A stretch of DNA of 64,000 nucleotides from a virus (lineage: Duplodnaviria; Heunggongvirae; Uroviricota; Caudoviricetes). The notes beneath the pieces were generated by a model. The model was not told where the DNA came from, did no database searches, and was given only the letters and a program-made list of their open reading frames with translations. Position 1 is the stretch's first letter, and each line of letters begins with the position of its first letter. The stretch is from positions 263,353 through 327,352 of IMG/VR virus record IMGVR_UViG_3300042549_004104; one strand, given 5' to 3'. Shown one piece after another: positions 1 to 64,000 of the stretch. The position numbers and the translations under genes were made by a program.

Positions 1-6
1 GGTAAC

Positions 7-273
7 ATGCGCTATAACACTAAGTTACAAAAAATGGAAGTGTTTGATGGTGCGAATTGGATTATATTGAATTCAACTATTGCTAGTGTTGGGCTTACTG
101 ATGAGGCTGAATCATTGCTTGACTGGGCTAGACAAAAACGTAATGAAGAATTAGAACTTGAAATCCTTGCACAAACTAATCCTACTATCAAAGATTTAGT
201 AGAACAACTTAAAGAAAAACAACATCAAATCAAAATGGTTCAAACACTAATCAAAAAAGAAACAACAGTTTAA
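7..273 (+). CDS. hypothetical protein; reading frame is open to the window edge, so possibly 5'-partial
   Basis: ORF in the same orientation as neighbours; its stop overlaps the next start (TAATG). No recognisable motif. Confidence 0.4.
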   Translation: MRYNTKLQKMEVFDGANWIILNSTIASVGLTDEAESLLDWARQKRNEELELEILAQTNPTIKDLVEQLKEKQHQIKMVQTLIKKETTV

Positions 274-1853
274 TGGAACAAGATAACTTAACGCAAAAAC
301 AAAACCCAGAGTGGGCATTGTTCTTGCCCGCAGTCAGCAGTTTTTATATTAGTGGTTTAGGTAAACAACGTGAAGGTGAAAACTATTTTGACCAAGCACG
401 TATACCCACCGGCTTTAATGGTGATGTAGAGAAACTTAATTTTCTTAATAAGAAAGAGGGACTTTATTATTACAAATGGGGATTGTATAGTGCAGGTCAT
501 GCGAACTTAGACGTTACTAAAGATGACCATAATGAAAGTATCATTCGTAAACGTGATCCAGATACATTCATGTTAGGTGATTCAGGTGGTTTCCAGATTT
601 TAAAGGCACAATGGCCTGCTGACTGGAAAGATCCTAATTGTCCTCGCGCCATGAAGAAGCGTCAACAAGTTTTAACTTGGATGGATACGTATATGGATTA
701 TGGTATGTGTTTAGATATTCCAAGTCAATCATTGACTACGTTTCATATCAAAGACCCAAAGACAGGTACGAGTGCTCATGGCATCAGTACTATTGAAGAA
801 GCTATCGCTGCCACACATATTAACAATGAATATTTCATTAAGCATAGAAACGGTGAATGTAAATTCTTAAATGTATTGCAAGGTCGTAATCATACTCAAA
901 GTGATGATTGGTATGCTGAGATGAAAAAATATTGCGATCCAAACATCTATCCAGACAATCATTTTAATGGTTGGGCTTTCGGTGGTCAAAATAAAATTGA
1001 TATCGAATTGATGTTAACACGTATGATAGATATCATACACGATGGATTATTACAAGAAGGTAAACATGATTTGATTCATTGTTTGGGCACAAGCATTTTA
1101 GAGTATGCAGTATTGTTTACTGATATTCAAAAAGCAATACGTAAATATCATAACCCAAAACTACAAATTACATTTGATTGTGCTAGCCCATTCTATGGTG
1201 CGGCTAAAGGTTTAGCATATTTCAATACTAGCATTGCACATAATAAAAAATGGTCATATAGTATGGAAAAAACTGCGGATGACAAAAGGTTTGGTGTACC
1301 TCAACAAGGTATGGCAGGTGGTGACCAACGCAAATTCCGTGATGCTGTATTGGCTGAAGGTGTCCACAAAGTCTTTACAGATAGTCCAATTACTGATAAA
1401 ATGTTACTTAGGGATTTGTGTTATAGAGGTCAAGGCTTCTTAGGACAACATAGTAAAGAAACAAAAACTAGTTGGGATACTTTGAGTTATACATTGATTC
1501 AATCACATAATGTTTGGATGCACATGAACGCAGTTCAGGAAGCTAACAGACAATATGAACAAGGTGTAGTACCTAAAATGATTTATCATAAACTACAAGG
1601 ACCTCAGTTCTTTAGTAACTTAGTAGATGATATTTTTTCAAAGAAAACTAAACAAGAATCACTTGACCTGATTCAATACTATTCAGGTTATTGGACACAA
1701 TTTCAATCAGGTAGTCAAGGTATTAGTGGTAAGAAAACTGTTAATGCTATGACAATGTTTGACAAATTATTTGATGTACAAGAATCTGAGCCAGAAATTG
1801 ATGAAGAAATACTTGATAGTGATGATGCGATATTAGAAGCATTAGGAGAATAA
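273..1853 (+). CDS. dpdA: DpdA-like 7-deazaguanine transglycosylase (tRNA-guanine transglycosylase superfamily)
   Basis: Conserved TGT catalytic motif LGDSGGFQ near the N-terminus. Length and beta/alpha-barrel-like spacing fit. Sits in a cluster with FolE, QueD and QueE. The canonical CxCxxC..H zinc site is not obvious, as in phage DpdA proteins. Confidence 0.7.
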   Translation: MEQDNLTQKQNPEWALFLPAVSSFYISGLGKQREGENYFDQARIPTGFNGDVEKLNFLNKKEGLYYYKWGLYSAGHANLDVTKDDHNESIIRKRDPDTFMLGDSGGFQILKAQWPADWKDPNCPRAMKKRQQVLTWMDTYMDYGMCLDIPSQSLTTFHIKDPKTGTSAHGISTIEEAIAATHINNEYFIKHRNGECKFLNVLQGRNHTQSDDWYAEMKKYCDPNIYPDNHFNGWAFGGQNKIDIELMLTRMIDIIHDGLLQEGKHDLIHCLGTSILEYAVLFTDIQKAIRKYHNPKLQITFDCASPFYGAAKGLAYFNTSIAHNKKWSYSMEKTADDKRFGVPQQGMAGGDQRKFRDAVLAEGVHKVFTDSPITDKMLLRDLCYRGQGFLGQHSKETKTSWDTLSYTLIQSHNVWMHMNAVQEANRQYEQGVVPKMIYHKLQGPQFFSNLVDDIFSKKTKQESLDLIQYYSGYWTQFQSGSQGISGKKTVNAMTMFDKLFDVQESEPEIDEEILDSDDAILEALGE

Positions 1854-1854
1854 T

Positions 1855-2310
1855 ATGGAACAACAAATACAACAAGCACAATTTGAAAAACGAGTACGTA
1901 TTGCAAAACATGCAAGACGTATGATTTTTGTAACATTTCAAAAAGAGGGTATTCACATGTACCCTGCGGCGGCAACAGATCCAAAACTCGCAACGGGTGA
2001 TGAATATGATGTTAGCTTTTTAGGAACTCCACATCGTCACATATTTCATTTTAATGTGGCGATTGAAGTATTTCACAACGATAGGGATATTGAGTTTATT
2101 CAATTCAAACGCTGGTTAGAAAACCTCTATAAAGGTGGCACACTTGAATTGAATTACAAAAGTTGTGAAATGATTAGTGACGATTTGTATAACCAAATCG
2201 CTACTAGATATCCCGACCGTAGTATTGAAATTACTGTCTCCGAAGATGGTGAGAACGGTGCTACGATTTATTATAACACAACAAAACCTTATCAATCAAT
2301 CGCTATTTAA
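1855..2310 (+). CDS. hypothetical protein within the deazaguanine cluster
   Basis: GGAG Shine-Dalgarno (SD) 8 nt upstream; tightly coupled to dpdA. No QueC (SGGxDS) or QueF (E-S/L-K-S/A-h-K-L/Y-Y/F/W) signature found. Confidence 0.5.
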   Translation: MEQQIQQAQFEKRVRIAKHARRMIFVTFQKEGIHMYPAAATDPKLATGDEYDVSFLGTPHRHIFHFNVAIEVFHNDRDIEFIQFKRWLENLYKGGTLELNYKSCEMISDDLYNQIATRYPDRSIEITVSEDGENGATIYYNTTKPYQSIAI

Positions 2311-2324
2311 AAGGAAAATTAAAA

Positions 2325-2531
2325 ATGGCAAAACCTTCATTTCAACCTAATCCTCGTGTACATCAAATTTTTGAAGATTTGGAAAAGTATTTAGAATTTT
2401 GTGTAGACTATGGATATAAGTTTGACGAAACAACATTATATGATATGCGTAGTTTTCCATATCGTCAACATCAAAAACAATTAGCAGGTAAAGATGCAAA
2501 AAATTCTTGGGATGCTGATACAAGAGTATAA
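2325..2531 (+). CDS. hypothetical small protein
   Basis: AAGGA SD; 68 aa. Confidence 0.4.
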   Translation: MAKPSFQPNPRVHQIFEDLEKYLEFCVDYGYKFDETTLYDMRSFPYRQHQKQLAGKDAKNSWDADTRV

Positions 2532-2533
2532 CA

Positions 2534-3706
2534 ATGCGTAAATTATATTACATGGGTCTTGAGCCTTATAAGGCAAGATACACTTTGCAATTACAAGAGT
2601 GGAATCGTGCTGTCTTTGATAAACGGGGAATTGATTATGTCATTGTTCCCGGTGAAACACTAAGTAACGACCAAGCTATTGTTACTGGTCAAGTATTAGA
2701 TGCACATGGTCGCACATATTTTGGCATGTCACAACTTATGAATTTGATTCGTATGATGAAAGCAGGAGAACTGAACAATGAAGATGTTATCTACTTTGAG
2801 GATATGTTTCAACCCGGTATCGAGAGTCTTCCTTATATACTTAATCAAATCGACAGTATTAATCGTCCTCGCATTTTTGTTCGCTGTCTTGCTCAATCCA
2901 TTGATCCTGATGATTTCGTTCATGTATGGGGCATGTCTGACTTTATGGGTCACTATGAAAAGATGGTTGATTCATTCGTAGATGGTGTTCTTGCTACTAA
3001 TGAAGAAATGGTAATGAATATGAAGATTGCAGGTTGGAAAGCACCAATCTACAATATTTCAGGTCTAGCATTTGGCAAAGAAGAAGTACGTAGTCGTGTT
3101 GGTGAGCTAAAGCTATTTGATAAGCGTAAAAAGCGAATTGCATTCTCTGCACGTTGGGATCAGGAGAAACAACCTGACTTCTACATGGATGTGATTGAAG
3201 AATTTCATAAACGTTTTGAAGATGTAGCAGAATTTTGTGTATTCAGTGGCAGTAAATTAAAGAGTAACAATAGTAGCTATATGGAACGCACTAATCAAAT
3301 GCGTAAAGATGGCAAACTTAAAGTATATGAAGATTTAGAAAAGAATGCCTATTATGAATTACTTAACGATACACGAATTGTATTCAACTGTGCATTACAA
3401 GATTGGGTAAGCAATACAGTAAGTGAAGCAGATGCATTGGGATGTAATGTATGCTACCCGGCATATCGTAGCTTTCCCGAAACGTTTGCTAATGACCACA
3501 CAAGACTGTATACTCCATGGAGTGTAGAAGATGCCGCAATTAAGTTATTCAATATGTTACATCAACCGAGCATAAAGCAAGGTCAAATCAGTGATTGGAA
3601 CAATGGTACTATTGACCGTATTTGTGATATCATGGAAGGCAATGGTGAGCAATGGTTAAGAATGAGTACAGATTATCGCAAGCACACAAGAGAAAGCAAA
3701 TATTAA
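2534..3706 (+). CDS. hypothetical protein, possibly a GT-B-fold glycosyltransferase
   Basis: 390 aa. The C-terminal half has a GT-B-like pattern (RIAFSARWDQEKQPDF ... EADALGCNVCYP, E..E-type motif). The similarity is weak. Confidence 0.45.
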   Translation: MRKLYYMGLEPYKARYTLQLQEWNRAVFDKRGIDYVIVPGETLSNDQAIVTGQVLDAHGRTYFGMSQLMNLIRMMKAGELNNEDVIYFEDMFQPGIESLPYILNQIDSINRPRIFVRCLAQSIDPDDFVHVWGMSDFMGHYEKMVDSFVDGVLATNEEMVMNMKIAGWKAPIYNISGLAFGKEEVRSRVGELKLFDKRKKRIAFSARWDQEKQPDFYMDVIEEFHKRFEDVAEFCVFSGSKLKSNNSSYMERTNQMRKDGKLKVYEDLEKNAYYELLNDTRIVFNCALQDWVSNTVSEADALGCNVCYPAYRSFPETFANDHTRLYTPWSVEDAAIKLFNMLHQPSIKQGQISDWNNGTIDRICDIMEGNGEQWLRMSTDYRKHTRESKY

Positions 3707-3845
3707 TGTCTGAACGTAAAATGATTTTTACTAAAGATATGAGTGTAGGTCTTCCTTGGGAAGAAGGATTACTTGAATGGTTACACGAAAATTATCCTTA
3801 TAGTGGATATCATGTTGTAACATTAATTTAAAATAAGGAATAAAC

Positions 3846-4580
3846 ATGGCAACTTGGAAATTATCAACATACTGGAAGAAAAGTTCAATTGAACGACAGA
3901 TTTGGGTAAAGGATGATAAAGTAATTATCCGTGAAGAAGGTTATCGCTGGGGTACATTCTATGTTCAATCTGATGAACGTCCTCTTACTGATGAAGAATT
4001 AATCAATAAGCATGGGTATGAACTTGGTTGTTTAGACAATGATGAGTGTTGGGAACTAGATAACTTAGATGATGGCTGTTGGGCTGATAATGAAGCAGGT
4101 AGAAATTGTACTGAGGAAGACTTAGAGGCATTTGAAGAAGCCTGGGAAGAAAATTCTTATGAAGGTGTTGAAGAATTAGGTTGGTCTAATGATGACACTG
4201 AGTTTGAATTTCAAGGACCATTAGTGTTGACTAATGAAGATACTGGTGAAGAATTTAATGGTGAGACTATTAAAGAGTCAATGCCAGAAAAAGTAGTAGT
4301 TGAACATAAACCACTAAGTACTACGGCAGCTTGGCCCTTTGGTGATTCAACAGATAAACACATTGAACTTGATCCAGCTAAATGGCCCTCTCCAAATGGT
4401 AATTTTGTAGAAACAGCTAAATGGCCCTTTGATAAATCATCAGAAATTTCTAGCATGAAGTGTACAGAATGTGATTGGACTGGTGATTGGACTGAGACAA
4501 ATAGTAAAGAAATTGATGGGGTAGAATTTGATACTTGTCCTGTATGCAATGGAATAGTTGAAGATAAAGAGGAAGAATAA
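3846..4580 (+). CDS. highly acidic protein with internal AKWP repeats and a C-terminal zinc ribbon (CTECDW...CPVCNG); paralog of 32821-33369
   Basis: Strong AAGGA SD. D/E-rich composition. CxxC...CxxC at the C-terminus. Confidence 0.55.
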   Translation: MATWKLSTYWKKSSIERQIWVKDDKVIIREEGYRWGTFYVQSDERPLTDEELINKHGYELGCLDNDECWELDNLDDGCWADNEAGRNCTEEDLEAFEEAWEENSYEGVEELGWSNDDTEFEFQGPLVLTNEDTGEEFNGETIKESMPEKVVVEHKPLSTTAAWPFGDSTDKHIELDPAKWPSPNGNFVETAKWPFDKSSEISSMKCTECDWTGDWTETNSKEIDGVEFDTCPVCNGIVEDKEEE

Positions 4581-4768
4581 TGGCTACTAAGAAAAAAGTA
4601 AGAATTGAACTATACGCAGAAGCACCTTATATGCAAGGCTATGCATCTGGTATAGCAAATGAAAAGTTTTTTAATCCGTACGCAGACATTGAAAATGCAG
4701 AGGCTGATGCTGATGACTATCAACGTGGATTTGAGAATGCTACAGAAACTGTAGAAAGCGTAGAGTAA
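4580..4768 (+). CDS. hypothetical acidic small protein
   Basis: ATGA-type coupling to the upstream gene; 62 aa. Confidence 0.45.
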   Translation: MATKKKVRIELYAEAPYMQGYASGIANEKFFNPYADIENAEADADDYQRGFENATETVESVE

Positions 4769-4788
4769 TTTAACATAAAGGAAATAAA

Positions 4789-4977
4789 ATGAATGCACAT
4801 AACGATATTAAAACACACTTTGATGAATACTTAATGGAGAACGAAAAGTTTGTCAAAGGTAATTCATCAGCAGGCACACGTGCCCGTAAAGCACTAGCAG
4901 AAATGGCTAAAGCTATTAAAGCACGCCGTAATGAAATTACTGCTGAGAAAGCCGCAAGAAAAGAAGCTAAGGCTTAA
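4789..4977 (+). CDS. small basic Lys/Ala-rich protein (histone-like composition)
   Basis: AAGGA SD. C-terminal half reads KALAEMAKAIKARRNEITAEKAARKEAKA. Confidence 0.45.
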   Translation: MNAHNDIKTHFDEYLMENEKFVKGNSSAGTRARKALAEMAKAIKARRNEITAEKAARKEAKA

Positions 4978-4991
4978 TCTGTGATAAATAC

Positions 4992-5015
4992 TTGTGCAAC
5001 ACAAAGGTTGCACAA
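4992..5015. promoter_or_regulatory. perfect 9-bp inverted repeat (ttgtgcaac-acaaag-gttgcacaa) immediately upstream of folE
   Basis: Palindrome read directly in the sequence. No U-tract follows it. It may be an operator or an RNA hairpin. Confidence 0.4.
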
Positions 5016-5050
5016 TGTCAAAACAAAACACTCACAACGGAGGGTTATCT

Positions 5051-5725
5051 ATGAGTTATAATAAGACAAAAACTGATCCTGAATTAGGATTAAAAGTACA
5101 CGAACATCTAGTCAAGATGGGTGTTGAAACGCCAACCAAACCTGATACTAGGGACCGTAAAGACAAAATTGAATTGATTGAAAGTTATTTTGAAGGCATC
5201 ATGATGGCTTTGGGCCTAGACCTAAGTGATGATAGCTTAATGGACACACCCAAGCGTGTTGCTAAAATGTATGTTAACGAAATTTTCTGGGGATTAGATT
5301 ATGAAGCATTTCCAAAGTGTACGACTGTCGATAACAAGATGCATTACAATGAAATGGTCGTTGAACGCAACGTTAACGTCCAAAGTAATTGCGAACATCA
5401 CTTTGTTGTTATTGATGGGTTGGCTACAGTGGCTTATGTTCCGAAACAAAGAGTCCTCGGACTATCAAAAATTAACCGTATTGTTGAGTATTTCAGCAAA
5501 CGCCCTCAAATCCAAGAGCGACTCACAGAACAAATCTTCCACACTCTCCAATTTATACTGGAGACTGAAGATGTTGCGGTAATGATTGATGCACAACATT
5601 ATTGTGTAAAGTCACGTGGTGTAGAAGATACTGGTAGTAGTACAGTTACAAGTCGTTTAGGTGGTGGGTTCAAAAATGACCCAGCGGCACGTGCTGAGTT
5701 CTATCAAATTGCGAGACAGAAATGA
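5051..5725 (+). CDS. folE: GTP cyclohydrolase I (FolE)
   Basis: Near-identical core to E. coli FolE: CEHHFVVIDG, VLGLSKINRIVEYFSKRPQIQERLTEQI, DAQHYCVKSRG. Start chosen at MSYNKTK because it has a GGAGG SD. The ORF track extends to a GTG at 4994 that lies inside the palindrome. Confidence 0.93.
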   Translation: MSYNKTKTDPELGLKVHEHLVKMGVETPTKPDTRDRKDKIELIESYFEGIMMALGLDLSDDSLMDTPKRVAKMYVNEIFWGLDYEAFPKCTTVDNKMHYNEMVVERNVNVQSNCEHHFVVIDGLATVAYVPKQRVLGLSKINRIVEYFSKRPQIQERLTEQIFHTLQFILETEDVAVMIDAQHYCVKSRGVEDTGSSTVTSRLGGGFKNDPAARAEFYQIARQK

Positions 5726-5940
5726 ATCCAAAGATTAAGGCATTAGAACAACAATGCTGGAGTCATCGTGTAGACGGAGTATTAGTAGATGGTCACTTGC
5801 ATTTTGATACGGCAAAGTTTGCTGAATTGATTGTTAAAGAATGTATCCATGCATGTGTTGCTGACATAGCAGATCCTAGAGATACAATCGAATTTAAATG
5901 TGCAAAGAAAATTAAAGAACATTTTGGAGTTAAAGAATGA
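5722..5940 (+). CDS. HFGVEE-family small protein (paralog 1 of 5)
   Basis: MNxKIKALE N-terminus, KFAELIVKEC core and C-terminal KEHFGVKE. ATGA-coupled to folE. Confidence 0.6.
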   Translation: MNPKIKALEQQCWSHRVDGVLVDGHLHFDTAKFAELIVKECIHACVADIADPRDTIEFKCAKKIKEHFGVKE

Positions 5941-6173
5941 ACGAGAAACTTAGAGAATTTGCTTTAGAAGCAGGCGGCAGTCACTATCCTGAAGTAAATC
6001 CAATGCAATTAAAAAAGTTTGCCGAGTTGATTATTCGTGAATGTGCTGATATTATCAATCATCGTGCTGACACATGCAGTGATTGGTTAGATAGTGTCAA
6101 GGCAAATGAAGCAGTCCGTGAAGGACAAAGAGAGTGTGCTAAAACGATCAAAGAACATTTCGGAGTTGAATAA
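5937..6173 (+). CDS. HFGVEE-family small protein (paralog 2 of 5)
   Basis: KFAELIIREC core and C-terminal KEHFGVE. ATGA-coupled. Confidence 0.6.
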   Translation: MNEKLREFALEAGGSHYPEVNPMQLKKFAELIIRECADIINHRADTCSDWLDSVKANEAVREGQRECAKTIKEHFGVE

Positions 6174-6282
6174 TGATCGATATTATCACATTAATTTGTT
6201 TAATAATAGTTGCTTGGTATATAGCGGGCAAGCTACCAAAAAGTAATTGCAACGGTGATTGCCAACAAGGTCGTAACTGCAC

Positions 6283-6558
6283 GTGCAAATGACAAACCGT
6301 TCACCTTTCAGGAATCAAGAAGAAGCGTTTGCCTTTCTAAGAAAGATAGGCATGAAAAATCGCAGAACACTAACTGGAATTGAACGTGAACACATGTTGT
6401 TAGTATTTGCATTGATTGACCCAATTGAATCTAGCAACAATCAACGAACATTTAGTGAAACTTATCATCATGTCGGTAAAGAATATGAAGTTACATATGG
6501 GTTCAGTGACTCGGGTGAACCCGACCCAATAGTAGAAGAATTGACGGAGTTAGAATGA
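6283..6558 (+). CDS. hypothetical protein
   Basis: ORF only; weak ribosome-binding site. Confidence 0.35.
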   Translation: MQMTNRSPFRNQEEAFAFLRKIGMKNRRTLTGIEREHMLLVFALIDPIESSNNQRTFSETYHHVGKEYEVTYGFSDSGEPDPIVEELTELE

Positions 6559-6765
6559 AACTATATAAGCACAGCAACGGTAAGACACATTTTTTCCCAG
6601 AAGTAATTCCTAAGGGATGGGAAGTTATGTTAAGACCAGATACTTTTGAAGTTGTGTGGCGTAAAATTAGGGGCAGAGAATGAAGGGCTATTATTGTGTA
6701 AAGTGTTTTGGACCGTTTGCTCGTTATCGACAAAACGGTTTGTGGCAGACTAATCATAGGTGCGG

Positions 6766-7236
6766 ATGATGATATTCAATAAGATTAAAGAACTTAAAGA
6801 ACGTGGATTGATTATTGGTATTACCTTTAGTCAATTTGACTTGTTACATGCCGGTCATATTGCAATGCTAAGTGAAGCAAAGAATCACTGTGATTATTTG
6901 ATTGCTGGATTGCAAAACAATGCACAATGGGATAGACCAGAAAAGAATGAACCAATTCAAAGTATTGTAGAACGACAAATAAGTTTGTGTGCGGTACGCA
7001 CAGTAGACGAGATTGTTATCTATAACACAGAGAAGGATTTATCTGACATTCTATTAACACTACCCATTGATGTGCGTATACTAGGTGTTGAATACGCAGA
7101 CAAAGATTTCAGTGGTAAAGAAATCTGTGAAAAACGCAACATTAAAATTATCTATAATGGGCGTGACCATAGTTTTAGTAGCAGTAGCCTACGAAAGAGA
7201 ATTTTGGAAGCCGAACAACAAAAACAAAAGTGGTAA
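6766..7236 (+). CDS. cytidylyltransferase-like nucleotidyltransferase (TagD/RfaE-domain-II-like; HxGH motif)
   Basis: FDLLHAGH (HIGH) motif 20 aa from the N-terminus and about 155 aa long, matching glycerol-3-phosphate cytidylyltransferase and ADP-heptose synthase adenylyltransferase domains. The ORF track starts at a GTG at 6760; the ATG at 6766 is more likely. Confidence 0.7.
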   Translation: MMIFNKIKELKERGLIIGITFSQFDLLHAGHIAMLSEAKNHCDYLIAGLQNNAQWDRPEKNEPIQSIVERQISLCAVRTVDEIVIYNTEKDLSDILLTLPIDVRILGVEYADKDFSGKEICEKRNIKIIYNGRDHSFSSSSLRKRILEAEQQKQKW

Positions 7237-7315
7237 ATAAAGATGACCGGCCTTATGGGCTCATCCCGGTATATAAATTCTGCGTCCTATGCTATAATTA
7301 ACATAGGAGAAAATA

Positions 7316-7879
7316 ATGGCAAACTCATCAACAAATGACTTAATACGTCACCTAGAAGAAAACTTTCAGTCACATCGCTGGAATTCAGCAAGACAATATA
7401 AATTCACAAGTACAAAAGAATATCACGATGCATTTCCATGTGCATATCGTCAATGGCGTGCAGACAGTCATTGCAATATGATTCATGGTTATAGTTTCAG
7501 TATGAAATTCTATTTCGGTACAGACAGTTTAGATGTACGTAACTGGGCGGCTGACTATGGTGGATTAAAAGAATTGAAAAAGATTCTTGAGGATCAATTC
7601 GACCACACCTTGTTAGTAGCACAAGATGATCCAGAACTTGAAACATTCAAAATGTTACAAGAAAAGAAATTGGCTAAGTTAACTATTCTACCACGAATCG
7701 GGTGCGAGAGTTTAGCCGACATGCTTTACAAATATGTCAATGGAGTGTATATTCCAGATATGTGGGGTCAAGGTGAGTCTGACCGTCTATGGTGTTATCG
7801 TGTTGAAGTACGTGAGACACAAGCAAACATGGCTTTCAGAGAAGGTCATCGTGAATGGAATGAAGATTTATTTGCATGA
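7316..7879 (+). CDS. queD: 6-carboxytetrahydropterin synthase-like (QueD/PTPS T-fold)
   Basis: AGGAGA SD. CNMIHGYSF resembles the QueD CxxxHGH zinc site, with one His replaced by Tyr. DHTLL and GCESLADML match downstream QueD/PTPS blocks. Confidence 0.7.
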   Translation: MANSSTNDLIRHLEENFQSHRWNSARQYKFTSTKEYHDAFPCAYRQWRADSHCNMIHGYSFSMKFYFGTDSLDVRNWAADYGGLKELKKILEDQFDHTLLVAQDDPELETFKMLQEKKLAKLTILPRIGCESLADMLYKYVNGVYIPDMWGQGESDRLWCYRVEVRETQANMAFREGHREWNEDLFA

Positions 7880-8112
7880 GTCCTGAACAACGAATCAAAG
7901 CTGCCGAAGAATGGGCTCAACTAAGAGTAGAGGCCGCAGAGCGTGAGCGTGATGAGGCATTGGGCTTAGTTAGTGCGGCACACTTAGAATTGATACATAG
8001 CATCAAGTATGGATTCAATCCTGGTACTGCACATAGCACACTAATTAGTGTGGGTAGATTAAGCCCAATGTTACAAGCAAGAATGAAACGAATGTTAGAA
8101 GAAAAAGAATGA
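7876..8112 (+). CDS. hypothetical protein
   Basis: ATGA-coupled ORF. Confidence 0.4.
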   Translation: MSPEQRIKAAEEWAQLRVEAAERERDEALGLVSAAHLELIHSIKYGFNPGTAHSTLISVGRLSPMLQARMKRMLEEKE

Positions 8113-8621
8113 GTAGCATAGAAAAGAATGATTTGTTTATGATTACATGTAATAATGTATTGCCTTCGTACGGTGAATTTAAAAAAATTATTGACTATGA
8201 AATAGAATATCACCTATATCAAACTGTTCCAAAATATCAATCTTATCCATTCATGCACGAAAAATATTATCATAATGAACTGTTAACTACGTTAATAAAT
8301 TTTACTTTAGACACCTTAAGAAAAAATAATAAATCAGATTTATTTCTAAAATTTTGTTGGTTTAATGTTTGTAAACAAGATTCAGAGTTTCAATGGCATA
8401 CTCATCCAACATCAAACGTATCCGCTATTTATTTTATGGATGGTTGTGAAGATAATGGTACCATACTTGACTATAACGGGACTATATTTCAAATTTTACC
8501 AAAAGAAAATAGTTTATTTATTTTTAATTCAACCATTTCTCATACTATACCAACTTGGAAAAATAAAAATAGATATTCTATTGCCTTAGAATTTCTACCA
8601 AATAAAACAATTAATAATTAA
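8109..8621 (+). CDS. hypothetical protein; possibly a double-stranded beta-helix or oxygenase-like protein
   Basis: ATGA-coupled. His-rich patches (WHTHPTS, ISHTIP). Assignment is weak. Confidence 0.45.
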   Translation: MSSIEKNDLFMITCNNVLPSYGEFKKIIDYEIEYHLYQTVPKYQSYPFMHEKYYHNELLTTLINFTLDTLRKNNKSDLFLKFCWFNVCKQDSEFQWHTHPTSNVSAIYFMDGCEDNGTILDYNGTIFQILPKENSLFIFNSTISHTIPTWKNKNRYSIALEFLPNKTINN

Positions 8622-8804
8622 GAAAAAATATGGTCAAACCAATTAAATTATGGCGTATATGGGCAAAAGCCTTAGGTGAAAAAACGGGAGCTACAAACAC
8701 AGAAGCTGACCACATCGCTTGCATCCGTACAGCAATAGTGATATCATATATTATAACAAACTGTTTTATTATAGCAGGCGTTATACGACATTGGTAATAA
8801 AATT

Positions 8805-9647
8805 ATGAATAAACTAAAAATATCAGAACTGTTTTACAGTGTACAAGGTGAAGGAAGATACATGGGTGTGCCAAGCGTGTTCTTACGCACGTTTGGTTGT
8901 AACTTTAAATGTGCTGGCTTCGGTATGTCTAAAGGAATGGAAAGTACAGAAAGGTTTAAAATAAATGCAGAAACTATTAAATCTTATAAATCACTACCAC
9001 TTGTTAGTACTGGATGTGATAGCTATGCGAGTTGGGATCCACGCTTCAAACATCTCAGTCCTTATTACGACATTGATACTATTGCCGATAATATTGTCAA
9101 TTTACTTCCTCATGGTCGTTGGAAAGATGAGCACTTGGTTATTACGGGTGGTGAGCCGCTCTTAGGCTGGCAACGTGAATATCCAGAGTTGTTATCACAT
9201 GATAATATGCGTGGATTACAAGAAATAACATTTGAAACTAATGGTACACAAATGTTATATCCTGAATTAGTTAATTATTTAAATGAATGGAAGAAACACC
9301 GCTATTTACATTGTCTAACATTCAGCGTAAGTCCTAAACTAAGTATCAGTGGTGAAAATTGGGAAGATGCTATTTGTCCCGATGTTGTTCAACAATATTA
9401 CAATACTGGTTATACTTATTTGAAATTTGTTGTAGCAACTAAAGAAGATGCAGAAGAAGCTGAACAAGCAGTTAATGAATATCGCAAACGTGGATTTAAA
9501 GGTCCTGTGTATCTTATGCCTTGCGGTGGTGTTACAGAACTTTATAATCTTAATAACAGAAAAGTTGCAGAACTTGCAATGCAAAAGGGTTGGCGCTATA
9601 GTGACAGACTACAAGTCCCGTTGTTCAAAAACGAATGGGGAACTTGA
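8805..9647 (+). CDS. queE: 7-carboxy-7-deazaguanine synthase-like radical-SAM protein (QueE family)
   Basis: The N-terminal ELFYSVQGEGRYMGVPSVFLRTFGCNFKC aligns with QueE (E.F.S.QGEG..G.P..F.R..GC...C), and VITGGEPLL matches the SAM-binding GGEP block. The third Cys of the canonical Cx3Cx2C is not in the usual place, so this is a divergent QueE. Confidence 0.7.
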   Translation: MNKLKISELFYSVQGEGRYMGVPSVFLRTFGCNFKCAGFGMSKGMESTERFKINAETIKSYKSLPLVSTGCDSYASWDPRFKHLSPYYDIDTIADNIVNLLPHGRWKDEHLVITGGEPLLGWQREYPELLSHDNMRGLQEITFETNGTQMLYPELVNYLNEWKKHRYLHCLTFSVSPKLSISGENWEDAICPDVVQQYYNTGYTYLKFVVATKEDAEEAEQAVNEYRKRGFKGPVYLMPCGGVTELYNLNNRKVAELAMQKGWRYSDRLQVPLFKNEWGT

Positions 9648-9916
9648 TGTTCGGAAGTAATTACAACGACTATAGAACAAAGTTAGGATATAATCCTAAA
9701 TTATCAACTGAAGCTGAATGGACATTTTACAAAACAGCAACATGGACAAAACAGTTTGCATGGTTGCCTCATCGGTGTAATCTTACTAAAAAATATATTT
9801 GGTTAGAAAATGCGTATAAAGGAACAGCAGAATATAGAGTTGATGATAATCATTTTATAAGTGAACATACATGGCATAATTATGACGAACACATTATTTG
9901 GGAATTACAAAGATGA
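9635..9916 (+). CDS. hypothetical protein
   Basis: ORF overlapping the queE stop. Confidence 0.4.
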   Translation: MGNLMFGSNYNDYRTKLGYNPKLSTEAEWTFYKTATWTKQFAWLPHRCNLTKKYIWLENAYKGTAEYRVDDNHFISEHTWHNYDEHIIWELQR

Positions 9917-10101
9917 TTGAACTACGCTGGTTAATACAAGCTGGGTGGGACGGACCCGAACAAGTATTGCAATATAGACAAAATCGTGATATAATAGACT
10001 ATAGCAGAAAAGATAGTAATGGTTCTTTTCTAAAGACAACTGAAATAACAGAGTGGATCACAGTACCCACAGTAGATGAGGTATGGAATGCAGATTTATG
10101 A
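9898..10101 (+). CDS. hypothetical protein
   Basis: Overlapping, coupled ORF. Confidence 0.35.
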   Translation: MGITKMIELRWLIQAGWDGPEQVLQYRQNRDIIDYSRKDSNGSFLKTTEITEWITVPTVDEVWNADL

Positions 10102-10820
10102 CAACTAAATCAATTAAAATAGCAGTTTTAATAGTAGGAGAATATCGTACATTTGCACAATGTAGGAGAACTATGACTTTCCTAAATGATCCTAAGGTAG
10201 ATGTATATTTTAGTACATGGGATACAACCAATACCCTTAATCCATTAATTAATAAGATAGGACCGTATGCAATTAAACCAAGAAAAGTATCATTTGAGGA
10301 AATACAACGAGCATTGAATATACCACATGCTACTATAAAAATTCACAAAAAACCAGAACACAATGATACTTTTTTAATAATGCGAGAGGGTTGGTTTTTA
10401 GGAATGCAAATGGTTATAGATTCAGGTAAAGATTATGATTTTATTTATGTTATGAGACCTGATTTATATTATGAGAATAAATTTGTGTTTAAAGATATTA
10501 ATTACAATGAGTATGAGAACAATATAGGTCTTTTATATATTCCCGATGAAAATAATAATGCTGACGATACTTCATTCTTTTCAACATATTCTAACATTAA
10601 AAAATTATTAAATACAGATGTGTTAAAAATACATCAAACCCCGGAAGAAGGAAATTTACACGTTGTATGGTTTAAATATATATCTGATAAAGGATTCTCC
10701 TTTACTAAAATGCCGTACAGTTCAAGTTATGTTATTGGTAGATATCCAATAACAAATAACACTACTTGGGAAGAGGCATTCACACAGTATTGGAATTTAT
10801 TTCATAACAGACCAATATGA
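10083..10820 (+). CDS. hypothetical protein (245 aa)
   Basis: Coupled to the neighbouring sugar-module genes. Confidence 0.45.
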   Translation: MECRFMTTKSIKIAVLIVGEYRTFAQCRRTMTFLNDPKVDVYFSTWDTTNTLNPLINKIGPYAIKPRKVSFEEIQRALNIPHATIKIHKKPEHNDTFLIMREGWFLGMQMVIDSGKDYDFIYVMRPDLYYENKFVFKDINYNEYENNIGLLYIPDENNNADDTSFFSTYSNIKKLLNTDVLKIHQTPEEGNLHVVWFKYISDKGFSFTKMPYSSSYVIGRYPITNNTTWEEAFTQYWNLFHNRPI

Positions 10821-12193
10821 ACTATAATAAACTAGTTATATTTGATTTAGATGGGGTATTGATAGAAAGTAAGGAACTGCATTATGATTCCTTGAATTTA
10901 TCATTAAGTAAATTAAGTCCTAAGCATATAATTTCCAGGGAAGAGCATTTAAGTGTATATGATGGATTGACCACTACTAACAAACTTGAATTACTAGCTC
11001 ATAAAAAAGGATTGAATAGGGGACTGTTTGATACTATCTGGCAAGAAAAACAAAAAGCAACAATAGATTTATTATTGCAGACTAGTGAAAATTTATTATT
11101 AAAAAGTATTTTTCGTACCCTATCTGAGCATGGAATAAAAATAGCAGTTGCTAGTAACAGTATAAGAAAATCATTACAAATATCTCTTTTAAAATTAGGT
11201 ATTTTAGAATATATTGATTTCTATGTTTCTAATCAAGATGTGAGTAAAGCTAAACCATTTCCAGAAATGTATTGGAAATGCATGACACAATTAAATGCTA
11301 TCCCAAAAACAACTATAATTATAGAAGATAGTCATATTGGTAGACAGGCTGCATTAGATTCTGGTGCACAATTATTACCTGTTAATACACCTGAAGATGT
11401 GAACGAAGAATTATTAAAACAAATACTGTCAGCATTCGATGGTAAATATATAACAAAAGTACCCTGGAGAAATAATAAAATGAATGTTTTGATTCCAATG
11501 GCAGGTGCAGGTAGTAGATTTGCACAAGCAGGATATTCGTTTCCTAAACCATTAATTGAAGTTAATAGAAAACCGATGATTCAGGTGGTGATAGAAAATT
11601 TGAATATTGAAGCACGTTATATATTCTTAGTTCAAAAAGAACACTATGAAAAATATAATTTAAAACAATTATTAAATATACTCACTCCAAACTGTGAGAT
11701 TGTTCAAGTAGATGGTGTGACAGAAGGCGCCGCAGTAACTACTTTATTAGCAAAAGAATATATTAATAACAATGAGCCATTATTAATAGCAAATTCAGAC
11801 CAATACGTAGAGTGGAATAGTAATGAATGTTTATATAGTTTTACTACCGATCAAATTGACGGTGGAATCGTAACATTTAAATCAACACATCCTAAATGGT
11901 CTTTTGCTAAATTAGGAGAAGATGGGTTTGTTGCTGAAGTAGCAGAAAAAAATCCAATAAGTGATAATGCAACAGTTGGGATATATTATTGGAAACATGG
12001 TAAAGATTATGTCAAGTATGCAGAACAAATGATACAAAACAATACTAGAGTGAATAATGAATTTTATGTTTGCCCAGTGTTCAATGAAGCAATAAAAGAT
12101 AATAAGAAAATCAAAATCAAAGAAATAGAAAAAATGTGGGGCATCGGTACTCCTGAAGATTTATTATATTTTTTGAATAATCACAAAGAATGA
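10817..12193 (+). CDS. bifunctional HAD-superfamily phosphatase / sugar-phosphate nucleotidyltransferase
   Basis: N-terminal HAD motif I VIFDLDGVLIES with a beta-PGM-like layout. The C-terminal half has VLIPMAGAGSRFAQAGYSFPKPLIEV, typical of GT-A-fold NDP-sugar pyrophosphorylases and cytidylyltransferases. Confidence 0.7.
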   Translation: MNYNKLVIFDLDGVLIESKELHYDSLNLSLSKLSPKHIISREEHLSVYDGLTTTNKLELLAHKKGLNRGLFDTIWQEKQKATIDLLLQTSENLLLKSIFRTLSEHGIKIAVASNSIRKSLQISLLKLGILEYIDFYVSNQDVSKAKPFPEMYWKCMTQLNAIPKTTIIIEDSHIGRQAALDSGAQLLPVNTPEDVNEELLKQILSAFDGKYITKVPWRNNKMNVLIPMAGAGSRFAQAGYSFPKPLIEVNRKPMIQVVIENLNIEARYIFLVQKEHYEKYNLKQLLNILTPNCEIVQVDGVTEGAAVTTLLAKEYINNNEPLLIANSDQYVEWNSNECLYSFTTDQIDGGIVTFKSTHPKWSFAKLGEDGFVAEVAEKNPISDNATVGIYYWKHGKDYVKYAEQMIQNNTRVNNEFYVCPVFNEAIKDNKKIKIKEIEKMWGIGTPEDLLYFLNNHKE

Positions 12194-12660
12194 AATTAAT
12201 AGCACATAGGGGACTGGTAAAAGGTCCTGACAAAATATTAGAAAACACTCCTAAGCAAATTGAGTTCGCAATAAAGGAAGGATTTGACTGTGAGGTTGAT
12301 ATATGGTCTATCGATAATGTTTATTATTTAGGTCATGACGATCCTGAATATAGAATAGATAAAGATTTTTTATCCAATCCTCATTTATGGTTACATGCTA
12401 AAAACATAGAAGCACTGGACAAATTATCATTGACTAGCTTTAATTTTTTCTGGCACCAAAATGACGATTACACATTAACTAGTCATAGATATATTTGGAC
12501 ATATCCAGGTAAATCAATGTCACGACATAGTATTATGGTTATGCCAGAATGGCAAAATAGTTCTTTTAGTAACTTATATGACCAAAATTGCTATGGTATT
12601 TGTAGTGATTACGTGTATAATATAAGAGAACAAATGAGAACAAATGAGAACATACGATAA
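12190..12660 (+). CDS. glycerophosphodiester phosphodiesterase (GDPD)-like protein, short form
   Basis: N-terminal IAHRGL..PENT...EFAIKEGFDCEVDIW....LGHDD matches the GDPD HR(G)...E.D...HD signature. At 156 aa it is truncated relative to canonical GDPD. Confidence 0.5.
   Translation: MKLIAHRGLVKGPDKILENTPKQIEFAIKEGFDCEVDIWSIDNVYYLGHDDPEYRIDKDFLSNPHLWLHAKNIEALDKLSLTSFNFFWHQNDDYTLTSHRYIWTYPGKSMSRHSIMVMPEWQNSSFSNLYDQNCYGICSDYVYNIREQMRTNENIR
12622..12651. repeat. short tandem repeat gagaacaaat x2 followed by gagaacatac at a gene junction
   Basis: Read directly in the sequence. It duplicates the ATGAGAACA start context of the next gene. Confidence 0.6.
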
Positions 12661-14005
12661 ACGAATTGGCTTCTTAGTAAGCTATCAAACACTTATACCC
12701 CACGGTGGTATCGGTCAATTCACTAAGAGTTTTATTGAACTAATGGATCAGCATAACATAAAAGTTGATATCATTACTGACAAGGAATTAAATCCTGAGA
12801 ATCAAGACTTCATCAACGAGCTAGGTCTAGGTAAGTTTCAACCACCTACAGTTATTACCCCTGAGAAGTCTCTACCATACACCACACATAGCAACATCTT
12901 TATGTATGGTGATACTTTTAACTATGAGCGTATGGCTAACTTCCGTAATAGTATTATTAAGGCACTTGAAAATAATTTGTATGATGCACTCATTTGTAAT
13001 ACATACGAAACAGTGCAGGTTGCGAGTACAATGGGGTTAGAAGATTGCATCCAAATCATTGCATATACTCATTTAGAAAGTCAAATCTTTAAGGATACAA
13101 AGAATCCTTTCTTAAACAATACCAATGTAATGATGCGTCAGCAACTTACTACACCAGGTATATCTGTTGGAACACAAAGCAAATACAATTGGCTTAACCT
13201 AGATGAATCATCTTATCATTTACCTATCCCAATTACTGAACGAGGATTACTAGAAGAACATCACAACCCACGTGAAGGCGTATTGTTTGTTGGTCGCTGG
13301 GAAGAAGGTAAGAATCCAGAATTGTTTTGTGATTTGATTGAACAAACAAAACTCCCAGCTAAAGTAATGACTAGTGCAAATGGTGCTAAGAAATTCGAAG
13401 GACGATTAAAGAAGATTGGGGTACCCTATGAAATCAAAGTGGGTATCATTGGTCAAGAAAAGGTAAACTTTATCACAAGTGCTAGAGTTGCATTCAATCC
13501 TAGCACAGTAGAGAGTTATGGTATGGCATTCTATGAGCAAACAACTCAATTACCAACATTCTGTTTAGAGAATCAACGCTGGACTAATAACTTTAAAGGA
13601 CAATTCTTTTTTGAAACTAATAAAAAGAACATGGCAGTAGATGTTAAGGGTGCATACGATACATTCTCAACTGCAAAAGAATGGTACAGTCATGGGTCAC
13701 TACTACACACTATACAATTAGAAAAAAATGTATTTCATAAATGGAATGAATGTTTTAATGAGTTTAAACCAAAACAATCTAATAGCAACACTGCTAAGAT
13801 TTTAGAAAACACTACAGTCAAACACAGTGATTACATCAAAGATTTGAATCGCAGTTTAATTTGTATTGATGATATCCGTAGCGTCTTGACCAATAAACAC
13901 AAGTATCGTGTAATCTATACAGACAACGAAACTTATCTGACTAAGGATCCAAGTTACGAACCAATAGAAGAGGCAATAGGTATAAACCTATTTGATTTTG
14001 CATGA
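12644..14005 (+). CDS. GT-B-fold glycosyltransferase (GT4-like)
   Basis: The LFVGRWEEGKNPELF block resembles the GT4 donor-binding region. 453 aa. Confidence 0.5.
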   Translation: MRTYDKRIGFLVSYQTLIPHGGIGQFTKSFIELMDQHNIKVDIITDKELNPENQDFINELGLGKFQPPTVITPEKSLPYTTHSNIFMYGDTFNYERMANFRNSIIKALENNLYDALICNTYETVQVASTMGLEDCIQIIAYTHLESQIFKDTKNPFLNNTNVMMRQQLTTPGISVGTQSKYNWLNLDESSYHLPIPITERGLLEEHHNPREGVLFVGRWEEGKNPELFCDLIEQTKLPAKVMTSANGAKKFEGRLKKIGVPYEIKVGIIGQEKVNFITSARVAFNPSTVESYGMAFYEQTTQLPTFCLENQRWTNNFKGQFFFETNKKNMAVDVKGAYDTFSTAKEWYSHGSLLHTIQLEKNVFHKWNECFNEFKPKQSNSNTAKILENTTVKHSDYIKDLNRSLICIDDIRSVLTNKHKYRVIYTDNETYLTKDPSYEPIEEAIGINLFDFA

Positions 14006-14826
14006 AGAAAATTTTAATCACAGGTAACTCAGGCTACATCGGCAGTCATTTAAGTAAGATGTTGAATGACGAATACGAAGTCTATGGATTAGACAAAGTA
14101 GGTCCTCAATTCAAAGTTAAGAAACATTATAATCTTGACATTAAAAGCCAGCTTAAAGTCAATGAAGAATTTGATTGTATCATTCATTTAGCCGCACTAG
14201 TCAATGTAGGCGAGAGTGAACTACAGCCTACAGACTACTACATGACTAATTTGTTTGGGACATTGAATATCCTACAACATATTAAAACAAAGAACTTTAT
14301 ATTTGCTAGTACTGGTGCAGCCGAAAAGTGTGAAAGTGCTTATGGTGTTAGTAAACGGGCAACAGAAGATTGTGTAAGAGAATTCTGTCAAGTAAACAAA
14401 GTTCCATTTACTACATTTAGATTTTACAACGTAATTGGCAGTGATGGATTCAAACCTACCAATCCTGATGGCTTGATGTATAATATAATGAGAGCTCCTA
14501 AACTAGGATATTTTAATATCTTTGGTAACGATTATGCAACTAAAGACGGTACTTGCGTTAGAGATTATGTACATGTTAATGAAATTTGTAACAGTATCAA
14601 GTTAGCGATTGAAACACCTAGTAATAGTTTAGAGAACTTAGGTCATGGGGTAGGAAATACTGTTAAAGAAATGGTCGAATTGTTCAAACAGGTTAACCAA
14701 ACTGATTTTGAAATACGATATACTAACCGAAGAGAAGGTGATATTGAATACAGTGTGCTTAATAATCCAAGTTCATATATGAGAAAAGTATACACTATCG
14801 AGGATTTGCTAAAAGTTGACAATTAA
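14002..14826 (+). CDS. NAD-dependent epimerase/dehydratase (SDR family, UDP-sugar 4-epimerase-like)
   Basis: N-terminal ILITGNSGYIGSHL Rossmann GxxGxxG. YxxxK-type region (AYGVSKRA). ATGA-coupled. Confidence 0.8.
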   Translation: MKKILITGNSGYIGSHLSKMLNDEYEVYGLDKVGPQFKVKKHYNLDIKSQLKVNEEFDCIIHLAALVNVGESELQPTDYYMTNLFGTLNILQHIKTKNFIFASTGAAEKCESAYGVSKRATEDCVREFCQVNKVPFTTFRFYNVIGSDGFKPTNPDGLMYNIMRAPKLGYFNIFGNDYATKDGTCVRDYVHVNEICNSIKLAIETPSNSLENLGHGVGNTVKEMVELFKQVNQTDFEIRYTNRREGDIEYSVLNNPSSYMRKVYTIEDLLKVDN

Positions 14827-14850
14827 TCGTATTACTGTTACACTTAAGCC

Positions 14851-15870
14851 ATGACTAATCAAAACATTAAACGTATTGGCTTTGCTTGCAAGTGGGCAGA
14901 GATTAACAAAAAAGGTGAAATAGTCAGTACTCAGGGACTGAATACTGGCGGCACTACTATGGCATGGGCCAAACGCAATAAGCGTTCTACAGTGGAGGAA
15001 AAAATTATTGATGTTGCTAAAACTAATATCAATAATACTCATGCACTGATTAAGAAAGTTGCAGAATTACCCCCTGAACTACGTATGTTGCGATTAACTA
15101 GTGACATGTTGTCATTCTACACACATGAGGACTACTCATACTTTTGGCAAGATACTAATACACAAGATAGTCTAGCACGTTGGTTTGCACCCTTAGGTGA
15201 GACTGCACGTAAGCATGATATCCGACTAAGTTTTCATCCCGATCAATTTGTTGTATTAGCAAGCGACCGTGACGAGGTAGTAAATAAGAGTATAACTGAA
15301 TTTGAATATCACTGTGACATGGTGCGTTGGTTAGGCTATGGCAAAACATTTCAAGACTTCAAAGTTAACGTACACATTAGTGGCCGTAAAGGCCCTCAAG
15401 GCATCAGGGATGTGTATGGTAGGTTATCACCTGAAGCACGAAACACACTTACATTAGAAAACGAGGAATATACACATGGAGTCATTGACTGCCTTTCATT
15501 ATCTGATCTTGTCCCAACTGTTCTTGACATTCATCACCATTGGATTAGGGAGGGCGAATATATTAGCCCCGATTCGGAGATTGTTAACCGTGTTGTTGAT
15601 AGTTGGAGGAATGTCCGTTCTACTTTACATTATTCCGTCAGTCGGGAAGATGTACTTGGAGAACATGACCGATCTGTCGCACCCAATCATGGTGCGTTGA
15701 TTGAATCAGGACACAGTAAACAAAAATTACGTGCCCATTCAGATTACTATTGGAATGATGCAGTGAACGATTGGGCATTGACATTCCTTGATAAATTTGA
15801 TATAATGTGCGAAAGCAAAGCTAAGAACTTAGCCAGCTTTAAATTATACGAGAGAGTAAAAAATGTTTGA
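14851..15870 (+). CDS. uvdE: UV DNA damage endonuclease (UvdE/UVDE family)
   Basis: Blocks RLSFHPDQFVVLAS, TLENEEYTH, LDIHHHW and HSDYYW match UvdE TIM-barrel motifs (RTSFHPNQF, TLENDDKTYT, FDFHHF, HADYV). Confidence 0.8.
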   Translation: MTNQNIKRIGFACKWAEINKKGEIVSTQGLNTGGTTMAWAKRNKRSTVEEKIIDVAKTNINNTHALIKKVAELPPELRMLRLTSDMLSFYTHEDYSYFWQDTNTQDSLARWFAPLGETARKHDIRLSFHPDQFVVLASDRDEVVNKSITEFEYHCDMVRWLGYGKTFQDFKVNVHISGRKGPQGIRDVYGRLSPEARNTLTLENEEYTHGVIDCLSLSDLVPTVLDIHHHWIREGEYISPDSEIVNRVVDSWRNVRSTLHYSVSREDVLGEHDRSVAPNHGALIESGHSKQKLRAHSDYYWNDAVNDWALTFLDKFDIMCESKAKNLASFKLYERVKNV

Positions 15871-16276
15871 CAAATTAAAGAACTTATTCAAGAAAACAGA
15901 AAAGCCTGTTGAATCTAAGAAGCCAACTAAAGCAAAAACTAAGGCTCCAACTAAAGAATTAAGTCTTAAAGAAAAAGCAACACAAGCCGGGGAACCCTAC
16001 ATCAATATTTTAAGTTTAGATATTGATCCCAAAGATATCAACAGCGGTGCATTTGATTTAGACTTTAATGAAATTTTTGTAGCAAGATTAGTCAAAGCTG
16101 GTTACATGATGAGTAAGGATGACAAGGATACTGATATCGTAGATAGATGGTTCCAGCAAGTTTGTAGAAATGTAGTACTTGAGATGTATGAGCAAGTACA
16201 AGCGGATCCCATGAACCGTGACATTCGCCCTATCCAATCACGTGACCTTGGCAATGGACGTACAGAGGTGAGTTAA
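15863..16276 (+). CDS. hypothetical protein with a Lys-rich N-terminus
   Basis: ORF overlapping the uvdE stop. Confidence 0.45.
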   Translation: MFDKLKNLFKKTEKPVESKKPTKAKTKAPTKELSLKEKATQAGEPYINILSLDIDPKDINSGAFDLDFNEIFVARLVKAGYMMSKDDKDTDIVDRWFQQVCRNVVLEMYEQVQADPMNRDIRPIQSRDLGNGRTEVS

Positions 16277-17640
16277 TGATTGGATGGCCAGTACCTCCTA
16301 CTAATTTAAAATATTCTAAATGGTATGACTCGCTAATTAACAAGGCTTTACAAAGAAGCCTACCATTAACTATGTATACAGAACAACACCATATTGTTCC
16401 TAGAAGTTTTGGTGGCAGTGATGACATATCTAATCTAGTTAAACTTACAGCAAGAGAACATTATGTAGCGCATTTATTATTATGGAAGATACGCTTTCCT
16501 AGTGTATACGGTAGTAAAATGTCTTTTGCTTTTGGAACATTTGTTAACAGATTTAAACAAGAATATCATTCCTCATATAAGATAACAAGTAGGATTTATG
16601 CACAATTTAAAAAAGAATATTCTCTGTTGATGAGTGAGCGAATGTCAGGAGAAGGTAATCACTTCTTTGGCAAGACACATTCAGAAGAAACAAGACGAAT
16701 CATAGGTGAAAAGAGCAAGCAAAAGATTTTTAAAAAGGGACCAGAGAATCCAAATTGGGGTAAAAAACAAAATCTTTCTGATGAACAACGTAAAAAGAGA
16801 AGTGAAGGATCCAAAACTAGATGGGGGAACGATGAGTTCCGCAAAAAGATATTAACATCAAGAAAGCTATATTGGGAATCCGAAGAAGGTAGAGTAAGAG
16901 CTAACATATGGGCTGAAGGGCTTCGAGGAGTTAAACTTGATCCAGAACGTGTTGAAAAATCTGCAAGTAAAAAACGAGGGAAAAAAGGCACTGAAATATT
17001 TTCAGAACAAGCATTAGCTAATATACGTGAGGCTAACAAACATAGGATATATTCTGAAGAAGGTTTGGCAAAAATACGAGAGAGTTCAAGAAAAGTTGGA
17101 CAACGCCTCAAGTCAGAAGAACATAAGAAAAGAATTTCAGAATCAAATAAAGGCAAACACAATAATAAAGGTGAAAAAAATCCTATGTTTGGTAAGAAAC
17201 ATTCACCTGAAACAATAGCTAAAATAAAGGAAACAAAAAGAATATCTGCATTGAAAAATGCAAAGCCTAAATTTGTAGGTCCTTTGAAACCCAAAAACAT
17301 GATTACTTTTAGAGGAGTAAATTATGCTAGTATCAAAAAAGCAAGTTCGCATTTCGGTATACCAGTTGGAAAAATAAAAACACAGATAAAACATTGGGGG
17401 GAGAATCCAGACGCAGAAACAATCGCAAAGATTGATTCCGGAAAACTGAAACCACCTATGACAGCCTGGAATAAAGGTAGTATTGGATTGCAAGTTAGTT
17501 GGAATAAAGGTATGGAGGCACCTAAGTTTACATGTGAACATTGTGGTAAGATAGTAGGTGGAAAAACCAATTATATTAGGTATCACCATGATAATTGTAA
17601 ACTAAAAGTATTCACTTTATTGTCAACAAAAAAAGGTTGA
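16276..17640 (+). CDS. HNH homing endonuclease with repeated NUMOD3-like DNA-binding modules
   Basis: HHIVPRSFGGSDDISNLVKLTAREHYVAH HNH motif. At least 6 repeats of the GxxNPxxGKKHSxETxxKI type follow, as in T4 Mob and I-Hmu-type homing endonucleases. Confidence 0.8.
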   Translation: MIGWPVPPTNLKYSKWYDSLINKALQRSLPLTMYTEQHHIVPRSFGGSDDISNLVKLTAREHYVAHLLLWKIRFPSVYGSKMSFAFGTFVNRFKQEYHSSYKITSRIYAQFKKEYSLLMSERMSGEGNHFFGKTHSEETRRIIGEKSKQKIFKKGPENPNWGKKQNLSDEQRKKRSEGSKTRWGNDEFRKKILTSRKLYWESEEGRVRANIWAEGLRGVKLDPERVEKSASKKRGKKGTEIFSEQALANIREANKHRIYSEEGLAKIRESSRKVGQRLKSEEHKKRISESNKGKHNNKGEKNPMFGKKHSPETIAKIKETKRISALKNAKPKFVGPLKPKNMITFRGVNYASIKKASSHFGIPVGKIKTQIKHWGENPDAETIAKIDSGKLKPPMTAWNKGSIGLQVSWNKGMEAPKFTCEHCGKIVGGKTNYIRYHHDNCKLKVFTLLSTKKG

Positions 17641-17665
17641 CAAATATTGTATACGGGTATACAAT
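17637..17665 (+). promoter_or_regulatory. sigma70-type promoter (TTGACA-17-TACAAT) for the downstream large gene
   Basis: ggTTGACAaatattgtatacgggtaTACAATat. The ORF-track start at 17637 is the TTG of the -35 box. Confidence 0.65.
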
Positions 17666-17696
17666 ATACACATATCAACAACTCTTTGGAGTAAAC

Positions 17697-19505
17697 ATGC
17701 TTATGAAAACAAACCGTGAATTTACATGTAAATATCCAATGGATAAAGACCAACATGTATTTCTGCATGACAACATTTTGAATCATGCTGAATTGATGCT
17801 TACTACAGGCAACCCTCATATGCTGTTAGGTGTTGCAAACACAAATGCAGGCAAGACTTTTGTAATTAGTAACTACTTGATTCCCAGCCTTGTTCGTTTA
17901 CAAATTCCAGGTGTTACATCTTTACGTAATTTTCTAATCATTGCGCCACCGCGTGAAGTACGTGATGACATTTGGGAAACATTAGAAAATTTAGACTATA
18001 AAACTATCGACGGTCTTACTGTTTGCGTCTATGAAGAAAAAGACTTGCTAGATGTAACGAATGGTAAGAAAAGTCTTAAAGGTGATGTTAACGTTTTAGT
18101 TGTCACCAATGCATGGTTCAATAAGAATCACAAGAATATTCACAAAAATTTAAATATTAATTTTGACTGTATTATCAATGACGAAGCACATTATGCAACC
18201 GGTGTGCCTCATCATGATGATATGAAGATTTCTACTGGTGCGAAGAACAATCAAGCAAAGCTGACAACATTTAAAAATCTTGAAGCAATGCGTGAAAATG
18301 GTTCGTTGGTGATTCAGTTTACTGCTACACCTACTGTCAGTCAAACAGGTGTTACCTATCATGGTGGCATGGCTTACTATCAATTACCAGTGATGCCGGT
18401 TGACCCATTGAAGATGCCGTTTGTGCATTTCTTGCCATCAACATTAGACAACAGTTATAGTACTATTTTTTCTTGGTATAAGAATCACGTAAGTGTGATT
18501 ACAGATTTGCAAAATGCAATCACACAAGAAACATGGGACTTAGTTACTGCAAACAGTCCGATTCGCAAGATGATGCCAGCGTGTGCTATTCGGGTTGGTG
18601 CAGTTAATGCAAAAGAGGACCGAGCATGGACTTGGGATGACTTGGAACCTATAGTTCGCAATGATTGTGCAATAGAAAATTGGGACTTAGTTGACTTGAT
18701 TGATACGTTAGAGTATGATGGTGTTTACACTAAAGATACGCTTGATGCAATTAAAATGGCTAATAGTCCTGCAAAAGAAAATCGCCCAACTATGGTTGTT
18801 GTAAAAAATAAATTGCTAATGGGTGCAAACATCCCGCGCTTGGCAGTGTCAGGTGTTGTTCGTAACCCTAGTCAACAATTAGTTGAGAACAATTGGGTTC
18901 AGTTCTATGCACGTACAAGTCGTTTGCCGTACTTCCGTAATCATGAAGATGCACGTAATTACATTTATAGTTTGCCAATTGACTATCAACAAAAATATTT
19001 CTTGTGTTTGTTGTATGTATATATGAGTAGTGCTGTGTGTATTGTATTGGCTGAAAGTGCATTGTTATCTCAAAAAGTTGTCAAGGCATATAGTGACGGT
19101 AAGTGGACGGTTGAAGAAGGACTTGGTTATTTCTTGGATAACTTGAAAACTGGCTATTACAAAACTGAGCAATTTGGAAGCAGTATTCGTTCAAATCGTA
19201 TGTTCGATGACTATATTAAATCTGAGTATTGTACAGGGTGTCCTACTGGAACAAATGGATTACCTAATTGCTTAATGAATCATTATGCAGTTTATTGTCA
19301 AAATTACGGTGACATAGACTTTGAAACATTTTTAACCGGACAATGTAACATGATTGACGGTGAGCATAAAGATGGTAACCGTAACAATAACTCAGTAGAA
19401 AATAGAGTTGGGGTTTGTTCTAATGTTCATCGTATTAAAACTTTTTTACACAAAGACCACTTGACTAGATATGTAAATGGTCAGCCAGCGGTTGACAAAT
19501 TCTAA
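17697..19505 (+). CDS. large protein (602 aa) with a DEAH box; possible SF2-like ATPase or helicase
   Basis: Start taken at the ATG with a GGAG SD (MLMKTNREF). Contains INDEAHYATG. Cys-rich C-terminus (CTGCPTGTNGLPNC). Functional assignment is weak. Confidence 0.5.
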   Translation: MLMKTNREFTCKYPMDKDQHVFLHDNILNHAELMLTTGNPHMLLGVANTNAGKTFVISNYLIPSLVRLQIPGVTSLRNFLIIAPPREVRDDIWETLENLDYKTIDGLTVCVYEEKDLLDVTNGKKSLKGDVNVLVVTNAWFNKNHKNIHKNLNINFDCIINDEAHYATGVPHHDDMKISTGAKNNQAKLTTFKNLEAMRENGSLVIQFTATPTVSQTGVTYHGGMAYYQLPVMPVDPLKMPFVHFLPSTLDNSYSTIFSWYKNHVSVITDLQNAITQETWDLVTANSPIRKMMPACAIRVGAVNAKEDRAWTWDDLEPIVRNDCAIENWDLVDLIDTLEYDGVYTKDTLDAIKMANSPAKENRPTMVVVKNKLLMGANIPRLAVSGVVRNPSQQLVENNWVQFYARTSRLPYFRNHEDARNYIYSLPIDYQQKYFLCLLYVYMSSAVCIVLAESALLSQKVVKAYSDGKWTVEEGLGYFLDNLKTGYYKTEQFGSSIRSNRMFDDYIKSEYCTGCPTGTNGLPNCLMNHYAVYCQNYGDIDFETFLTGQCNMIDGEHKDGNRNNNSVENRVGVCSNVHRIKTFLHKDHLTRYVNGQPAVDKF

Positions 19506-19520
19506 ATATACGTATATAAT
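19492..19520 (+). promoter_or_regulatory. sigma70-type promoter (TTGACA-17-TATAAT) upstream of rnh
   Basis: gTTGACAaattctaaatatacgtaTATAATacacatATG. Confidence 0.6.
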
Positions 19521-19526
19521 ACACAT

Positions 19527-20528
19527 ATGAAATACGCACTCATAGACACTGCAAATACCTTCTTTCGTGCCCGACATGTTGCTAGTTACAACAGCGATAC
19601 ATGGGAGAAGATCGGCATGGCACTACACTTGACACTTGCTAGTGTTAATCAAGCAGTAAGACGCTATGGAATTGACCACGTTGTGTTTTGTTTAGAAGGC
19701 CGTAGCTTCCGCAAAGATATCTACGAGCCCTACAAAAAGAATCGCATTGTTGATGCCATGTCAGTTACTGAGGCTGAAAAAGAAGAAAACGATATGTTTT
19801 GGGATACGTATGAAAAATTCACTACGTACATCAGAGAGAAAACTAACGTTAGCGTACTCAGGCATGAGCGGGCTGAGGCTGACGATTTGATTGCCCGCTT
19901 TATTCACTTACATCCAGATGACACGCATTATATTATTAGCACTGATTCCGATTATGTTCAGCTTATTACTGATAAAGTGTTCCAGTACAATGGAGTCACA
20001 AATGAACTTATCACACTTGACGGATACTTTAAGGATACAGGCAAACCGATATTAGACAAGAAAACTAAAGAACCTAAACTGTTGGAAGATCCAGAATATT
20101 TGCTCTTTAAGAAAATTATTCGCGGTGACGCAGGTGACAACGTATTCACCGCATATCCTAGAGCACCCGAGAAAGGTAGTAAGAATCGTGTAGGTATTCG
20201 TGAGGCATTTGAGGATCGTGACAAGCAAGGCTTTAAATGGAATAATTTCATGTTGCAACGTTGGGTAGACCACAATGGTGTAGAACAGGTTGTACGTGAT
20301 TGTTATTTACGTAATAAAATATTGATTGACTTGAAATCACAACCCGATGAAATCAAACAATTAGTTGATGATGCTATTCGGAATGGTGTTCGCACTACAG
20401 TTACTCCTCAAGTAGGTGTTCATTTAATGAAATTTTGTGGCAAATATGAACTTAATAAAATATCTGAAAATGCTGAGACTTATGCTAAGTGGCTTAATAC
20501 CCCGTATAAAGGGTCGTTGCATGAGTAA
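19527..20528 (+). CDS. rnh: T4 RNase H-like 5'-3' exonuclease / flap endonuclease
   Basis: Collinear blocks with T4 RNase H: ALIDTANTFF, VVFCLEGRSFRKDIYEPYKKNR, AEADDLIARF, YIISTDSDYVQL, KIIRGDAGDNV. Confidence 0.88.
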   Translation: MKYALIDTANTFFRARHVASYNSDTWEKIGMALHLTLASVNQAVRRYGIDHVVFCLEGRSFRKDIYEPYKKNRIVDAMSVTEAEKEENDMFWDTYEKFTTYIREKTNVSVLRHERAEADDLIARFIHLHPDDTHYIISTDSDYVQLITDKVFQYNGVTNELITLDGYFKDTGKPILDKKTKEPKLLEDPEYLLFKKIIRGDAGDNVFTAYPRAPEKGSKNRVGIREAFEDRDKQGFKWNNFMLQRWVDHNGVEQVVRDCYLRNKILIDLKSQPDEIKQLVDDAIRNGVRTTVTPQVGVHLMKFCGKYELNKISENAETYAKWLNTPYKGSLHE

Positions 20529-20751
20529 TATACTAGAAAAACAGTTGTATGCAGGTATCTTAGCAGTATTGAATGACAAAAATAGTTATTACAATAGTTC
20601 TGTAGGTCCTCATCATTCTAAGTTTGAAAAAAATGGTGAACAGGCTGTTATGGATTTTATCAAACAGTTTGCTCCGCTAATGCTTAAAAAACAAAATGAA
20701 GATTTGGATGAACGTGCTAAGAAATTAATGTGGGAAGAGTTGAAAAAATAA
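20521..20751 (+). CDS. hypothetical protein
   Basis: Start taken at an ATG overlapping the rnh stop (ATGAGTAA). Confidence 0.4.
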   Translation: MSNILEKQLYAGILAVLNDKNSYYNSSVGPHHSKFEKNGEQAVMDFIKQFAPLMLKKQNEDLDERAKKLMWEELKK

Positions 20752-20939
20752 TGTCTGATAATCTTTCGTTGTATCAAAAAATTGTTGATTATTATTATGA
20801 TAATATTCATTGGGAGTCTGAGTTGTCAATCAATGACTGGTTGACTAAGGATTATGGTGCATTTTATAATAGATATAGTAAAACATTTTCATTTGAGTCA
20901 GATGCAAAGAAGGCGTGGTTTTTGTTGAGGTGGGCATGA
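20751..20939 (+). CDS. hypothetical protein
   Basis: ORF only. Confidence 0.35.
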   Translation: MSDNLSLYQKIVDYYYDNIHWESELSINDWLTKDYGAFYNRYSKTFSFESDAKKAWFLLRWA

Positions 20940-21289
20940 ATAGACCTAACTTAGAACATGATTTAAAGAACTGTGATTGGATTATTGCTAAAGCAAAAGC
21001 TAATAAATCCTATGCACAAAACATCTATGCGGCATTATGTAATATGGAATGGCAAAAGCGTGAGATCTGGCCTATTCTTAAAGAAGAAACTTGGGGTTGC
21101 ACTTGGCGTTACGCAGGTGGACTTGTAGCGGAACTTCTTGATGAAGGTGATTACCTAGATTGGTACTGTTCTGGTATTAGAGATGAAAGCTCAGGATATG
21201 CACCTGAAGGTGTTGTCACTGACGAGATTGAAGAAGATTTTTTAAAACTTGGCTGGGTGCCAATTCCGTATGAAGATGATGGTATATAA
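20936..21289 (+). CDS. hypothetical acidic protein
   Basis: GAGGTGGG SD precedes the ATG at 20936. Confidence 0.4.
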   Translation: MNRPNLEHDLKNCDWIIAKAKANKSYAQNIYAALCNMEWQKREIWPILKEETWGCTWRYAGGLVAELLDEGDYLDWYCSGIRDESSGYAPEGVVTDEIEEDFLKLGWVPIPYEDDGI

Positions 21290-21430
21290 TGAAACTACTA
21301 CACGATGATTATAATTTAGTTTATGTTTGGGTTGATGATATGAACGAAGATATTGAACTAAGTCCACATTTTGATTATGAAGATGATGCTTTTCAATGGT
21401 TTGAACGAATGAAAAAAGAGGTAACAAAAA

Positions 21431-21658
21431 ATGAACGATGATGAATACGAAAATTTTAAAAACTATACTTTGAACATCAAAGGTCTTGATTGTTTAGATG
21501 AAAAGATGCTCGGTATGCTTATTGACAGCTTAGTAGAGTTTTATATCGACAAGTATGGTATTGATTCATTGGCAGACAGTGAACCAGAAAAACCAGACTT
21601 CCAAGTTGAAAACTTGAATATCGCAAATGATTATTTGAAAAAATTTAAATTACAATGA
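21431..21658 (+). CDS. hypothetical protein
   Basis: ORF only; a 50-aa ORF at 21289-21441 precedes it. Confidence 0.4.
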   Translation: MNDDEYENFKNYTLNIKGLDCLDEKMLGMLIDSLVEFYIDKYGIDSLADSEPEKPDFQVENLNIANDYLKKFKLQ

Positions 21659-22137
21659 GTGAAAAAGAAATCTTTTATAAAAAAGTAGGTCGTAGATACG
21701 TACCCGTGCGTGAATATGATGATAAACTTATGGATGCGTTTCCTAAGGGCGCACATCTTGTAATATGCTATCCCGGTGGACAAAGCACAAGGTATAATGT
21801 AGATCCAGCATACGCTCCTATGATTGCGGCTGGGCGTGTTGCAGAAGATAAGATTAGTGAGGCAATTAGAAAAGCAACTGACTTGCGTCCTGCTAAGAAA
21901 GAAAGAAAATTAACAGAAGAACAACTACGTTGCTGGAAAGCATTGAGCAAAGCGTTCGGAGAAGAGAATCATGCATTAGAATGGCCTAGTGCAAGAGAGG
22001 CTTGTGAAGAAGCAGTTAAAGCAATGAGTGTTGAGGCAGAAAAATTATTATCTGTCCCATCAGTAAGAAAAGCCTACGAACATTTCTTGTTAGTAGCAAA
22101 ATTAACCAAGGATAAAAATGATGAACCTAATCGCTAA
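21655..22137 (+). CDS. hypothetical protein
   Basis: ATGA-coupled ORF. Confidence 0.45.
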   Translation: MSEKEIFYKKVGRRYVPVREYDDKLMDAFPKGAHLVICYPGGQSTRYNVDPAYAPMIAAGRVAEDKISEAIRKATDLRPAKKERKLTEEQLRCWKALSKAFGEENHALEWPSAREACEEAVKAMSVEAEKLLSVPSVRKAYEHFLLVAKLTKDKNDEPNR

Positions 22138-22570
22138 ACCAATTGTAAAGAACCAATACTGGGTAGTCACTGACGGTGACAAAAAAGTAGGTAACGTAAT
22201 TCAAGAAGGTACTGAGTATAAGGTAAAAATTGACAATAAAATTGAAAGTTATACTAGTACTAAACAAATTGAAAAGAAAAAACGTATTCAATTTGAAACT
22301 ATAAAACCTAGCAAAGTTAAAGAGCAAATGCCATCATTTGCAGTATACCCAACTACTTCAAATCGAATTTACAATAGTTATTATGATGTAAAGCGTAAAC
22401 TGCATATCTATACAAAAACTCCAAAAAGTAAATGCTATCATGTTGCGGGATGGTTCGCAATCAAACAAAACGATGGTTTTGTGAATATCTTTTGCCCCAA
22501 ATACATCTTTGTACAACGTTACGAATATCGCGGACCATTTAAGACTGAAAACGATATTACTTTAGACTAA
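22118..22570 (+). CDS. hypothetical protein
   Basis: ORF only. Confidence 0.45.
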   Translation: MMNLIAKPIVKNQYWVVTDGDKKVGNVIQEGTEYKVKIDNKIESYTSTKQIEKKKRIQFETIKPSKVKEQMPSFAVYPTTSNRIYNSYYDVKRKLHIYTKTPKSKCYHVAGWFAIKQNDGFVNIFCPKYIFVQRYEYRGPFKTENDITLD

Positions 22571-22577
22571 ATACTAT

Positions 22578-22766
22578 ATGAGCCAAATTAAAAAGTTTAT
22601 TGATAGAGTTGCTAATGCAGAAGGACGTCAGATGCGTGAATTTCTAATGCCTATATCTGACGCCAAAGAACTACGTGACGAGATTATGAAACTAGTTTTA
22701 GACAAGAAAGACCAGACAAATAGCACAGAACCTATTCAAGTTGTTATGAGTGGTGGTAAATGGTAA
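22578..22766 (+). CDS. hypothetical protein
   Basis: ORF only. Confidence 0.4.
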   Translation: MSQIKKFIDRVANAEGRQMREFLMPISDAKELRDEIMKLVLDKKDQTNSTEPIQVVMSGGKW

Positions 22767-22770
22767 ACTA

Positions 22771-23064
22771 ATGAGTAGAACACAAGCCAAAGTTATTATA
22801 GAACTTGTTGATAAAAAAACATACAAATGCGACCAAATTGTAGAGGCTGCTGGTATATGGGCTGTGTTTTATGACGGACAACCAATCAATCTAAAAAGTC
22901 AACATTACCTTGACAGTAACATAGTTCCTAAATATAAAAAGACCAGTTTTAGTAATCCTGGCCATGCTAGAAACTTATGCCGCAAATTAAACACACAATT
23001 TAAGACAGATAAATTTTCAGTAGTGTTTATGAATAATGGTACAAAAGTGTACCCGGATGAATAA
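22771..23064 (+). CDS. hypothetical protein
   Basis: ATG just after the upstream stop. Confidence 0.4.
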   Translation: MSRTQAKVIIELVDKKTYKCDQIVEAAGIWAVFYDGQPINLKSQHYLDSNIVPKYKKTSFSNPGHARNLCRKLNTQFKTDKFSVVFMNNGTKVYPDE

Positions 23065-23464
23065 ATTAAAAGTCGTGATAACCGAAGCAGTATGTAAGCA
23101 ATTGCCATTTATTACGACTTCGGAAAATTGGAACTTTGACGATGCTATTAAAAGATGGTGGGTTACAGGAGCCAGTAGTGAAGTATTACGATTAACTGAT
23201 ACAGGAGACATGTGTTTCCAACTAGCAGAAATAGAATGTTATAAATATGACTTCATGCCTAAAATGCCGGTACAAGGTAGTTACTATAATTACATGTCAA
23301 CATTAGGTAAAAAAATCAAATGTCCTTATTACTTAGGGGTAAATAAAATTGACGATGAAAGAAAAAAACCATATATAAAATTATATGATAGTAAAATTGC
23401 TATGATGGTAAGTTTGTATGGTGACATAGATAGTTATTTAAAATCAGTAAAGGTAAAAAAATGA
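23057..23464 (+). CDS. hypothetical protein
   Basis: ATGA overlap with the upstream gene. Confidence 0.4.
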   Translation: MNKLKVVITEAVCKQLPFITTSENWNFDDAIKRWWVTGASSEVLRLTDTGDMCFQLAEIECYKYDFMPKMPVQGSYYNYMSTLGKKIKCPYYLGVNKIDDERKKPYIKLYDSKIAMMVSLYGDIDSYLKSVKVKK

Positions 23465-23656
23465 CAGAAGAAAAGAAAAGTAATAACCCATTTATCAATA
23501 TGGCCAATGATGCTAAAAAAGCAAACAACATCACAAAGCAATATGGTAAAGCACCTAAACAACAGGGTCCAAAACCTAATACAAAAGGTTTTGGTGGTGC
23601 AAGCGTAGTAAGACGAACAGGCCGGGGCGGCTGATAAATAATTAAAAGGAAACATC

Positions 23657-23842
23657 ATGAAAAAACTAGCATATATTCTACTAACTTCATTTGCATTAAT
23701 TTTCACAAGTTATGCGGCTGAACCAATCAAGTCACCAAATGGCATGAAACTTGCTAAGAAGAAAGACCATAGCAAGGACAAGAAGGCTAAAAAACCAGAA
23801 AAATCAGCTAAAAAAGAACAAAAAGAACAGAAATCAAAGTAA
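23657..23842 (+). CDS. secreted small Lys-rich protein
   Basis: N-terminal signal peptide (MKKLAYILLTSFALIFTSYAA) followed by a KKDHSKDKKAKKPEK tail. Confidence 0.5.
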   Translation: MKKLAYILLTSFALIFTSYAAEPIKSPNGMKLAKKKDHSKDKKAKKPEKSAKKEQKEQKSK

Positions 23843-23913
23843 CTGATAAATAAATTAGCAGTTTCGGGGTCTGTCACAAAACCCGAATTTAAACACACAC
23901 ATAGGAGAATAAA

Positions 23914-24189
23914 ATGTTTAATACAATCACACATACTGCCATCGATGCAGTTCAAACAGGTAAAAAGCAAATCGTTAGCTCAGTCGTAAAACACGAAACT
24001 CTTGCTAACACAATCAACAAATTTGTAGATGCAGAAACAGCATACACCAAAGCATTGTTTGACAACACTGTCAATACAGTCACTGGTTTCTATTCTTTGT
24101 TGACTAGTAAAGATTTTGCTAAAGAAGTTACTGAAACTTTTGTTCCTTCTTTTACAAGCACAAAAGCCGCAAGCAAAAAAACTAATTAA
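23914..24189 (+). CDS. hypothetical protein
   Basis: Strong AGGAGA SD. Confidence 0.45.
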   Translation: MFNTITHTAIDAVQTGKKQIVSSVVKHETLANTINKFVDAETAYTKALFDNTVNTVTGFYSLLTSKDFAKEVTETFVPSFTSTKAASKKTN

Positions 24190-24368
24190 TTTATGTGGAT
24201 CCTCAAACAAATTGAGAAATGCTTTAGTAAATTTAGTAACAGTTATTCAAGCAGACTAGAAGAATACATCGTCAGTCGCAATCCACAGAGCGAGGCTGAC
24301 GTTGAACGTCTTACTATTGAATTTCACCGACGAATGTCCTACTATTAGTATCCAAATAAATACTAATT

Positions 24369-24950
24369 ATGACATTAGTTTATATCCACGGTGCAAGTGC
24401 TACTGGTGAAAGTTTTAATCATATTCGTGAACATTTAGGTGGTAACGACATTGTAGTTAATTACGACAGTAGGAACGGTTTTGAAAACAATCTAAAAACT
24501 ATGACTGAACAATTAGCATCAGTTAATAAAATGTTTTTTATTGGTCATAGTTTGGGTGGAATATATGCTATTCACTTAGCCAATTCATTACCCAAGCAAA
24601 CACTTGGTGCAGTAACACTTAGCACTCCTTACGGTGGGGCTGAGGTTGCTGATTATGCTAAGTATTTTCTACCATTCAGCAGATTGATGAAAGATATTGG
24701 ACCAAGTAGTTGGGCAATGAAACGGGCAAATCGAATTAAGATACAGCATCCATGGACTAATGTAGTAACTGTAAAAGGACAAAGTCCTTTTATGGTTCAG
24801 CCTAATGATGGGGTAGTAACTATTGCAAGTCAAAAACACCATGATGATATGGAATTGATTGAAATAGATTACAATCATTATGAGGTGGTTCTTAGTGAAA
24901 AAGTCATTAATATTATTAAAGACCGAATTAAAAAGATCCAAAATAATTGA
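24369..24950 (+). CDS. alpha/beta-hydrolase (lipase/esterase-like)
   Basis: FIGHSLGG nucleophile elbow (GxSxG); N-terminal YIHGA. Confidence 0.65.
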   Translation: MTLVYIHGASATGESFNHIREHLGGNDIVVNYDSRNGFENNLKTMTEQLASVNKMFFIGHSLGGIYAIHLANSLPKQTLGAVTLSTPYGGAEVADYAKYFLPFSRLMKDIGPSSWAMKRANRIKIQHPWTNVVTVKGQSPFMVQPNDGVVTIASQKHHDDMELIEIDYNHYEVVLSEKVINIIKDRIKKIQNN

Positions 24951-25025
24951 TAGTGTATCATAACAATGATATACTTCAATCGTGTTCACGGTGAACACAA
25001 CAGACATACACACAAGGAGAAAATT

Positions 25026-25295
25026 ATGTCAGATTTTACACCAAAACTTCCAGAAGTTAAGTTTAACAAAAATGGTTACGAGATTCGCAGTGACGTTCTA
25101 GCAATGGCTAAGGATATTGTCATGCAAGACTATAACCTTAAGGTTGCGGGTTGGCAATTGACTACCCAAAAGGATGAAAAGACCGGACAACTTGTTAGCA
25201 CCGTAGCAATGCCCGAGTTTCCCGGAATGGAAAAGATTTTAGAAGCCGCTGAAAAGATGTACGGTTTTGTTAATCAAAGCACTACTAAAAAGTAA
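25026..25295 (+). CDS. hypothetical protein
   Basis: AAGGAGA SD. Followed by an intrinsic terminator. Confidence 0.5.
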   Translation: MSDFTPKLPEVKFNKNGYEIRSDVLAMAKDIVMQDYNLKVAGWQLTTQKDEKTGQLVSTVAMPEFPGMEKILEAAEKMYGFVNQSTTKK

Positions 25296-25314
25296 TACTT
25301 TTAGTTCTCAAAAA

Positions 25315-25340
25315 GGCTCCGCTAGTCGGGGCTTTTTTTT
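25315..25340 (+). terminator. rho-independent terminator
   Basis: ggctccg-ctagt-cggggc stem followed by T8. Confidence 0.75.
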
Positions 25341-25349
25341 GCCCAAAAT

Positions 25350-25378
25350 TTGACAATAAATGGATACTCTGCTATACT
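25350..25378 (+). promoter_or_regulatory. early-type sigma70 promoter, cassette copy 1 (TTGACA-17-TATACT), leader class A
   Basis: tTTGACAataaatggatactctgcTATACT, then the leader gtattgattaattaaaggagct. Confidence 0.7.
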
Positions 25379-25408
25379 ACGTGTATTGATTAATTAAAGG
25401 AGCTTGCA

Positions 25409-25681
25409 ATGACCCAAGTTTATGATGCACTGACAGACAAACAAAAACGTGAAATTCGCATGTATGGCGTTACCGAAGCCGAGATGAAAGAGGCTGTAGA
25501 ACAAAGTATTACTTTTCGTCATAGTGGTCCTGCTATGATGGCAGCTAGTCTGATGAGTGATTGTCAGGAAATGATTGCTTACGACAACGGTGGTTCTTAC
25601 GATTTCATGGTTATCGAAGATGTTCGCCAAGCACTGAATCGTGCTAAGTGGATCCTCTTTGAGTACTGTGACCAAAAGTAA
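25409..25681 (+). CDS. small early-cassette protein
   Basis: Driven by promoter copy 1; AAGGAG SD. Confidence 0.55.
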   Translation: MTQVYDALTDKQKREIRMYGVTEAEMKEAVEQSITFRHSGPAMMAASLMSDCQEMIAYDNGGSYDFMVIEDVRQALNRAKWILFEYCDQK

Positions 25682-25705
25682 TACTTTATGTTACATACCC
25701 AAAAT

Positions 25706-25734
25706 TTGACAATAAATCGTTTTGGGTATATAAT
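25706..25734 (+). promoter_or_regulatory. early-type sigma70 promoter, cassette copy 2 (TTGACAATAAAT..GGGTATATAAT), leader class A
   Basis: Near-identical to copies 1 and 6, including the downstream leader cttgtattgattgattaaaggagct. Confidence 0.75.
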
Positions 25735-25764
25735 ACTTGTATTGATTGATTAAAGGAGCTAGTT

Positions 25765-26001
25765 ATGAAGGTAAAACTTTTTGTTACAGGTAGTCAGAAT
25801 TACATGTATTTCAAAAACAAACTTCCTACTAGGCGTTGGGATTACTGTGAGACACCCCGTACAGTGACCATTATCCAAGATCCGGTCAACGTCTATCAAG
25901 ACGGTGAGTATGGTTTTGTGAAGGTTTTTGGTCGTAAGATTTTTGTCAAATGTGACGGAAGTCATTGGGAAATTGTTGGTGCTGAGAAATCCAAAACTTG
26001 A
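25765..26001 (+). CDS. small early-cassette protein
   Basis: Driven by promoter copy 2. Its stop codon lies inside the -35 box of copy 3. Confidence 0.55.
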   Translation: MKVKLFVTGSQNYMYFKNKLPTRRWDYCETPRTVTIIQDPVNVYQDGEYGFVKVFGRKIFVKCDGSHWEIVGAEKSKT

Positions 26002-26026
26002 CAATAAATCAGTTTGGGTATATAAT
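25998..26026 (+). promoter_or_regulatory. early-type sigma70 promoter, cassette copy 3, leader class B
   Basis: cTTGACAataaatcagtttgggtaTATAATag, then the leader ctcttagacagtaaagaaaaggaaacaaaATG. Confidence 0.75.
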
Positions 26027-26058
26027 AGACTCTTAGACAGTAAAGAAAAGGAAACAAA

Positions 26059-26436
26059 ATGTCAAACGAATTCAAATCTTGGGAACAAATGTCTGAGTTA
26101 GAGCAGGCCCAATGTACATATTGGGATATGTACAAGGATGCGTATGGCGTTCGTCCTCGAGGCGTTGACACTTCTAGTTGGACTTTGGAACAGTTTGAAG
26201 CAGAGTTTGCTTCACTGGCTACTGCTATTGAACAAGAAGATGCCCAGCGCAAAACTGCTGAGGCAGAAGCCATCACTAAGTTTGAACAGCATGTGACCAA
26301 CATTACATGCATGGGTGCCCGCAATCGTGAGACCGCACTTAAGTGGATTATGGATGCTAGCAACGCCAATGGCGACTGGGAGTACTTTTGTTTTACTCAG
26401 GGTTTGCCTTATAATTACTTCAGAAAAGCAGCCTAA
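26059..26436 (+). CDS. acidic early-cassette protein (125 aa)
   Basis: Driven by promoter copy 3. Rich in D/E/Q with aromatic patches. Confidence 0.6.
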   Translation: MSNEFKSWEQMSELEQAQCTYWDMYKDAYGVRPRGVDTSSWTLEQFEAEFASLATAIEQEDAQRKTAEAEAITKFEQHVTNITCMGARNRETALKWIMDASNANGDWEYFCFTQGLPYNYFRKAA

Positions 26437-26438
26437 GG

Positions 26439-26467
26439 TTGACAATAAATGGATTTGGGTATATAAT
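26439..26467 (+). promoter_or_regulatory. early-type sigma70 promoter, cassette copy 4, leader class B
   Basis: gTTGACAataaatggatttgggtaTATAATag with the same leader as copies 3 and 7. Confidence 0.75.
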
Positions 26468-26499
26468 AGAATCTTAAACAGTAAAGAAAAGGAAACAAA

Positions 26500-26772
26500 A
26501 TGTCTGCACTAGTTGAATACACATTGGAATTGTACAAATCTGACAAACGTGTTAAAGGCGGTAAGCGTCTTGTTACCAAACAAGAATTTGCCCCAGTCAC
26601 TAAAGCCTACATCAAGGCTGTGATTGAATCAAAAACTAAGTTGGGTTTTATTGTGGAAGCACATGAGACTTTTGTTACCAAACGCAACATGATGACTGGT
26701 AAGACATACCAAGAGCGTTATGATACCCCGTATTTCTGCTCACCCTCTAGCGAAACTTTTTGGAGCATGTAA
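26500..26772 (+). CDS. small early-cassette protein
   Basis: Driven by promoter copy 4. Confidence 0.55.
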   Translation: MSALVEYTLELYKSDKRVKGGKRLVTKQEFAPVTKAYIKAVIESKTKLGFIVEAHETFVTKRNMMTGKTYQERYDTPYFCSPSSETFWSM

Positions 26773-27428
26773 TGCCTAAATATCAAAAGCCTGTACTAAA
26801 TTTTAATGCTGATGATGTTTGGTCCGCGGCTTGTCAGGCCCAACGAGTCAATGGTGCGTATGTTAAACTGAGTGTGTTGTCCGAATCTGATCCTAGTATG
26901 GATCGAAAATCTAATCGCCAATTGGTAGAATCATTATTGTCAGACACTACACAAATTACCGACGAAAATCGTGAACAGGGTAAAAAGGTTCGTAAGTACT
27001 ATCAAGCATTCACTTTCAAAATTCTTAAAGGAATTAAATTAAGTGAATTTGATAACACTGCAATGCTTATTAGTAATCGTGATGTTATTAATGATAACTA
27101 TGATGTTGCCGTTATTGCTAGTCTACCTAGTTGTTACGAGCGTGGTGTAAAGCGTGATAATGTTGACCAAAGAGTTAAGTTTGCTACCGGTGGATACATA
27201 GGTAATATTAGTGACAAGGTTACAGTAACTATTGAGGTACTGAAAACTGTTTACAGCCAAAAGTGGAATACAAATTATTTTACAGGTATCACAAGTGATG
27301 ACCAAGTAGTATTTTTTGCATACAACGGTACCGGTAAGCTAGATATTGGTGACACCTATACAATTCAGGGTACTGTTAAATCACACCGTGACAACAGTAC
27401 TCAACTGAATCGGGTAAAGTTTATTTGA
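26772..27428 (+). CDS. hypothetical protein (218 aa)
   Basis: ATG overlapping the upstream stop (TAATG). Confidence 0.5.
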   Translation: MPKYQKPVLNFNADDVWSAACQAQRVNGAYVKLSVLSESDPSMDRKSNRQLVESLLSDTTQITDENREQGKKVRKYYQAFTFKILKGIKLSEFDNTAMLISNRDVINDNYDVAVIASLPSCYERGVKRDNVDQRVKFATGGYIGNISDKVTVTIEVLKTVYSQKWNTNYFTGITSDDQVVFFAYNGTGKLDIGDTYTIQGTVKSHRDNSTQLNRVKFI

Positions 27429-27619
27429 CAACATATCCGTTCTATACTATAATACAATCATTCTTTCACACACAGGAGTTTTTTATGCGTAATTTTATCC
27501 TCGGCACATTGTTTGGTATTGTAATTGCTACAGTGGGTTTCACTGGTATTGCTAAATTACTTGACAATGGCGTCAATAAAACTAAGGCAATCGTACAAGA
27601 GCAAGCCAAGGAACAGTAA
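27425..27619 (+). CDS. small membrane protein (1 TM)
   Basis: Hydrophobic core FILGTLFGIVIATVGFTGIA. Confidence 0.45.
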   Translation: MTTYPFYTIIQSFFHTQEFFMRNFILGTLFGIVIATVGFTGIAKLLDNGVNKTKAIVQEQAKEQ

Positions 27620-27711
27620 TGGCTTGGCTTGCTGTACTACTGTTAATATTCTCAGGTCATATTGTCTTTGCATTTATGTTGGCATTTATTATTTTAATTA
27701 TTGAAAGTTGA

Positions 27712-28266
27712 GTGATGAGTTTGTTTATTGTGGTTATTATTTTAACATTCTTAAGCCTTGCTATCACAGCCCTTTGCGGTATAAAGTATATTCATCCTAG
27801 TGCCCATCTTGGATTTAACGTTACTGAAAAATCAAAATTAGTACATCTTGCAAGATTCTGGTGGTGGTTAGTAACAGGATTAAATTTAAAAGAATATTCA
27901 GCCATACATAGACACAATCACGCACATTCTATGACAAAATGGGAAGATGGGATTCCACCTGATAGTGTTTTAGTACGTGCTAAAATGTTTATAGAACAAC
28001 GGCGTAATAAAAATCTTATAGAAGATTATGGTATTGAATCTCCGAACACATGGATAGATATTAACCTATATCAACGATATCATTACTTGGGTCCTGTAGT
28101 TTATTTGTTGTTATTACTATCAGTCTTAGGCACACCGGGATTTATTGTATGGATAGCACAATCAATATTCATTGTATTTTTATGTTCAGAATCTGTCAAT
28201 GCAGATAGAGATTTTTGTAGTAGTGAATTGTTAATGTTTTTGAAAACCAAAAAATATTACGAATAA
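27712..28266 (+). CDS. integral membrane protein (at least 3 TM)
   Basis: Multiple hydrophobic helices. Preceded by a 30-aa hydrophobic mini-ORF at 27619-27711. Confidence 0.5.
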   Translation: MMSLFIVVIILTFLSLAITALCGIKYIHPSAHLGFNVTEKSKLVHLARFWWWLVTGLNLKEYSAIHRHNHAHSMTKWEDGIPPDSVLVRAKMFIEQRRNKNLIEDYGIESPNTWIDINLYQRYHYLGPVVYLLLLLSVLGTPGFIVWIAQSIFIVFLCSESVNADRDFCSSELLMFLKTKKYYE

Positions 28267-28281
28267 TTTAGGAGTTAAAGA

Positions 28282-29619
28282 ATGAGTGCAAGTTGGATTA
28301 ATAAATTAAACGAGAGCGATAGCCGCCTCCACAAAGAAGATGTAATTTTGCAGGCGCTTGAGGCAAGTGTCCTAGGTAGTCGTAATAGTCAGATTTTCTT
28401 GGGCTTTACCAAAGCCTGTTACAACCCTTATGTTACGTTTGGTATTCGTCAAGTGCCCGATACAGTAGGTATAACTGATGCAGAGAATCCTTGGGACGAT
28501 TTTAATGAGTTGATGGTACAACTTAGTCAGCGTAGGTTGACAGGTCATGCCGCACGTGATGCTGTACAAAATATATCTGAACGATTTGATAGTATAGAAT
28601 GGAACACATTTTTAGCTCCAGTATTGCGTAGAGACTTACGTGCCGGTATCAGTGACAAGACAATCAATAAAATTTGTAAAGGTACTGACTATGAAGTGCC
28701 AATCTTTGGTTGTCAACTAGCAACTAATAGTGAAGGTCGCCCTGAGATGAAAGGTATCAAACGTCTTGAACCTAAACTTGATGGCGTTCGTGTATTGTTG
28801 ATGGTTATCCCTGATGAAGAAGGTAACGTTGTTACTATTTGCTTTAGTCGCAATGGTAAACAGTTTGACAACTTTGGTCATATTGAAAATCAAATACGTG
28901 ATAACTTTGTAAAACTTACACACAAAGCCGCAACAAGTAATCTGAGTATGGGCTTTGTAATGGATGGTGAAGTGATTGGTAATACATTCCAAGAACTTAT
29001 GCGTCAAGCACGCCGTAAGACTGATGTGCAAGCAGAGGATAGTGTGTTCAATGTATTTGACATTCTACCACTTGATGCTTTCCGTGAAGGTCATTGGAAT
29101 GCACAACTACACAAACGCATTACTATTTTAGAAGATATGCGTAGTATTATTGATAACATGCCTAACGTTGAATTGTTACCACATATCATGGTTGACTTGG
29201 ATACAGCGGCAGGTAAGGATCAATTAGAGCGATATGCTAAGGATCAAGTTAATCTTGGATTCGAAGGCATTATGATTAAAAACGTAGAAGCCCCATATGT
29301 CTGCAAACGCAGTACAGATTGGATGAAATGGAAACCCACTATCACAGTTGACTTAACTGTTGTTGGTCTTGAAGAAGGTACTGGAAGAAATGCCGGTCGG
29401 CTTGGTGCTCTTGTTTGTGAGGGTGAAGATGACGGTAAAATCATTCAAGTGAATGTGGGTAGTGGATATAGTGATGAGGATCGTAGTGATTATTGGATTA
29501 ACTCTAATAGCATCATTGGTCGTACTGCTGAAATCATGTGTGACGTAATTACTCAAAATCGTGATGGTACTTATAGTTTGCGTTTCCCCCGTTTTGTTAG
29601 ATTTAGGGATGATAAATGA
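28282..29619 (+). CDS. ATP-dependent DNA ligase
   Basis: Nucleotidyltransferase motif I EPKLDGVRVL (KxDGxR), motif IV EGIMIK and motif V DWMKWK. 445 aa, as in phage T4/T7-type ligases. Confidence 0.88.
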   Translation: MSASWINKLNESDSRLHKEDVILQALEASVLGSRNSQIFLGFTKACYNPYVTFGIRQVPDTVGITDAENPWDDFNELMVQLSQRRLTGHAARDAVQNISERFDSIEWNTFLAPVLRRDLRAGISDKTINKICKGTDYEVPIFGCQLATNSEGRPEMKGIKRLEPKLDGVRVLLMVIPDEEGNVVTICFSRNGKQFDNFGHIENQIRDNFVKLTHKAATSNLSMGFVMDGEVIGNTFQELMRQARRKTDVQAEDSVFNVFDILPLDAFREGHWNAQLHKRITILEDMRSIIDNMPNVELLPHIMVDLDTAAGKDQLERYAKDQVNLGFEGIMIKNVEAPYVCKRSTDWMKWKPTITVDLTVVGLEEGTGRNAGRLGALVCEGEDDGKIIQVNVGSGYSDEDRSDYWINSNSIIGRTAEIMCDVITQNRDGTYSLRFPRFVRFRDDK

Positions 29620-29855
29620 ACGATAAATTTAAAATACTGGCTCTGCAGGCCAAAATGGGCACTGCTGACTTTGATGCAGGTAGTTACTATGTTGCCACAC
29701 CAGACCAGATGCAAAAATTCTGCGAGTTGATTATTGCTAAGTGTATCGAGGAAGCAGGTGATCCAGCCGATGGGTTAATTCTAGGCGATACCTGGCACGA
29801 TGGTGTTCGTGCTAGTGTTTGGAGTATTCGACAACATTTCGGAGTTGAAGAATGA
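29616..29855 (+). CDS. HFGVEE-family small protein (paralog 3 of 5)
   Basis: KFCELIIAKC core and C-terminal RQHFGVEE. ATGA-coupled to the ligase gene. Confidence 0.6.
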   Translation: MNDKFKILALQAKMGTADFDAGSYYVATPDQMQKFCELIIAKCIEEAGDPADGLILGDTWHDGVRASVWSIRQHFGVEE

Positions 29856-30061
29856 ACGAAAGAATTAAAGAACTTATTAATGAATCCACCTGCTTCAAAG
29901 AAGGTGATACCGAAGGGAAATACGATATTGAAGTGTTTGACAAAGAAAAGTTCGCCGAGTTGATTGTACGGGACTGTATGCTTATCTGTGAAGATGTTAT
30001 GAAAAAAGATAATTCTGCGCTTGGTTGTTGGAGTGAAATCAAAAGAACATTTCGGAGTTGA
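29852..30061 (+). CDS. HFGVEE-family small protein (paralog 4 of 5); its C-terminus is out of frame relative to the family
   Basis: KFAELIVRDC core. Ends ...EIKRTFRS*, whereas the +1 frame reads KEHFGVEE* up to 30067. There is one extra A in the run atcaaaaga compared with the paralogs. Confidence 0.5.
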   Translation: MNERIKELINESTCFKEGDTEGKYDIEVFDKEKFAELIVRDCMLICEDVMKKDNSALGCWSEIKRTFRS

Positions 30062-30064
30062 AGA

Positions 30065-30364
30065 ATGAATGAACGAATTCGAGAACTTGCTGAACAGGCT
30101 GGAACATACTTTGGAGGAGGAACGACTGATTATTTCGGTGATTATTTGCCTCCGTATGTGTCAATAACTGATCTAGATTTAGAAAAGTTCGCCGAGTTGA
30201 TTGTGCGAGAATTTGTCAGTATCGTGGAAGAAGAAATTAAATTGGTAGAAGAATTCAAATCCACTGCTGTGAAAGCTGATGTGATTAAATGTCATACAAG
30301 TAAAATTTATCATTTTCATAAATTGATTGATAAGAGTAAGAAACATTTCGGAGTTGAAGAATGA
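30065..30364 (+). CDS. HFGVEE-family small protein (paralog 5 of 5)
   Basis: MNERIRELAEQAG N-terminus, KFAELIVREF core and C-terminal KKHFGVEE. Confidence 0.6.
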   Translation: MNERIRELAEQAGTYFGGGTTDYFGDYLPPYVSITDLDLEKFAELIVREFVSIVEEEIKLVEEFKSTAVKADVIKCHTSKIYHFHKLIDKSKKHFGVEE

Positions 30365-30555
30365 TACATTTTAGAACTGATGGTGATACCCTGTACAACG
30401 GTTTAAATATCTATAAATTTTATAAAAGCACTGCGTGGGGATTTGTGTTTAGGTATGGTCCTAGAAACACTCACAATTTAGGAAAAAAGATTTTCATTGT
30501 GCGCTATGATAGAATCAGTCGATTGTTCAACTTGGCCACGTTAGGAGTGGATTGA
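30361..30555 (+). CDS. hypothetical protein
   Basis: ATGA-coupled ORF. Confidence 0.35.
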   Translation: MIHFRTDGDTLYNGLNIYKFYKSTAWGFVFRYGPRNTHNLGKKIFIVRYDRISRLFNLATLGVD

Positions 30556-30776
30556 TGTCTGAATTAGAAATTGCACTGCAAGCACATGACTGGAGCCTAG
30601 ATGGTTGGCGCACACGACCTCAAGTGGATCAGTTGATGAAAGGTCATCCAGATTCTGCAGAGGCCCAGACACTGTGGCAACAGTATTGTCCTTGGAGCAA
30701 CAGCAATGGTGGCTATGTTACATGGTCAAAAAAATTCACCCAAGACAGTGCCACAATGATATGGAGTTATCAATGA
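30552..30776 (+). CDS. hypothetical protein
   Basis: ATGA-coupled ORF. Confidence 0.4.
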   Translation: MMSELEIALQAHDWSLDGWRTRPQVDQLMKGHPDSAEAQTLWQQYCPWSNSNGGYVTWSKKFTQDSATMIWSYQ

Positions 30777-31084
30777 TACCAGATTACAATTTACTGTGCC
30801 AAACAAGGCCCTTGTACAACGAACCATACCACACTGTGAGACCATTGTTGCCAATAAGAATGCAACACGGAGCAGACATGATTGAGTGGGCTGAACAAGA
30901 ATTTGGTCCAGCAGGAAAAAGAGTTCGGGGCATTGTGGGACAAACTGTAAAAGTTACAGAACCTGGGCTACGATACTATGTGGATCCCACTGCATTTTGG
31001 TTTAGACACAGCGAAGACCGCGACTGTTTTGTCGCACATTGGACCAAAGAATTAGAAAATAGCAATGGTTTAAAGATTAAATAA
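30773..31084 (+). CDS. hypothetical protein
   Basis: ATG overlaps the upstream TGA. Preferred over the longer alternative-frame ORF 30605-31084. Confidence 0.4.
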   Translation: MIPDYNLLCQTRPLYNEPYHTVRPLLPIRMQHGADMIEWAEQEFGPAGKRVRGIVGQTVKVTEPGLRYYVDPTAFWFRHSEDRDCFVAHWTKELENSNGLKIK

Positions 31085-31111
31085 TATTACATTTATTAAA
31101 GGAAAAAGTAT

Positions 31112-31414
31112 ATGAAAATTTCAATTGTGTTATTAGCATTATTGTGTAGTTTATCTGCCAATGTACAGGCGCAGGATGCAGTGTCAGGCAAGATCAAATA
31201 TACGAGTTGCAGTGCATGTCACGGTGCTCAAGGTCAAGGCGGAGTAGGTCCAAAACTTCAAGGCCAAAAAGCCGAAGCAATTGTGAAAAAACTCACTGCA
31301 TACAAAAACAAACAAAAAGTTGGACCACAGAGTGAATTGATGTGGGGCATGGCCGGTGCACTATCGTCTGATGATATTAAGAATATTGCCGCATACACAG
31401 CCACGCTCAAATAA
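31112..31414 (+). CDS. class I c-type cytochrome (c552/c553-like), secreted
   Basis: Signal peptide MKISIVLLALLCSLSANVQA. A single CSACHG heme-binding CxxCH motif. Downstream Met-containing LMWGMAG is a candidate sixth ligand. 100 aa. Confidence 0.75.
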   Translation: MKISIVLLALLCSLSANVQAQDAVSGKIKYTSCSACHGAQGQGGVGPKLQGQKAEAIVKKLTAYKNKQKVGPQSELMWGMAGALSSDDIKNIAAYTATLK

Positions 31415-31609
31415 GATTATACAATGATTAAAATCATATTAGCTTTTGTAGTTATTTTTGGTCTATTCTTTTTTGGTATAAAAACCGTTAGAGAAATGAC
31501 CGAAAAAGAACTTTGGTCGGTGACTAAACTATTGACATATAGTGCTATCTGTGCTATACTCACACTTGTATTTTTAATCACTCTTGTAGTTTTATTTTAA
31601 AGGAAAAAC

Positions 31610-32404
31610 ATGAAACGTATTTTTACTCTCTCTATTATCGCCGTAGCAATTTTGGCTACTGGTTGTACACGTATTGAAACCGGCGAGGTTGGTGTGCGTA
31701 TTGGCTTTGACCGACAAATCAAGTCCGGTGAATTATTGCCCGGTTCATTCAATCAAACTATGATTGGTGATGTATTAACATTCCCCATCAAGGACGTCAA
31801 TGTGGTGCTTGAAAACATGACACCTGTTGCTAAAGACAATTCAACAATGAAAGACTTTGATGCTGTGGTGGTTTACAACATCAACCCACAACAAGTAAGT
31901 GAGTTGTACGCAACCAAGAACAAGAGTTTCCACGCTGATTTCAAGGGAGACACTTATGTGATGTACAACTACATTGTACAAAATGCTCGAAATGCTATTT
32001 ACAAATCAGCCCGCAAGTATGAAGCATTGGACATGGCAGACAATCGCACTGACATGGAAAACTTTATCAAAGAAGAAATTGCTCGAAATCTTGGTGAAGA
32101 AAAACTAGATGGATCAATCACAATCAGTCAAGTGATGATTCGTAATGTGTTGCCCAGTGACACAGTAGTTGAATCTGCAAACGCATTGGTTCGTAGCAAA
32201 AACGAATTGAAACAGAAAGAAGTTGAAGTTAAAACTGCCGAAGCAGAAAGTCGCAGAATGGCAGCATTGGCTAATAACTCGGGTGCTAGTATTGCATTCA
32301 TGCAAGCACAAGCTATGTTGAATATCTCAGAAGGTATCAAGAACGGTCAAGTACAGACTATTGTAGTTCCTAGCAACTTCAATGCATTAATGATGCCTAA
32401 ATAA
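31610..32404 (+). CDS. lipoprotein (lipobox LATGC), possibly SPFH/band-7-like
   Basis: AAGGAAA SD. Signal peptide with a lipobox. The fold assignment is weak. Confidence 0.55.
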   Translation: MKRIFTLSIIAVAILATGCTRIETGEVGVRIGFDRQIKSGELLPGSFNQTMIGDVLTFPIKDVNVVLENMTPVAKDNSTMKDFDAVVVYNINPQQVSELYATKNKSFHADFKGDTYVMYNYIVQNARNAIYKSARKYEALDMADNRTDMENFIKEEIARNLGEEKLDGSITISQVMIRNVLPSDTVVESANALVRSKNELKQKEVEVKTAEAESRRMAALANNSGASIAFMQAQAMLNISEGIKNGQVQTIVVPSNFNALMMPK

Positions 32405-32567
32405 CATGTGGGCGTTGATTATTGCACTGATGATGGATACAACGCCCGCCGAGACAAAGTTCACTCGGTTGGCTGAGGTTAAAACATATCAAGAATGTCG
32501 AGACCTTGCCAAGGTGTTGCGGGATCGTGGATTGAAAGCACATTTGTTTTGTGTGGAGCAACAATAA

Positions 32568-32819
32568 ATGGGCAATCAGACCGAATACTTTGAACGCACA
32601 GGATACAAACCTAAGTACTTCATAGGCGACCGAGTATTTGGTAAATATAACAAAATTCCATTTGTAGGTACTGTAGGTAATGATAGGTTGATTAATGAAT
32701 TAGTTGGACCAGAGATTACAATACATCTGGATTTACCAATTAAGATTGACAAAGATATTAAAACCTTTATAATTGTCAAACACAAAGATGTCAAATTATT
32801 AAAAGAAATTAAGGAATAA
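32568..32819 (+). CDS. hypothetical protein
   Basis: ORF only. Confidence 0.4.
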   Translation: MGNQTEYFERTGYKPKYFIGDRVFGKYNKIPFVGTVGNDRLINELVGPEITIHLDLPIKIDKDIKTFIIVKHKDVKLLKEIKE

Positions 32820-32820
32820 T

Positions 32821-33369
32821 ATGGTAACTCTAGTTAAACATGAATGGCATAGCACAGACCGTCAATATACGTATGAACTTGATGAAGATACATTAAGTGA
32901 GATTTATCCAGATATGGATGAAGATGAAATTGCCAATTTAATAGAACAACTTGAAAACGGTGAAGCCGATATTGAAGATATTATCAATGAGGCATGGAAC
33001 AATGATATTGAACTTGATTGGGAGTTTCAATATGATGATTGTTGGACTGACCGCAAAGGTGGTTATGAAGTTACATATGAGTATGGTGATGAGAGTAGTT
33101 ATCATCACGAACCTCCTCCACCAGAGCCAACACACAAGTGTACTAAGTGTAAATGGGTTGGTCAAAATTATGATGCTAATTGGATATGGCCAGAAGATGA
33201 TGAAACTGGTACAAAAGAAGCCAAGAAAGTTTGCCCAATGTGTGATAGTGATACTGAACTAACCGAAGTTGGTCTTAAAGAAGAACAAGAACGTGCTGAA
33301 CGAAAAGCACGATGGGCAAAAGAAGAGGCTGACGAAGGTGCACACTCTGAAAAGATGAATGATGAATGA
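32821..33369 (+). CDS. highly acidic protein with a C-terminal zinc ribbon (CTKCKW...CPMCDS); paralog of 3846-4580
   Basis: D/E-rich. The CxxC..W..G...CPxC(D/N) arrangement is shared with 3846-4580. Confidence 0.55.
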   Translation: MVTLVKHEWHSTDRQYTYELDEDTLSEIYPDMDEDEIANLIEQLENGEADIEDIINEAWNNDIELDWEFQYDDCWTDRKGGYEVTYEYGDESSYHHEPPPPEPTHKCTKCKWVGQNYDANWIWPEDDETGTKEAKKVCPMCDSDTELTEVGLKEEQERAERKARWAKEEADEGAHSEKMNDE

Positions 33370-33577
33370 TGATTTAGCTGGTAAGAAACATGTGTTTGAA
33401 GATGGATCAGTTATTGAAGTGCTTCAAATCAAAATGAGAGACAATAGTATAGAAACTGTACCTATTGTAACTTATACTGTGCAACAAGGTAGAAGTTTGC
33501 CTAGAAAATTAGTTTTGCCATTGAACGAATTTATTAATACATTTGGTCACTTATTTGGAGAAGATAATGGCTTATAA
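33359..33577 (+). CDS. hypothetical protein
   Basis: ORF only. Confidence 0.35.
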   Translation: MMNDDLAGKKHVFEDGSVIEVLQIKMRDNSIETVPIVTYTVQQGRSLPRKLVLPLNEFINTFGHLFGEDNGL

Positions 33578-33794
33578 AACAATTTATACTGAGGTTGAGG
33601 TTGATGTTGACCTTGCAGATTTTGATACTGAGGATTTGCTTGACGAATTAGCAAGTCGTAGTTCACTACCAATGGAAGAAGATTCTCATAGTAAAGAAAT
33701 ACTTGAAGTCATTTATCTAAAACGTAGGTTAGGTAAAGACTATCAATCAGAGTTAGACCAATTGATTTATACAGGATTAGGTAAAGTGTTATAA
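33567..33794 (+). CDS. hypothetical acidic protein
   Basis: GGAG SD before the ATG at 33567. Confidence 0.4.
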   Translation: MAYKTIYTEVEVDVDLADFDTEDLLDELASRSSLPMEEDSHSKEILEVIYLKRRLGKDYQSELDQLIYTGLGKVL

Positions 33795-33826
33795 TACTTT
33801 GACACTTAAACCGAATAAATACACAG

Positions 33827-35449
33827 ATGTTTTCACGTTTCTTATCAATTTTCACATTTAGTAATGCCACACTATTAGTGGCATTAGCACTTAGTACTAT
33901 CGCCGCATGGTATAGTATTGTCGGTTTAACTGCTATCTTTGCCGCGGCAGTTATACCCATTATCATCATGGGTTCAGCACTTGAACTTGCAAAAATTATA
34001 ACAACTGTTTGGTTGCGTAAGTATTGGCAACGTTGCACATGGATAATGAAAGTTTATCTTGTGCCTGCTGTTGTTGCGCTTGCATTATTGACAAGCATGG
34101 GCATCTTTGGTTTCTTAAGTAAAGCACATTTAGACCAAGCTGTTCCATCTAGTGATATTGCTGCCAAAGTCTCTTTACTAGATGAAAAAATTAAAACTGA
34201 ACGTGATAACATTGATGCGGCTAAAAGAGCACTAACACAAATGGATTCACAAGTTGACCAAATGTTAGGTCGTACTGACAGTGATAGGGGTGCAGAACGT
34301 GCTGTTCAAATTCGTAGACAACAGGCTAAAGAACGTAATGCATTACAAAATGATATTGCCAAATCACAAGCCGTTATAGCTAAGTTAAATGAAGAACGAG
34401 CACCAATCGCAAGCGAACTACGTAAAGTAGAGGCAGAAGTTGGTCCTATAAAATACATTGCCGCATTCATCTATGGTGATAATCCAGACGCTAATTTATT
34501 AGAACGTGCAGTACGTTGGGTAATTATTTTACTTGTTATTGTTTTTGATCCATTAGCAATTATGTTAGTGATTGCGGCTAATCAAAGTAAAGATTGGGAC
34601 AAGGAAGAATTAATTGAAGATGATAAAAATATTATGGCTATCATTCCTCCTAAAGAAGAGGATATAGACCTTTTTACCGAAGAAGAAATACCGGCATTAG
34701 ATACTGAACCTATTGCTACATGGCCCTTTCCCTCTGAAAAAACATCCAGTGTAAAAGAAGAACCTATAACTGAATTTCAAATAGCCAAACAAAATGAAAC
34801 TTTTACAGACAATCAACTTACACAATTAAAAGAATTAATTGCATCATTGTCAAAACCTGAGAAACCAGATTATAGTGATATTGAAATTGTACCAGTACAT
34901 ACAAAGTATGAAGAACCTGTTGTTGAAGTACAACCAGAAGAAATAATTGATGTAATAGAACCAGAAGAAGTTATCAGTGATGACACCCCAAACTACGAAG
35001 GTTTTAAAGATCCTAATACCGGAAAGTGGACACAAACAGGTCCTGATTTTGTTCCAATAACATCACAACCATCATTCGTTAAATTTGACGGGGACTATGC
35101 TGAATACAAAGGTAAACATGTACACAAACGTGTTTTATACGATCAGTTTCCTGAATTAAAATTAGAAGAAGATAAACGCCGTTCATCTAATACAAGATTT
35201 GGTACAGATTTTCCAAACACTAAGATGTTAGGTGATGTATTTGTACGTGTTGATGTAACTCCTAATAGAGTATACAAATACAATGGTGCAAAATGGATAG
35301 AAACAAGTAAAAACATAAGTAGTACATATTTGGCTAATCCAGAATATGTTCAATTTTTAATCGGTAAACTTGCGTCAGGTGAATATGATATGGACCTATT
35401 AACCGTTGACGAACAGGATGCAGTTGAAAAGCATTTAAAAACTGGGTAA
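33827..35449 (+). CDS. membrane protein with N-terminal TM helices, a central coiled coil and an acidic linker
   Basis: Three to four hydrophobic helices in the first 100 aa, a heptad-like region (aa 100-200), another TM around aa 215-240, then an E/P-rich segment. Confidence 0.55.
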   Translation: MFSRFLSIFTFSNATLLVALALSTIAAWYSIVGLTAIFAAAVIPIIIMGSALELAKIITTVWLRKYWQRCTWIMKVYLVPAVVALALLTSMGIFGFLSKAHLDQAVPSSDIAAKVSLLDEKIKTERDNIDAAKRALTQMDSQVDQMLGRTDSDRGAERAVQIRRQQAKERNALQNDIAKSQAVIAKLNEERAPIASELRKVEAEVGPIKYIAAFIYGDNPDANLLERAVRWVIILLVIVFDPLAIMLVIAANQSKDWDKEELIEDDKNIMAIIPPKEEDIDLFTEEEIPALDTEPIATWPFPSEKTSSVKEEPITEFQIAKQNETFTDNQLTQLKELIASLSKPEKPDYSDIEIVPVHTKYEEPVVEVQPEEIIDVIEPEEVISDDTPNYEGFKDPNTGKWTQTGPDFVPITSQPSFVKFDGDYAEYKGKHVHKRVLYDQFPELKLEEDKRRSSNTRFGTDFPNTKMLGDVFVRVDVTPNRVYKYNGAKWIETSKNISSTYLANPEYVQFLIGKLASGEYDMDLLTVDEQDAVEKHLKTG

Positions 35450-35527
35450 ATTGTTACCCAAAATCTCTTGACCAATAAGAGATTCTCTGTTATACTATCA
35501 TCATTGTTTAACTTATTAAAGGTTTTT

Positions 35528-36148
35528 ATGAAACACACACTCACTTTTGTCGCAGTCGTTGCTATTCTAGCAGGTTGCTCCTCAACTAAGACCGCAGTAA
35601 ACCCTGATGAACCTATCAGAAATCAAAAGTTGTCCACAACATTTACAGAGGATAATGTAAAGATTACAACAAATTGTGCATGGTATAAGCCATTTAAATC
35701 TGAATGCGATATAGTTTCTATTGAAGCTACTGCAACTGCATGGACTAATGGTGCAAGTATTGTACAAGTTAATGAAGGTCGTAAGGTTGCTAAAAGCCAA
35801 GCACTAGCAAACGTTAGTCATTTTATCAATACCCAAATCTCAAGTTCACGGATTACAAATGTTATAGCCAAACACGTTGAAAAGGCTAAAGATGAGATGA
35901 AAAATGGTTCAGAAGAATCACAGATGACTGATAAAGAAGCCAAAACAAATAGTACATCGGTTCGTGAAAATTCAAATGATACTGCACGTACAGTAACTAA
36001 TACTATCCGTGAAAATTCTGAATCTATCTTGCGTGGATTTAGAACTGTCAAGGAAGAAAAAGTAGGACAACAAGAAGTTTCAGTTACCGTTCGTTGGGAC
36101 CGCGAAAGTGAGCGAGTTGCTAATGAATTGCGTAAAAGCATGAATTAA
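35528..36148 (+). CDS. lipoprotein (lipobox LAGC)
   Basis: Start taken at MKHTLTFVAVVAILAGCSS with an upstream AAAGG SD. Confidence 0.55.
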   Translation: MKHTLTFVAVVAILAGCSSTKTAVNPDEPIRNQKLSTTFTEDNVKITTNCAWYKPFKSECDIVSIEATATAWTNGASIVQVNEGRKVAKSQALANVSHFINTQISSSRITNVIAKHVEKAKDEMKNGSEESQMTDKEAKTNSTSVRENSNDTARTVTNTIRENSESILRGFRTVKEEKVGQQEVSVTVRWDRESERVANELRKSMN

Positions 36149-36153
36149 TAATC

Positions 36154-37134
36154 ATGCGTTTAATTTTAGCATTGGCAGTTACCCTGTTAACTGCCTGTGC
36201 TACTACGGTAGCACAAAATAAAACTATCCCAATCAGCGTGATAGGTGAAGGAACTACTATCAACGATGCAAAAAACAATGGCTTTCAAAAAGCCATTGAG
36301 CAAGAAGTTGGTGTAGTTCTTTTATCACAAAAACAAATCAAAAATGACAAGCTAAGTAAGGACGAAATTGTATTACATAGTGCAGGTTATATTGACCATT
36401 ATACAGTACTTGATACAGAAAAGGTAAACAACACTTATTACCTAACAATGGATGTTTATGTCAAATCCAGTTCTATCGCAGAAAGAGTGTTAGGGGTATC
36501 AAATAAATCCAAATCTGTCAATGGTGAAAAAATACACGACCAATTTGAAGTATATTCAAAGTACAGAAAAACCGGTGATGAATTGATGAAGGCAGTGTTG
36601 GAAGAATATCCGCATTCTGCATTTATTGTTAAAAATCAAAGAATTGATAGTTCAGGAGTTGTGACAGCAATAGATAAAAATAGAAATCCTGTGTTTATTG
36701 TACCCTTTGAAGTAAGTTATAATTATAACTTTCTAAAATCGTTTAATGAGGCTTTAAAAGCTACAAGCGATAAAGAAATAAAAGGTCATGTCCAACAACG
36801 TAAAATTAGGGTGATTAGTAAAAAACCCGGTAGTGTTTGGGGTAGTACTGATTCATATTTTATCAACGATATACAACGTGATGAATTGATTAAGCAACAT
36901 TTTGTTGGTAAATTATATGTAAAATTAATTGCATTAGACGGAGCAGGGAAGAGATTATTTCATACATGCCAAACCTTTGCCGGGGAAGAAGATACAATTT
37001 ATTTGAACAAAGAATTTACAATTAATGGTAATGACGTTTTTGAAAATGAATTGGCATTTACATTTAAGAAAAATCACCCCATAATGAAAGAAGTCAGTTC
37101 TTATGTATTGACTGTTCATAAAGGAAAATGTTAG
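36154..37134 (+). CDS. lipoprotein (lipobox LTAC)
   Basis: Starts MRLILALAVTLLTACATT. Confidence 0.55.
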   Translation: MRLILALAVTLLTACATTVAQNKTIPISVIGEGTTINDAKNNGFQKAIEQEVGVVLLSQKQIKNDKLSKDEIVLHSAGYIDHYTVLDTEKVNNTYYLTMDVYVKSSSIAERVLGVSNKSKSVNGEKIHDQFEVYSKYRKTGDELMKAVLEEYPHSAFIVKNQRIDSSGVVTAIDKNRNPVFIVPFEVSYNYNFLKSFNEALKATSDKEIKGHVQQRKIRVISKKPGSVWGSTDSYFINDIQRDELIKQHFVGKLYVKLIALDGAGKRLFHTCQTFAGEEDTIYLNKEFTINGNDVFENELAFTFKKNHPIMKEVSSYVLTVHKGKC

Positions 37135-37184
37135 AATTTATAATGCTGTACAAACAATGATAAGTAATAGTATTAAAATCAAAC

Positions 37185-38387
37185 ATGTCCGAAGAAAATA
37201 AACCAATAAATTATTGTAGCTTTTGCAACAACCACAAAGATGCTGTTAAAAAACTAGTAGTCGGTGGTTCTGTTGCTATATGTAGTGATTGCGTTGAATT
37301 ATGCCAAGAACTCATAACTGATGGAGTTGTTGAACCTACAACAAAAGAATCCAATCCAGATTACGATCCAGAGTCCATAAAAGAATACCTAGATCAACAT
37401 GTCATTGGACAAGATGATGCTAAAAAGGTTCTCAGCGTAGCCATTGCTAATCACTATAAACGGATAAATAATCCTCCTAAAGATTTAGAAATACAAAAAG
37501 GCAATGTACTTATTGTAGGTCCGACAGGTAGTGGCAAAACCTTACTTGCAAAGACTGCGGCTAAATATCTTAAAGTGCCCTTCGTTGTAGCTGATGCAAC
37601 TAGTTTAACCGAAGCAGGTTATGTAGGTGATGATGTTGAATCAATGATTAACATGTTGCTCAATGCGGCTAACGGTGATAAAGACTTAGCCGAGCGTGGT
37701 ATCGTATTTGTTGATGAAATTGACAAAATTGCCCGAAAGAGTGAGAGTGTTAGTATAACACGTGATGTATCAGGTGAGGGAGTACAACAAGCATTACTCA
37801 AATTAGTTGAAGGTACAGTATGTCGCATAGCAGGAAGCGGTGGCAGAAAACATCCTGGTGCCGACATGCTTGAAATAAACACAAAAAACATATTATTCAT
37901 TGCAGGCGGGGCTTTTGTTGGATTGAAGGAAGTAATAGGAAATAGATTAAATGGAACAAGTATCGGGTTTCAAGCGGCTATCAAAGATAATAAAAAAGAG
38001 GGTGAACTAAGCAAAGTTACCCCTGATGATTTAACAAAGTACGGAATGATTCCAGAATTCATAGGTAGATTTACTACTACAGTTAGTATTGATGAATTAG
38101 ATAAAGAACAGTTGATTCATATCTTAACCGATGTTAAAAATAATTATATCAGCCAATACAAATATTTGCTTAAATTAGATAATATCGAACTTACATTTAC
38201 CCAAGATGCATTGGAACAAATGGCAGAAAATTCATTAACTCTGAAAACAGGGGCTCGTGGATTGCATACAGAAATTGAGCGAGTATTAATGCCGCATATG
38301 TTCCTCACCAAATCATACCGTCAAAATAACATAAAATTGCTAAATATTAACAAGGAGCAGATTTTAAATCCAAAATCTTTGTTATGA
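37185..38387 (+). CDS. clpX: ClpX AAA+ unfoldase
   Basis: N-terminal C4 zinc-binding domain (CSFCNN...CSDCVELC). Walker A GPTGSGKT. GYVG pore-1 loop. Walker B IVFVDEIDKI. IGF ClpP-docking loop (SIGFQAA). Confidence 0.93.
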   Translation: MSEENKPINYCSFCNNHKDAVKKLVVGGSVAICSDCVELCQELITDGVVEPTTKESNPDYDPESIKEYLDQHVIGQDDAKKVLSVAIANHYKRINNPPKDLEIQKGNVLIVGPTGSGKTLLAKTAAKYLKVPFVVADATSLTEAGYVGDDVESMINMLLNAANGDKDLAERGIVFVDEIDKIARKSESVSITRDVSGEGVQQALLKLVEGTVCRIAGSGGRKHPGADMLEINTKNILFIAGGAFVGLKEVIGNRLNGTSIGFQAAIKDNKKEGELSKVTPDDLTKYGMIPEFIGRFTTTVSIDELDKEQLIHILTDVKNNYISQYKYLLKLDNIELTFTQDALEQMAENSLTLKTGARGLHTEIERVLMPHMFLTKSYRQNNIKLLNINKEQILNPKSLL

Positions 38388-38596
38388 GTAAGAAAATTCC
38401 AGTATTTGACAACAATGTAGAGAAAGCATTACGTAAACTTAAAAAAAAGTTAACCGAATCCGGTTTACTACAAGAGGTCAGAGAACGTCAGGAATTTGTC
38501 AAACCAACCATAAAAAAGAAGATTGCCAAAAGTCAAGCAAAAAGACGTTGGAAGAAACACTTGCGTGACCAACAATTGCCCCCTAAAATGTACTAA
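38384..38596 (+). CDS. rpsU: ribosomal protein bS21
   Basis: 70 aa, basic. FDNNVEKALRKLKKKLTESGLLQEVRERQEFVKPTIKKKIAKSQAKRRW aligns with E. coli S21 ([44 protein letters not shown]). ATGA-coupled to clpX. Confidence 0.85.
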   Translation: MSKKIPVFDNNVEKALRKLKKKLTESGLLQEVRERQEFVKPTIKKKIAKSQAKRRWKKHLRDQQLPPKMY

Positions 38597-38703
38597 CCCA
38601 ATTATATACAAATATTTTACGTAATCATATAAAATAGATATATACATGTAGATGCTGTAAAGGTCTACAGTTTTAAAAATCTTGCTTAACAAAGGAGAAC
38701 ATT

Positions 38704-40593
38704 ATGAGCAAAGTCATCGGTATCGATTTGGGTACCACAAATTCATGCGTAGCCGTTATTGAGAACGGAATCCCCAAAGTAATTGAAAACAGTGAAGGTG
38801 CTAGAACAACACCAAGTATTGTCGCCTATACAGACGAAATTCTTGTTGGTGCTAGTGCTAAACGTCAAGCAGTTACTAATCCAAAAAACACAATTTATGC
38901 AGCCAAGCGTTTGATCGGTCGTAAATTTACCGAAGAAGCTGTACAAAAAGATATCAACTTGATGCCTTACAAAATTGTTGCTAATGACAACGGTGATGCA
39001 TGGGTTCAAGTAAATGAAGATAAACTAGCACCTCCACAAATCAGTGCAGAAGTCTTACGCAAAATGAAAAAGACTGCGGAAGATTATCTCGGTGAAGAAG
39101 TTACACAAGCAGTTATTACTGTTCCCGCATATTTCAATGATAGTCAAAGACAAGCAACCAAAGACGCAGGACGTATTGCCGGTCTAGAAGTATTGCGTAT
39201 CATTAACGAACCTACAGCAGCCGCATTGGCGTATGGTGTAGATAAACAAGACAAGCGTGACCGTAAAGTTGCAGTGTACGACTTAGGTGGTGGTACATTT
39301 GATGTATCTATCATTGAATTGGCAGATGTTGATGGTGACAAACAAATTGAAGTATTGTCCACAAACGGAGACACATTCTTAGGTGGTGAAGACTTTGACC
39401 AACGAATCATGGATTTCTTGGTTGACGAATTCAAAAAGGATCAAGGCGTTGATTTGACTAAAGATGTGTTAGCATTGCAACGACTTAAAGAAGCCGCAGA
39501 AAAGGCTAAGATTGAGTTGAGTAGTTCAGTACAAACAGATGTTAACTTACCGTACATCACCGCAGATGCAAATGGCCCTAAACATTTGAACGTTAAGTTG
39601 ACACGTAGCAAACTAGAACAACTAGTTGAAGAACTTATCAAACGTAGTATCGAGCCTTGCAAGACAGCAATGAAAGATGCCGGTGTAAGTGCTAGTGACA
39701 TTGACGAAATTATCTTAGTTGGCGGCATGACACGTATGCCTAAGGTACAAGAAGAAGTTGAAAAACTATTCGGCAAAGCACCACGCAAAGATGTTAACCC
39801 TGATGAAGCAGTAGCAGTTGGTGCCGCAGTTCAAGGCGCAGTACTAAGTGGTGAGCGCAAAGACGTATTGTTGCTTGACGTTACTCCATTGAGTTTGGGT
39901 ATTGAAACAATGGGCGGTGTAATGAGCAAATTGATTGCTAAGAACACAACAATTCCAACTAAACAAAGTCAAACATTCAGTACAGCCGAAGATAATCAAC
40001 AAGCAGTTACAATCAAAGTGTTCCAAGGTGAGCGTGAGATTGCAAAATACAATAAAGGTCTAGGTGAATTTAACTTAGATGGTATTGCACCAGCACCCCG
40101 CGGAGTACCTCAGATTGAAGTTACTTTTGATATTGACGCAAATGGTATCATGCATATCAGTGCTAAAGACAAAGGTACGGGCAAAGAAAACAAAATCACT
40201 ATTAAGAGTAATAGTGGTTTGAGCGAAAGTGAAATTCAGCAAATGGTTAAAGATGCTGAGGACAATGCAGAAACAGACAAGAAAGCACGTGAATTGATTG
40301 AAGCACGTAATGGAGCAGAATCAACATTGAATGGCTTCCGTAATGACTTTGAAAAGTACAAAGACCAAGTTACAGAAGAAGAACGTACTAAAGCAGAAGA
40401 AGCATTAAAAGCAGTTGAATATGCGATTCTAGGTGATGACGCAACAGTTATCCAAGAATCTATTCCTAAACTATATGAAGCAATTGGTCCTATCACTAAG
40501 GTTAAACACGATGCTGAAGAAGCAGAGAAGAAACAATCACAAGAAGCAGATGTGGTTGATGCAGAAGTTAAAGAGTCCGCAGAGACTGTTTAA
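38704..40593 (+). CDS. dnaK: DnaK (Hsp70) chaperone
   Basis: [22 protein letters not shown] and [11 protein letters not shown] signatures. Full-length 629 aa with the C-terminal substrate-binding domain. Confidence 0.97.
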
Positions 40594-40662
40594 CTAAATT
40601 AGTCGGGTGCCATATAGGATGGACCCGACATGTCATAACTTGCTTAATAAAGGAGAAACAAA

Positions 40663-41106
40663 ATGACAAGAGAATTAACGTTACGTTCAATAGATATTCC
40701 ATCTATCCATAGATTCGGAATAGGATTTGATTCAATGCTTGATGAACTACTGAGAACAACAAGTCAACCACAAGGTAACTATCCACCGCACAATGTAATT
40801 AAGACAGGAGATGAAACTGTATTAATTGAGGTTGCAATTGCAGGATTTGATGAAGGTGAAATTTCTATCACAGTAGAAAACAATACATTATTGATTTCCG
40901 GTCAACAAAATAAAAATGATCCAATCAATTATGAATATCTACATCGTGGATTGAGTAGCAGAAACTTTATCCAAAAGTTCAAATTGGCTGAACATGTTGA
41001 AGTTATTGACGCATCTATTAAAAACGGAGTTCTTTCTGTCTTACTAGAGCGTAAAATGCCAGAAGATAAGAAACCCAAGAACATTGCAATAAACTACAAT
41101 AAATAA
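40663..41106 (+). CDS. ibpA: small heat-shock protein IbpA/Hsp20 (alpha-crystallin domain)
   Basis: Collinear with E. coli IbpA: GNYPPHNV, AIAGFDEGEISI, NFIQKFKLAEHV, KKPKNIAIN. Confidence 0.92.
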   Translation: MTRELTLRSIDIPSIHRFGIGFDSMLDELLRTTSQPQGNYPPHNVIKTGDETVLIEVAIAGFDEGEISITVENNTLLISGQQNKNDPINYEYLHRGLSSRNFIQKFKLAEHVEVIDASIKNGVLSVLLERKMPEDKKPKNIAINYNK

Positions 41107-41168
41107 TATAATAGCATATCGTAAATAAAAGTGTGCGGGAAACTGCACACTTTCAATGAAAGCACAAC

Positions 41169-41477
41169 ATGGCACAAACTGAAACAAGAATTAGAATTAG
41201 ACCCAATTTGAAAGTACCTGAACCCCCAATGTTCAAGGTAATTTATATGAACGATAATCACACTTCAATAGAGTTTGTCGTTAAAAGTTTGATTGACCAT
41301 TTTAATTATACAGAGGATACTGCATCATCTATTACTACAGGAATTCATGAATCCGGTAGTGCAGTTGTTGCTGTGTTGCCCTTTGAAATTGCAGAACAAA
41401 AGGGAATTGAAGTTACACTTGATGCCAGAAACCAAGGGTATCCACTTCAAGTTAAAATAGAAGCCGACGCAACTTAA
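41169..41477 (+). CDS. clpS: ClpS N-degron adaptor protein
   Basis: EPPMFKVIYMNDNHTSIEFVVKSL aligns with E. coli ClpS [24 protein letters not shown]. About 100 aa. Confidence 0.85.
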   Translation: MAQTETRIRIRPNLKVPEPPMFKVIYMNDNHTSIEFVVKSLIDHFNYTEDTASSITTGIHESGSAVVAVLPFEIAEQKGIEVTLDARNQGYPLQVKIEADAT

Positions 41478-42169
41478 AGATTTATTTCAATGCGTTTTGC
41501 AAAGTATGGTTCAACATCATACTTTGCGTTATTCACATAGTTGATGTTATTAATTTTAGTGTCAACAAACTTATCATAAGTTCCATATATCCACTTAGTT
41601 ACTTTGTGTTCTGTGTCTTTGTATAGAACATATCCGGGGAAGATATCCTCATCATTCACATCGTTCTCACCGAAGTACAATTCTCTGAGTGGAACGCAAC
41701 TACTGATAATGACTACCTTTTTAACGTCAACATGTAGTTGTAATTTTTCAAGTGTTTTCTCAAGGTATGCAATATCGTCATATCTAAAACATTTTAAATG
41801 AAAATCATCTAGGATGCTGTTTTCTATCTTTTTATTGCTCCAACCGTTTAAACCTAATAATGCGATTCCGTCAACTACAACTACGTTATTGTGTAAGTAA
41901 ATGACGTTTCTAAAACTACTACACAGTTTAGCTATTTCATTGGATCTAGTATCTCTATCAACGATACCTTGATTTTCTAATGTTCCGTCAATAAAAAACA
42001 CCCCGTGATATAAACCACTGAGGTGTTTCAAAGTTTTATGTAAAACAGTTATATCGGTTGTGATGTTTCCAGCAACTATACAGAATAAACTAGTAGGTTT
42101 ACCCTCCCAATTGAATTCATCGTTTGGGGTTAAATTTAAGTCACTGATAACATCAAAACCATATATCAT
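41474..42169 (-). CDS. hypothetical protein; possibly a degenerate calcineurin-like phosphoesterase
   Basis: Minus-strand ORF. Motif-like blocks ISDLNL, AGNITTD and IDGTLENQ resemble metallophosphoesterase (MPE) motifs I-III, but the key His residues are replaced. Confidence 0.5.
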   Translation of the reverse strand: MIYGFDVISDLNLTPNDEFNWEGKPTSLFCIVAGNITTDITVLHKTLKHLSGLYHGVFFIDGTLENQGIVDRDTRSNEIAKLCSSFRNVIYLHNNVVVVDGIALLGLNGWSNKKIENSILDDFHLKCFRYDDIAYLEKTLEKLQLHVDVKKVVIISSCVPLRELYFGENDVNDEDIFPGYVLYKDTEHKVTKWIYGTYDKFVDTKINNINYVNNAKYDVEPYFAKRIEINL

Positions 42170-42468
42170 GACGCTTTTGGTTTAGCTTTAGTGACTTTAG
42201 CTTTTACAGCCTTAGCCCCATCAACTGCATCTTTCAAATTAACCTTGCCATCTTGATTAACATCCAGTGCTTTTTTGGCACGGGCAGTAGTCTTTTTAGC
42301 AACTTCTTTGACTGCGGTTACTTCGGCCTTAACTTCAGCAATAACCTCTTTAGCAACTTCCTCAACCTTAGCAACTTCTTGTTGCACAGCTGGGTTTTTG
42401 CTTCCGTATTGATTGTATAACACATAACCAATCACTATAATAATAGCAATAATGATAATAACTTCCAT
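42166..42468 (-). CDS. membrane-anchored Lys/Ala-rich helical protein
   Basis: N-terminal TM (VIIIIAIIIVIGYVLY) followed by EVAKEV-type repeats and a KAKVTKAKPK tail. Confidence 0.5.
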   Translation of the reverse strand: MEVIIIIAIIIVIGYVLYNQYGSKNPAVQQEVAKVEEVAKEVIAEVKAEVTAVKEVAKKTTARAKKALDVNQDGKVNLKDAVDGAKAVKAKVTKAKPKAS

Positions 42469-42536
42469 AGTAAATCTCCTTCAATTAATATTTATGATCC
42501 GTAGTCCCAAAGAAGATTTTTTTCATAAATACATAT

Positions 42537-43028
42537 ATGAACCTATCTAATTATTCACTCATAGATATGATGGATCTTCCCTTGCCCCCGATCCATGTTC
42601 AGAAAAAATTAGCATATAGGCCAACTGCAAAAGACGTAAAACATGTTTATAAACAACTAAACGAGTACGTATTCGAAAATCAATTAGTAATACCGTCAAT
42701 ACACCTAGTACCTAGATGTAGAAAATACTGGGGTATGTGTATGGGTGAAATAGAAATTTATAAGACCGGAAGCTATTGTGAGATTAAACTTATGGATAAA
42801 TGGTTTTGCCCTCAATGGTTTGTGACCACATTAGCGCATGAAATGGTTCACCAATATCAATGGGACATATTAGGCCCCGAACGTGAAAAGAACGGAAAAG
42901 ATTGGTTAATGAGTCACGGACCATCTTTCTTTCGATTTCGTGAAAATTTAGAACAGTATGGAATAAGTCTCAAAACTGCACATAGTCAAAGACGCTGGTT
43001 TAAACATCAAAATCTGTTCAGGGCATAA
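42537..43028 (+). CDS. HExxH zinc metallopeptidase-like protein (SprT-like)
   Basis: HEMVHQYQWD motif with size and placement typical of SprT/WLM-like proteins. Confidence 0.45.
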   Translation: MNLSNYSLIDMMDLPLPPIHVQKKLAYRPTAKDVKHVYKQLNEYVFENQLVIPSIHLVPRCRKYWGMCMGEIEIYKTGSYCEIKLMDKWFCPQWFVTTLAHEMVHQYQWDILGPEREKNGKDWLMSHGPSFFRFRENLEQYGISLKTAHSQRRWFKHQNLFRA

Positions 43029-43037
43029 ATACGTATT

Positions 43038-44567
43038 ATGCGTGATTTAATAGACTTAATAAAACTACTCGAAGGTGACGGTGCTACTGAAGGAACAGAC
43101 GGCGTAAAGGCTAAAGGTTTGTATCCCGATGAATTAAAAAAGCGTGACAACTTTAACATCTTTATAGGTAAAATAAATAAAGGCCTTCCTTTTATATACC
43201 ACCCAACAGGTGAAGAGGTTTATATCAAACGTAGCGAAGCAAATAAAATAAAGCAACTGTTTGATACTGGACAGTTGATTGGTAAAAAAATTACCATTAT
43301 GACTAATGATGGCAATCAAATTAACTTAGGTGAATTAAGAAAGACTGAGGAGTTTGGCGGAAGCTCTAAGGAAAACTTAAAATTAAAACCATCAACAATA
43401 GGCATAACTGATAGAGACATTGCTGCCACTGACTTGTATAATGAGATAAAAAATAACAGTGTATTAAACAGCACTGACTATGGAAAAATTGTAATTCAAT
43501 TAGCAGAATACATTGTTGCAGGTGAGTATGTTCAATTACCACCTGAAATGTTGGAAAAAGATAAAGAATCAGAACGTAAGGCTATTGTTGATTATGCAGG
43601 TGAATATTTGGGTGTATTAGCATTATTATATCAACGTACAAGATTCCCAAGAAAGCAACAATTTACGCAATGGTTAGGTGGTGATTTGGGTGATTTAATT
43701 TTAAATTTCCCTAGTAAAGCAAATAACAATATTGCAGATAGTTATGCTACGATTACTAACCCTAACACAAGTCATAGTTTAAACATTTCTAGTAAAGGTA
43801 CTGGAGGTGGGGCAGCACCGGCTGTTAGTGGATTGAAATTAAGTGATGATGTTAAGCGTAATGCTAAACTTAAAGATGCAGTAAAACTTATTGAACTATG
43901 TCAAGTAAAATCAACATCCGGGCCAAGTACTATCATCCAAGCATTTAAAGTAGCAGACTTAGTTTACATGAATAAGCCTGATAGCTTTCCAAAAGAATTT
44001 CAAAAGATAATGCCAACATCATCTAAAGCTCCTAAATTGATAGACCAATGTATTGAAAGCATTAATAGTGGAATGATGTTACCCAAATTATATCAACCAC
44101 TTATCAATGATATCGCTAGTGAAAAAGCTACTGACGGCGGTAAAATGGTTTATAAGTTGAAAAAAATTGTTGCCCATGCAATTAACGAAGGTGGTGCAAT
44201 ACCTGAATTTAGAGATACTATTCTTCAAGTATTAGAAATGAATTTCATACAACAATACACTGATTATAATCCAAACGGTGAATTGACATTTGCCACACAA
44301 TGGCCATCTAAACTAGACGGTGTAGTTACTTTAGAAAATAAATCTAGTGCTGTTGAGCCAAGTAGTGCTGGTTTTAGTTTTAAACTAGGTAGAAACGCTA
44401 GTGACTACGCTGATCCAGGACCAGACGGAGAAGTTGGTGCACCAACAATATCAGCTAACGATGATGTTGAGCAACAGGCACAAGATATCGTTGAACCAAG
44501 AGTCATCAAAAAACAAAACAATGATGAGATTGGTGTAGGTCGTGAAAAGAGACCAAAAAGTAGATAA
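43038..44567 (+). CDS. hypothetical protein (509 aa)
   Basis: Long ORF between the SprT-like gene and clpP. Confidence 0.5.
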   Translation: MRDLIDLIKLLEGDGATEGTDGVKAKGLYPDELKKRDNFNIFIGKINKGLPFIYHPTGEEVYIKRSEANKIKQLFDTGQLIGKKITIMTNDGNQINLGELRKTEEFGGSSKENLKLKPSTIGITDRDIAATDLYNEIKNNSVLNSTDYGKIVIQLAEYIVAGEYVQLPPEMLEKDKESERKAIVDYAGEYLGVLALLYQRTRFPRKQQFTQWLGGDLGDLILNFPSKANNNIADSYATITNPNTSHSLNISSKGTGGGAAPAVSGLKLSDDVKRNAKLKDAVKLIELCQVKSTSGPSTIIQAFKVADLVYMNKPDSFPKEFQKIMPTSSKAPKLIDQCIESINSGMMLPKLYQPLINDIASEKATDGGKMVYKLKKIVAHAINEGGAIPEFRDTILQVLEMNFIQQYTDYNPNGELTFATQWPSKLDGVVTLENKSSAVEPSSAGFSFKLGRNASDYADPGPDGEVGAPTISANDDVEQQAQDIVEPRVIKKQNNDEIGVGREKRPKSR

Positions 44568-44572
44568 CCATA

Positions 44573-44620
44573 ATGCTTGACCTAATAAGAAATTACATAT
44601 ATAATGTAGTTTTATAATAA
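44573..44620 (+). promoter_or_regulatory. candidate sigma70-like promoter upstream of clpP (cTTGACCtaataagaaattacataTATAAT)
   Basis: Read from the sequence; -35 TTGACC, 17-nt spacer, TATAAT. Confidence 0.5.
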
Positions 44621-44632
44621 GGAAAGTATAGT

Positions 44633-45220
44633 ATGAGTTTAGTCCCAATCGTTATCGAACAAACAAGCAAAGGTGAGCGTAGTTATGATATCTACAGCCG
44701 CTTATTGCGTGACCGTGTAATTTTGCTTGAGGGCGAAGTACATGACCAAATGGCAAATCTTATCGTTGCCCAATTACTATTTTTAGAATCAGAAGGTGAT
44801 AAAGATATTTCAATGTATATCAATAGTCCTGGTGGTAGTGTAACTGCTGGCATGGCAATCTATGATGCAATGCAATTTGTCAAACCAGAGATTCACACAA
44901 TCGTTATGGGTCAAGCATGTAGTATGGGTAGTTTGCTTGCACAAGCAGGCTCATCTGGCAAACGTTTTATGTTGCCAAATGCACGGCACATGATTCATCA
45001 GCCTTCAGGTGGCGCACGTGGACAAGCAACTGATATGCTGATTCAGGTCAATGAAATTCTTGAAATGAAAAAGAACCTCACAGAAATCTATGTTAAGCAT
45101 AATTCAAAAGGTAAAACTTTTGACGTACTTCATGCTGATATGGAACGAGATAATTTTATGAGTAGCCAACAAGCACTTGATTATGGTCTTGTAGACGAAA
45201 TAGTTACAAAACGCGGTTGA
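44633..45220 (+). CDS. clpP: ClpP serine protease
   Basis: Nearly collinear with E. coli ClpP: [48 protein letters not shown] (catalytic Ser), HQP (His). Confidence 0.96.
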
Positions 45221-45245
45221 CAATAAATCACTTTGGGTATACAAT
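45217..45245 (+). promoter_or_regulatory. early-type sigma70 promoter, cassette copy 5 (TTGACAATAAATCACTTTGGGTATACAAT), leader class C
   Basis: The -35 box overlaps the clpP TGA stop. Confidence 0.7.
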
Positions 45246-45274
45246 AGAGGCTTCTGTAGTGAAAAGGAGTTTTT

Positions 45275-45475
45275 ATGTCTTACGTTGTTTTCAAGCACAA
45301 TAAAGAGTACGGTCCTCGCAAGGGTCTCGAGGGTCCGTTTCACTATCCCAATGGTCAGGTTCTGTATTACGATCCTAAAGAAGGTGAGTACTACGATCCT
45401 CGTACCGACTTCTACGTTGACCGTGACGAGGTCGCCCTTCTGCAAAATTCAATTTTTGAAGTACTCAAAAAGTAG
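45275..45475 (+). CDS. small early-cassette protein
   Basis: AAGGAG SD; 66 aa. Confidence 0.5.
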   Translation: MSYVVFKHNKEYGPRKGLEGPFHYPNGQVLYYDPKEGEYYDPRTDFYVDRDEVALLQNSIFEVLKK

Positions 45476-45498
45476 TACTTTTATCTTATACCCAAAGG

Positions 45499-45527
45499 TT
45501 GACAATAAATCACTTTGGGTATATAAT
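45499..45527 (+). promoter_or_regulatory. early-type sigma70 promoter, cassette copy 6, leader class A
   Basis: gTTGACAataaatcactttgggtaTATAATacttgtattgattgattaaaggagct. Confidence 0.75.
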
Positions 45528-45558
45528 ACTTGTATTGATTGATTAAAGGAGCTTACAG

Positions 45559-45831
45559 ATGCGTACAAAAACAGTGATTGAAGGTTTCAAGAATTCACAA
45601 AAATTTCGTGTGATTTTCAAAGGTGATGGATCCGAAAACGAAATCGGTTTGTACATGACAATCAGCCAAATGACTGAAATGTTTGCTACCACTCTTGCAC
45701 GTACACTGGTTTGGGAAGCATTGATTCAGTTGTCTTACGAGCGTAGAATGGCTGAGGCAACTCGCAACCCTGTCCCAACAGGTCTCGGTACTACAATTCG
45801 CAACAAGCAAATTCAATTAGATTTGGTTTAA
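45559..45831 (+). CDS. small early-cassette protein
   Basis: Driven by promoter copy 6. Confidence 0.5.
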   Translation: MRTKTVIEGFKNSQKFRVIFKGDGSENEIGLYMTISQMTEMFATTLARTLVWEALIQLSYERRMAEATRNPVPTGLGTTIRNKQIQLDLV

Positions 45832-45840
45832 GGAGTTAAC

Positions 45841-46008
45841 ATGAAATTAGAAACCGCTCTCAACGTGATTAACAAGGAAGCTAAGTTTTTGGGCTTGACC
45901 TCTTTTGCAATGATGCAATTTATTGCAAAGAATCCCTTGGCACAACCAAAAAAGACATTAGAAGCCTTTAAGGTTGTGAAAGATAGTACTACCAATACAT
46001 TTGCGTAA
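45841..46008 (+). CDS. small protein (55 aa)
   Basis: AGGAG SD 6 nt upstream. Below the ORF-track size cut-off. Confidence 0.4.
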   Translation: MKLETALNVINKEAKFLGLTSFAMMQFIAKNPLAQPKKTLEAFKVVKDSTTNTFA

Positions 46009-46019
46009 CAGGAAACAAA

Positions 46020-46391
46020 ATGAAAAAAATATTTGGTATTATGATATTGATTGGTTGTATTTCTGCCCGGGCAGAGGTAGAATTCATTACAGTAGCACAG
46101 GATCCATCTGTTTCAATTACGGTTGTAAGTGCTGACGGGATACGACCTTATCTTATTGAAACCGGAACACCCAATATCAAAAGAGTTATTAAAACATTCA
46201 GGTTTACTAAATTTTTAAAGGATCAAATAGTCATTAGTCATACTGAATACGCATGTGCTGAGGGTTTAGAACGTTCATTATGGGCACGTGATGGTAGCAC
46301 TAATGAATTATTATCTGCTATACAACCATGGACTAAGGTTAGTGGTAAAGCCTCATTAAAAATTTATGATATGGTTTGTATTAAAGGTTGA
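46020..46391 (+). CDS. secreted protein (signal peptide)
   Basis: MKKIFGIMILIGCISARA signal peptide. Confidence 0.5.
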   Translation: MKKIFGIMILIGCISARAEVEFITVAQDPSVSITVVSADGIRPYLIETGTPNIKRVIKTFRFTKFLKDQIVISHTEYACAEGLERSLWARDGSTNELLSAIQPWTKVSGKASLKIYDMVCIKG

Positions 46392-46416
46392 CAATAAATC
46401 ACTTTGGGTATATAAT
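46388..46416 (+). promoter_or_regulatory. early-type sigma70 promoter, cassette copy 7, leader class B
   Basis: gTTGACAataaatcactttgggtaTATAATagaatcttaaacagtaaacaacaggag. The -35 box overlaps the upstream TGA. Confidence 0.75.
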
Positions 46417-46444
46417 AGAATCTTAAACAGTAAACAACAGGAGT

Positions 46445-46909
46445 TTGCAAATGGGAACACGTTCACTTATCGCAGTTGTTCATGGCAATAACTACAAAAC
46501 TGTTTATTGTCATTGGGATGGTTATCTGTCACACAATGGTCGTATTTTGCAAGAACACTATGATTCACCTAAAGCAAACAACCTTATTGCACTAGGTAAT
46601 ATTTCTAGTTTGCAACGCAACATTGGCGAAAAGCATCCCTTCAGTCAATTTGACACTGACATATCTGCAAAAGAATTTGAAGAAAAGTATTGCAACATGA
46701 CTACATTCTATGGTCGTGACCGTGATGAAACAGGTCAAGAGTTTATCACGCACACTAGCAAAGAATCATTGATTGAACAATTCAACGATAGTTGGTGTGA
46801 GTTTGCATATATCATGCAAGACGGTGTTTGGTATGTTATGTTTCAAGGTGACAGTGAATTCTATTTGTTGTCAGAAGAATTGGTCAAAGATAAAGAAACA
46901 CAGGAGTAA
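46445..46909 (+). CDS. hypothetical protein (154 aa)
   Basis: Driven by promoter copy 7. Confidence 0.55.
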   Translation: MQMGTRSLIAVVHGNNYKTVYCHWDGYLSHNGRILQEHYDSPKANNLIALGNISSLQRNIGEKHPFSQFDTDISAKEFEEKYCNMTTFYGRDRDETGQEFITHTSKESLIEQFNDSWCEFAYIMQDGVWYVMFQGDSEFYLLSEELVKDKETQE

Positions 46910-46911
46910 AT

Positions 46912-47241
46912 ATGGAAGCAGTGGTAGAGACTACAGTCTGGAACGATAGCAACAAAGCTAATCATACCTATCTACTAGATGGATCTAAAATGATTGCATA
47001 CATCAAAGTAGGCGCCACTGCTCCCTTCTATTTTAACAAACCGATTACAATAGACAAACGAGGTCGTAAATTTCAAACACTTAGGGTTAACCCTTTTAAA
47101 AAGATCAAGGAAAAATCTACAGTAATTAAAATTACCGGTAGTAAAGGAAATATATATAGTATTGATACAGAAGAAAAAACATGCACGTGTCCTGGATTCA
47201 TGTATCGTGGTAGTTGTAAACACATAACGGAGTTGGTATGA
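46912..47241 (+). CDS. small protein with a C-terminal SWIM-type zinc finger (CTCPGFMYRGSCKH)
   Basis: CxCx(9)CxH spacing. Confidence 0.5.
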   Translation: MEAVVETTVWNDSNKANHTYLLDGSKMIAYIKVGATAPFYFNKPITIDKRGRKFQTLRVNPFKKIKEKSTVIKITGSKGNIYSIDTEEKTCTCPGFMYRGSCKHITELV

Positions 47242-47378
47242 ATAAATTTACTTTGCAAAAAAATAGTTGGATTTCATTTGAAATGTTGCTAGTGTGTATT
47301 GCACTAGTAGGATTTCCCTTTATGATATTTTGTTTAGCAACAGGGATAAAATTAGCAGAATTAATGTTTGGATAAGTA

Positions 47379-48220
47379 TGAAAATAGCAGTATGCAGTGA
47401 CCTTCATTTAGAGTTTATGGACATTATCCTCAAGAACGAGGAAGATGCAGAGGTCCTCATCCTGTCCGGCGACATTATGATTGCCGAAGATTTACACAAT
47501 CATCCACCCGTACATCCCAATGATCCTGTTAATATCCCGAACTTAGGTCGTAGACAAGAAACTGCATTACGATTCCGTGACTTCCTAAGTCGTTGTAGTT
47601 TTCAATTTCCGCATGTTTTATATATAGCGGGTAATCATGAATTCTATCATGGTCGTTGGAGTGCTAGTATCCAACACTTGCGTGACGAGTGTGCAAGATA
47701 TCCTAATGTTTATTTCCTTGAAAATGATATCAAGGTTATCAATGATATAACATTCATTGGTGCAACACTATGGACAGACTGTAACAAAGCTGATCCATTA
47801 ACATTGCATGCCTTGCAAGACATGATGAATGACTTTAGAGTGATTCGGAATGATGAACTTGGATACACTAAATTGCGTCCTGCTCATATTGCTATGCGCC
47901 ACAAGAAAACTTTAGAATACTTCAAAATTGTACTAAGTAACTTGAAGGAAGATAAAGTAGTTATCGTTGGTCATCACAGTCCTAGTCATTTGAGTATCCA
48001 TGAAAAATACAAAGGTCAAGACTTGATGAACGGTGGATATCACAGTGACTTGAGTGAATTCATTTTGGATCATCCCCAAATTAAAGTATGGACTCATGGT
48101 CATACACATGATCCATTTGACTATATGATTGGTGAAACACGAATCGTATGTAATCCGAGAGGTTACAGTGGTTGGGACGAAAATGCGGATAAATTCCAAT
48201 TAAAATATATAGAATTATGA
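47379..48220 (+). CDS. calcineurin-like metallophosphoesterase
   Basis: The MPE motifs are present in order: VCSDLH, GDIM, GNHEF, GHHSP, GHTHD. Start taken at MKIAVCSDLH; the ORF track begins at 47294. Confidence 0.75.
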
Positions 48221-48933
48221 AAAAACATTTATTTATTATTACAAGTGCTATTAACACAAAGTTTGGAAGTTATGATCCAGATCAAAGGTTGTTACAGACC
48301 TTTGATACCTTTAATACAATCAGAGAACGAGTACCTGATGCTAAAATTATAATCGTAGAATCGTCTGGTTATAAATTAGAACAGGAAAAGTTAGACATAT
48401 TGAGTAGTAAAACAAACGGTGTTATCAACATGAGTGGTGATCCGGCCATACAAAGGTATTATAATGGCACTGATAATTGGGATATCGTAAAGAATATGTG
48501 TGAGATTATGTGCTTTGGTTCAGCGTTGCAGGTTATTGAAGACAACACCAATTTCTTAAAAGAATGTGATGTTGTGCATAAGTTGTCCGGACGTTATGTA
48601 CTGACTGATGATTTTAATTTAGAAAATTATGAGAAGTACCCGGATAAAATTATTTACCATGAAAAAATACAAAGCCAATTTGATCCGGCATTTGTAGGTA
48701 TACCATATCAATATCCATCTATGTTATATTCTTGGGCTATTTCACAACACAATGTTATAAAAGATTTTTATAAAAAAGCAACAACTGAATTGTCAACCAG
48801 ATTATCACAGGGAAAATATGCAGATATAGAACACCTTATGTGGTCCATAATTCCTGAGGAATGTGTACAAGAAGTGCCTATGATAGGTGTTATGGGACGT
48901 TTAGGTCAAAATCGTGTACAAGTGTTTAGATAA
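48217..48933 (+). CDS. hypothetical protein (238 aa)
   Basis: ATGA-coupled ORF. Confidence 0.5.
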   Translation: MKKHLFIITSAINTKFGSYDPDQRLLQTFDTFNTIRERVPDAKIIIVESSGYKLEQEKLDILSSKTNGVINMSGDPAIQRYYNGTDNWDIVKNMCEIMCFGSALQVIEDNTNFLKECDVVHKLSGRYVLTDDFNLENYEKYPDKIIYHEKIQSQFDPAFVGIPYQYPSMLYSWAISQHNVIKDFYKKATTELSTRLSQGKYADIEHLMWSIIPEECVQEVPMIGVMGRLGQNRVQVFR

Positions 48934-48979
48934 TTGGAAAAAGAAATATAAATTTTGGGTACCTGAATGTCCAAATATA

Positions 48980-49008
48980 TTGCTTATCAGAAAAAATTCG
49001 TATATAAT
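48980..49008 (+). promoter_or_regulatory. sigma70-like promoter (TTGCTT-17-TATAAT)
   Basis: tTTGCTTatcagaaaaaattcgtaTATAATc. Confidence 0.5.
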
Positions 49009-49055
49009 CTATGTACGTTGTGAGAGCAACGAATCATTATTAGAAGGAAATTAAC

Positions 49056-49307
49056 ATGATGACAAAAAGTGAACGCCTATTAGAGGCACTACGTAAAGGT
49101 GAAGAACTCACTGCAAAGCAAATCACACACCGTTTTGATATTGCTAATCCAACTGCATCCGTAAGCGCATTGCGTTTCAATGGTTATGCAATTTACGCTA
49201 ACAAGCGTACTAACAAACTTGGTCAGACTTTCACCAAGTATCGTTTGGGTACTCCTAGTCGTGCAGTTATAGCCGCAGGCTATCGTGCATTGGCATTGGG
49301 CGTATAA
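49056..49307 (+). CDS. small protein, possibly DNA-binding
   Basis: GGAAA SD; 83 aa. Followed by a terminator. Confidence 0.45.
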   Translation: MMTKSERLLEALRKGEELTAKQITHRFDIANPTASVSALRFNGYAIYANKRTNKLGQTFTKYRLGTPSRAVIAAGYRALALGV

Positions 49308-49333
49308 TCTTAGGATTGTAGTTGTTTCATATA

Positions 49334-49363
49334 AAGGGTGATTCGTCACCCTTTTCTGTTTTC
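49334..49363 (+). terminator. rho-independent terminator
   Basis: aagggtga-ttcg-tcaccctt stem followed by a T-rich tract. Confidence 0.7.
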
Positions 49364-49406
49364 TATAAATCAATTTTGTGCTATAATAGACAAAAGGAGA
49401 ATTTGA

Positions 49407-49934
49407 ATGGGTTTGTTTCACAAGGTTATGAATAAATTAGGTCGTTATCGTTTGATTCCAGACCGTCGAACTGGTGCCGATTATATGCATCGTTACTATA
49501 TCTTTTTAAAAGATAGAAAATGGTTTCCATTCAATGTCACACTACACAAGATTGTGAAAAGTGATGATCCAATCTTTCATGACCATCCTTGGCCTTATAT
49601 GACTATCATCCTTAAAGGTGGTTATTGGGAACATACTCCTGTATTTAATTCAGAAGGTAAAATATTCGCAGAGTTTCAAACATGGCGTGGTCCAGGTAGT
49701 ATCATCTTGCGTGGTTCTAAAGAATTTCATTGGTTGGAACTTGATGAAGAAAAAGGTCCTGCAACTACATTATTTTTCATGGGTCCTCAAGTACGTGATT
49801 GGGGATTTTTAATAAACAAATCAAAGTCAAAGCATCAATGGATTCAACACCAAAACTATTTGGATAACTATCAAGAATATCATAAAAAGTATATTGAACC
49901 AAAAATTGCAATAGCAAACAGAAAGAAAGTATAA
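49407..49934 (+). CDS. hypothetical protein
   Basis: AAGGAGA SD. Confidence 0.5.
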   Translation: MGLFHKVMNKLGRYRLIPDRRTGADYMHRYYIFLKDRKWFPFNVTLHKIVKSDDPIFHDHPWPYMTIILKGGYWEHTPVFNSEGKIFAEFQTWRGPGSIILRGSKEFHWLELDEEKGPATTLFFMGPQVRDWGFLINKSKSKHQWIQHQNYLDNYQEYHKKYIEPKIAIANRKKV

Positions 49935-50164
49935 TGTATATCACACTAACAAACGCCGCACTGTCACATAAAGGAAATAAAATATCAATTAATACAGATA
50001 TCATTGCTACCGTATATCAAACACAAAACTTAGCAAAGATGGAAGATGGTATTATTGAGAATATTACTTATGTATTTTGTCCCCCACATGGCACATGGGA
50101 AGTAGAAGAATCACTTGAAGAAGTAGTTAAAATTTTAAATGATTATGAATGGAATAATAAATGA
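49934..50164 (+). CDS. hypothetical protein
   Basis: Coupled ORF. Confidence 0.4.
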   Translation: MYITLTNAALSHKGNKISINTDIIATVYQTQNLAKMEDGIIENITYVFCPPHGTWEVEESLEEVVKILNDYEWNNK

Positions 50165-50442
50165 ATGAAGATTTGAGAGAAGTAATGCTAATCCTGCAAG
50201 AAGAATGTGCAGAGGTTACCCAAGCAATTAGTAAATGTTTTAGATTTGGTCCTGACCAAATGAAGCCTGGTAAGGATCGTACTAACATCAATATGCTTGA
50301 AGAAGAAATTGGAGACTTGTTTGCTATGGTTGAATTACTTACTGACCTAGATGTTGGTGTAACAGTTGAAGGTATTCAACAAGCTAAAATGAAAAAATTT
50401 GAAAAACTTAAGATTTGGTCTGATTTAAAAATCAATAAATAA
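50161..50442 (+). CDS. MazG-like nucleotide pyrophosphohydrolase (single-domain)
   Basis: LQEECAEV....EEEIGDLFAMV EExxE/D metal-binding pattern in a 93-aa all-alpha protein. Confidence 0.6.
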   Translation: MNEDLREVMLILQEECAEVTQAISKCFRFGPDQMKPGKDRTNINMLEEEIGDLFAMVELLTDLDVGVTVEGIQQAKMKKFEKLKIWSDLKINK

Positions 50443-50446
50443 TATC

Positions 50447-50821
50447 ATGGAATTATTTACTGTTTTTATTGCCTTTATAGCTGGTTTCATAATCGGCGAA
50501 GGATTTGTTTTATTCAAATTACGCAATGTACTAAAGACTTTGGCGAGTGTTCAAGGAATAGATGTTGAAAAAGAATTAGAAAAAGCAAAAGAAGAACAAG
50601 AAATTATCATATATAACATACAACGACTTGAAATTGAGCAAGTAAATGATACATTATACCTTTATGATAGGTTAAATCATATCTTTATCTGTCAAGCAAC
50701 CAGCATTGAAGAACTCGCAAAATTATGTAAATCCTATAATAACATAGTGTCAGCTACAGTTATATATCAAGATAAAGTCTTTATATTTGACGATGGTACA
50801 GTACAGGAATATACGCAATGA
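50447..50821 (+). CDS. hypothetical protein with an N-terminal TM helix
   Basis: ORF only. Confidence 0.45.
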   Translation: MELFTVFIAFIAGFIIGEGFVLFKLRNVLKTLASVQGIDVEKELEKAKEEQEIIIYNIQRLEIEQVNDTLYLYDRLNHIFICQATSIEELAKLCKSYNNIVSATVIYQDKVFIFDDGTVQEYTQ

Positions 50822-51357
50822 AAATTAAAATAAATAACTGGACTAAAACCACAAATCGCAGAAAAGTCAATATTCAAATAGACAGCTGGGATACATGGAA
50901 TATGGATAGAACTCTTGCATTAATTATTCATCCTATGCTTATTCAATTACGTGATACCAAACATGGAGTTCCCGGTGAATTAGTGAATGATGTAGGAGGT
51001 GAAGATTATTCGGAACAAGAAAGTTTTGACTTTTACAAAGAAACACACAAAGAAACATGGGAGATTGCGGCAAAACGTTGGGATGAAATACTTGACAAGA
51101 TGATTTGGAGTTTTGGACAACTTGCATATGAAGATTATGATGAAAAATACCATCATGGCAAGGGTGAATATGATTGGATTAAGACTGATAAAACTTTTCC
51201 TAATCCAATTACAGGTAAAATAGAAGCAACATTTCAAATGGTTGACAAAAATCCAAATGGACACTGGTATGATTATGTTGGACACCAAAAACATGAAGAA
51301 CGTATTCAAGAAGGTCTTGATTTGTTTGGTCAGTACTTTAGAAATCTTTGGGACTAA
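50818..51357 (+). CDS. hypothetical protein
   Basis: ATGA-coupled ORF. Confidence 0.5.
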   Translation: MKIKINNWTKTTNRRKVNIQIDSWDTWNMDRTLALIIHPMLIQLRDTKHGVPGELVNDVGGEDYSEQESFDFYKETHKETWEIAAKRWDEILDKMIWSFGQLAYEDYDEKYHHGKGEYDWIKTDKTFPNPITGKIEATFQMVDKNPNGHWYDYVGHQKHEERIQEGLDLFGQYFRNLWD

Positions 51358-51884
51358 TGAAAGAAAAATTTATTAAATATTTTATGGATGTTGCTGAACG
51401 TACCAGTCAGTTAAGTCATGCAATACGATTGAAAGTTGGTGCTATCATTGTTAAAGATGATAGAATAGTTAGTATAGGATACAACGGCATGCCTTCTGGT
51501 TGGGAAAACAATTGTGAACATATTGAGTATATGAGTAGTGATGCAGGAGGTTGGCTAGATCCTGATGAGATTAAAGAACAATGGCCTTTTGAGGAAGATG
51601 ATTTTCATCCTGATCTAGGTTATGCAAGAAGATATAAATTAATAACCAAACCAGAAGTACTACATGCAGAATCTAATGCACTTGCTAAGTTGGCTAAATC
51701 TAACGAGTCGGGTATGGGTGCTACCTTGTTTATTACCCATGCGCCATGTTTAGATTGTGCCAAACTTATATACCAGAGTGGTATTAATAACGTCTTATAC
51801 CGTAACACTTATCGCAGTGATGATGGTATAAATTTCTTAAACAAAAGTGGAGTCAATGTCACCAGACACTCAATACAAAACTGA
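51348..51884 (+). CDS. dCMP deaminase (cytidine/deoxycytidylate deaminase zinc-binding family)
   Basis: HAESNAL and PCLDCAK zinc-ligand motifs with spacing typical of phage and bacterial dCMP deaminases. Confidence 0.85.
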   Translation: MGLMKEKFIKYFMDVAERTSQLSHAIRLKVGAIIVKDDRIVSIGYNGMPSGWENNCEHIEYMSSDAGGWLDPDEIKEQWPFEEDDFHPDLGYARRYKLITKPEVLHAESNALAKLAKSNESGMGATLFITHAPCLDCAKLIYQSGINNVLYRNTYRSDDGINFLNKSGVNVTRHSIQN

Positions 51885-52056
51885 AATTGACATTAAGTTT
51901 GGGCAGCTTGCACCCGTCATGCATTGGTGTCAAACTCAATGTGTTGCAGATTGGGGATATGATATAAAAGGTATGGCTGGATTTCATCCCGGTAAATACA
52001 CATTTTACTTTGAATCAGAAACAGATTACATCAACTTTATACTTTGGAAAAAATGA
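51856..52056 (+). CDS. hypothetical protein
   Basis: GGAG SD before the ATG at 51856. Confidence 0.4.
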   Translation: MSPDTQYKTEIDIKFGQLAPVMHWCQTQCVADWGYDIKGMAGFHPGKYTFYFESETDYINFILWKK

Positions 52057-52298
52057 AATATTTTAAATTTTATCGTGAGTCAAATAAATTTAATGATATT
52101 CTTACTGATAAGAATATAAAAAAATATGTTGACGAGGTTGTAACTTGGAAAAACTATTGCCTATTAGGCATACCTAGACATTTCGTTGATGACATTGCTA
52201 GTTACATTATATTGAAATACGGTGATGATCTACGTGATAGTTTTACTAAAGACTATTCACCTATACCAAATGTAGACTATACACCTATCAGACGTTAG
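52044..52298 (+). CDS. hypothetical protein
   Basis: ORF only. Confidence 0.4.
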   Translation: MEKMKYFKFYRESNKFNDILTDKNIKKYVDEVVTWKNYCLLGIPRHFVDDIASYIILKYGDDLRDSFTKDYSPIPNVDYTPIRR

Positions 52299-52590
52299 GT
52301 TTTGTTTTATATTCAATTAATTTAAAATCTTTACCGTAACCGATTACGCATGTAATCTTATCTTTAGTTGCCAATATAGTCCAAGAATTTTCTTTTGGAT
52401 TAATCCACATTGTCATTACAGTTCCTGACACATCACTAGTCAAACCCCTAATGATGGGCACTTCACCAAACGAGTTGAATAGTCTTTTTGTAACGATTTG
52501 TGTATCATCGCATACTGCTTCTAATGGGGCAGTGAAAGTTTCTGCGTAGCTGTTTGTGCAGAACGCTAGTATTAATAAAAGTTTTCTCAT
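52288..52590 (-). CDS. secreted small protein
   Basis: Signal peptide MRKLLLILAFCTNSYA. Confidence 0.5.
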   Translation of the reverse strand: MRKLLLILAFCTNSYAETFTAPLEAVCDDTQIVTKRLFNSFGEVPIIRGLTSDVSGTVMTMWINPKENSWTILATKDKITCVIGYGKDFKLIEYKTKPNV

Positions 52591-52697
52591 TGGTCAACAG
52601 TAACTATCAAAAGTAAGAATTTTGGGTTAGTAAAGGTTAAGATTGGTATTAAAGACAAGATATATAAATCATTATTCATTGTATAGTATTTAATTTA

Positions 52698-53450
52698 TTA
52701 GAAAGGAACTACACTACTTGTAGCAGTAACTGAGCCTGAAGTTGTTAGGGTTAAACTATTAGTAGAACCATCAGCCGTTACAGTACCTGTTGTGAAGGCT
52801 AATAATTTTACAGTGCTACTACTGACTGTCCCTGTTACACCAGCCCCAGTTGATCCCGGGCTAGAAATTGTCAATGTAGCAGTACTAGGAGTAAAGGTTC
52901 CTGTATATAATGCAGTGCCGCTTAAGATTCGCATATTACTTATATACCCATTTACATGGAAACTACCACCACCTGCGTAATTGCCTATATGCATAGATGA
53001 TGTCACTGGCGAAGCCTGCCACCCAGTAGTTGTTCCGCTTAAGCCTTGTGCTACACCATTTCTATAAATTGATAGTGTGCCACTATTGATTACACATGCA
53101 ACATGATACCATGTATCTGCACTCAATGTTGAAGTAGTCTGACAAGTAAGGCCGCTACCAACCGGAGTAAATCCTGGGCCAACACCTATTGCATTATTAC
53201 TTAATATTGATATAAATTGAAACGGGTTACCTGTATTACCATAACTCAATATTGAATAGATTTTAGCATGTGCGCCAGGAAGTATTCTAATCCAAAACTC
53301 AATCGTAGATGTTGAAGTCAATGCCAGCGCCGAATTACTAGTAACGGATATACTTCCGGTTAGGGAAGTAAAATCAGCAGAAAAAGAAGTAGGAACAACT
53401 GGCACTACCGCGCTCAATCCTCCACCAAATGTTATTCCACTAAATTCCAT
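52698..53450 (-). CDS. Ser/Thr/Gly-rich protein with a LamG/concanavalin-A-like lectin domain
   Basis: LSADTWYHVACVINSGTLSIYRNGV is a LamG-like signature. An S/T/G-rich beta region follows. Confidence 0.5.
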   Translation of the reverse strand: MEFSGITFGGGLSAVVPVVPTSFSADFTSLTGSISVTSNSALALTSTSTIEFWIRILPGAHAKIYSILSYGNTGNPFQFISILSNNAIGVGPGFTPVGSGLTCQTTSTLSADTWYHVACVINSGTLSIYRNGVAQGLSGTTTGWQASPVTSSMHIGNYAGGGSFHVNGYISNMRILSGTALYTGTFTPSTATLTISSPGSTGAGVTGTVSSSTVKLLAFTTGTVTADGSTNSLTLTTSGSVTATSSVVPF

Positions 53451-53453
53451 ATT

Positions 53454-53609
53454 TTATTTATCAACTTTTGATTTGTTATTTTTTGTTTTATCAGGACCCT
53501 TAGTTTTTGCCTCTTCCATCATTTTATTAGATGATGGACTGGCACGACGGGGTGTCGCATGATGTTTTTCGGGTTCATTTTTTCTTGGACTACGATTAAA
53601 CCAACTCAT
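53454..53609 (-). CDS. small basic protein (51 aa)
   Basis: AGGAGA SD. Below the ORF-track size cut-off. Confidence 0.35.
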   Translation of the reverse strand: MSWFNRSPRKNEPEKHHATPRRASPSSNKMMEEAKTKGPDKTKNNKSKVDK

Positions 53610-53610
53610 A

Positions 53611-53850
53611 TTATTCTCCTTGTTTTTCTTTTTGTTTTATTCCATATTGAACTTGTCGTTGTTTTTCTATAACCATTCTCATACATTGAGTTCTACGTTC
53701 ATAACTTTTAATTTTATCACAAAATGATGCACTACCACTGTAAGTTGCCATACAATAATTCTTTTCGTTTGGATCGGTTAATTTTACACAATCATTCATG
53801 TCAGCATATGCTGATATTGAAAATAAAAATAAAAATACAAAATTTTGCAT
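53611..53850 (-). CDS. secreted Cys-containing small protein
   Basis: Signal peptide. Cysteines at conserved spacing. Confidence 0.45.
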   Translation of the reverse strand: MQNFVFLFLFSISAYADMNDCVKLTDPNEKNYCMATYSGSASFCDKIKSYERRTQCMRMVIEKQRQVQYGIKQKEKQGE

Positions 53851-53875
53851 ATAAAAAAACCCCTTACGGGGTTGG

Positions 53876-54091
53876 TTATTGTTGTTGTTTTTCTAAATAC
53901 TCATTTATGCGTTGCTCTGCTTCTTCCTTAGATACAGCATAAATTTTAAATCTGCCCTTACTACCATTAATGTTAGCGTCAAATGGCATGACACCATTTA
54001 ATTGAAACCCTTCAGGTATATCTACGTTGACAATATATTCTCTCATATTTTTCATCCTATGTATTACTTGATTAATCGTTTCTGATGCCAT
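53876..54091 (-). CDS. hypothetical protein
   Basis: GGAGTAAAA SD. Confidence 0.45.
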   Translation of the reverse strand: MASETINQVIHRMKNMREYIVNVDIPEGFQLNGVMPFDANINGSKGRFKIYAVSKEEAEQRINEYLEKQQQ

Positions 54092-54143
54092 TTTTACTCC
54101 AATATGTTAAGATTATTCTCATATATTTATTCTAAATATTTAT

Positions 54144-54290
54144 ATGGAAAAAGAATCATTATCGGATCAATTAAGAACTTACCTTGAAGGTGTAGAAAGC
54201 TATTGGCTTACATTTATGGTAATTATGATAACTCTTAGTATTATTGCTGGGTTAACATTGTTTGGTGTATACCTTTATACCCGTCGTTAA
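54144..54290 (+). CDS. possible 48-aa single-TM peptide on the + strand inside the minus-strand island
   Basis: ATG..TAA ORF with a hydrophobic C-terminus (WLTFMVIMITLSIIAGLTLFGVYLY). The ribosome-binding site is weak. Confidence 0.25.
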   Translation: MEKESLSDQLRTYLEGVESYWLTFMVIMITLSIIAGLTLFGVYLYTRR

Positions 54291-54622
54291 TGCTTTAGAG
54301 GATGATTTTCTAACCATTTTTGTAAGCCTTCTGCACTTATTTTTCCGTCAAAATATTTTTTAAACCCTTTGTAAAAACGTATCTTTTCAGGGTCACCGTG
54401 AAAACTACGAAAGATTTCTTCTTCCTCTAATTGTTTTGCTATTATTATTTGGTAGCATTCAATATATGCATAGTATGTAAATAAACCAAAACAAGAAATA
54501 AACAACATTATACAAAGTATAGCTAACAAGTAATCACGCAATAATATTAATATTGCAGGAACTATAAACATGCTAAAAATTGAACCTAATAATATTAGCA
54601 ATGTTTTAGTTACTGGATTCAT
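54287..54622 (-). CDS. membrane protein (2-3 TM)
   Basis: Hydrophobic N-terminal two-thirds. Confidence 0.45.
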   Translation of the reverse strand: MNPVTKTLLILLGSIFSMFIVPAILILLRDYLLAILCIMLFISCFGLFTYYAYIECYQIIIAKQLEEEEIFRSFHGDPEKIRFYKGFKKYFDGKISAEGLQKWLENHPLKH

Positions 54623-55445
54623 TTTCTTTTTTCTTTCTTTCTTTTTCTGCTAAAAATTCTTCATAATCTTTTAATTTCTTTTGTCTCTCAAACCATTCTT
54701 GTTTACGCATTTCTGCTAGGCGAGTTTGATATGGCTTATCTTTTATAATGCTTCCCCATCTTTTTTGAGCATCATGTGCCACCCAAGCCATCATACCACT
54801 AAGTGCAAGAATTACTAAAAGACAGCCAACACCAATCGCAAATTCAAATTGATATCTAGCCATTCTTTCTTTACGTCTTTTAAGTCTAATAGCCTCTTGT
54901 TGCATTTGTTTGGTAATCAAATCCTTTTGCTGTTTGCCTAACTCTTTGGTCATTGCTTCAACTTCAGTGAATAATGCCCCAAGTTCAGGTGGACTTTGAT
55001 ATATCATTAACTCACGCAATTCTTTACCCATTTGCTCAAGTTGTTTCATCATCAATATACGTTGTAATGCACGTTTGGCTAAACTAGCATCTCCGGTATA
55101 TACTTCTGTTTTACTACGCTTTTCTTCTTCCTCTAATACTGCTAAACATTTGAAATAGCTGTCATAGTACTGTCCAAGATAATCTCCTATTTCTTGGTAT
55201 ATATTGCTGGTTTCCTGACTGCGTTTGTTTAAGTCTTTAACACGGGTTTTTTCTTCTGCAAGTTGTTTGGCTGCAGCCTCGGGAACAGGCTTGCCGTCAT
55301 ATTTTTTATGAAACTGGTCGTCAAGGTCCTTGATTACAGCTTTGATATCACCTGTGGCTGATTTGATGTCCTTGTATAGTTGACATCCTTTTTTTACAGC
55401 TTGTACGGCTCCGTTTGCTAGTGCAAACAGTGTAAATGGATCCAT
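54606..55445 (-). CDS. coiled-coil protein with a C-terminal TM anchor
   Basis: Long heptad-like charged region. TM segment FAIGVGCLLVILALSGMMAWV. Confidence 0.5.
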   Translation of the reverse strand: MDPFTLFALANGAVQAVKKGCQLYKDIKSATGDIKAVIKDLDDQFHKKYDGKPVPEAAAKQLAEEKTRVKDLNKRSQETSNIYQEIGDYLGQYYDSYFKCLAVLEEEEKRSKTEVYTGDASLAKRALQRILMMKQLEQMGKELRELMIYQSPPELGALFTEVEAMTKELGKQQKDLITKQMQQEAIRLKRRKERMARYQFEFAIGVGCLLVILALSGMMAWVAHDAQKRWGSIIKDKPYQTRLAEMRKQEWFERQKKLKDYEEFLAEKERKKKENESSN

Positions 55446-55455
55446 TGTTATTATA

Positions 55456-55500
55456 CCTCACGCTCCTACGCTGGGAGCTATCTAGTATTTAATGGATTTG
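55456..55500. repeat. intergenic conserved hairpin element, copy 1 (gctcc-tacgctg-ggagc ... agtatttaatggat)
   Basis: Read directly in the sequence; pairs with copy 2. Confidence 0.55.
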
Positions 55501-55563
55501 AAAATTTAATTTGGTTTTGAGTAAAAAGTAACCACCTACAATTAACGTATTAAACAGTTTTAA

Positions 55564-55605
55564 CTCATGCCCCTACGCTGGGGCTTGAGTATTTAACGGA
55601 TCTTG
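55564..55605. repeat. intergenic conserved hairpin element, copy 2 (gcccc-tacgctg-gggc ... agtatttaacggat)
   Basis: Same loop and flanking sequence as copy 1, with compensatory stem changes. Confidence 0.55.
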
Positions 55606-55639
55606 ACGCTAGATTAACAAGTGGTTAATTAGAACGGTA

Positions 55640-56338
55640 TTACGCTGTGAACGATATAGTTTTTACAAATCCATCTAGAGGATTCTCTGGAGTAGGAGTA
55701 AGTGATGTATAAGTTGCTTCATACCAGTCTTGCCCCGAATTGTAGGTAAAAGCAGAAGTCAATGTTAATTCATAACTAGTAGTATAATATACAATATCTA
55801 TTACTGTGCTAGTAGGCAACGCCAGTATAGTTGCAGTACTTGTGATCCAATTATTTGAATTGATTATCAGCTTGTTCGATCCAATCTGTGTTATTATCAC
55901 ACCCCCTGAATTATAATTAGCCCCACCACTTGTGTAAGATATCGGAGAACCTGATGTGAACGAGATAGTAGTTACGAATCCATCTAGAGGATTCTCTGGA
56001 GTAGGAGTAAGTGATGTATAAGTTGCTTCATACCAGTCTTGCTCCGAATTGTAGGTAAAAGCAGAAGTCAGTGTTAATTCATAATTAGTACTTCCAAAAT
56101 ATACAACATCTATTACTGTGCTAGAAGGCAACGCTAGTATAGTTGCAGTACTTGTGGTCCAAGCACCTGGATTGATTATCAGCTTGTTCCCTCCAATCTG
56201 TGTTATTATCACACCTCCTGAATTATAATTAGTCCCCTGACTTGTGTAAGATGTTGTCCCACCGCCCCCGCCTGCCGGTGCGTCTGCTTGAATGCCTGCT
56301 CCAATTGTAATTCCTGACCCTATTGTTATAACTCCCAT
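55640..56338 (-). CDS. beta-rich protein made of two tandem copies of a ~100-aa domain
   Basis: Nucleotide blocks ~55664-55965 and ~55966-56275 are about 85-90% identical. Protein repeats read GANYNSGGVIITQIG.NKLIIN...STATILALP.STVID.VY....YELTLTSAFTYNS.QDWYEATYTSLTPTPENPLDGFV.TISFT. Confidence 0.55.
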   Translation of the reverse strand: MGVITIGSGITIGAGIQADAPAGGGGGTTSYTSQGTNYNSGGVIITQIGGNKLIINPGAWTTSTATILALPSSTVIDVVYFGSTNYELTLTSAFTYNSEQDWYEATYTSLTPTPENPLDGFVTTISFTSGSPISYTSGGANYNSGGVIITQIGSNKLIINSNNWITSTATILALPTSTVIDIVYYTTSYELTLTSAFTYNSGQDWYEATYTSLTPTPENPLDGFVKTISFTA

Positions 56339-56369
56339 AATTTATCCCTTTATATAAAATTTTCTACTA

Positions 56370-56915
56370 TTAAAACCAAAGCCACAATGCTTGGCTCATT
56401 AATACGATTGCTACACCACCTACATACAAACTTGCTGTATATAATCTATTGTTAACTGCTAAAATACTGGCTGAAAGTAAAACAATAGCAATTTGAAATA
56501 AGCTACCTGCAAATGTATACCAAGGGCTACGAGTTTTCGCTACTGCACGTTCATCTTCTAGTTTACGTGCTTTAGCCATTAATTCTTTCTTACCTTCACC
56601 TGAATCAGGATCACTTTCATAACGGTCAATTTTAGCTTGTAATCTTGCAACTTTTTCTTTGTCACCTTTGGCCGCGGCATCATCACGTGCCATTTCTGCT
56701 AGTGTACCCTTGATACTTTTAGCTTGATAAAAGCTCCAGGTGTTGTTAGCGTCAATAGTATTGTTCAATACTTTGCTACTGTTGCTACCACCCATGTAAG
56801 TGTTGATAGCAAGTAATGCCGCAAATACGACAATTACCCATCCTGCTTTATCTTTAATTAATGCCTCACGCTCTGAACGAGATAAGGGCTTTGTTTCTGG
56901 TTTAGCTTCTACCAT
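56370..56915 (-). CDS. membrane protein (N-terminal TM plus two C-terminal TMs) with a charged central helix
   Basis: Hydropathy pattern read from the translation. Confidence 0.5.
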   Translation of the reverse strand: MVEAKPETKPLSRSEREALIKDKAGWVIVVFAALLAINTYMGGSNSSKVLNNTIDANNTWSFYQAKSIKGTLAEMARDDAAAKGDKEKVARLQAKIDRYESDPDSGEGKKELMAKARKLEDERAVAKTRSPWYTFAGSLFQIAIVLLSASILAVNNRLYTASLYVGGVAIVLMSQALWLWF

Positions 56916-56955
56916 GATACATTCCTTTTAGTTATATTAGTATTTATGAAAATTT

Positions 56956-57543
56956 ATGGTAATGTCCCTGGAGTTGATAAATATATGCATGAAAATCAAA
57001 GATTTAGCAGATAATCAGATGCCTCATCTGTATTTAGACATGGATGGAGTGCAGGCAGACTTATTTCATAGAGTAGCAGAACTAGAGAATGTTCCCCACT
57101 GGGACGATATTGCAGACCAGAATGAAGCGATTACACGATTAAGTCTTAAAGGCCCCGAAAGTGTTTATGAATTGTTTCGTAATCTGAAACCATTACCCGG
57201 TGGGCAAATTATCATTAAATGGTTACATGATAATAGTATCCCATTCACTGTATTAAGTGCCCCGTTACGTAATGAGCAGGAAGCTAGTAAGCAAGGTAAA
57301 CGTGATTGGTTAGACCAATATAATCCCGGAACTAGTCAGGATGCCATCTTTACTAAAAGTAAGTTTAAATATGCTACTATTAACGGTAGACCAAACGTAT
57401 TAGTAGATGATTTCAACTATTATTTAAACAGTTGGGCAGACGCCGGTGGCATTGCAGTTAAACACAGTGATGCGAGCACTGACCACACTATTAAACAACT
57501 AAAGAAAATATACGAACCCTATCTTGGGCAAATTGATACTTGA
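56956..57543 (+). CDS. HAD-superfamily 5'(3')-deoxyribonucleotidase-like protein
   Basis: LYLDMDGV motif I (DxDG) near the N-terminus. About 190 aa. An alternative start lies at 56989. Confidence 0.6.
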   Translation: MVMSLELINICMKIKDLADNQMPHLYLDMDGVQADLFHRVAELENVPHWDDIADQNEAITRLSLKGPESVYELFRNLKPLPGGQIIIKWLHDNSIPFTVLSAPLRNEQEASKQGKRDWLDQYNPGTSQDAIFTKSKFKYATINGRPNVLVDDFNYYLNSWADAGGIAVKHSDASTDHTIKQLKKIYEPYLGQIDT

Positions 57544-57566
57544 AAAAATAACTAATTTATATTATA

Positions 57567-57749
57567 ATGAAAAAACATAATTCAAGCTATACATCATATG
57601 AAGTTATCACACAACAAGATGGTAATGAAGATTTGTTAATACCAATACCTCCCGATCTATTGAAAGCATTGGATTGGAAAGATGGAGATAATGTAGAAAT
57701 AAATCTTGATGATAAGGGGAATTTTGTTTTTAAGAAAGCAAATAAATGA
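57567..57749 (+). CDS. small AbrB/MazE-fold-like protein
   Basis: LLIPIPPDLLKALDWKDGDNVEINLDDKGNFVFKK resembles the swapped-hairpin SpoVT/AbrB domain. Confidence 0.4.
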   Translation: MKKHNSSYTSYEVITQQDGNEDLLIPIPPDLLKALDWKDGDNVEINLDDKGNFVFKKANK

Positions 57750-58129
57750 GTTACGTTTACACTACTACCGGAACTACAGGCGCTGTATACACTACCCCGA
57801 ATACAGGTACTGGTATTAATTGGAATGGTACTGTGTCTAGTGGTGGTACTTACACCATTGCAACTGATCCCAATCTTAAAGGTAATACATTGCACGTTAA
57901 GGGCAATGCTGAGTTTGAGGGTGATGTTACTTTTGAGGGTGATATTGCTATTAAAGGTAAGTCAATCAAAGAGTCACTATTATCTATTGAAGAACGATTA
58001 GCTATATTACGCCCAAATGAAAACCTAGAAAAGAAATGGGATAACTTGCGAGAACTACGCAAGCAATACATGGAACTTGAAGCCGAAATCATAGAGAAAG
58101 AAAAGATGTGGGATATACTGAAAAAGTAG
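57746..58129 (+). CDS. hypothetical protein (T/G-rich N-terminus, coiled-coil C-terminus)
   Basis: ATGA-coupled ORF. Confidence 0.45.
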   Translation: MSYVYTTTGTTGAVYTTPNTGTGINWNGTVSSGGTYTIATDPNLKGNTLHVKGNAEFEGDVTFEGDIAIKGKSIKESLLSIEERLAILRPNENLEKKWDNLRELRKQYMELEAEIIEKEKMWDILKK

Positions 58130-58132
58130 TAC

Positions 58133-58161
58133 TTGACAGATATTCCGTTTTCGTCTATAAT
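58133..58161 (+). promoter_or_regulatory. sigma70-type promoter (TTGACA-17-TATAAT)
   Basis: cTTGACAgatattccgttttcgtcTATAATatg. Confidence 0.6.
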
Positions 58162-58193
58162 ATGTACATGTTTAACACTATGACCTACGTATT

Positions 58194-58583
58194 ATGACTA
58201 TGCATCTTGAAGGCCCTTGGCTCAGTCTCGGCGGCAAACGCAAAGGTAAAGTTAAGTTTCGCAATGCTGAGGAAGCTAAACGTGCCCGTGAACTAGAACA
58301 ATCATGGAAAGAATTGTGTAAACGTCAGGGCGTTGAGGCAGAAGAAAAGAAACGTATTAAGGCACTCAAAGCTCCTACACTACAATATTCATTGTCTGCA
58401 CCTCCAGGTCGTGAGACACAAAAAATCAAAAGTTTAACTACACCCGGCGGTTCTACTGCTCCAGTACATAAAGTGTACACTGGTGACAAAATCATTGGTA
58501 TCGCTACCATGCATAAAAGTAATGCTGTGCCTGTGTTTAGCGATGAGCAAGCAGTAGAAATTTCAAGGATGCGCCGTGGCTAA
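58194..58583 (+). CDS. hypothetical basic protein
   Basis: ORF downstream of the promoter. Confidence 0.45.
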   Translation: MTMHLEGPWLSLGGKRKGKVKFRNAEEAKRARELEQSWKELCKRQGVEAEEKKRIKALKAPTLQYSLSAPPGRETQKIKSLTTPGGSTAPVHKVYTGDKIIGIATMHKSNAVPVFSDEQAVEISRMRRG

Positions 58584-58878
58584 AATTAATCGTTGCACTT
58601 ATTATTTTGAACTGCTGAAAAACCGTAGTGATGGTATCAATTCTTGGAAAGCCGGTGCATACTCAGCCGCAGGTTATATGGGTGCATGGTACGGCGGGCA
58701 AGGTAGATTGTCTATGAACAGTGATAGAATATGGTGTCAAGGTCCTAAAGGTGGTGTTAAGATTGTAAAAGATAGAATAACCTATCCAGGAGGCATGTAT
58801 GGATATGTTACACACAATGAAAAAGCAATGAAGGAATTCATGTGGATCAAGTTAAAAGCAAAGGAGTTGCGATTTTAA
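58576..58878 (+). CDS. hypothetical protein
   Basis: Coupled ORF. Confidence 0.45.
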   Translation: MAKINRCTYYFELLKNRSDGINSWKAGAYSAAGYMGAWYGGQGRLSMNSDRIWCQGPKGGVKIVKDRITYPGGMYGYVTHNEKAMKEFMWIKLKAKELRF

Positions 58879-59094
58879 ATGGCAAAAGAAGAGGGCATTA
58901 AGATGGACGGCAAGGTAATAGATGTATTACCAAATGCCGTTTTTAAAGTACAAATGGAAGCTGGACCTACAATAACAGGATACATCAGCGGCCGCATGCG
59001 TAAGCATGATATTAAAATATTATTGGGTGACACTGTAGAAGTAGAATTTAGTCCATATGACCTAACCAAAGGTCGCATTACTCGCCGCAGATAA
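58879..59094 (+). CDS. infA: translation initiation factor IF-1
   Basis: 71 aa. Collinear with E. coli IF1: [67 protein letters not shown] versus [67 protein letters not shown]. Confidence 0.92.
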
Positions 59095-59119
59095 TAAATA
59101 CTATTCAAGGAGGTGGGCT

Positions 59120-59278
59120 ATGAAACAAAGTAAATTAGTTACTGAGTTATATAAGGCTTGCTTCGACCACGATGCGGAAAAGATTGCAAAACTACGTAAA
59201 AAAGAATTTTGCAAGATTGCTAAACACCGAGCCGAAGGTAAGCCATTTAACACTAAGTGGGTTTTGGTAAGGATATAG
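59120..59278 (+). CDS. small protein (52 aa)
   Basis: Very strong AAGGAGGTGGG SD. Below the ORF-track size cut-off. Confidence 0.4.
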   Translation: MKQSKLVTELYKACFDHDAEKIAKLRKKEFCKIAKHRAEGKPFNTKWVLVRI

Positions 59279-59322
59279 TATTGTAACAATACTGTCACAG
59301 ATAGGGCGATAAATATTAGCTT

Positions 59323-60207
59323 ATGCTAAAGACTTATCGCTCTATTTTCATTAGTGACGTACATTTAGGTACAAAAGATTGTCAAGCAGGGAAGTTAAAC
59401 AACTTCCTCAAGCACAATTCGTGCGATACCCTGTATCTTGTAGGTGATATAATTGATGCATGGAAAATACAACAAAACAAATGGCGTTGGAAACAATCGC
59501 ACACTAATGTAGTACGCAGAGTATTAGGTCATGCCAAGCGTGGCACTAAAGTAATATTCATTGCAGGCAATCACGATGAATTCTTAAGACCAATGATACC
59601 ATATGGTTTCAGTTTTGGTCTAATAGAAATACATAATCAAATAGAACATATAGGTGCTGATGGTAAACACTATCTAGTTGTACACGGTGACTTGTTCGAT
59701 GGCATTACAAGATTAGCGCCCTGGTTATCATTTTTAGGAGATAAAGCATATGATTTCATACTTAGCCTCAACAATAAATTTAATTGGATTCGTCGCCGCA
59801 TGGGTTTTGGGTACTTTAGCCTTAGCAAGTATCTTAAGCACCGAGTCAAAAAAGCAGTAGATTTTATTTTTAAGTTTGAAGAAAACTTAGCCAAATATTG
59901 TAAGAAACGTGGCTTTGATGGAGTCATATGTGGACACATACATCATGCAGAGATAAAAGAAATAGATGGTGTAGTATACATGAACGACGGTGATTGGGTA
60001 GAGAGTTGCACGGCATTAGTAGAACATCACGACGGACGTTGGGAAATAGTTACTTGGACTAAGGAGAGTGACAATGTGGATAATGATATTGATAGCAGTA
60101 CACACGACCAATCCACAGGATCAACCAGGAAGAATAGAACTCTTGTTCAACGACCAAAAGAGTTGCGAACAAGTATTGTCAACAATGAAGTACGAATTAA
60201 AATTTAA
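59323..60207 (+). CDS. calcineurin-like metallophosphoesterase, LpxH-like
   Basis: IFISDVHLG ... LYLVGDIIDAW ... GNHDEF ... GHIHH. The N-terminal block resembles the LpxH ADLHL...LYILGDLFEAW block. Confidence 0.65.
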   Translation: MLKTYRSIFISDVHLGTKDCQAGKLNNFLKHNSCDTLYLVGDIIDAWKIQQNKWRWKQSHTNVVRRVLGHAKRGTKVIFIAGNHDEFLRPMIPYGFSFGLIEIHNQIEHIGADGKHYLVVHGDLFDGITRLAPWLSFLGDKAYDFILSLNNKFNWIRRRMGFGYFSLSKYLKHRVKKAVDFIFKFEENLAKYCKKRGFDGVICGHIHHAEIKEIDGVVYMNDGDWVESCTALVEHHDGRWEIVTWTKESDNVDNDIDSSTHDQSTGSTRKNRTLVQRPKELRTSIVNNEVRIKI

Positions 60208-60228
60208 AACTTTTAAGGTAATAGGCGA

Positions 60229-60948
60229 ATGCAAAAAACAATATTAAGCGAAAAAATTACAATCGTAGTACCTTGCAAGAATGAGCAAGACTATATTCCA
60301 CATCTGTTATTGCATTTGCGACGCCAAATGCTAGGAAGCACCAGGATCATCATTGCAGATTGTTCTACAGACAACACACGAAAAGTTATAGAAGCAATGA
60401 AGGGCCGATTGAATGTAGAAGTCATTGATGGTGGTCCTGTCAGCATTGCTAAGAACCGTGGCGCCGCGTTGGTTACTACACCCTATATTCTATTCATTGA
60501 TGCTGATGTACGTTTCTTCAATGACATGGTTATCCGCGATGCAGTTGATGAAATGGAATCAAAGAACTTGGATCTATTAGGCTTAAACATCAAATGCTAT
60601 GATAGTGACAAACGTGCTACTATTGGGTTTGCTGTGTTCAACGGCATTAACCGAATCCTAAAGCACTTTAGTCCATTTGCAGTCGGTGCATTTATGCTAA
60701 CACGCAGAGACAGATTTGAAGAATTTGGGGGGTTTCCTGAAAAGTTTGCAACCTCAGAGGACTATTTCTTATCCAGAAAATACAGTCCTAAAAAGTTTAG
60801 AATTGTCAAACATTATTTTGGTCAAGATAGTCGTAGATTCAAAAAGATGGGGTATTTTGGGATGGCTACATATCTTGTTAAGAACTTTGTTAACCGCAAT
60901 AATAAGAAATACTGGGATAGTTTAGATTCATCTAAGTATTGGAGCTAA
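60229..60948 (+). CDS. family-2 (GT-A) glycosyltransferase
   Basis: ITIVVPCKNEQDYI N-terminus and FIDADV DxD motif. Confidence 0.65.
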   Translation: MQKTILSEKITIVVPCKNEQDYIPHLLLHLRRQMLGSTRIIIADCSTDNTRKVIEAMKGRLNVEVIDGGPVSIAKNRGAALVTTPYILFIDADVRFFNDMVIRDAVDEMESKNLDLLGLNIKCYDSDKRATIGFAVFNGINRILKHFSPFAVGAFMLTRRDRFEEFGGFPEKFATSEDYFLSRKYSPKKFRIVKHYFGQDSRRFKKMGYFGMATYLVKNFVNRNNKKYWDSLDSSKYWS

Positions 60949-60973
60949 TGTAAATTGCGATAAATACTCTACT

Positions 60974-61525
60974 ATGTACGATATTGTAGAGAAAATCAAC
61001 GAATCCCGAACAAAAAAAATAGAGATAGTTAATCTGTCCTACGATCTTTCCGACCTCAATCCAGTACTTAGCAAGAAAACACTAGACTATCACTATGGTG
61101 ATTTAGCCCATGGATACACTACCCGATACAACAAGGGTGAAGGCGACAAAGATTTCAACTATGCAGGCGCTTTTCTGCACAACATTTACTTTCCACAGTT
61201 TCGCAAGATACAAGAAGATAACACTCCTAATGGTCCTGTACTAGGAATCATCAAGCGCAAATACGATTGGTGGAGAGACTTTAAAGAACAATTCAAAATA
61301 GAAGCCATGAAGATACAGGGCAGTGGTTGGATTTATATGAGTTATGACGGTGAGATAAAGACTATTGCTAACCACGAGGTTCGTGATGATATTCTTATTC
61401 TTGTAGACTGGTGGGAACATGCCTGGGCCTTAGACTACCAAGCAGATAAAAAAAGTTACCTAGAAAACACTTGGAAGATAATGAACTGGAGCCACATTAA
61501 CACTAGGTGGGGGAAGAATTTATGA
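60974..61525 (+). CDS. sod: Fe/Mn superoxide dismutase family protein
   Basis: DYHYGDLAHGYTTRYN aligns with EYHYGKHHQTYVTNLN. AGAFLHNIYF aligns with NHTFYW. QGSGWIYM aligns with FGSGWTWL. LILVDWWEHAWALDYQADKKSYLENTWKIMNW aligns with [32 protein letters not shown]. The metal ligands H, H, D and H are all present. Confidence 0.85.
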   Translation: MYDIVEKINESRTKKIEIVNLSYDLSDLNPVLSKKTLDYHYGDLAHGYTTRYNKGEGDKDFNYAGAFLHNIYFPQFRKIQEDNTPNGPVLGIIKRKYDWWRDFKEQFKIEAMKIQGSGWIYMSYDGEIKTIANHEVRDDILILVDWWEHAWALDYQADKKSYLENTWKIMNWSHINTRWGKNL

Positions 61526-63159
61526 GAGCAAGAGAATTTATTGTAGAGGACAATGAAAGTCGTACGGAAGAGTTCCATGGCGTTCATATGAAACTAAGAG
61601 ATGACGGTTATGAAGTAGTTGCATCAGCACTTGATGATTGGGGTCGTGAAATGGGGTCAGTCGTCTTTAATAAAGGTGACGGTAATGAATTAGACCCTCA
61701 AGATTTGTTAGTAATAGACAAATACAGAGGTCAAGGCATAGCCAAAGTAATGTATGACTATGTAAAAAGCAAAGGGTATGAGATACATAAAAGTTATGAT
61801 GTGACAAAGATAGCTGACCAGGGAAAAGAATCGGGTGAGTATTTTTGGCAAAAGAATCGCGGAGAAGAACGTATTTGGGAAAGTGCTGACGATGAAACAA
61901 AAGAACTTGTAACAAATGCAATATTAGATTTCTATCAGAACGTAGGTGATATTGAAAAACAACCAGTTGACAATTATGTTAGCACAGCAAAAGAGATACT
62001 AGGACAAGTTGATGATCCTACATTAAAGTCAAAACTGTTAGACATTTTTAGACAAGCAAAACAAAACCCATATGTACAAGGTGGAGTTGTTACGACAATT
62101 GGTGCATTGCTTGCAGGTGGTGTATTAAGTTCGGCACAGAAAATGGGATTAAGTCCATCACAAACTAACTTAGTATTACAAGCAATATTGAATACTGTAA
62201 TTCCTACTGTAGTGTCCAGGATCAATGGAAAAAGTTGGAGTGACACAATCAAATATACACTAGCAAGCGCAGGCATTGGTACTGGCATTGCTGGTATGAT
62301 GGAAGAAGATGCATTAGATGAAGATTGGAAATCTGCACTAGCAACAGGTGCTATGGCAGGTGCTATGGCTATGGGCGCTAATGCAAAGGCTCCTGAAATG
62401 GTTTATCAAACAGTTGAGCCCGGCGATACAGTTTATAGCATAGCAAGACAAAATAATGTAAATCCACTAGAGATATTCAAACTCAACAAGATGGATCGTA
62501 ATACTAAATTAGAAATAGGACAAAAAGTTCTAGTACCGGATTATTCAAAACCTGTTAAATATGCACAACCAATTGCACAACCAACGACTTCATTTAAAGA
62601 TAAACTCACATCAATGATACCAAAGTTTTCACGTGATAAAGAAGAGGAAGAAGGCGTTACATTACTGAGTGACAATGGCGATGCTGAAGCCGTATTACAA
62701 ACTGCTGCCAAAAATGCCGGACTCAAGGGTGCAGAACTAGCACAGTTCATGGCTCAGACCAGACATGAAAGCTGGGATTTTGGTCAGATGAAAGAAGTAG
62801 GAAATAAAAAAAGATTTGCCAAATATGAAACTCCCCGTAAGGCAAAACAATTAGGTAATAAAATAAAAGGCGACGGAGAAAGATTTAAAGGTCGTGGATT
62901 TATTCAGTTGACCGGACGAGATAACTACACCAGAGCAAGTCAACAAATATTTGGTGATGATAGATTAGTTAAAAATCCTGACTTGGCTAGTAGACCAGAT
63001 ATAGGTGCTCAAATTGCATTATGGTTCTGGGAAAATCGAGTTAGACCCAATGTTAACAATTTTAACAATACAAAAGAAGTAACTAATGCAATCAATCCAG
63101 GACTTAGTGGACTACAAGATAGACATAATAAATTTAAAGAATATTTGGCAGTACTATGA
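61522..63159 (+). CDS. multidomain lysin: N-terminal GNAT-like region, hydrophobic G/A-rich segments, LysM domain, C-terminal GH19-type (chitinase-like) peptidoglycan hydrolase domain
   Basis: LysM: YQTVEPGDTVYSIARQNNVNPLEIFKLN...GQKVLVP. GH19-like catalytic block: AQTRHESWDFGQMKE...FKGRGFIQLTGRDNY...IGAQIALWFW. Start taken at MRAREFI, overlapping the upstream TGA. Confidence 0.75.
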   Translation: MRAREFIVEDNESRTEEFHGVHMKLRDDGYEVVASALDDWGREMGSVVFNKGDGNELDPQDLLVIDKYRGQGIAKVMYDYVKSKGYEIHKSYDVTKIADQGKESGEYFWQKNRGEERIWESADDETKELVTNAILDFYQNVGDIEKQPVDNYVSTAKEILGQVDDPTLKSKLLDIFRQAKQNPYVQGGVVTTIGALLAGGVLSSAQKMGLSPSQTNLVLQAILNTVIPTVVSRINGKSWSDTIKYTLASAGIGTGIAGMMEEDALDEDWKSALATGAMAGAMAMGANAKAPEMVYQTVEPGDTVYSIARQNNVNPLEIFKLNKMDRNTKLEIGQKVLVPDYSKPVKYAQPIAQPTTSFKDKLTSMIPKFSRDKEEEEGVTLLSDNGDAEAVLQTAAKNAGLKGAELAQFMAQTRHESWDFGQMKEVGNKKRFAKYETPRKAKQLGNKIKGDGERFKGRGFIQLTGRDNYTRASQQIFGDDRLVKNPDLASRPDIGAQIALWFWENRVRPNVNNFNNTKEVTNAINPGLSGLQDRHNKFKEYLAVL

Positions 63160-64000
63160 GAGCAAACGAATTTATAACGGAAGCCTTTGACCAACCCTAT
63201 AAAGGCAAATGGGAAAAAAGCGAATACGGTGACGTTGACCTAAACACAAAATTACCCGACGGAACAAATTTAAGCATCATGTTCAACAATCAACAAGATG
63301 ACGAGGGCAATGAAGTGGTGCAGGTTGAATTTTATAGAAACAACAGCCAAGAAGTCACAGGTGAAGGTGATGCACAGCGAATCTTTGCCACGGTGTTAAA
63401 CGCTATACAAAAATACATCAAAAAATACAAACCTTCAAAATTGAGTTTTTCAGCTAGTAAAGCAACTGATCCAACAATATATTATGAGCCTGACCAGCCT
63501 CAACCAAATCCAGAAAGTCGTGCCAAGTTGTATGACAGACTGGTTCAACGTTATGCTCGGGCCTGGGGTTATAGAGCTTTTCGTGCAGACACCGGTGATT
63601 TAGTTATATATGAATTGAGTAGATTAAAGCAACAAGGTGTGGCGGAAGGCGAAAGCAATGATACTGCTATAAGTTTATCCAAGTTGGGTAAATTTCATCC
63701 CGGCGCAGATACACTTGCAGAGTTTGTTCCAGAAAGAGCAACTGCACAATATGCCTTGCATCCGGATAAGTGGGAATCAACCTTTTACAGTTTGACCAAC
63801 AAAGATTCTGACAAATTAAAATACTATGGGCCAAAAAAGATTTCCATTCCACCAGGGACTTTGGTGGGCGATATGGCCATTGCCAATAAGTTTTACAGAG
63901 CCAAGACACCCGAAGAACAAGAACAATATGCTGAATTGTATAAAGCATCACTACAGCCGTATCCAGTGGACGTCAGTGAGTATCGCATGCCTGAATTGTT
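63156..64000 (+). CDS. hypothetical protein, 3'-truncated by the window end; its N-terminus (MRANEFITEAF) is paralogous to the start of the preceding lysin gene
   Basis: ATGA-coupled. The ORF runs to the window end. Confidence 0.5.
   Translation, partial: MRANEFITEAFDQPYKGKWEKSEYGDVDLNTKLPDGTNLSIMFNNQQDDEGNEVVQVEFYRNNSQEVTGEGDAQRIFATVLNAIQKYIKKYKPSKLSFSASKATDPTIYYEPDQPQPNPESRAKLYDRLVQRYARAWGYRAFRADTGDLVIYELSRLKQQGVAEGESNDTAISLSKLGKFHPGADTLAEFVPERATAQYALHPDKWESTFYSLTNKDSDKLKYYGPKKISIPPGTLVGDMAIANKFYRAKTPEEQEQYAELYKASLQPYPVDVSEYRMPEL

Follow-up and report, generated by a model that had tools for sequence, protein, structure and literature searches.

To our knowledge, bS21 is the most common ribosomal protein encoded by viruses. 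On the ribosome it binds late, on the platform beside the anti-Shine-Dalgarno (anti-SD) end of the 16S rRNA, and it positions the anti-SD tail of that RNA.

The protein is loosely bound and readily exchangeable (PMC6375957), and the standard hypothesis in the literature is that a phage copy biases initiation toward phage mRNAs (PMC6375957, PMC7162821, PMC9723584). Incorporation has a precedent in pelagiphage HTVC008M, whose bS21 branches with that of its alphaproteobacterial host and enters Escherichia coli 70S ribosomes. Ribosomes that carry it, the one phage S21 assayed, had only ~5% activity in vitro (PMC6375957), and replacement may therefore inhibit translation rather than redirect it. 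Watson et al. saw no association of the S21 type of a phage with its ribosome-binding sites (PMC7550191). They also describe how the (K/R)LY tail of E. coli bS21 contacts the 30S head, packing against h37 and stacking on A1167, and how in huge phages the RLY or KLY tail type corresponds to host range (PMC7550191). Phage-encoded S21 and IF-1 are already in the literature, as are Clp or Hsp20 neighbours of S21.

The gene considered here lies in a 64,000-nucleotide stretch of IMG/VR record IMGVR_UViG_3300042549_004104 (hereafter, the window), of which positions 28384-48596 match a 359,425-bp JGI metagenome contig base for base. That the genome is viral follows from this 359-kb contig, the phage-like genes of the window (a NUMOD3/HNH homing endonuclease, an ATP-dependent DNA ligase, a LysM-GH19 endolysin, and matches to virion-protein PHROGs), homologues in cultured jumbo phages, and 176 relatives in IMG/VR. 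The window also encodes an Fe/Mn superoxide dismutase (SOD), and no tRNA genes were found in it. A DNA search of INPHARED for close phage relatives found none, with dnaK the sole match (64-71%). The source is an aquatic, freshwater-type jumbo phage lineage of ~350-360 kb. The genes around S21 are as follows.

37185..38387, plus strand: clpX, 400 aa, with an N-terminal C4 zinc finger and an AAA+ module
38384..38596, plus strand: phage bS21 gene, 70 aa, ATG start, C-terminus ...HLRDQQLPPKMY
38704..40593, plus strand: dnaK, 629 aa, HSP70 profile 862 bits
40663..41106, plus strand: hsp20 small heat-shock protein, PF00011 60 bits, conserved in the cassette
41169..41477, plus strand: clpS adaptor, PF02617 77.8 bits, conserved in the cassette
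44633..45220, plus strand: clpP protease subunit, PF00574 259 bits

This cassette, clpX-S21-[dnaK]-hsp20-clpS...clpP, is common to ~48 IMG/VR loci, with S21 identity down to 51%. The clpX gene stands immediately 5' of S21 in ~45 IMG/VR loci and clpP is kept 6-7 kb 3' of S21 in relatives; dnaK is present in only some members, and in many relatives it is missing between S21 and hsp20. An earlier note on this DNA had placed S21 between clpX and dnaK, and the profile matches of both flanking ORFs agree, that of ClpX being to PF06689 (zf-C4_ClpX, 46 bits) and PF07724 (AAA_2, 110 bits). Scans for sigma-70 promoters and intrinsic terminators around the cassette scored no better than on shuffled sequence.

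The S21 product is strongly basic (22 K+R vs 7 D+E, pI 10.6) and, like bS21 in general, falls within ~55-75 aa. It matches PF01165 (Ribosomal_S21) at 58.4 bits (cut-off 27, E 5.8e-16, profile positions 2-53 of 55), the S21p equivalog TIGR00030 at 47.6 bits (cut-off 28.95, model positions 2-57 of 58), and PHROG 21469 “ribosomal protein S21” at E 1.1e-12. The earlier note had called a 70-aa basic bS21 homologue and suggested alignment to PF01165 as a check; with a score above the curated cut-off and nearly the whole model covered, the call holds, and by its profile matches the window protein is confirmed as a phage-encoded bS21 homologue. An AlphaFold (AF2) model (pLDDT 83) has helices at residues 12-26, 28-37, and 41-64, and its four best Foldseek matches in the PDB are all S21 chains, at E values (0.11-1.1) that are not significant. 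A minus-strand ORF at 38468-38692 has no support of its own and was set aside as a shadow ORF over S21 and the intergenic sequence.

Our preferred reading, to which we assign a probability of about 0.6, is that this gene encodes a functional phage bS21, made with ClpX, that takes the place of host bS21 on a 30S subunit of beta/gammaproteobacterial type, thereby retuning initiation. S21 would be produced together with ClpX during infection and would exchange into the host 30S, displacing host bS21. Its (K/R)LY-type tail would anchor it in a beta/gammaproteobacterial-type ribosome, and its divergent N-terminal helix would face the mRNA/anti-SD region, where it is the candidate for shifting the choice of mRNAs at initiation. 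Initiation on the 30S is also the step at which the phage IF-1 would act.

In its affinities the protein is a mosaic. The core (residues 9-52) is just 36% identical to betaproteobacterial bS21, and the N-terminal helix is divergent, reading VEKALRKLKKK in the phage vs FEVAMRRFKR in the host type. In the tail (...LRDQQLPPKMY), the last eight residues are identical to those of Neisseria bS21; over residues 53-70, Neisseria is 67% identical and none of the non-betaproteobacterial bacteria compared exceeds 28%, and among the PLSDB matches listed only betaproteobacterial ones align through residue 70. An LP..[Y/F/W] ending recurs in 34/36 clade proteins, and the ...LPPKMY of the window is a basic-hydrophobic-Tyr C-terminal extension of the (K/R)LY subtype. 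Read from these alignments, the tail is a (K/R)LY tail in its betaproteobacterial form, and because it matches that form we infer a host with a beta/gammaproteobacterial-type ribosome. For a phage group that is probably that of the window, the published host is a gammaproteobacterial methanotroph, a guess from DnaK identity (PMC7678222); the betaproteobacterial tail is a host clue at odds with that assignment. Host assignment from dnaK DNA similarity in the window (Acinetobacter, 70.6%) was judged uninformative.

A tail that mimics the host type, and has not diverged from it, would also suit a role in supply rather than selectivity. S21, IF-1, DnaK, and Clp would then top up labile host factors after host transcription shut-off, keeping bulk translation capacity high with no preference for phage mRNAs. 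The ordinary housekeeping functions that make up the cassette fit such a role, as do the loose, exchangeable binding of bS21 (PMC6375957) and the canonical AAGGAG SD on many window genes, which is expected of a proteobacterial host. We nevertheless consider it unlikely, in view of the low identity of the core to betaproteobacterial bS21, the long separation of the clade from bacterial sequences, and the invariant residues that the clade has of its own (e.g., KALRK.KKK and RW), which amount to more change than a spare part needs.

The gene is kept under purifying selection. The median dN/dS is 0.18 (131 usable pairs), the ORF is intact in every relative, and S21 is retained in loci between which ClpX identity has fallen to 48%. 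One relative has an identical protein at dS 0.57. Between the S21 genes of loci L001 and L002, 17/213 nt differ, all of them synonymous, while the neighbouring proteins are 45-97% identical. All this weighs heavily against S21 as a decaying or neutral passenger captured from the host along with clpX and dnaK, even though the neighbours (clpX, dnaK, clpS, clpP, and hsp20) are of cellular type, and we regard such an origin as very improbable indeed. Nor was a close bacterial copy found: when 185,579 species genomes were scanned by pattern for a bacterial donor, only four partial matches (37-54%) came up, in a search that relies on shared 8-residue words, missed Neisseria at 45%, and excludes near-identical donors only. 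By sequence comparison, the window S21 belongs to a phage-specific S21 clade and is not a recent capture from a host. At the N-terminus, 8-9 additional residues are present in some members of the clade.

The junction of clpX with S21 and the region 5' of clpX hold two further features.

37160..37166, plus strand: ATAAGTA core of the GATAAGTAAT motif, promoter-like, 5' of clpX
38384..38387, plus strand: ATGA overlap of the S21 ATG with the clpX TGA stop, read from the sequence

The identical 4-nt overlap is present in 13/36 unique clpX-S21 junctions. In all, 26/36 distinct junctions overlap or abut, with an SD core in 1/26, and a GAGGAG-type SD is present in at least five of the ten that have a gap (1-25 nt); in every cassette locus the S21 start lies -35 to +25 nt from the clpX stop. 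The earlier note had proposed that S21 is translationally coupled to clpX, which these comparisons support, since junctions that overlap or abut almost never have an SD and gapped ones regain it. As S21 has no SD of its own, its translation would proceed by termination-reinitiation at the ATGA overlap. An AAGGAG at 38354-38359, in the 3' end of clpX, was rejected as the S21 SD: it is 24 nt from the ATG, and in relatives the codon pair changes and the motif is lost. Before clpX itself, a GATAAGTAAT-type motif is kept in most related loci, 2-20 nt from the ATG, and no SD is found in 27/28 unique clpX leaders; the window clpX is also without one. The conserved arrangement supports the view that S21 is tied, transcriptionally and translationally, to the phage clpX, and placed at the head of a conserved block of proteostasis genes.

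That S21 directly follows clpX (overlap or ≤25 nt) in 36/36 distinct junctions, a tight and conserved linkage that a purely ribosomal role leaves unexplained, can also be taken to mean that S21 works with the phage ClpX/ClpP/ClpS or with chaperones. It might be an adaptor or a substrate decoy, or ClpXP might remove host bS21 or ribosome-bound factors, with replacement to follow. We know of no biochemical link between bS21 and ClpX. Elsewhere, S21 adjoins a ClpS homologue in Vibrio phage 2.275.O and lies two genes from Hsp20 in pelagiphage HTVC008M, and among 900 S21-encoding phages Hsp20 (n=127) and Clp proteases (n=50, 47) are common S21 neighbours (PMC9723584). However, gene neighbourhood in phages often reflects shared expression timing, not physical interaction, and the full-length ribosomal-profile match together with the retained tail that contacts the 30S head favours a ribosomal site. 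We therefore think a proteostasis role improbable.

The preferred reading draws in a second initiation protein, encoded some distance downstream.

58879..59094, plus strand: IF-1 (infA), start codon directly after the stop of the upstream ORF

The earlier note had reported a phage IF-1 in the same genome as S21, and rightly so: the protein scores 102.4 bits against TIGR00008 (cut-off 61.15), which identifies it at the equivalog level, and 77.6 bits against PF01176. The two genes occur together on at least eight IMG/VR contigs, ~20-27 kb apart, and their co-occurrence is a trait of the lineage.

The earlier note had also asked whether the phage 5' leaders share a distinctive ribosome-binding context. 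Two distinct leader classes were found, and neither is tied to S21. About a third of phage genes have a canonical AAGGAG SD; another set lacks an SD and has ATAAATA 3-7 nt 5' of the ATG.

33815..33821, plus strand: ATAAATA, 5 nt 5' of the ATG of a 540-aa gene
42525, 43025, 50435, 59309, 60960, and 53461 (minus strand): further ATAAATA sites of the SD-less class

The motif is enriched (11/26 vs 0-15% for control 7-mers) and is kept in relatives, and the genes that carry it include virion-like genes and those flanking the cassette. ATAAATA can be read as a T4-type late-promoter core. At 3-7 nt before the ATG it would start transcripts at or next to the AUG, and these SD-less genes are possibly expressed as leaderless late mRNAs. 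A bolder programme in two modes can be built on this: as the anti-SD tail is positioned by bS21, a phage copy that combines a host-like anchor with a divergent mRNA-facing helix could, with IF-1, switch host ribosomes to the leaderless late mRNAs, and the coupling to clpX might serve to clear host bS21 or ribosome-bound factors so that the exchange can take place. If true, initiation would shift away from SD-led host mRNAs; we judge this version quite doubtful.

The leaders of dnaK and hsp20 form a subject of their own.

38647..38669, plus strand: conserved hairpin in the S21-dnaK gap, first stem of the dnaK leader (predicted fold)
38681..38697, plus strand: CTTGCTT then AAGGAG SD before dnaK, a ROSE-like anti-SD/SD pair
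40601..40668, plus strand: ROSE-like hsp20 5' leader, below the Rfam threshold

Both leaders are ROSE-like in layout, with a covarying stem followed by UUGCUU facing AAGGAG. Compensatory changes fall at 9/11 stem pairs across 32 dnaK and hsp20 leaders, and CTTGCTT and AAGGAG are invariant in 19/19 dnaK and 32/32 hsp20 leaders; on the plus strand of the window, CTTGCTT precedes a gene start at dnaK and hsp20 only. The hsp20 leader has a fold z of -4.3 and covariation in stem 1. Against Rfam ROSE_3 it scores 21 bits over the full model (1-69; E 0.25), below the gathering value of 43, and the dnaK and hsp20 leaders accordingly fall outside the ROSE RNA thermometer family (RF02523) as Rfam delimits it; at the gathering threshold, Rfam gave no match in the window or in 12 related loci. 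The hairpin at 38647..38669 may, on its predicted fold, also terminate the clpX-S21 transcript. Reading CTTGCTT(A) as a T4 MotA box (TGCTTtA) was rejected because, at 5-8 nt 5' of the SD and ~20 nt from the ATG, the motif would put the transcription start within the ORF; a sigma-32 -35 element was rejected on the same position, its start likewise falling inside the ORF.

For the mechanism by which phage bS21 would act, this lineage provides a clean comparative system. Its S21 clade is monophyletic and joins an anchor tail of host type to a phage-specific helix that faces the mRNA; the coupling of S21 to clpX is fixed, and IF-1 is co-conserved. The presence of SD-led and apparently leaderless genes in the same genomes leads to specific predictions for in vitro translation and cryo-EM.

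Among known systems, the HTVC008M protein (PMC6375957) is of the same family, under purifying selection in a large lytic-type aquatic phage with Hsp20 two genes 3' of S21, and the window core is 48% identical to it. However, it lacks the LP.K.Y tail, whereas the window S21 sits in a separate, clpX-linked clade with a betaproteobacterial-type tail.

The Bacteroidetes-phage bS21 of Chen et al. 2022 (PMC9723584) also comes from large freshwater phages, with identical S21 proteins in otherwise diverged genomes, and the host mimicry proposed there, at the ribosome-anchoring part and with a divergent N-terminal helix, is the pattern of the window S21. Their genes lie among those for terminase, capsid, and portal, and the 63-aa products end in ...KAIYVQQ.KNGL, as in loci L056-L086 (assigned by resemblance). 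In contrast, the window S21 is coupled to clpX in a protease/chaperone block, between clpX and dnaK, has a proteobacterial tail, and clusters apart from the L056-L086 type.

Betaproteobacterial bS21 (Neisseria gonorrhoeae, Burkholderia) shares the 70-aa length class and the tail, ...RLRSQQLPPKMY in Neisseria vs ...HLRDQQLPPKMY in the phage; it differs in its core (36% identity over residues 9-52), in the invariant residues of its N-terminal helix, and in the phage context of the window gene.

The cultured jumbo Vibrio phage 2.275.O._10N.286.54.E11 (349 kb, MG592671) is similar in size and has the gene order IF-3, S21 (RpsU3), ClpS-like; a gene for an Fe/Mn superoxide dismutase lies close by. 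The window likewise encodes S21, ClpS, an Fe/Mn SOD, and an initiation factor. The S21 of this Vibrio phage is ~47% identical, has no clpX directly upstream, and is accompanied at the locus by IF-3, not IF-1, in a marine Vibrio phage.

Finally, the S21 of huge phages (Al-Shayeb et al. 2020, PMC7162821; Watson et al. 2020, PMC7550191) likewise belongs to huge or jumbo genomes that also carry IF1 and IF3, and has a KLY-like tail matching a beta/gammaproteobacterial host range. The window S21 differs from it in having no N-terminal extension and in its coupling to clpX, which is not described in PMC7162821 or PMC7550191.

The 70-residue protein placed by an earlier note between clpX and dnaK is a genuine ribosomal S21 homologue, and the note identified it correctly.

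38384-38596, + strand: S21 gene; 70 residues, K+R 22 versus D+E 7, pI 10.6

The homology is borne out by matches to Pfam Ribosomal_S21 (58.4 bits, cut-off 27), to the TIGR00030 equivalog (47.6 bits, cut-off 28.95), and to a PHROG annotated as ribosomal protein S21. The placement holds as well: the upstream ORF encodes a ClpX that has both a zinc finger and an AAA+ module, and the downstream ORF encodes DnaK. When solved structures were searched by sequence, the top matches were bS21 chains of bacterial ribosomes. The AlphaFold model has three helices (pLDDT 83), and the best four matches in a PDB fold search are all S21 chains. Their E-values are not significant, which is unsurprising for an extended protein whose folding takes place on rRNA.

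Positions 28384-48596 are a segment of a 359,425-bp JGI metagenome contig (0 mismatches), and the exact S21 protein is present on 39 contigs. The window has a G+C content of 36%, is ~95% coding with genes mostly on one strand, and carries a NUMOD3/HNH homing endonuclease, an ATP-dependent DNA ligase, a LysM-GH19 endolysin, virion-protein and baseplate-like PHROGs, and FolE/QueD/QueE. This gene content, together with homologues of the N-terminal domain of a 540-aa protein in the jumbo/T4-like cultured phages XacN1, RsoM2USA, SCTP-2, and pelagiphage Mosig, makes the phage reading sound.

Several other genes deserve a record. Those for GTP cyclohydrolase I, QueD-like, QueE-like, and 2OG-Fe(II) oxygenase proteins (4994-9647) make up a pathway to 7-deazaguanine precursors of the kind that serve in modifying tRNA or DNA. 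A sugar-nucleotide set (10817-15870) comprises a HAD hydrolase-nucleotidyltransferase fusion, a nucleotide-sugar epimerase, and a heptose kinase/adenylyltransferase-like gene. The homing endonuclease ORF (16276-17640) overlaps its neighbour on each side, a 137-aa ORF and a ResIII helicase-like ORF with a TTG start. A c-type cytochrome (100 aa) and an SPFH/Band 7 protein lie at 31112-31414 and 31610-32404.

An IMG/VR scan returned 176 relatives of S21. Of the 80 loci that were retained, about 48 (L007-L054, with S21 identities of 51-87%) share one gene order: the 540-aa gene, two lipoprotein-like genes in some cases, clpX, S21, dnaK in only some loci, hsp20, and clpS, followed further on by a SprT-like gene, a 509-aa gene, and clpP. 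Another group (L056-L086) carries a different S21 type of 63 aa without the Clp context. In the window, the clpX TGA and the S21 ATG overlap as ATGA. Across 36 distinct junctions, clpX and S21 overlap or touch in 26 (as ATGA in 13), and just one of the 26 has a Shine-Dalgarno (SD) core; where a gap of 1-25 nt separates the genes, at least 5 of 10 junctions have a GAGGAG-type SD at the correct spacing. An SD all but absent at overlaps and regained at many gaps is the pattern that coupling predicts, and the proposed translational coupling of S21 to clpX is thereby supported. The clpX leader has no SD, and a conserved GATAAGTAAT motif stands upstream. This motif (37160-37169 in the window) is kept in the clpX leaders of L002-L048 at varying distances from the ATG and may be a variant promoter class for the clpX-S21 pair.

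The block at 37185-45220 holds a full Clp system (ClpX, ClpS, and ClpP, the last at 259 bits) and adds DnaK, Hsp20, and a SprT-like metalloprotease (42537-43028). Loci set against the window for dnaK presence were L007, L011, L026, L028-L030, L036-L041, L043, and L045-L051. Upstream of clpX, the ORFs at 35468-36148 and 36154-37134 have lipoprotein-like N-termini (...LAGCSSTK; ...LLTACATT), no match in a Pfam search, and poor conservation among relatives (26-79%). The “curli production” genes named for the Lake Baikal population VP_1254 may be this pair.

The S21 gene is under constraint, with a median pairwise dN/dS of 0.18. Between the window and the related locus L002, 17 of 213 nt differ, every change being synonymous (dS 0.57), and identity of the neighbouring proteins ranges over 45-97%. 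When 185,579 species genomes were searched for S21 by a pattern scan, only four partial matches came up, all weak. Neighbour-joining places the phage proteins linked to clpX together and separate from bacterial sequences, although a tree of 70-aa proteins is weak evidence alone.

The protein is a mosaic. Its identity over residues 9-52 is 36% with betaproteobacterial bS21 (Neisseria, Burkholderia, Mycetohabitans) and 48-50% with the S21 proteins of two phages, pelagiphage HTVC008M and methylophage Melnitz, as well as with an alphaproteobacterial bS21. In residues 53-70 the order is the other way round, with 67% identity to Neisseria against ≤28% for the non-betaproteobacterial bacteria compared, and the last eight residues, QQLPPKMY, are those of Neisseria bS21. 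Among the matches listed by tblastn of PLSDB, only betaproteobacterial ones align through residue 70. The ending LP..[Y/F/W] occurs in 34 of 36 proteins of the clade. In the 30S head, as Watson et al. (PMC7550191) showed, Escherichia coli bS21 stacks its C-terminal RLY on A1167 and packs it into h37. They also showed KLY to be the betaproteobacterial form, and some huge-phage S21 proteins to have KLY-like motifs consistent with their hosts. We infer a host with a beta/gammaproteobacterial-type ribosome, on which the tail would serve as an anchor, and this would leave the N-terminal helix, invariant and phage-specific (KALRK.KKK), as the part whose function could change; for Bacteroidetes phages, Chen et al. 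have argued along the same lines (PMC9723584). VP_1254, which carries DnaK and S21, was assigned a Methyloglobulus host through DnaK identity to a MAG (PMC7678222). That assignment may be circular if the bin contains phage contigs, and the betaproteobacterial tail points to a different host.

The earlier note had also raised the ribosome-binding context of the phage 5' leaders, and two classes are present. An AAGGAG-type SD core precedes ~35% of ORFs versus 15-19% of background positions. Genes of the second class lack an SD, and ATAAATA lies 3-7 nt ahead of their start codons; the window has 26 ATAAATA sites, of which 11 are so placed, versus 0-15% for the 20 other 7-mers of the same letters.

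4984, 23241, 24356, 33815, 42525, 43025, 50435, 53461 (- strand), 56977, 59309, 60960: ATAAATA before SD-less starts

Relatives keep the motif upstream of the 540-aa, SprT-like, and 509-aa genes, and one gene of this class matches virion and baseplate PHROGs. The motif resembles the core of the T4-type late promoter, which in T4 itself and in T4-like cyanophages reads (N/T)ATAAATA (PMC2984593). If the promoter reading is right, ATG-adjacent copies would give leaderless or near-leaderless mRNAs. Since ribosomes lacking bS21 treat leaderless mRNA differently, bS21 supporting the anti-SD (PMC10491246), a link between this class and the phage S21 is conceivable.

The chaperone genes share one conserved leader type, also seen in L002-L050.

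38647-38703: dnaK leader
40601-40668: hsp20 leader

Its order is a stem-loop, an invariant CTTGCTT, AAGGAG, and the ATG. Compensatory changes affect 9 of 11 stem-loop pairs, GUCAU of the hsp20 leader pairs with AUGAC at the start codon, and Rfam ROSE_3 matches at full length with 21 bits, below the 43-bit threshold; the leader may be a phage-borne RNA thermometer. The first stem of the hsp20 leader has ATAAATA a few nucleotides ahead of it in several relatives, which fits a promoter with transcription starting just downstream. A separate copy of the hsp20-type leader precedes dnaK, suggesting that gene and leader were inserted as one unit.

The co-occurrence of S21 with an initiation factor is likewise confirmed.

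58879-59094: IF-1; TIGR00008, 102 bits

IF-1 relatives share IMG/VR contigs with S21 in at least eight cases, ~20-27 kb apart as in the window, and the pairing is therefore a lineage trait. The IF-1 ATG abuts the TAA of an upstream 100-aa ORF (tttTAAATG; 58576-59094), with AAGGAG 12 nt upstream, so IF-1 too sits in a tightly packed arrangement and is possibly coupled to that ORF.

Of all ribosomal proteins that viruses encode, bS21 is the commonest; it is enriched in aquatic phages and is kept under purifying selection, and that of HTVC008M enters E. coli 70S ribosomes, whose activity is then ~5% (PMC6375957). IF1, IF3, and S21 were reported in huge phages by Al-Shayeb et al. (PMC7162821). The biological role of phage S21 is still a hypothesis of the literature. 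In a census of 900 S21-encoding phages, common neighbours included Hsp20 (n=127) and Clp proteases (n=50 and 47) (PMC9723584). VP_1254, with scaffolds of ~17 kb bearing DnaK and S21 (PMC7678222), probably belongs to the same phage group as the window. To this we add a fixed S21-clpX coupling throughout one lineage, a chimeric pattern of S21 similarity in which the anchor tail is betaproteobacterial, the joint conservation of IF-1 and S21, and two leader classes. Partial cassettes occur in cultured phages: in HTVC008M, with Hsp20 two genes downstream of S21, and in Vibrio phage 2.275.O, with IF-3, S21, and ClpS. The latter also has an Fe/Mn superoxide dismutase a few genes from S21; the window likewise encodes one, with ATAAATA ahead (window 60974-61525; L091 7764-8333), and its presence in both phages hints at a distant gene-content kinship of these ~350-kb phages.

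Follow-up and report, generated by a model that had tools for sequence, protein, structure and literature searches.

The small genes that follow clpP in an uncultivated freshwater phage stand behind copies of one promoter module, and we consider, with a probability of about 0.8, that these modules are clade-wide sigma70 regulatory units that double as homology patches for the exchange of leader-plus-ORF units. The modules are repeated within the genome and conserved across the clade, the cassettes behind them turn over at several evolutionary distances, and junctions of these changes fall inside the modules themselves. Comparisons of related phages supported the notion that promoter units are the places where small genes are lost, exchanged, or relocated, a behavior previously described in T4-type phages.

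The window, i.e., the whole stretch of 64,000 nucleotides that was analyzed, comes from an uncultivated freshwater phage of ~359 kb that has no close relative in culture, and near and distant DNA searches returned no close deposited relative. Deposited matches were limited to clpP (about 65-71% at the nucleotide level) and to the ligase (≤34% at the amino acid level, in cultured phages), the 509-aa protein and the helicase had no tblastn match among 50,697 phage records, and no T4 core marker was found among the proteins scanned (64 kb of the ~359-kb genome).

Promoter modules and cassette genes downstream of clpP

Promoters starting with an exact TTGACA were located on the + strand at 45217, 45499, and 46388, each presenting a 17-nt spacer followed by TATAAT (TACAAT at 45217), with a hexamer score, derived from the sequence only, of 11-12 out of 12. 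The spacer common to the three promoters was ATAAAT-CAC-TTTGGGTA. The 31-mer GGTTGACAATAAATCACTTTGGGTATATAAT matched the window five times at up to three mismatches, always on the + strand, when none was expected from 100 shuffles, and looser criteria extended the family to seven copies (25350, 25706, 25998, 26439, 45217, 45499, and 46388). The three repeated promoters of the original prediction were therefore confirmed, as was the placement of the array directly 3′ of clpP, which ends with a TGA (45218-45220) that is also part of the -35 hexamer of module 5, the first of the three modules. The clpP gene itself is preceded by a separate sigma70-type promoter (TTGACC-N17-TATAAT; 44577..44605, + strand), which does not belong to the repeated class and has a counterpart at the same place in relatives.

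Downstream of each focal promoter were found a 25-35-nt unstructured leader (folding z-scores ≥ -0.6), a ribosome-binding site, with AAGGAG or AGGAG placed 6-9 nt 5′ of the ATG in 3/3 modules, and a small ORF; no known RNA family was detected in the window with Rfam. Module 5 (45215..45274, + strand) comprises the promoter 45217-45245 (TTGACA-N17-TACAAT) and a unique leader with AAGGAG, and its orthologues are present in the relatives L007, L072, and L196. Module 6 (45497..45558, + strand) is a hybrid that joins the promoter 45499-45527 to a class-A leader, and module 7 (46386..46450, + strand) joins the promoter 46388-46416 to a class-B leader. Their counterparts in array 1 are the modules 25706, 25998, and 26439 (25706..26467, + strand), found ahead of 78-, 125-, and 90-aa ORFs.

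Promoter cores were homogenized within an array, whereas leaders matched across arrays. The core (-2..+29) was 97-100% identical within the three focal copies, 84-90% identical to those of 25706, 25998, and 26439, and 55-58% identical to that of the degenerate copy 25350. On the other hand, the class-A leader of 45499 equaled that of 25706 at 26/26 positions, and the class-B leaders of 46388 and 26439 were 92% identical. Modules had been predicted to be identical over 60-70 nt and turned out instead to be mosaics, in which the promoter core is specific to the array and the leader to the class. Among the proposed leader classes, A and B were retained, and C was abandoned as a class, since this leader was found only on the 66-aa ORF and its orthologues.

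An 11-bp inverted repeat (TATACCCAAAG/CTTTGGGTATA; 45487..45523, + strand) encloses the -35 hexamer of module 6 (dG -14.4 kcal/mol, z -2.4) and could possibly form a hairpin in read-through RNA. As a defining stem-loop part of the module, the repeat was rejected, given its presence in 13 of 57 comparable modules and its weak covariation signal. No terminator-like hairpin was found adjoining the three focal modules, and the first convincing intrinsic terminator 3′ of the array, consisting of a 9-bp stem and a T-run, is placed at 49333..49354 (+ strand). Since there are no terminators between cassettes, nested transcripts would be expected, extending as far as about 49.35 kb. Considering 531 unique modules, the upstream stop codon was inside the -35 hexamer in 190 (36%; the TGA of TTGACA) and 1-12 nt before it in another 191; this proximity, reaching 72% of the modules, indicates that cassettes are not transcriptionally insulated.

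The genes described here are all on the + strand. The conserved backbone gene clpP (195 aa; 44633..45220), whose identical counterpart in L064 matches Pfam CLP_protease and which presents 78-91% amino acid identity in relatives, is followed by o66 (66 aa; 45275..45475; weak OCRE-like aromatic repeat, phrog_13298), by the 90-aa cassette ORF o90 (45559..45831), and by o55 (55 aa; 45841..46008), which is devoid of its own promoter in the window. A promoter-less remnant of the 3′ end of a class-B leader (TAACAGGAAACAAAATGAAA; 46006..46025), comparable with the end of the 26439 leader (...AAAAGGAAACAAAATG), marks the left edge of a replaceable slot occupied by o123sec (46020..46391). This gene encodes a 123-aa secreted protein with a Sec-type signal peptide, two conserved Cys, and an AXA site retained in both its homologues, and it stops at the TGA of the following -35 hexamer (46388). 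Its designation as a lipoprotein was rejected, since the LIGC motif is not kept in the homologues and the AXA signal-peptidase-I site is. Then come o152 (152 aa; 46451..46909; phrog_1987, with >5000 homologues), a 109-aa SWIM-type zinc-finger protein usually paired with o152 in relatives (46912..47241), and the 45-aa hydrophobic ORF o45 (47238..47375), which has a variable position and no module, relatives presenting 0.5 kb of other ORFs at its place. The conserved backbone restarts at the calcineurin-like phosphoesterase (280 aa; 47378..48220). An HNH endonuclease is also encoded within the window.

The ORFs of 66 and 90 aa stood as first described, and the third, described as 154 aa, is likelier a 152-aa ORF starting at ATG 46451, which is preferred because AGGAG occurs 8 nt upstream, orthologues start with MGTRS or MATRS, and the JGI call is also of 152 aa. 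The secreted nature of one additional protein held; the other does contain the CxC...CxH motif of SWIM proteins, with a Pfam score just under the cut-off (19.1 vs 19.6). Searches with Pfam and PHROGs placed the cassette ORFs in weak or unnamed families only, PDB sequence searches with o152, o123, and o90 gave no match, and the AlphaFold model of o152 (AF2, pLDDT 73.7) had no PDB match by Foldseek at E ≤0.001.

Cassette turnover and junctions within modules

Related loci totaling 2 Mb contained 688 modules, and the ORFs placed behind these belong to 127 families (median ORF length, 90 aa). The module consensus spans -5 to about +55 and ends with the ribosome-binding site/ATG part, the median spacing of adjacent modules is 385 bp, and the strand count in related loci was 162 modules on the + strand vs ~1 on the - strand. 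Promoter, spacer, and leader are conserved in phages whose 509-aa marker protein is 45-65% identical, and this clade-wide conservation of spacer and leader could result from selection for function rather than from recombination. The two leader classes are interchangeable, as 18 of 40 ORF families carry both.

In relatives, the backbone formed by SprT, the 509-aa protein, and clpP on one side and by phosphoesterase-o83-o175 on the other is kept, and the content in between differs. As anticipated by the original prediction, ORF content at module sites varied, with the clpP-to-phosphoesterase interval ranging from about 0.4 to >8 kb and cassettes switching arrays; identical content, named beforehand as the finding that would speak against turnover, was seen only in near-identical copies of the same phage. 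Both o90 and o152 sit in array 1 in L061 and L071 (L061 is on the same 367-kb contig as L006), array-1 genes were found after clpP in L003, L010, and L004, and array 1 presented a clean presence/absence series across relatives. Moreover, o90 carries a class-B leader in L002, L003, L009, L019, L037, L072, and L196, and o55 has its own module in L003, L037, and L040, in which its order relative to o90 is reversed. The genes for o152 and the SWIM protein are fairly conserved, not freely shuffled. Indels free of modules also occur in the same interval, at the SWIM|phosphoesterase boundary, in the o238 region, as a 67-aa ORF in L072, and as multi-kb inserts in L012 and L018.

The replaceable slot (46006-46393) harbors o123sec in the window, a 98-aa lipoprotein gene in L194, and a 143-aa lipoprotein gene in L196, these two being preceded by the same context as the 46006..46025 remnant; o123sec is absent in L072 and L007. 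The strain contig L194 is 99.3% identical to the window from 46383 onward and has a different lipoprotein gene upstream; the breakpoint falls 5 nt 5′ of the -35 hexamer of the 46388 module. The swapped segment that distinguishes L194 from the window has a piece of a module at either end. Homology with L007, L072, L194, and L196 restarts at -13 to 0 relative to that hexamer. Since the occupants of the slot before 46388 are all exported proteins, envelope-directed roles, e.g., in superinfection exclusion, are suggested, and the roles attributed to cassette ORFs in general are putative ones.

Comparative alignments mapped deletion and replacement junctions inside modules, yielding hybrid modules. 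The left flank and spacer of module 45499 correspond to the L007 module at 12422 and its leader to the L007 module at 12812, and these two modules flank an extra cassette relative to the window. Likewise, the L059 module at 5683 combines the left part of L055 4647 with the right part of L055 5380. The segment 45499-45552 of the window is identical at 54/54 positions to L196 2491-2544, which precedes a 36-aa ORF, and the leader-A/leader-B swap on o90 can therefore be read as the loss of this 36-aa cassette. Recombination at promoter repeats, as originally proposed, found support in the hybrid modules, the in-module junctions, and the L194 strain swap; crossovers did affect the promoter, and the leader and the ribosome-binding-site/ATG part were hit as well, with inferred positions scattered at -35, -7, -5, 0, +13, +29, +33, +50 to +65, and the ribosome-binding site/ATG.

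Modules were more similar within the same genome than between different genomes (0.51 vs 0.46; reached in 1/2000 permutations), and a paralogous module was closer than every orthologous one in 23 of 62 cases. Variable gene junctions were associated with modules (91/97 with a module vs 486/663 without; odds ratio 5.5, p 1.6e-6) in a test built on crude ORF calls and phylogenetically non-independent genomes. The location of breakpoints at modules is partly built in, since near-alike modules make flank alignments run into the neighboring module, and modules occupy gene boundaries, where cassette-sized changes end in any case.

Proposed recombination between modules and competing explanations

In the favored reading, each module would comprise a consensus host-sigma70 promoter with the fixed spacer form TTGACA-ATAAAT-NNN-TTTGGGTA-TATAAT, an unstructured leader of ~25-35 nt belonging to one of two interchangeable classes, a ribosome-binding site, and the ATG of a small accessory ORF. 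On infection, host RNA polymerase would fire all modules, their promoter activity, strength, start sites, and early timing being predicted from the sigma70 consensus. Since direct repeats of a 30-60-nt sequence are found at intervals of ~300-700 bp, in at least two arrays 20 kb apart, modules may be seen as portable homology patches. Homologous recombination or gene conversion between them would delete, insert, replace, and relocate leader-plus-ORF units and would also homogenize neighboring promoters. The exchange is presumably homology-driven and would use the phage's own recombination machinery, and the direction given here to each exchange event is the presumed one.

It could be argued that the promoters are alike by selection for strong early expression and that cassettes were gained and lost by unrelated routes, such as illegitimate recombination, homing endonucleases, or genes later picking up a promoter, in which case modules would coincide with junctions simply by lying at gene boundaries. 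Conservation despite 45-65% identity of the 509-aa protein needs selection anyway, some indels lack modules, and the HNH endonuclease of the window is in line with one of these routes. Nevertheless, seamless hybrids combine flank- and spacer-specific variants of two parent modules, the cores of an array are homogenized and its leaders match those of the other array, the same ORF bears swapped leaders in close relatives, and the strain-level L194 swap has module pieces on both sides, so that selection on promoters alone was judged quite unlikely. Even less credible is an array born from tandem duplication of one promoter-gene unit followed by divergence, in which the ORFs would be old paralogues without shuffling. 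The repeats are indeed direct and regularly spaced, and one partial relationship was noticed, between o55-like and a1_90b-like ORFs; however, a within-window tblastn showed no similarity between cassette ORFs of the window, the ORFs behind modules fall into 127 unrelated families, and close relatives differ in gene content, with genes changing array. Tandem duplication of paralogous genes was rejected on this lack of similarity among cassette ORFs.

The module may also be the target of a dedicated site-specific system, either integron-like or a mini-circle cassette exchanger, in which a phage-encoded recombinase or regulator would recognize the inverted repeat that surrounds the -35 hexamer, together with the conserved spacer. 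The crossover points, spread over the whole module with no single site, make this very doubtful, as do the restriction of the upstream arm of the repeat to 13/57 modules and the finding of no integrase or recombinase domain in the genes flanking array 2 (SprT-like, 509-aa protein, ClpP, and phosphoesterase) or array 1 (hydrolase, a1_222, and ligase). What speaks for such a system is that the spacer ATAAAT-NNN-TTTGGGTA is conserved far beyond sigma70 needs, that in some copies the -35 hexamer lies between the arms of an inverted repeat (ACCCAAAG/CTTTGGGT), one variant of which is compensatory, and that cognate flanks fold slightly better than swapped ones (-5.22 vs -4.83 kcal/mol; 2/200 permutations). 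In a broader version, which we regard as unlikely, the module would serve as an address tag for a dedicated system of cassette exchange operating across a whole clade of huge freshwater phages. A phage factor recognizing that spacer and the -35-enclosing repeat would promote excision and re-insertion of leader-plus-ORF units, possibly as mini-circles, between arrays and co-infecting phages, and one slot would be specialized for rapidly exchanged exported proteins.

Relation to known exchange systems

The closest known system to these modules is that of the promoter-early stem-loops (PeSLs) of the T4-type phages RB49/phi1, T4/PST, and KVP40/nt-1 (Arbiol et al. 2010, PMC2839356; Comeau et al. 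2014, PMC4122927). In both cases, short conserved units, in which a near-consensus sigma70 promoter is followed by a Shine-Dalgarno sequence and an ATG, form dense direct repeats in hyperplastic regions, where the genes behind them are small and mostly ORFans, and the units bound indels and replacements between relatives. Crossovers between the -10 hexamer and the ATG and in the promoter are also shared, as are degraded "half" elements and the recombination of two elements that removes or adds an ORF and leaves one hybrid, which here is drawn from comparative alignments. Unlike PeSLs, most modules described here lack a stem-loop terminator, and the sole PeSL-like terminator-promoter composite of both arrays was found at the start of array 1 (25316..25378, + strand), where an intrinsic terminator (GCTCCG-ctagt-CGGGGC + T8; 25316-25343) sits 6 nt 5′ of the promoter 25350-25378. 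A terminator would be dispensable for this mode of genome plasticity. Furthermore, spacer conservation extends here throughout the clade, as does that of the two leader classes, and the lineage is an uncultivated one of ~360 kb for which no close relationship to cultured T4-type phages was detected. Mini-circles and promoter/terminator activity were measured for PeSLs (PMC2839356; PMC4122927), whereas the present modules are known from their sequence.

A comparable slot is found at the T4 internal-protein (IP) locus, whose shuffling is credited to Repoila et al. 1994 as cited in PMC4122927. As far as that account goes, alternative small genes swap there in a slot flanked by conserved regulatory sequence, as in 46006-46393, although the alternatives here are of the exported/lipoprotein type rather than encapsidated internal proteins and the phage lineage is different.

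The array also resembles the morons of lambdoid phages in that promoter-bearing extra genes lie between backbone genes and vary across relatives. Morons are reportedly single units, as a rule, with their own terminator and unrelated promoters, whereas one promoter/leader sequence is reused here hundreds of times and itself supplies the exchange homology, and cassettes with no terminator between them do not form a promoter-gene-terminator unit. Integron cassettes are promoter-less, end in attC, and depend on an integrase. Integron arrays and the present ones have in common the tandem arrangement of small single-gene cassettes with high turnover, and they differ in that modules here bring a promoter of their own, crossovers occur throughout the repeat, and no integrase gene was found next to the arrays.

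To our knowledge, promoter-mediated modular shuffling has been documented so far only in T4-type phages, and the present findings would extend it to an uncultivated lineage of 350-525-kb phages, on a scale of hundreds of module copies and more than 100 small ORF families. Near-identical strains that differ by one cassette offer ready-made natural experiments, and the defined hot slot for exported proteins is a candidate for superinfection exclusion or envelope remodeling. The promoter 29-mer provides a sequence handle to find the accessory, putatively "early" gene pool of these phages in metagenomes. Exact copies of it occurred in 118 or more IMG/VR stretches; a scan of 185,579 species genomes gave a single 1.9-kb contig, assigned to a Lake Erken MAG and probably a phage fragment binned there by mistake.

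Promoter modules and their leaders

The three promoter copies predicted after clpP were confirmed at exactly 45217, 45499 and 46388, all on the + strand, each formed by TTGACA, the spacer ATAAATCACTTTGGGTA and TATAAT (TACAAT at 45217). The 31-mer GGTTGACAATAAATCACTTTGGGTATATAAT had five matches in the window at up to three mismatches, all on the + strand, against a chance expectation of 0 in 100 dinucleotide-preserving shuffles; with the weaker copies recovered by repeat finding and a promoter scan, the total reached seven, four in a first array (25350, 25706, 25998 and 26439) and the three focal copies. Behind every promoter came a leader of 25-35 nt and a ribosome-binding site of the AGGAG type ahead of an ATG; the promoter and these parts together are referred to here as a module.

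The second array does adjoin clpP, whose stop codon is the TGA within the first TTGACA, and the 123-aa secreted-protein ORF (o123sec) likewise stops at the TGA within the third (46388). The size of 154 aa originally assigned to a further ORF was not retained, as its start is most likely the ATG at 46451, giving 152 aa (o152). The promoter core (-2 to +29) was 97-100% identical within the focal copies, 84-90% identical to those at 25706, 25998 and 26439, and 55-58% identical to the degenerate copy at 25350; meanwhile, the 45499 leader was identical to the 25706 leader (26/26), and the 46388 leader was 92% identical to that of 26439. These identities form a mosaic, and the units are thus an array-specific promoter and a class-specific leader, not the identical 60-70-nt blocks initially proposed. 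Among the three leader classes described, A (acttgtattgattgattaaaggag) and B (agaatcttagacagtaaagaaaagga) recurred as the main ones, whereas class C (45217) was restricted to the 66-aa ORF (o66) and its orthologues. Folding analysis indicated that the leaders are unstructured.

The module is shared across the clade, throughout which the spacer is fixed. Considering the window and 44 related loci, the promoter with an ATAAAT spacer start was found at 162 sites on the + strand versus about one on the - strand, and the module consensus spanned from aaagg ahead of the -35 hexamer through the ribosome-binding site. An exact 29-mer (a pattern with three N and one Y) was present in at least 118 IMG/VR stretches and, in species genomes, on a single 1.9-kb MAG contig among 185,579. 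This contig (CAIUKZ010000432.1, 1880 bp, 29-mer at 367-395) was assigned to a 'Bacteroidales' MAG from Lake Erken, probably by mis-binning of a phage fragment, and gives no evidence on the host. Altogether, 688 modules (536 unique) were found in 2.06 Mb of fetched loci, preceding ORFs of 127 families, whose median length was 90 aa; the median distance between adjacent modules was 385 bp. The o152 protein had more than 5000 homologues, and comparison of its AlphaFold model with the PDB returned no fold match.

Cassette turnover among related phages

The comparison of relatives, the check put forward with the original observation, supported the prediction of modular shuffling, in which ORF content around clpP would vary between related phages. 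tblastn synteny revealed a conserved backbone composed of a phosphoesterase (- strand), a SprT-like protein, a 509-aa protein, clpP, a gap, and then phosphoesterase-o83-o175-o179-o178, in which the interval from clpP to the phosphoesterase ranged from about 0.4 kb (locus L006) to more than 8 kb (L012). Genes also switched arrays: homologues of the array-1 ORFs at 25409 and 25765 were placed immediately downstream of clpP in L003/L010 (76% identity) and in L004 (48%), and o152 together with the 90-aa ORF (o90) was located in array 1 in L061, which belongs to the same 367-kb contig as L006, where the clpP locus lacks cassettes. A 91%-identical o152 was found beside the array-1 flank and the ligase in L071. 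Array 1 itself showed a clean presence/absence series among relatives (90a-78-125-90b; minus 78; minus 78 and 125; or other ORFs).

The o152 and SWIM proteins were fairly conserved and usually found together, and indels away from modules were observed in the same interval (SWIM/phosphoesterase, the o238 region, a 67-aa ORF in L072, and large inserts in L012 and L018). Gene junctions were variable in 91 of 97 cases with a module versus 486 of 663 without (odds ratio 5.5, p 1.6e-6), a test resting on crude ORF calls and related genomes and therefore indicative only. An 86-aa ORF (L003 12635-12955; also L010 13294) presented an N-terminus like that of the 55-aa ORF (o55) and a C-terminus like that of the array-1 ORF 26500-26772, a two-source composition indicating that shuffling also yields chimeric small proteins.

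Junctions inside the modules and the exported-protein slot

The repeat is conserved, the cassettes behind it turn over, and junctions lie inside the module, as expected from recombination at promoter repeats. Several observations point to exchange that is still going on among modules. Both leader classes occurred on one ORF family in 18 of the 40 families with at least three members, and the array-1 ORF a1_90b carried leader B in the window and leader A in seven close relatives. Module similarity at variable positions was 0.51 within a genome versus 0.46 between genomes (reached by 1 of 2000 permutations), and the nearest module was a paralogous one of the same genome, ahead of all orthologous ones, in 23 of 62 cases.

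L007, the closest relative of the window in IMG/VR, harbored an additional module and a 110-aa ORF between o66 and o90. The window module 45499 matched L007 12422 in its left flank and spacer variant and L007 12812 in its leader, which places a crossover within TTTGGGTATATAATA. Similarly, the L059 module 5683 was a hybrid of the L055 array-1 modules 4647 and 5380, with removal of two ORFs. L196 2491-2544 was 100% identical to window 45499-45552 and drove a 36-aa ORF followed by a class-B module driving o90, so the leader A found on o90 in the window is explained by loss of the 36-aa cassette between two modules. Counted from the -35 hexamer, blocks in six more pairs ended at -35, -7, -5, 0, +13, +29, +33 and +50 to +65. 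Ends at +29 or 0 follow in part from the alignment itself, since all modules are alike and the alignment of a common flanking gene runs into the next module. This effect does not touch the hybrid modules, the swapped leaders or the strain-level replacement.

This replacement, the clearest junction of the comparison, was observed in L194, 99.3% identical to the window over 46383-49646, beginning 5 nt ahead of the -35 hexamer; upstream of 46383, a 98-aa lipoprotein gene took the place of o123sec. The same slot, between o55 and module 46388 (window 46006-46393; L194 1-345; L196 3150-3640), held a related 143-aa lipoprotein in L196 and nothing in L072. All occupants shared the left edge AAGGAAACAAAATGAAA, the 3' end of the class-B leader without a promoter, and o123sec, stopping at the module's TGA, was 4-7 residues shorter at its end than its two homologues. 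As all the alternative proteins of this slot are exported, it may be under diversifying selection for an early function directed at the envelope.

In the proposed mechanism, host sigma70 RNA polymerase would start about 7 nt past each -10 hexamer early in infection, and nested transcripts would extend across the cassettes, as the first terminator downstream of the array was found at 49333-49354. Identities of 30-60 nt could serve as crossover and conversion substrates for the general recombination system of the phage, and the scatter of the inferred crossovers favours exchange driven by homology over a site-specific process.

Known systems and the genomic setting

The closest known system is the promoter-early stem-loop (PeSL) of T4-type phages, which joins an AT-rich region and a stem-loop terminator to a sigma70-like promoter, a Shine-Dalgarno sequence and an ATG; PeSLs cluster in hyperplastic regions, flank indels, give rise to hybrid elements and mini-circles, and show crossovers in the stretch from the -10 hexamer to the ATG (PMC2839356, PMC4122927). 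Like PeSLs, the modules have the promoter and the Shine-Dalgarno/ATG part, lie in hyperplastic regions and form hybrid junctions, but they do not share the stem-loop terminator: no hairpin was found adjoining the focal modules, and the upstream ORF ended inside the -35 hexamer or at most 12 nt from it in 72% of 531 unique modules. Only the first array-1 module presented a true terminator, a canonical intrinsic one 6 nt upstream (GCTCCG-ctagt-CGGGGC plus T8; terminator-promoter composite at 25316-25378), an arrangement kept in L046, L048, L055, L060 and L071 and the only true composite seen. A 10-11-bp inverted repeat enclosed the -35 hexamer in a minority of modules (13 of 57). Copies lie at 45487-45523 (dG -14.4 kcal/mol), 25694-25733 and L037 ~9795-9835, the last with a compensatory GCC/GGC variant; the covariation signal was weak, and an RNA 3' hairpin, an operator or a relic are candidate roles.

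The modules were treated as a variant that works like PeSLs and not as members, since T4-type ancestry of the host phage is only a possibility. Promoter-module shuffling is well documented in silico here and takes a T4-specific concept to huge uncultivated phages, without being conceptually new. The moron identity was rejected because it calls for a terminator, and the integron identity because it calls for an integrase, attC sites and cassettes that lack promoters.

No close relative was found among deposited phages, and the ligase reached at most 34% identity to any cultured phage. The exact 123-aa protein was also encoded, in the same gene order, on a 359,425-bp JGI metagenome contig, and the 509-aa protein that precedes clpP led to relatives on IMG/VR contigs reaching 352, 367 and 524 kb. 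The window corresponds to an accessory-gene region in which sigma70-type promoters run in the same direction. A proteostasis island (37185-45220), whose chaperone/protease set is unusually complete by phage standards, surrounds the array, with ClpX-like (37185-38387), DnaK/Hsp70 (38704-40593), Hsp20 (ending at ~41106), ClpS (~41169-41477) and ClpP (44633-45220) genes. DNA enzymes comprised a ligase, a FEN-type exonuclease, a helicase, UvdE and an HNH endonuclease. Metabolic and other genes encoded MazG, a superoxide dismutase and a glycosyltransferase, as well as GTP cyclohydrolase I and a radical-SAM protein; neither tRNA genes nor Rfam families were found in the window. GTP cyclohydrolase I (FolE, 4994-5725) and a radical-SAM protein (8805-9647) are close neighbours and may be part of a 7-deazaguanine (queuosine/archaeosine-type) nucleotide or DNA-modification pathway.

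An HNH and NUMOD3 homing-endonuclease-like ORF (16276-17640), a further example of a stop codon within TTGACA, ended inside the -35 hexamer of promoter 17637, which drives a ResIII helicase. A second repeated start context, promoter-less (...CATTTYGGAGTTRAAGAATGA; 5903-6176, 28248-28285 and 29818-30364), lies ahead of the ligase gene and of two groups of small ORFs that are paralogues (repeat families D3 and D6-D8). Finally, two tandem copies of ~310 bp, 90-95% identical (55646-56252; families D4/D5), represented an internal duplication within a 232-aa ORF (55640-56338, - strand) encoding a protein of unknown function.

What the first reader, a model, noticed from the sequence alone, without database searches (positions are those of the whole stretch)
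58879..59094. Phage-encoded translation initiation factor IF-1 (infA homolog)
The 71-aa ORF is collinear and more than 50% identical by eye with E. coli IF1 across the entire OB fold. IF1 is essential and is rarely found in phage genomes. Together with bS21, this suggests translational takeover or compensation for host shutoff.
Basis: partly seen in the sequence, partly recalled or inferred. Interest (0 to 1): 0.65.

Follow-up and report, generated by a model that had tools for sequence, protein, structure and literature searches.

The report
Jumbo-phage copy of initiation factor IF-1
A giant uncultured bacteriophage carries its own well-conserved copy of bacterial translation initiation factor IF-1; the gene is real and old in this phage lineage, but IF-1 genes in huge phages have been reported since 2020, so this adds a member to a known kind.

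Summary
ORF 58879-59094 (+, 71 aa) is a full-length IF-1: Pfam PF01176 scores 77.6 bits, the NCBIfam infA equivalog scores 102 bits against a cutoff of 61, solved IF-1 structures match at E=1e-22, and it is 55% identical to E. coli IF1. The window is part of a 359-kb metagenomic contig with phage gene content. bS21 is also present, at 38384-38596.

The gene is not a recent host insertion. It has no flanking repeats and its GC3 matches its neighbours. The best cellular IF-1 found is 60-67% identical, whereas hundreds of phage-contig relatives are 65-99% identical. The gene sits in a conserved block (NT5C-orf60-orf127-orf129-IF1-SOD) and is under strong purifying selection (median dN/dS 0.07).

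It lies downstream of a perfect sigma-70 consensus promoter that is conserved in 53 of 66 related loci, apparently in one operon with an unknown protein, orf129. The residues that contact the ribosome are kept.

The most likely function is a working IF-1, made from a host-type promoter, that binds the host 30S A site to sustain or bias initiation during infection. This function has not been tested.

IF1 in huge phages is already published (Al-Shayeb 2020; Lak and Jug phages). I rate it a new member of a known kind, of moderate to low interest.

The parts
58879..59094 (+). infA homologue: a 71-aa IF-1 with a single S1-like OB domain.
   Evidence: PF01176 77.6 bits. TIGR00008 102.4 bits. PDB IF-1 chains match at E=1e-22. 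phrog_30201 matches at 6e-28. dN/dS against relatives is 0.03-0.17.
58861..58866 (+). Shine-Dalgarno-like AAGGAG, 12 nt upstream of the IF-1 ATG. The stop codon of the upstream ORF (TAA, 58876-58878) abuts the ATG.
   Evidence: Read directly from the sequence. That the stop-start junction allows translational coupling is inference.
58133..58161 (+). Perfect sigma-70 consensus promoter (TTGACA-17 nt-TATAAT, 12/12), about 32 nt upstream of the orf129 start. It is the likely promoter of an orf129-orf100-IF1 transcription unit.
   Evidence: No terminator-like site lies between it and IF-1 on the + strand. A promoter matching at least 11/12 sits at the equivalent place in 53 of 66 distinct related loci. 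The window holds 18 such sites on the + strand and 5 on the - strand, against 4.3 for both strands together in shuffles.
58194..58583 (+). orf129: a conserved phage protein of unknown function (phrog_27048), encoded upstream of IF-1, directly in most relatives and with orf100 between them in this window.
   Evidence: It lies within about 1 kb upstream of IF-1 in 70 of the 89 IF-1 loci and is present somewhere in 82 of them. Of 76 evaluable loci found through orf129, 57 carry an IF-1 within 3 kb downstream. It has no Pfam or NCBIfam match. phrog_27048 matches at 2.6e-29. Homologues occur in Delftia phage PhiW-14 and Acidovorax phage ACP17.
58576..58878 (+). orf100: a small ORF between orf129 and IF-1. 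It overlaps the end of orf129 by 8 nt and is present in only some relatives.
   Evidence: 25 of 89 loci. No family match.
38384..38596 (+). Phage-encoded ribosomal protein bS21, the second translation gene in the window. It sits between ClpX and DnaK.
   Evidence: PF01165 58.4 bits. phrog_21469 at 1.1e-12. Coordinates.

Best explanation
This is a functional IF-1 gene that a lineage of uncultured jumbo phages has inherited vertically for a long time. The window comes from a 359-kb contig of this lineage. The protein most likely does what bacterial IF-1 does. It binds the A site of the host 30S subunit, between h44, the 530 loop and uS12. There it works with host IF2 and IF3 to speed up and proof-read formation of the 30S initiation complex. 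It appears to be transcribed by unmodified host RNA polymerase from a perfect sigma-70 consensus promoter, as the last gene of a short operon, orf129-(orf100)-infA. That arrangement suggests expression from early in infection. The likely benefit is to keep the initiation-factor supply high, or to shift it toward phage mRNAs, while the host's own gene expression is being taken over. The phage's own bS21 and a chaperone/protease set (ClpX, ClpP, ClpS, DnaK, Hsp20) would act alongside it. Shown here: the homology, the phage context, conservation under selection, the conserved gene order and the conserved promoter motif. Inferred: ribosome binding, timing of expression, and the benefit to the phage.
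For: Family membership is at equivalog level and covers the full length. The residues reported to contact h44, the 530 loop and uS12 in the T. thermophilus 30S-IF1 structure are identical or conservatively swapped between Arg and Lys across the clade. These are Pro18, Arg23, Gly38, Lys39, Arg41, Arg46, Tyr60, Asp61, Arg64 and Arg66, as listed in bioRxiv 10.1101/2023.10.27.564398 and PMC10913371. In the clade the corresponding pattern is P18, R/K23, G38, R/K39, R41, K46, Y60, D61, K64 and R66. Purifying selection is strong. dN/dS against the window gene is 0.03-0.17, and the median over 196 pairs is 0.07. Synonymous sites are near saturation while the proteins stay 65-99% identical. IF-1 is the best-conserved gene of its syntenic block. 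In L089, for example, IF-1 is 69% identical while its neighbours are 50-58%. The phage context rests on several results. The PHROG matches are to an endolysin, an ATP-dependent DNA ligase, a homing endonuclease, an exonuclease and QueE/FolE. The 64 kb contain no tRNA and no Rfam match. 96 of 119 ORFs are on one strand. IMG/VR holds 235 relatives, on contigs up to 524 kb. orf129 has homologues in isolated myophages. The promoter is a 12/12 consensus and is conserved in 53 of 66 loci. The same reading is given for IF1 and S21 of huge phages in PMC7162821.
Against: No experiment on any phage IF-1 was found in the literature searched. The host is not identified, so the phage protein cannot be compared with the host's infA. 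The clade has fixed several changes at positions that are well conserved in most bacterial IF-1s: Tyr44 to Asp/Asn, Tyr/Phe69 to Arg, Ala34 to Gly, Thr49 to Leu and Leu57 to Phe. These could alter release kinetics or partner contacts. The promoter is only a consensus match, so early timing is inferred. The single-sequence AlphaFold model was poor (pLDDT 48.8), so the fold rests on sequence homology to solved structures.
Confidence: 0.7

Rival explanations
1. It is a specialised or altered IF-1 that reprograms the ribosome rather than simply supplementing the host factor. It would still bind the 30S A site. The clade-specific surface changes (residue 44, residues 69-71, the RRR tail), possibly acting together with the co-transcribed orf129 and the phage bS21, would change dissociation or mRNA selection. 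The outcome would favour phage messages or disfavour host ones.
For: Position 44 is Asp or Asn in 84 of 95 distinct IF-1s from viral loci and is never Tyr or Phe. It is Tyr or Phe in 135 of 142 cluster representatives. Position 69 is Arg in 87 of 95 viral sequences, against Tyr or Phe in 129 of 142 representatives. In a docking study, Tyr44 and Arg70 are among the IF1 residues next to bound tigecycline, a drug that blocks IF1 release (PMC8273347). That places these positions on the face of IF1 toward the 30S head. The linkage to orf129 is conserved and orf129 has no known function.
Against: A non-aromatic residue 44 also occurs in some bacterial lineages. Ser, Asn, Met, Lys, Arg or Leu is seen in 16 of 65 named MAG IF-1s, so the change is compatible with ordinary IF-1 function. 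orf129 also occurs without IF-1, in PhiW-14-like phages and in 19 of 76 loci, so it is not an obligate partner. There are no functional data.
Confidence: 0.17
2. It works mainly as a general RNA chaperone or antiterminator of the cold-shock-protein type and not on the ribosome. It would melt RNA structure in phage transcripts.
For: IF-1 has the S1/CSD-like OB fold. Many of the samples appear to be cold freshwater; I did not verify that.
Against: Residues used specifically for uS12, h44 and 530-loop contacts are invariant across the clade: P18, G38, R41, Y60, D61 and R66. A generic RNA binder would not need them. The score is at infA-equivalog level and no CSD or S1 family scores better.
Confidence: 0.06
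3. It is a recently captured host gene (a passenger or moron), a piece of cellular DNA mis-assembled or mis-binned into a viral contig, or the contig is cellular.
For: IF-1 is a universal bacterial gene. Some 'phage' database records with IF-1 are clearly doubtful, for example 1.5-4 kb 'Listeria phage' contigs and 'Acinetobacter phage MD-2021a' contigs that carry dnaK and hscA. No capsid or terminase gene lies inside this 64-kb window.
Against: The same protein is found in the same neighbourhood on at least 20 independent contigs from different samples. Synteny is conserved over 89 loci whose other genes have diverged to 45-60% identity. There are no flanking direct or inverted repeats longer than chance 12-27-nt imperfect matches. 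GC3 is 0.33, within the 0.28-0.44 range of neighbouring genes. No species-representative genome that shared one of the six exact 8-residue patterns used for the scan has an IF-1 more than 64% identical, and no cluster representative exceeds 67%. The gene content of the window is phage-like.
Confidence: 0.03

Closest known systems
Bacterial translation initiation factor IF-1 (InfA; E. coli PDB 1AH9, T. thermophilus on the 30S in PDB 1HR0, P. aeruginosa 2N78)
   Same: Same length, collinear over residues 1-70 without gaps, and 55% identical to E. coli IF1. The residues that contact h44, the 530 loop and uS12 are conserved. It passes the infA equivalog model.
   Different: It is encoded in a phage, next to phage genes of unknown function rather than housekeeping genes. 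The clade has Asp/Asn44, Arg69, Gly34, Leu49, Phe57 and a C-terminal RRR in place of the usual bacterial residues. It is no closer than 60-67% to any cellular IF-1 found.
IF1 genes of huge and jumbo phages (Al-Shayeb et al. 2020, PMC7162821; Lak megaphages; uncultured phages LR756508/LR756511; Sinorhizobium phage Phosso; glacier-foreland huge phages, PMC11748809; Jug phages with 'IF-1A' as a core gene, PMC12880540)
   Same: The same kind of gene in the same kind of genome (over 200 kb), often together with bS21 and other translation genes. The proposed role is the same: intercepting or redirecting host translation. As in Jug phages, the gene is conserved across a whole clade.
   Different: Only 44-57% identical to the IF-1s of those phages, so this is a separate lineage. 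It shows no DNA similarity to any deposited phage. The host type appears different: Shine-Dalgarno sites and TTGACA/TATAAT promoters point to a host with canonical sigma-70, not the Bacteroidota hosts of Lak, Jug and DAC phages (inference). The conserved orf129-IF1 operon with its consensus promoter was not mentioned in the papers I read.
Phage-encoded ribosomal protein bS21 (Mizuno et al. 2019, as cited in PMC7162821)
   Same: A small host-derived component of the initiation machinery, carried by phages and thought to replace or compete with the host protein. One is present in this same window (38384-38596).
   Different: bS21 is a ribosomal subunit protein, whereas IF-1 is a transient factor. 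The two genes here are 20 kb apart and are not co-transcribed.

Membership tests
Translation initiation factor IF-1 (Pfam PF01176, NCBIfam TIGR00008 infA) | Scores above the curated cutoffs of the family profiles over the whole domain. | tested here: met
   PF01176 scores 77.6 bits against 30.2, covering model positions 1-64 of 64. TIGR00008 scores 102.4 bits against 61.15, covering model positions 1-68 of 69.
Translation initiation factor IF-1 (Pfam PF01176, NCBIfam TIGR00008 infA) | A single-domain protein of about 70-72 aa with an S1-like five-stranded OB barrel and a short helix between strands 3 and 4. | tested here: inconclusive
   The length (71 aa) and the gapless full-length alignment to solved IF-1 structures at E=1e-22 support the fold. 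The single-sequence AlphaFold model placed beta strands at the expected positions but had low confidence (pLDDT 48.8).
Translation initiation factor IF-1 (Pfam PF01176, NCBIfam TIGR00008 infA) | Conservation of the 30S-contact residues: Pro18, Arg23, Gly38, Lys39, Arg41, Arg46, Tyr60, Asp61, Arg64 and Arg66. | tested here: met
   In 119 clade sequences, P18, G38, R41, Y60, D61 and R66 are invariant. Positions 23 and 39 are Arg or Lys, position 46 is Lys, and position 64 is Lys, as in E. coli. The contact list comes from bioRxiv 10.1101/2023.10.27.564398 and PMC10913371.
Translation initiation factor IF-1 (Pfam PF01176, NCBIfam TIGR00008 infA) | Binds the 30S A site and stimulates IF2/IF3-dependent initiation; complements loss of infA. 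| not testable with these tools
   Needs biochemistry or genetics. No published test of any phage IF-1 was found.
Translation genes of huge phages (IF1, IF3, bS21 and others; PMC7162821) | Encoded on a phage genome of more than 200 kb, not on cellular DNA. | tested here: met
   The source contig is 359,425 bp. The PHROG content is phage-like. 235 relatives are on IMG/VR contigs up to 524 kb. orf129 has homologues in isolated myophages. Caveat: no capsid or terminase gene lies within the 64-kb window or the 5 kb beyond it.
Translation genes of huge phages (IF1, IF3, bS21 and others; PMC7162821) | Related to but distinct from host versions, and maintained by selection in the phage lineage. | tested here: met
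   The best cellular matches are 60-67% identical, against 65-99% within the phage clade. Median dN/dS is 0.07. The narrow clade forms a bacteria-free group holding at least 95% of its members in 52 of 100 NJ bootstrap replicates, which is only moderate support.
Recent host-derived insertion (moron or island) | Flanking att-like repeats, atypical composition, patchy presence among close relatives. | tested here: not met
   No meaningful flanking repeats. GC3 is 0.33, like the neighbours. The gene is present at the same position in all 89 loci retrieved through it and in 57 of 76 evaluable loci retrieved through the neighbouring gene.

The most novel reading that the evidence does not exclude
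The phage IF-1 lineage is a functionally diverged initiation factor. It is marked by Asp/Asn44, Arg69 and an RRR tail, and it is co-transcribed from a consensus host-type promoter with the unknown basic protein orf129. Alone, or with orf129 and the phage bS21, it would change 30S A-site occupancy or release so that phage mRNAs are initiated preferentially. That would be a phage-encoded 'specialised initiation' module and not a spare part.
Probability: 0.15. Interest if true: 0.7.

Novelty: new member of a known kind. Interest (0 to 1): 0.35.

Why it matters
No phage-encoded initiation factor has been tested experimentally in the literature I could search. This lineage would be a good test case. 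The protein is small and the family is very large and well sampled: thousands of metagenomic relatives, and at least 235 on viral contigs. It is clearly under selection. It has a few fixed differences from bacterial IF-1 that can be reverted one at a time, and a conserved upstream partner gene and promoter that suggest when it is made and with what. A demonstration that it supplements, replaces or out-competes host IF1 would put the 'phages redirect host translation' model for huge phages on an experimental footing. As a genome annotation it is ordinary, and public pipelines already call it IF-1.

Tried and rejected
- **DNA similarity to deposited phages.** Megablast of 56000-62000 found nothing, so no named relative could be used.
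- **Structure of IF-1.** Single-sequence AlphaFold gave pLDDT 48.8. I did not use the model, and I spent the second job on orf129 instead.
- **Structure and function of orf129.** The model from a 33-sequence alignment reached only pLDDT 62.9 and pTM 0.25. A profile search of PDB gave one chance-level match at E=1.3. Foldseek against viral models returned only uncharacterised phage proteins. Function remains unknown.
- **Asp44-Arg69 salt bridge replacing an aromatic pair.** I weakened this idea. Several viral IF-1s combine Asn44 with Tyr69, and DAC19 combines Tyr44 with Arg69. No coordinates were available to measure the distance.
- **'Loss of Tyr44 is unique to phages'.** Rejected. 16 of 65 named bacterial MAG IF-1s also lack an aromatic residue or His at that position.
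- **Monophyly of all orf129-linked phage IF-1s.** Not supported by NJ bootstrap on 71 columns (5-8 of 100 replicates). Only the narrow clade is moderately supported.
- **Host or donor identification.** The genome scan used exact 8-residue patterns, so it is biased. Its best hits were Arcobacteraceae at 60-64%. The 50%-identity cluster library merges phage and bacterial IF-1s and carries no names. I found no donor or host. A proteobacterial host, possibly Burkholderiales, is only an inference from DnaK similarity, the hosts of phages with orf129 homologues, and the Shine-Dalgarno and sigma-70 signals.
- **Exact-protein look-ups for two other window ORFs.** These failed, probably because my start codons differed from the called genes.
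- **Hallmark structural genes.** PHROG scans of the large unannotated ORFs and of the 5 kb beyond the window found no capsid, portal or terminase gene.
- **Literature on this clade.** A search for this specific clade (IF-1 + bS21 + DnaK + freshwater) found nothing relevant.

Full report
**1. The observation**

It is a full-length IF-1 by every sequence test I could run.
- Pfam PF01176 scores 77.6 bits against a cutoff of 30.2 and covers the whole model.
- The NCBIfam equivalog model for infA, TIGR00008, scores 102.4 bits against a cutoff of 61.15.
- A search of all PDB sequences returns only IF-1 chains, aligned end to end without gaps, with E-values from 1e-22 to 1e-18.
- Ungapped identity to E. 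coli IF1 is 39/71, or 55%.

It lies at 38384-38596 and matches PF01165 at 58.4 bits.

**2. What genome this is**

The exact protein is encoded on at least 20 public metagenomic contigs. The longest is a 359,425-bp JGI contig, 3300042868 Ga0453135_0000002, and the window corresponds to roughly 277.8-341.8 kb of it.

The 64 kb contain no tRNA and no Rfam family. 96 of 119 non-overlapping ORFs are on the + strand. Most large ORFs match nothing in Pfam or PHROGs.

The ORFs that do match are typical of large virulent phages:
- ATP-dependent DNA ligase, 28282-29619;
- a NUMOD3 homing endonuclease, 16276-17640;
- an exonuclease and an endonuclease;
- a helicase;
- FolE, QueD-like and QueE-like genes;
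- dCMP deaminase, MazG and a 5'-nucleotidase;
- a LysM + GH19 endolysin, 61507-63159.

There is no DNA-level match to any deposited phage. IMG/VR holds 235 stretches that encode close relatives of this IF-1, on contigs up to 524 kb. The neighbouring gene orf129 has homologues in the isolated myophages Delftia phage PhiW-14 and Acidovorax phage ACP17.

I conclude that the window is part of an uncultured jumbo phage. The caveat is that no capsid, portal or terminase gene lies in the window or in the 5 kb beyond it.

**3. Recent host insertion or long-held phage gene**

Everything points to a long-held phage gene.
- *Repeats.* Nothing around the gene exceeds chance-level 12-27-nt imperfect matches.
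- *Composition.* GC3 is 0.33, inside the 0.28-0.44 range of neighbouring genes.
- *Nearest relatives.* The 120 best matches in a 5.8-billion-protein collection are 79-99% identical, and many sit on contigs of 100-360 kb. The nearest cellular proteins are far less similar. In a library of 1.84 billion cluster representatives, no representative exceeds 67% identity. In a scan of 185,579 species-representative genomes the best hits are Arcobacteraceae at 60-64%. That scan is biased, because it only sees genomes that share an exact 8-residue pattern with the query.
- *Synteny.* Across 89 loci retrieved through IF-1, the order NT5C-like nucleotidase, orf60 (AbrB/MazE-like), orf127, orf129, [orf100], IF-1, [orf52, LpxH-like, GT2], Fe/Mn SOD is conserved. 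The neighbours have diverged to 45-70% identity while IF-1 stays at 65-96%.
- *Selection.* dN/dS against the window gene is 0.03-0.17. The median over 196 informative pairs is 0.07. Synonymous sites are close to saturation.

A neighbour-joining analysis of the 71 aligned columns recovers the narrow clade (66 distinct sequences) as a bacteria-free group holding at least 95% of its members in 52 of 100 bootstrap replicates. That is as much resolution as so short a protein allows.

**4. Transcription context**

A perfect sigma-70 consensus promoter, TTGACA-17 nt-TATAAT, lies at 58133-58161, about 32 nt upstream of the orf129 start codon. No terminator-like site separates it from IF-1.

The three genes are tightly packed. 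orf129 and orf100 overlap by 8 nt. The orf100 stop codon abuts the IF-1 ATG (TAAATG). An AAGGAG lies 12 nt upstream of the ATG.

The promoter is not an isolated chance match. The window holds 18 sites matching at least 11/12 on the + strand, ten of them perfect, and 5 on the - strand. Composition-preserving shuffles give 4.3 on both strands together. A site matching at least 11/12 occupies the equivalent position upstream of the orf129 homologue in 53 of 66 distinct related loci.

I infer that orf129-(orf100)-infA is one transcription unit read by unmodified host RNA polymerase. In virulent phages that usually means early expression. The timing is inference, not observation.

**5. The protein compared with bacterial IF-1**

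I used the contact list from the T. thermophilus 30S-IF1 structure as summarised in bioRxiv 10.1101/2023.10.27.564398 and PMC10913371. In 119 clade sequences:
- P18, G38, R41, Y60, D61 and R66 are invariant;
- positions 23 and 39 alternate between Arg and Lys;
- position 46 is Lys;
- position 64 is Lys, as in E. coli.

The ribosome-binding face is therefore intact.

The variable part is residues 25-33, the beta2-beta3 hairpin.

The clade-specific fixed differences are Val16, Gly34, Asp44, Lys46, Leu49, Glu54, Phe57, Arg69 and the C-terminal RRR. The most striking is position 44. It is Tyr or Phe in 135 of 142 cluster representatives. It is Asp or Asn in 84 of 95 distinct IF-1s from viral loci, and it is never Tyr or Phe there. 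This holds even for the divergent IF-1 variants (45-60% identical to the window's) that I found downstream of orf129 homologues. Sinorhizobium phage Phosso and uncultured phage LR756508 also have Asn44.

This is not a phage-only feature. 16 of 65 named bacterial MAG IF-1s have Ser, Asn, Met, Lys, Arg or Leu at position 44.

A docking study places Tyr44 and Arg70 among the IF1 residues adjacent to bound tigecycline, a drug that blocks IF1 release (PMC8273347). These positions therefore lie on the face of IF1 toward the 30S head. What the substitutions do is unknown.

**6. Most likely mechanism and rivals**

*Best explanation (about 0.7).* The protein is a working IF-1 that binds the host 30S A site and cooperates with host IF2 and IF3. 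It is made from a host-type promoter to sustain or bias initiation during infection. It would act alongside the phage's own bS21 and a notable proteostasis set:
- ClpX, 37185-38387;
- DnaK, 38704-40593;
- Hsp20, 40663-41106;
- ClpS, 41169-41477;
- ClpP, 44633-45220.

*Rivals.*
- A diverged, reprogramming IF-1, possibly working with orf129 (about 0.17).
- A Csp-like RNA chaperone (about 0.06). The invariance of the uS12 and h44 contact residues argues against it.
- Recent host cargo or an assembly artefact (about 0.03). The synteny, composition and identity data argue against it.

**7. Comparison with what is known**

IF1 and IF3, together with S21, S1 and other translation genes, were reported in huge phages in 2020 and interpreted as tools to intercept host translation (PMC7162821). 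The observation has been repeated for soil huge phages (PMC11748809). A translation initiation factor is annotated in a 390-kb Flavobacterium phage isolate (PMC13573597). 'Translation initiation factor 1A' is one of 39 core genes of the gut Jug phages (PMC12880540).

In the deposited-phage collection, tblastn finds IF-1 in Lak megaphages, Bacteroides DAC/SJC phages, two LR7565xx huge phages and Sinorhizobium phage Phosso, where it is annotated as IF-1. All are 44-57% identical to this one. PHROGs already has a family for it, phrog_30201. JGI annotates this very protein as IF-1.

What I did not find in the papers I read:
- this particular, very large lineage;
- its conserved orf129-IF-1 operon with a consensus promoter;
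- the residue-44 signature.

**8. Verdict**

The finding is real and correctly identified. It is a new member of a known kind and is not a new phenomenon.

Interest is moderate to low (0.35). The most novel reading still open is a specialised initiation module of IF-1 plus orf129 plus bS21. I give it about 0.15.

Noticed in passing
window 58194-58583 (+): orf129 is a basic 129-aa protein of unknown function (phrog_27048) with about 8000 metagenomic homologues. It lies upstream of IF-1 in most related loci and behind a conserved consensus promoter. Its invariant C-terminal motif is YTG...GI..HKS...P.F......MRR. Homologues occur in Delftia phage PhiW-14 gp115 and Acidovorax phage ACP17, which lack IF-1. 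The structure model was too weak to interpret.
   Followed up: partly
window, + strand: 15778, 19492, 25706, 25998, 26439, 27425, 32746, 45499, 46388, 58133 (perfect sites), plus 8 sites at 11/12: The window has an unusually high density of perfect TTGACA-N16/17-TATAAT promoters, almost all on the coding strand and in front of genes. There are 23 sites matching at least 11/12, against 4.3 expected. Together with the AAGGAG ribosome-binding sites, this suggests heavy reliance on the host sigma-70 holoenzyme and a host with canonical promoters, not Bacteroidota.
   Followed up: partly
window 37185-45220 (+): A proteostasis cluster has bS21 embedded in it: ClpX (37185-38387), bS21 (38384-38596, its start overlapping the ClpX stop), DnaK/Hsp70 (38704-40593, about 70% identical to gammaproteobacterial DnaK), Hsp20 (40663-41106), ClpS (41169-41477), a SprT-like protein (42537-43028) and ClpP (44633-45220). 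ClpX and bS21 are also adjacent in related loci L005 and L073.
   Followed up: partly
window 4994-9647 (+): This is a set of genes of the 7-deazaguanine/queuosine-precursor type: GTP cyclohydrolase I (4994-5725), a PTPS/QueD-like gene (7316-7879), a 2OG-Fe(II) oxygenase (8109-8621) and a QueE-like radical SAM gene (8805-9647). They may serve DNA or tRNA modification.
   Followed up: no
window 16276-17640 (+): A 454-aa homing endonuclease with NUMOD3 motifs is wedged between a 137-aa ORF (15863-16276) and a 622-aa ResIII-type helicase that starts at a TTG overlapping its stop codon (17637). It could be a free-standing mobile endonuclease or part of an intron or intein arrangement. Rfam found no group I intron.
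   Followed up: no
window 60974-61525 (+) and L001 15171-16181 (beyond the window end): An Fe/Mn superoxide dismutase lies just downstream of IF-1 in most relatives. In this phage it is followed, beyond the window, by a NifU-like gene and two IscA-like Fe-S assembly genes. The window also encodes a cytochrome c-like ORF (31112-31414) and a Band_7 protein (31610-32404).
   Followed up: no
window 59120-60948 (+): orf52, an LpxH-like metallophosphoesterase (59323-60207) and a family-2 glycosyltransferase (60229-60948) lie between IF-1 and SOD only in the closest relatives. In most loci SOD follows IF-1 within about 230-1000 nt, so these three genes look like a later insertion into the conserved block.
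   Followed up: partly
L036 and L065 (both from IMGVR_UViG_3300027749_002876, 524,565 bp): One 524-kb IMG/VR contig carries two different IF-1 copies, 85% and 78% identical to the window protein, each with its own syntenic block about 360 kb apart. It may be a chimeric or concatenated assembly of two related phages and not one genome.
   Followed up: no
window 52698-56338 (-): A short minus-strand block inside the otherwise plus-strand region encodes a Laminin_G_3/concanavalin-like protein (52698-53450). It matches parts of virion structural and baseplate PHROGs. The block also encodes a 232-aa Gly/Thr-rich protein with an internal duplication (55640-56338). Both are possible fibre or adhesin genes and they vary between relatives.
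   Followed up: no
phage collection records OR84xxxx and CAKLQ*: Several deposited 'phage' records that hit IF-1 and DnaK look like bacterial DNA. Examples are 1.5-7 kb 'Listeria phage' contigs and 'Acinetobacter phage MD-2021a' contigs carrying dnaK and hscA. Counts of 'phages with IF-1' taken from that collection are therefore inflated.
   Followed up: no
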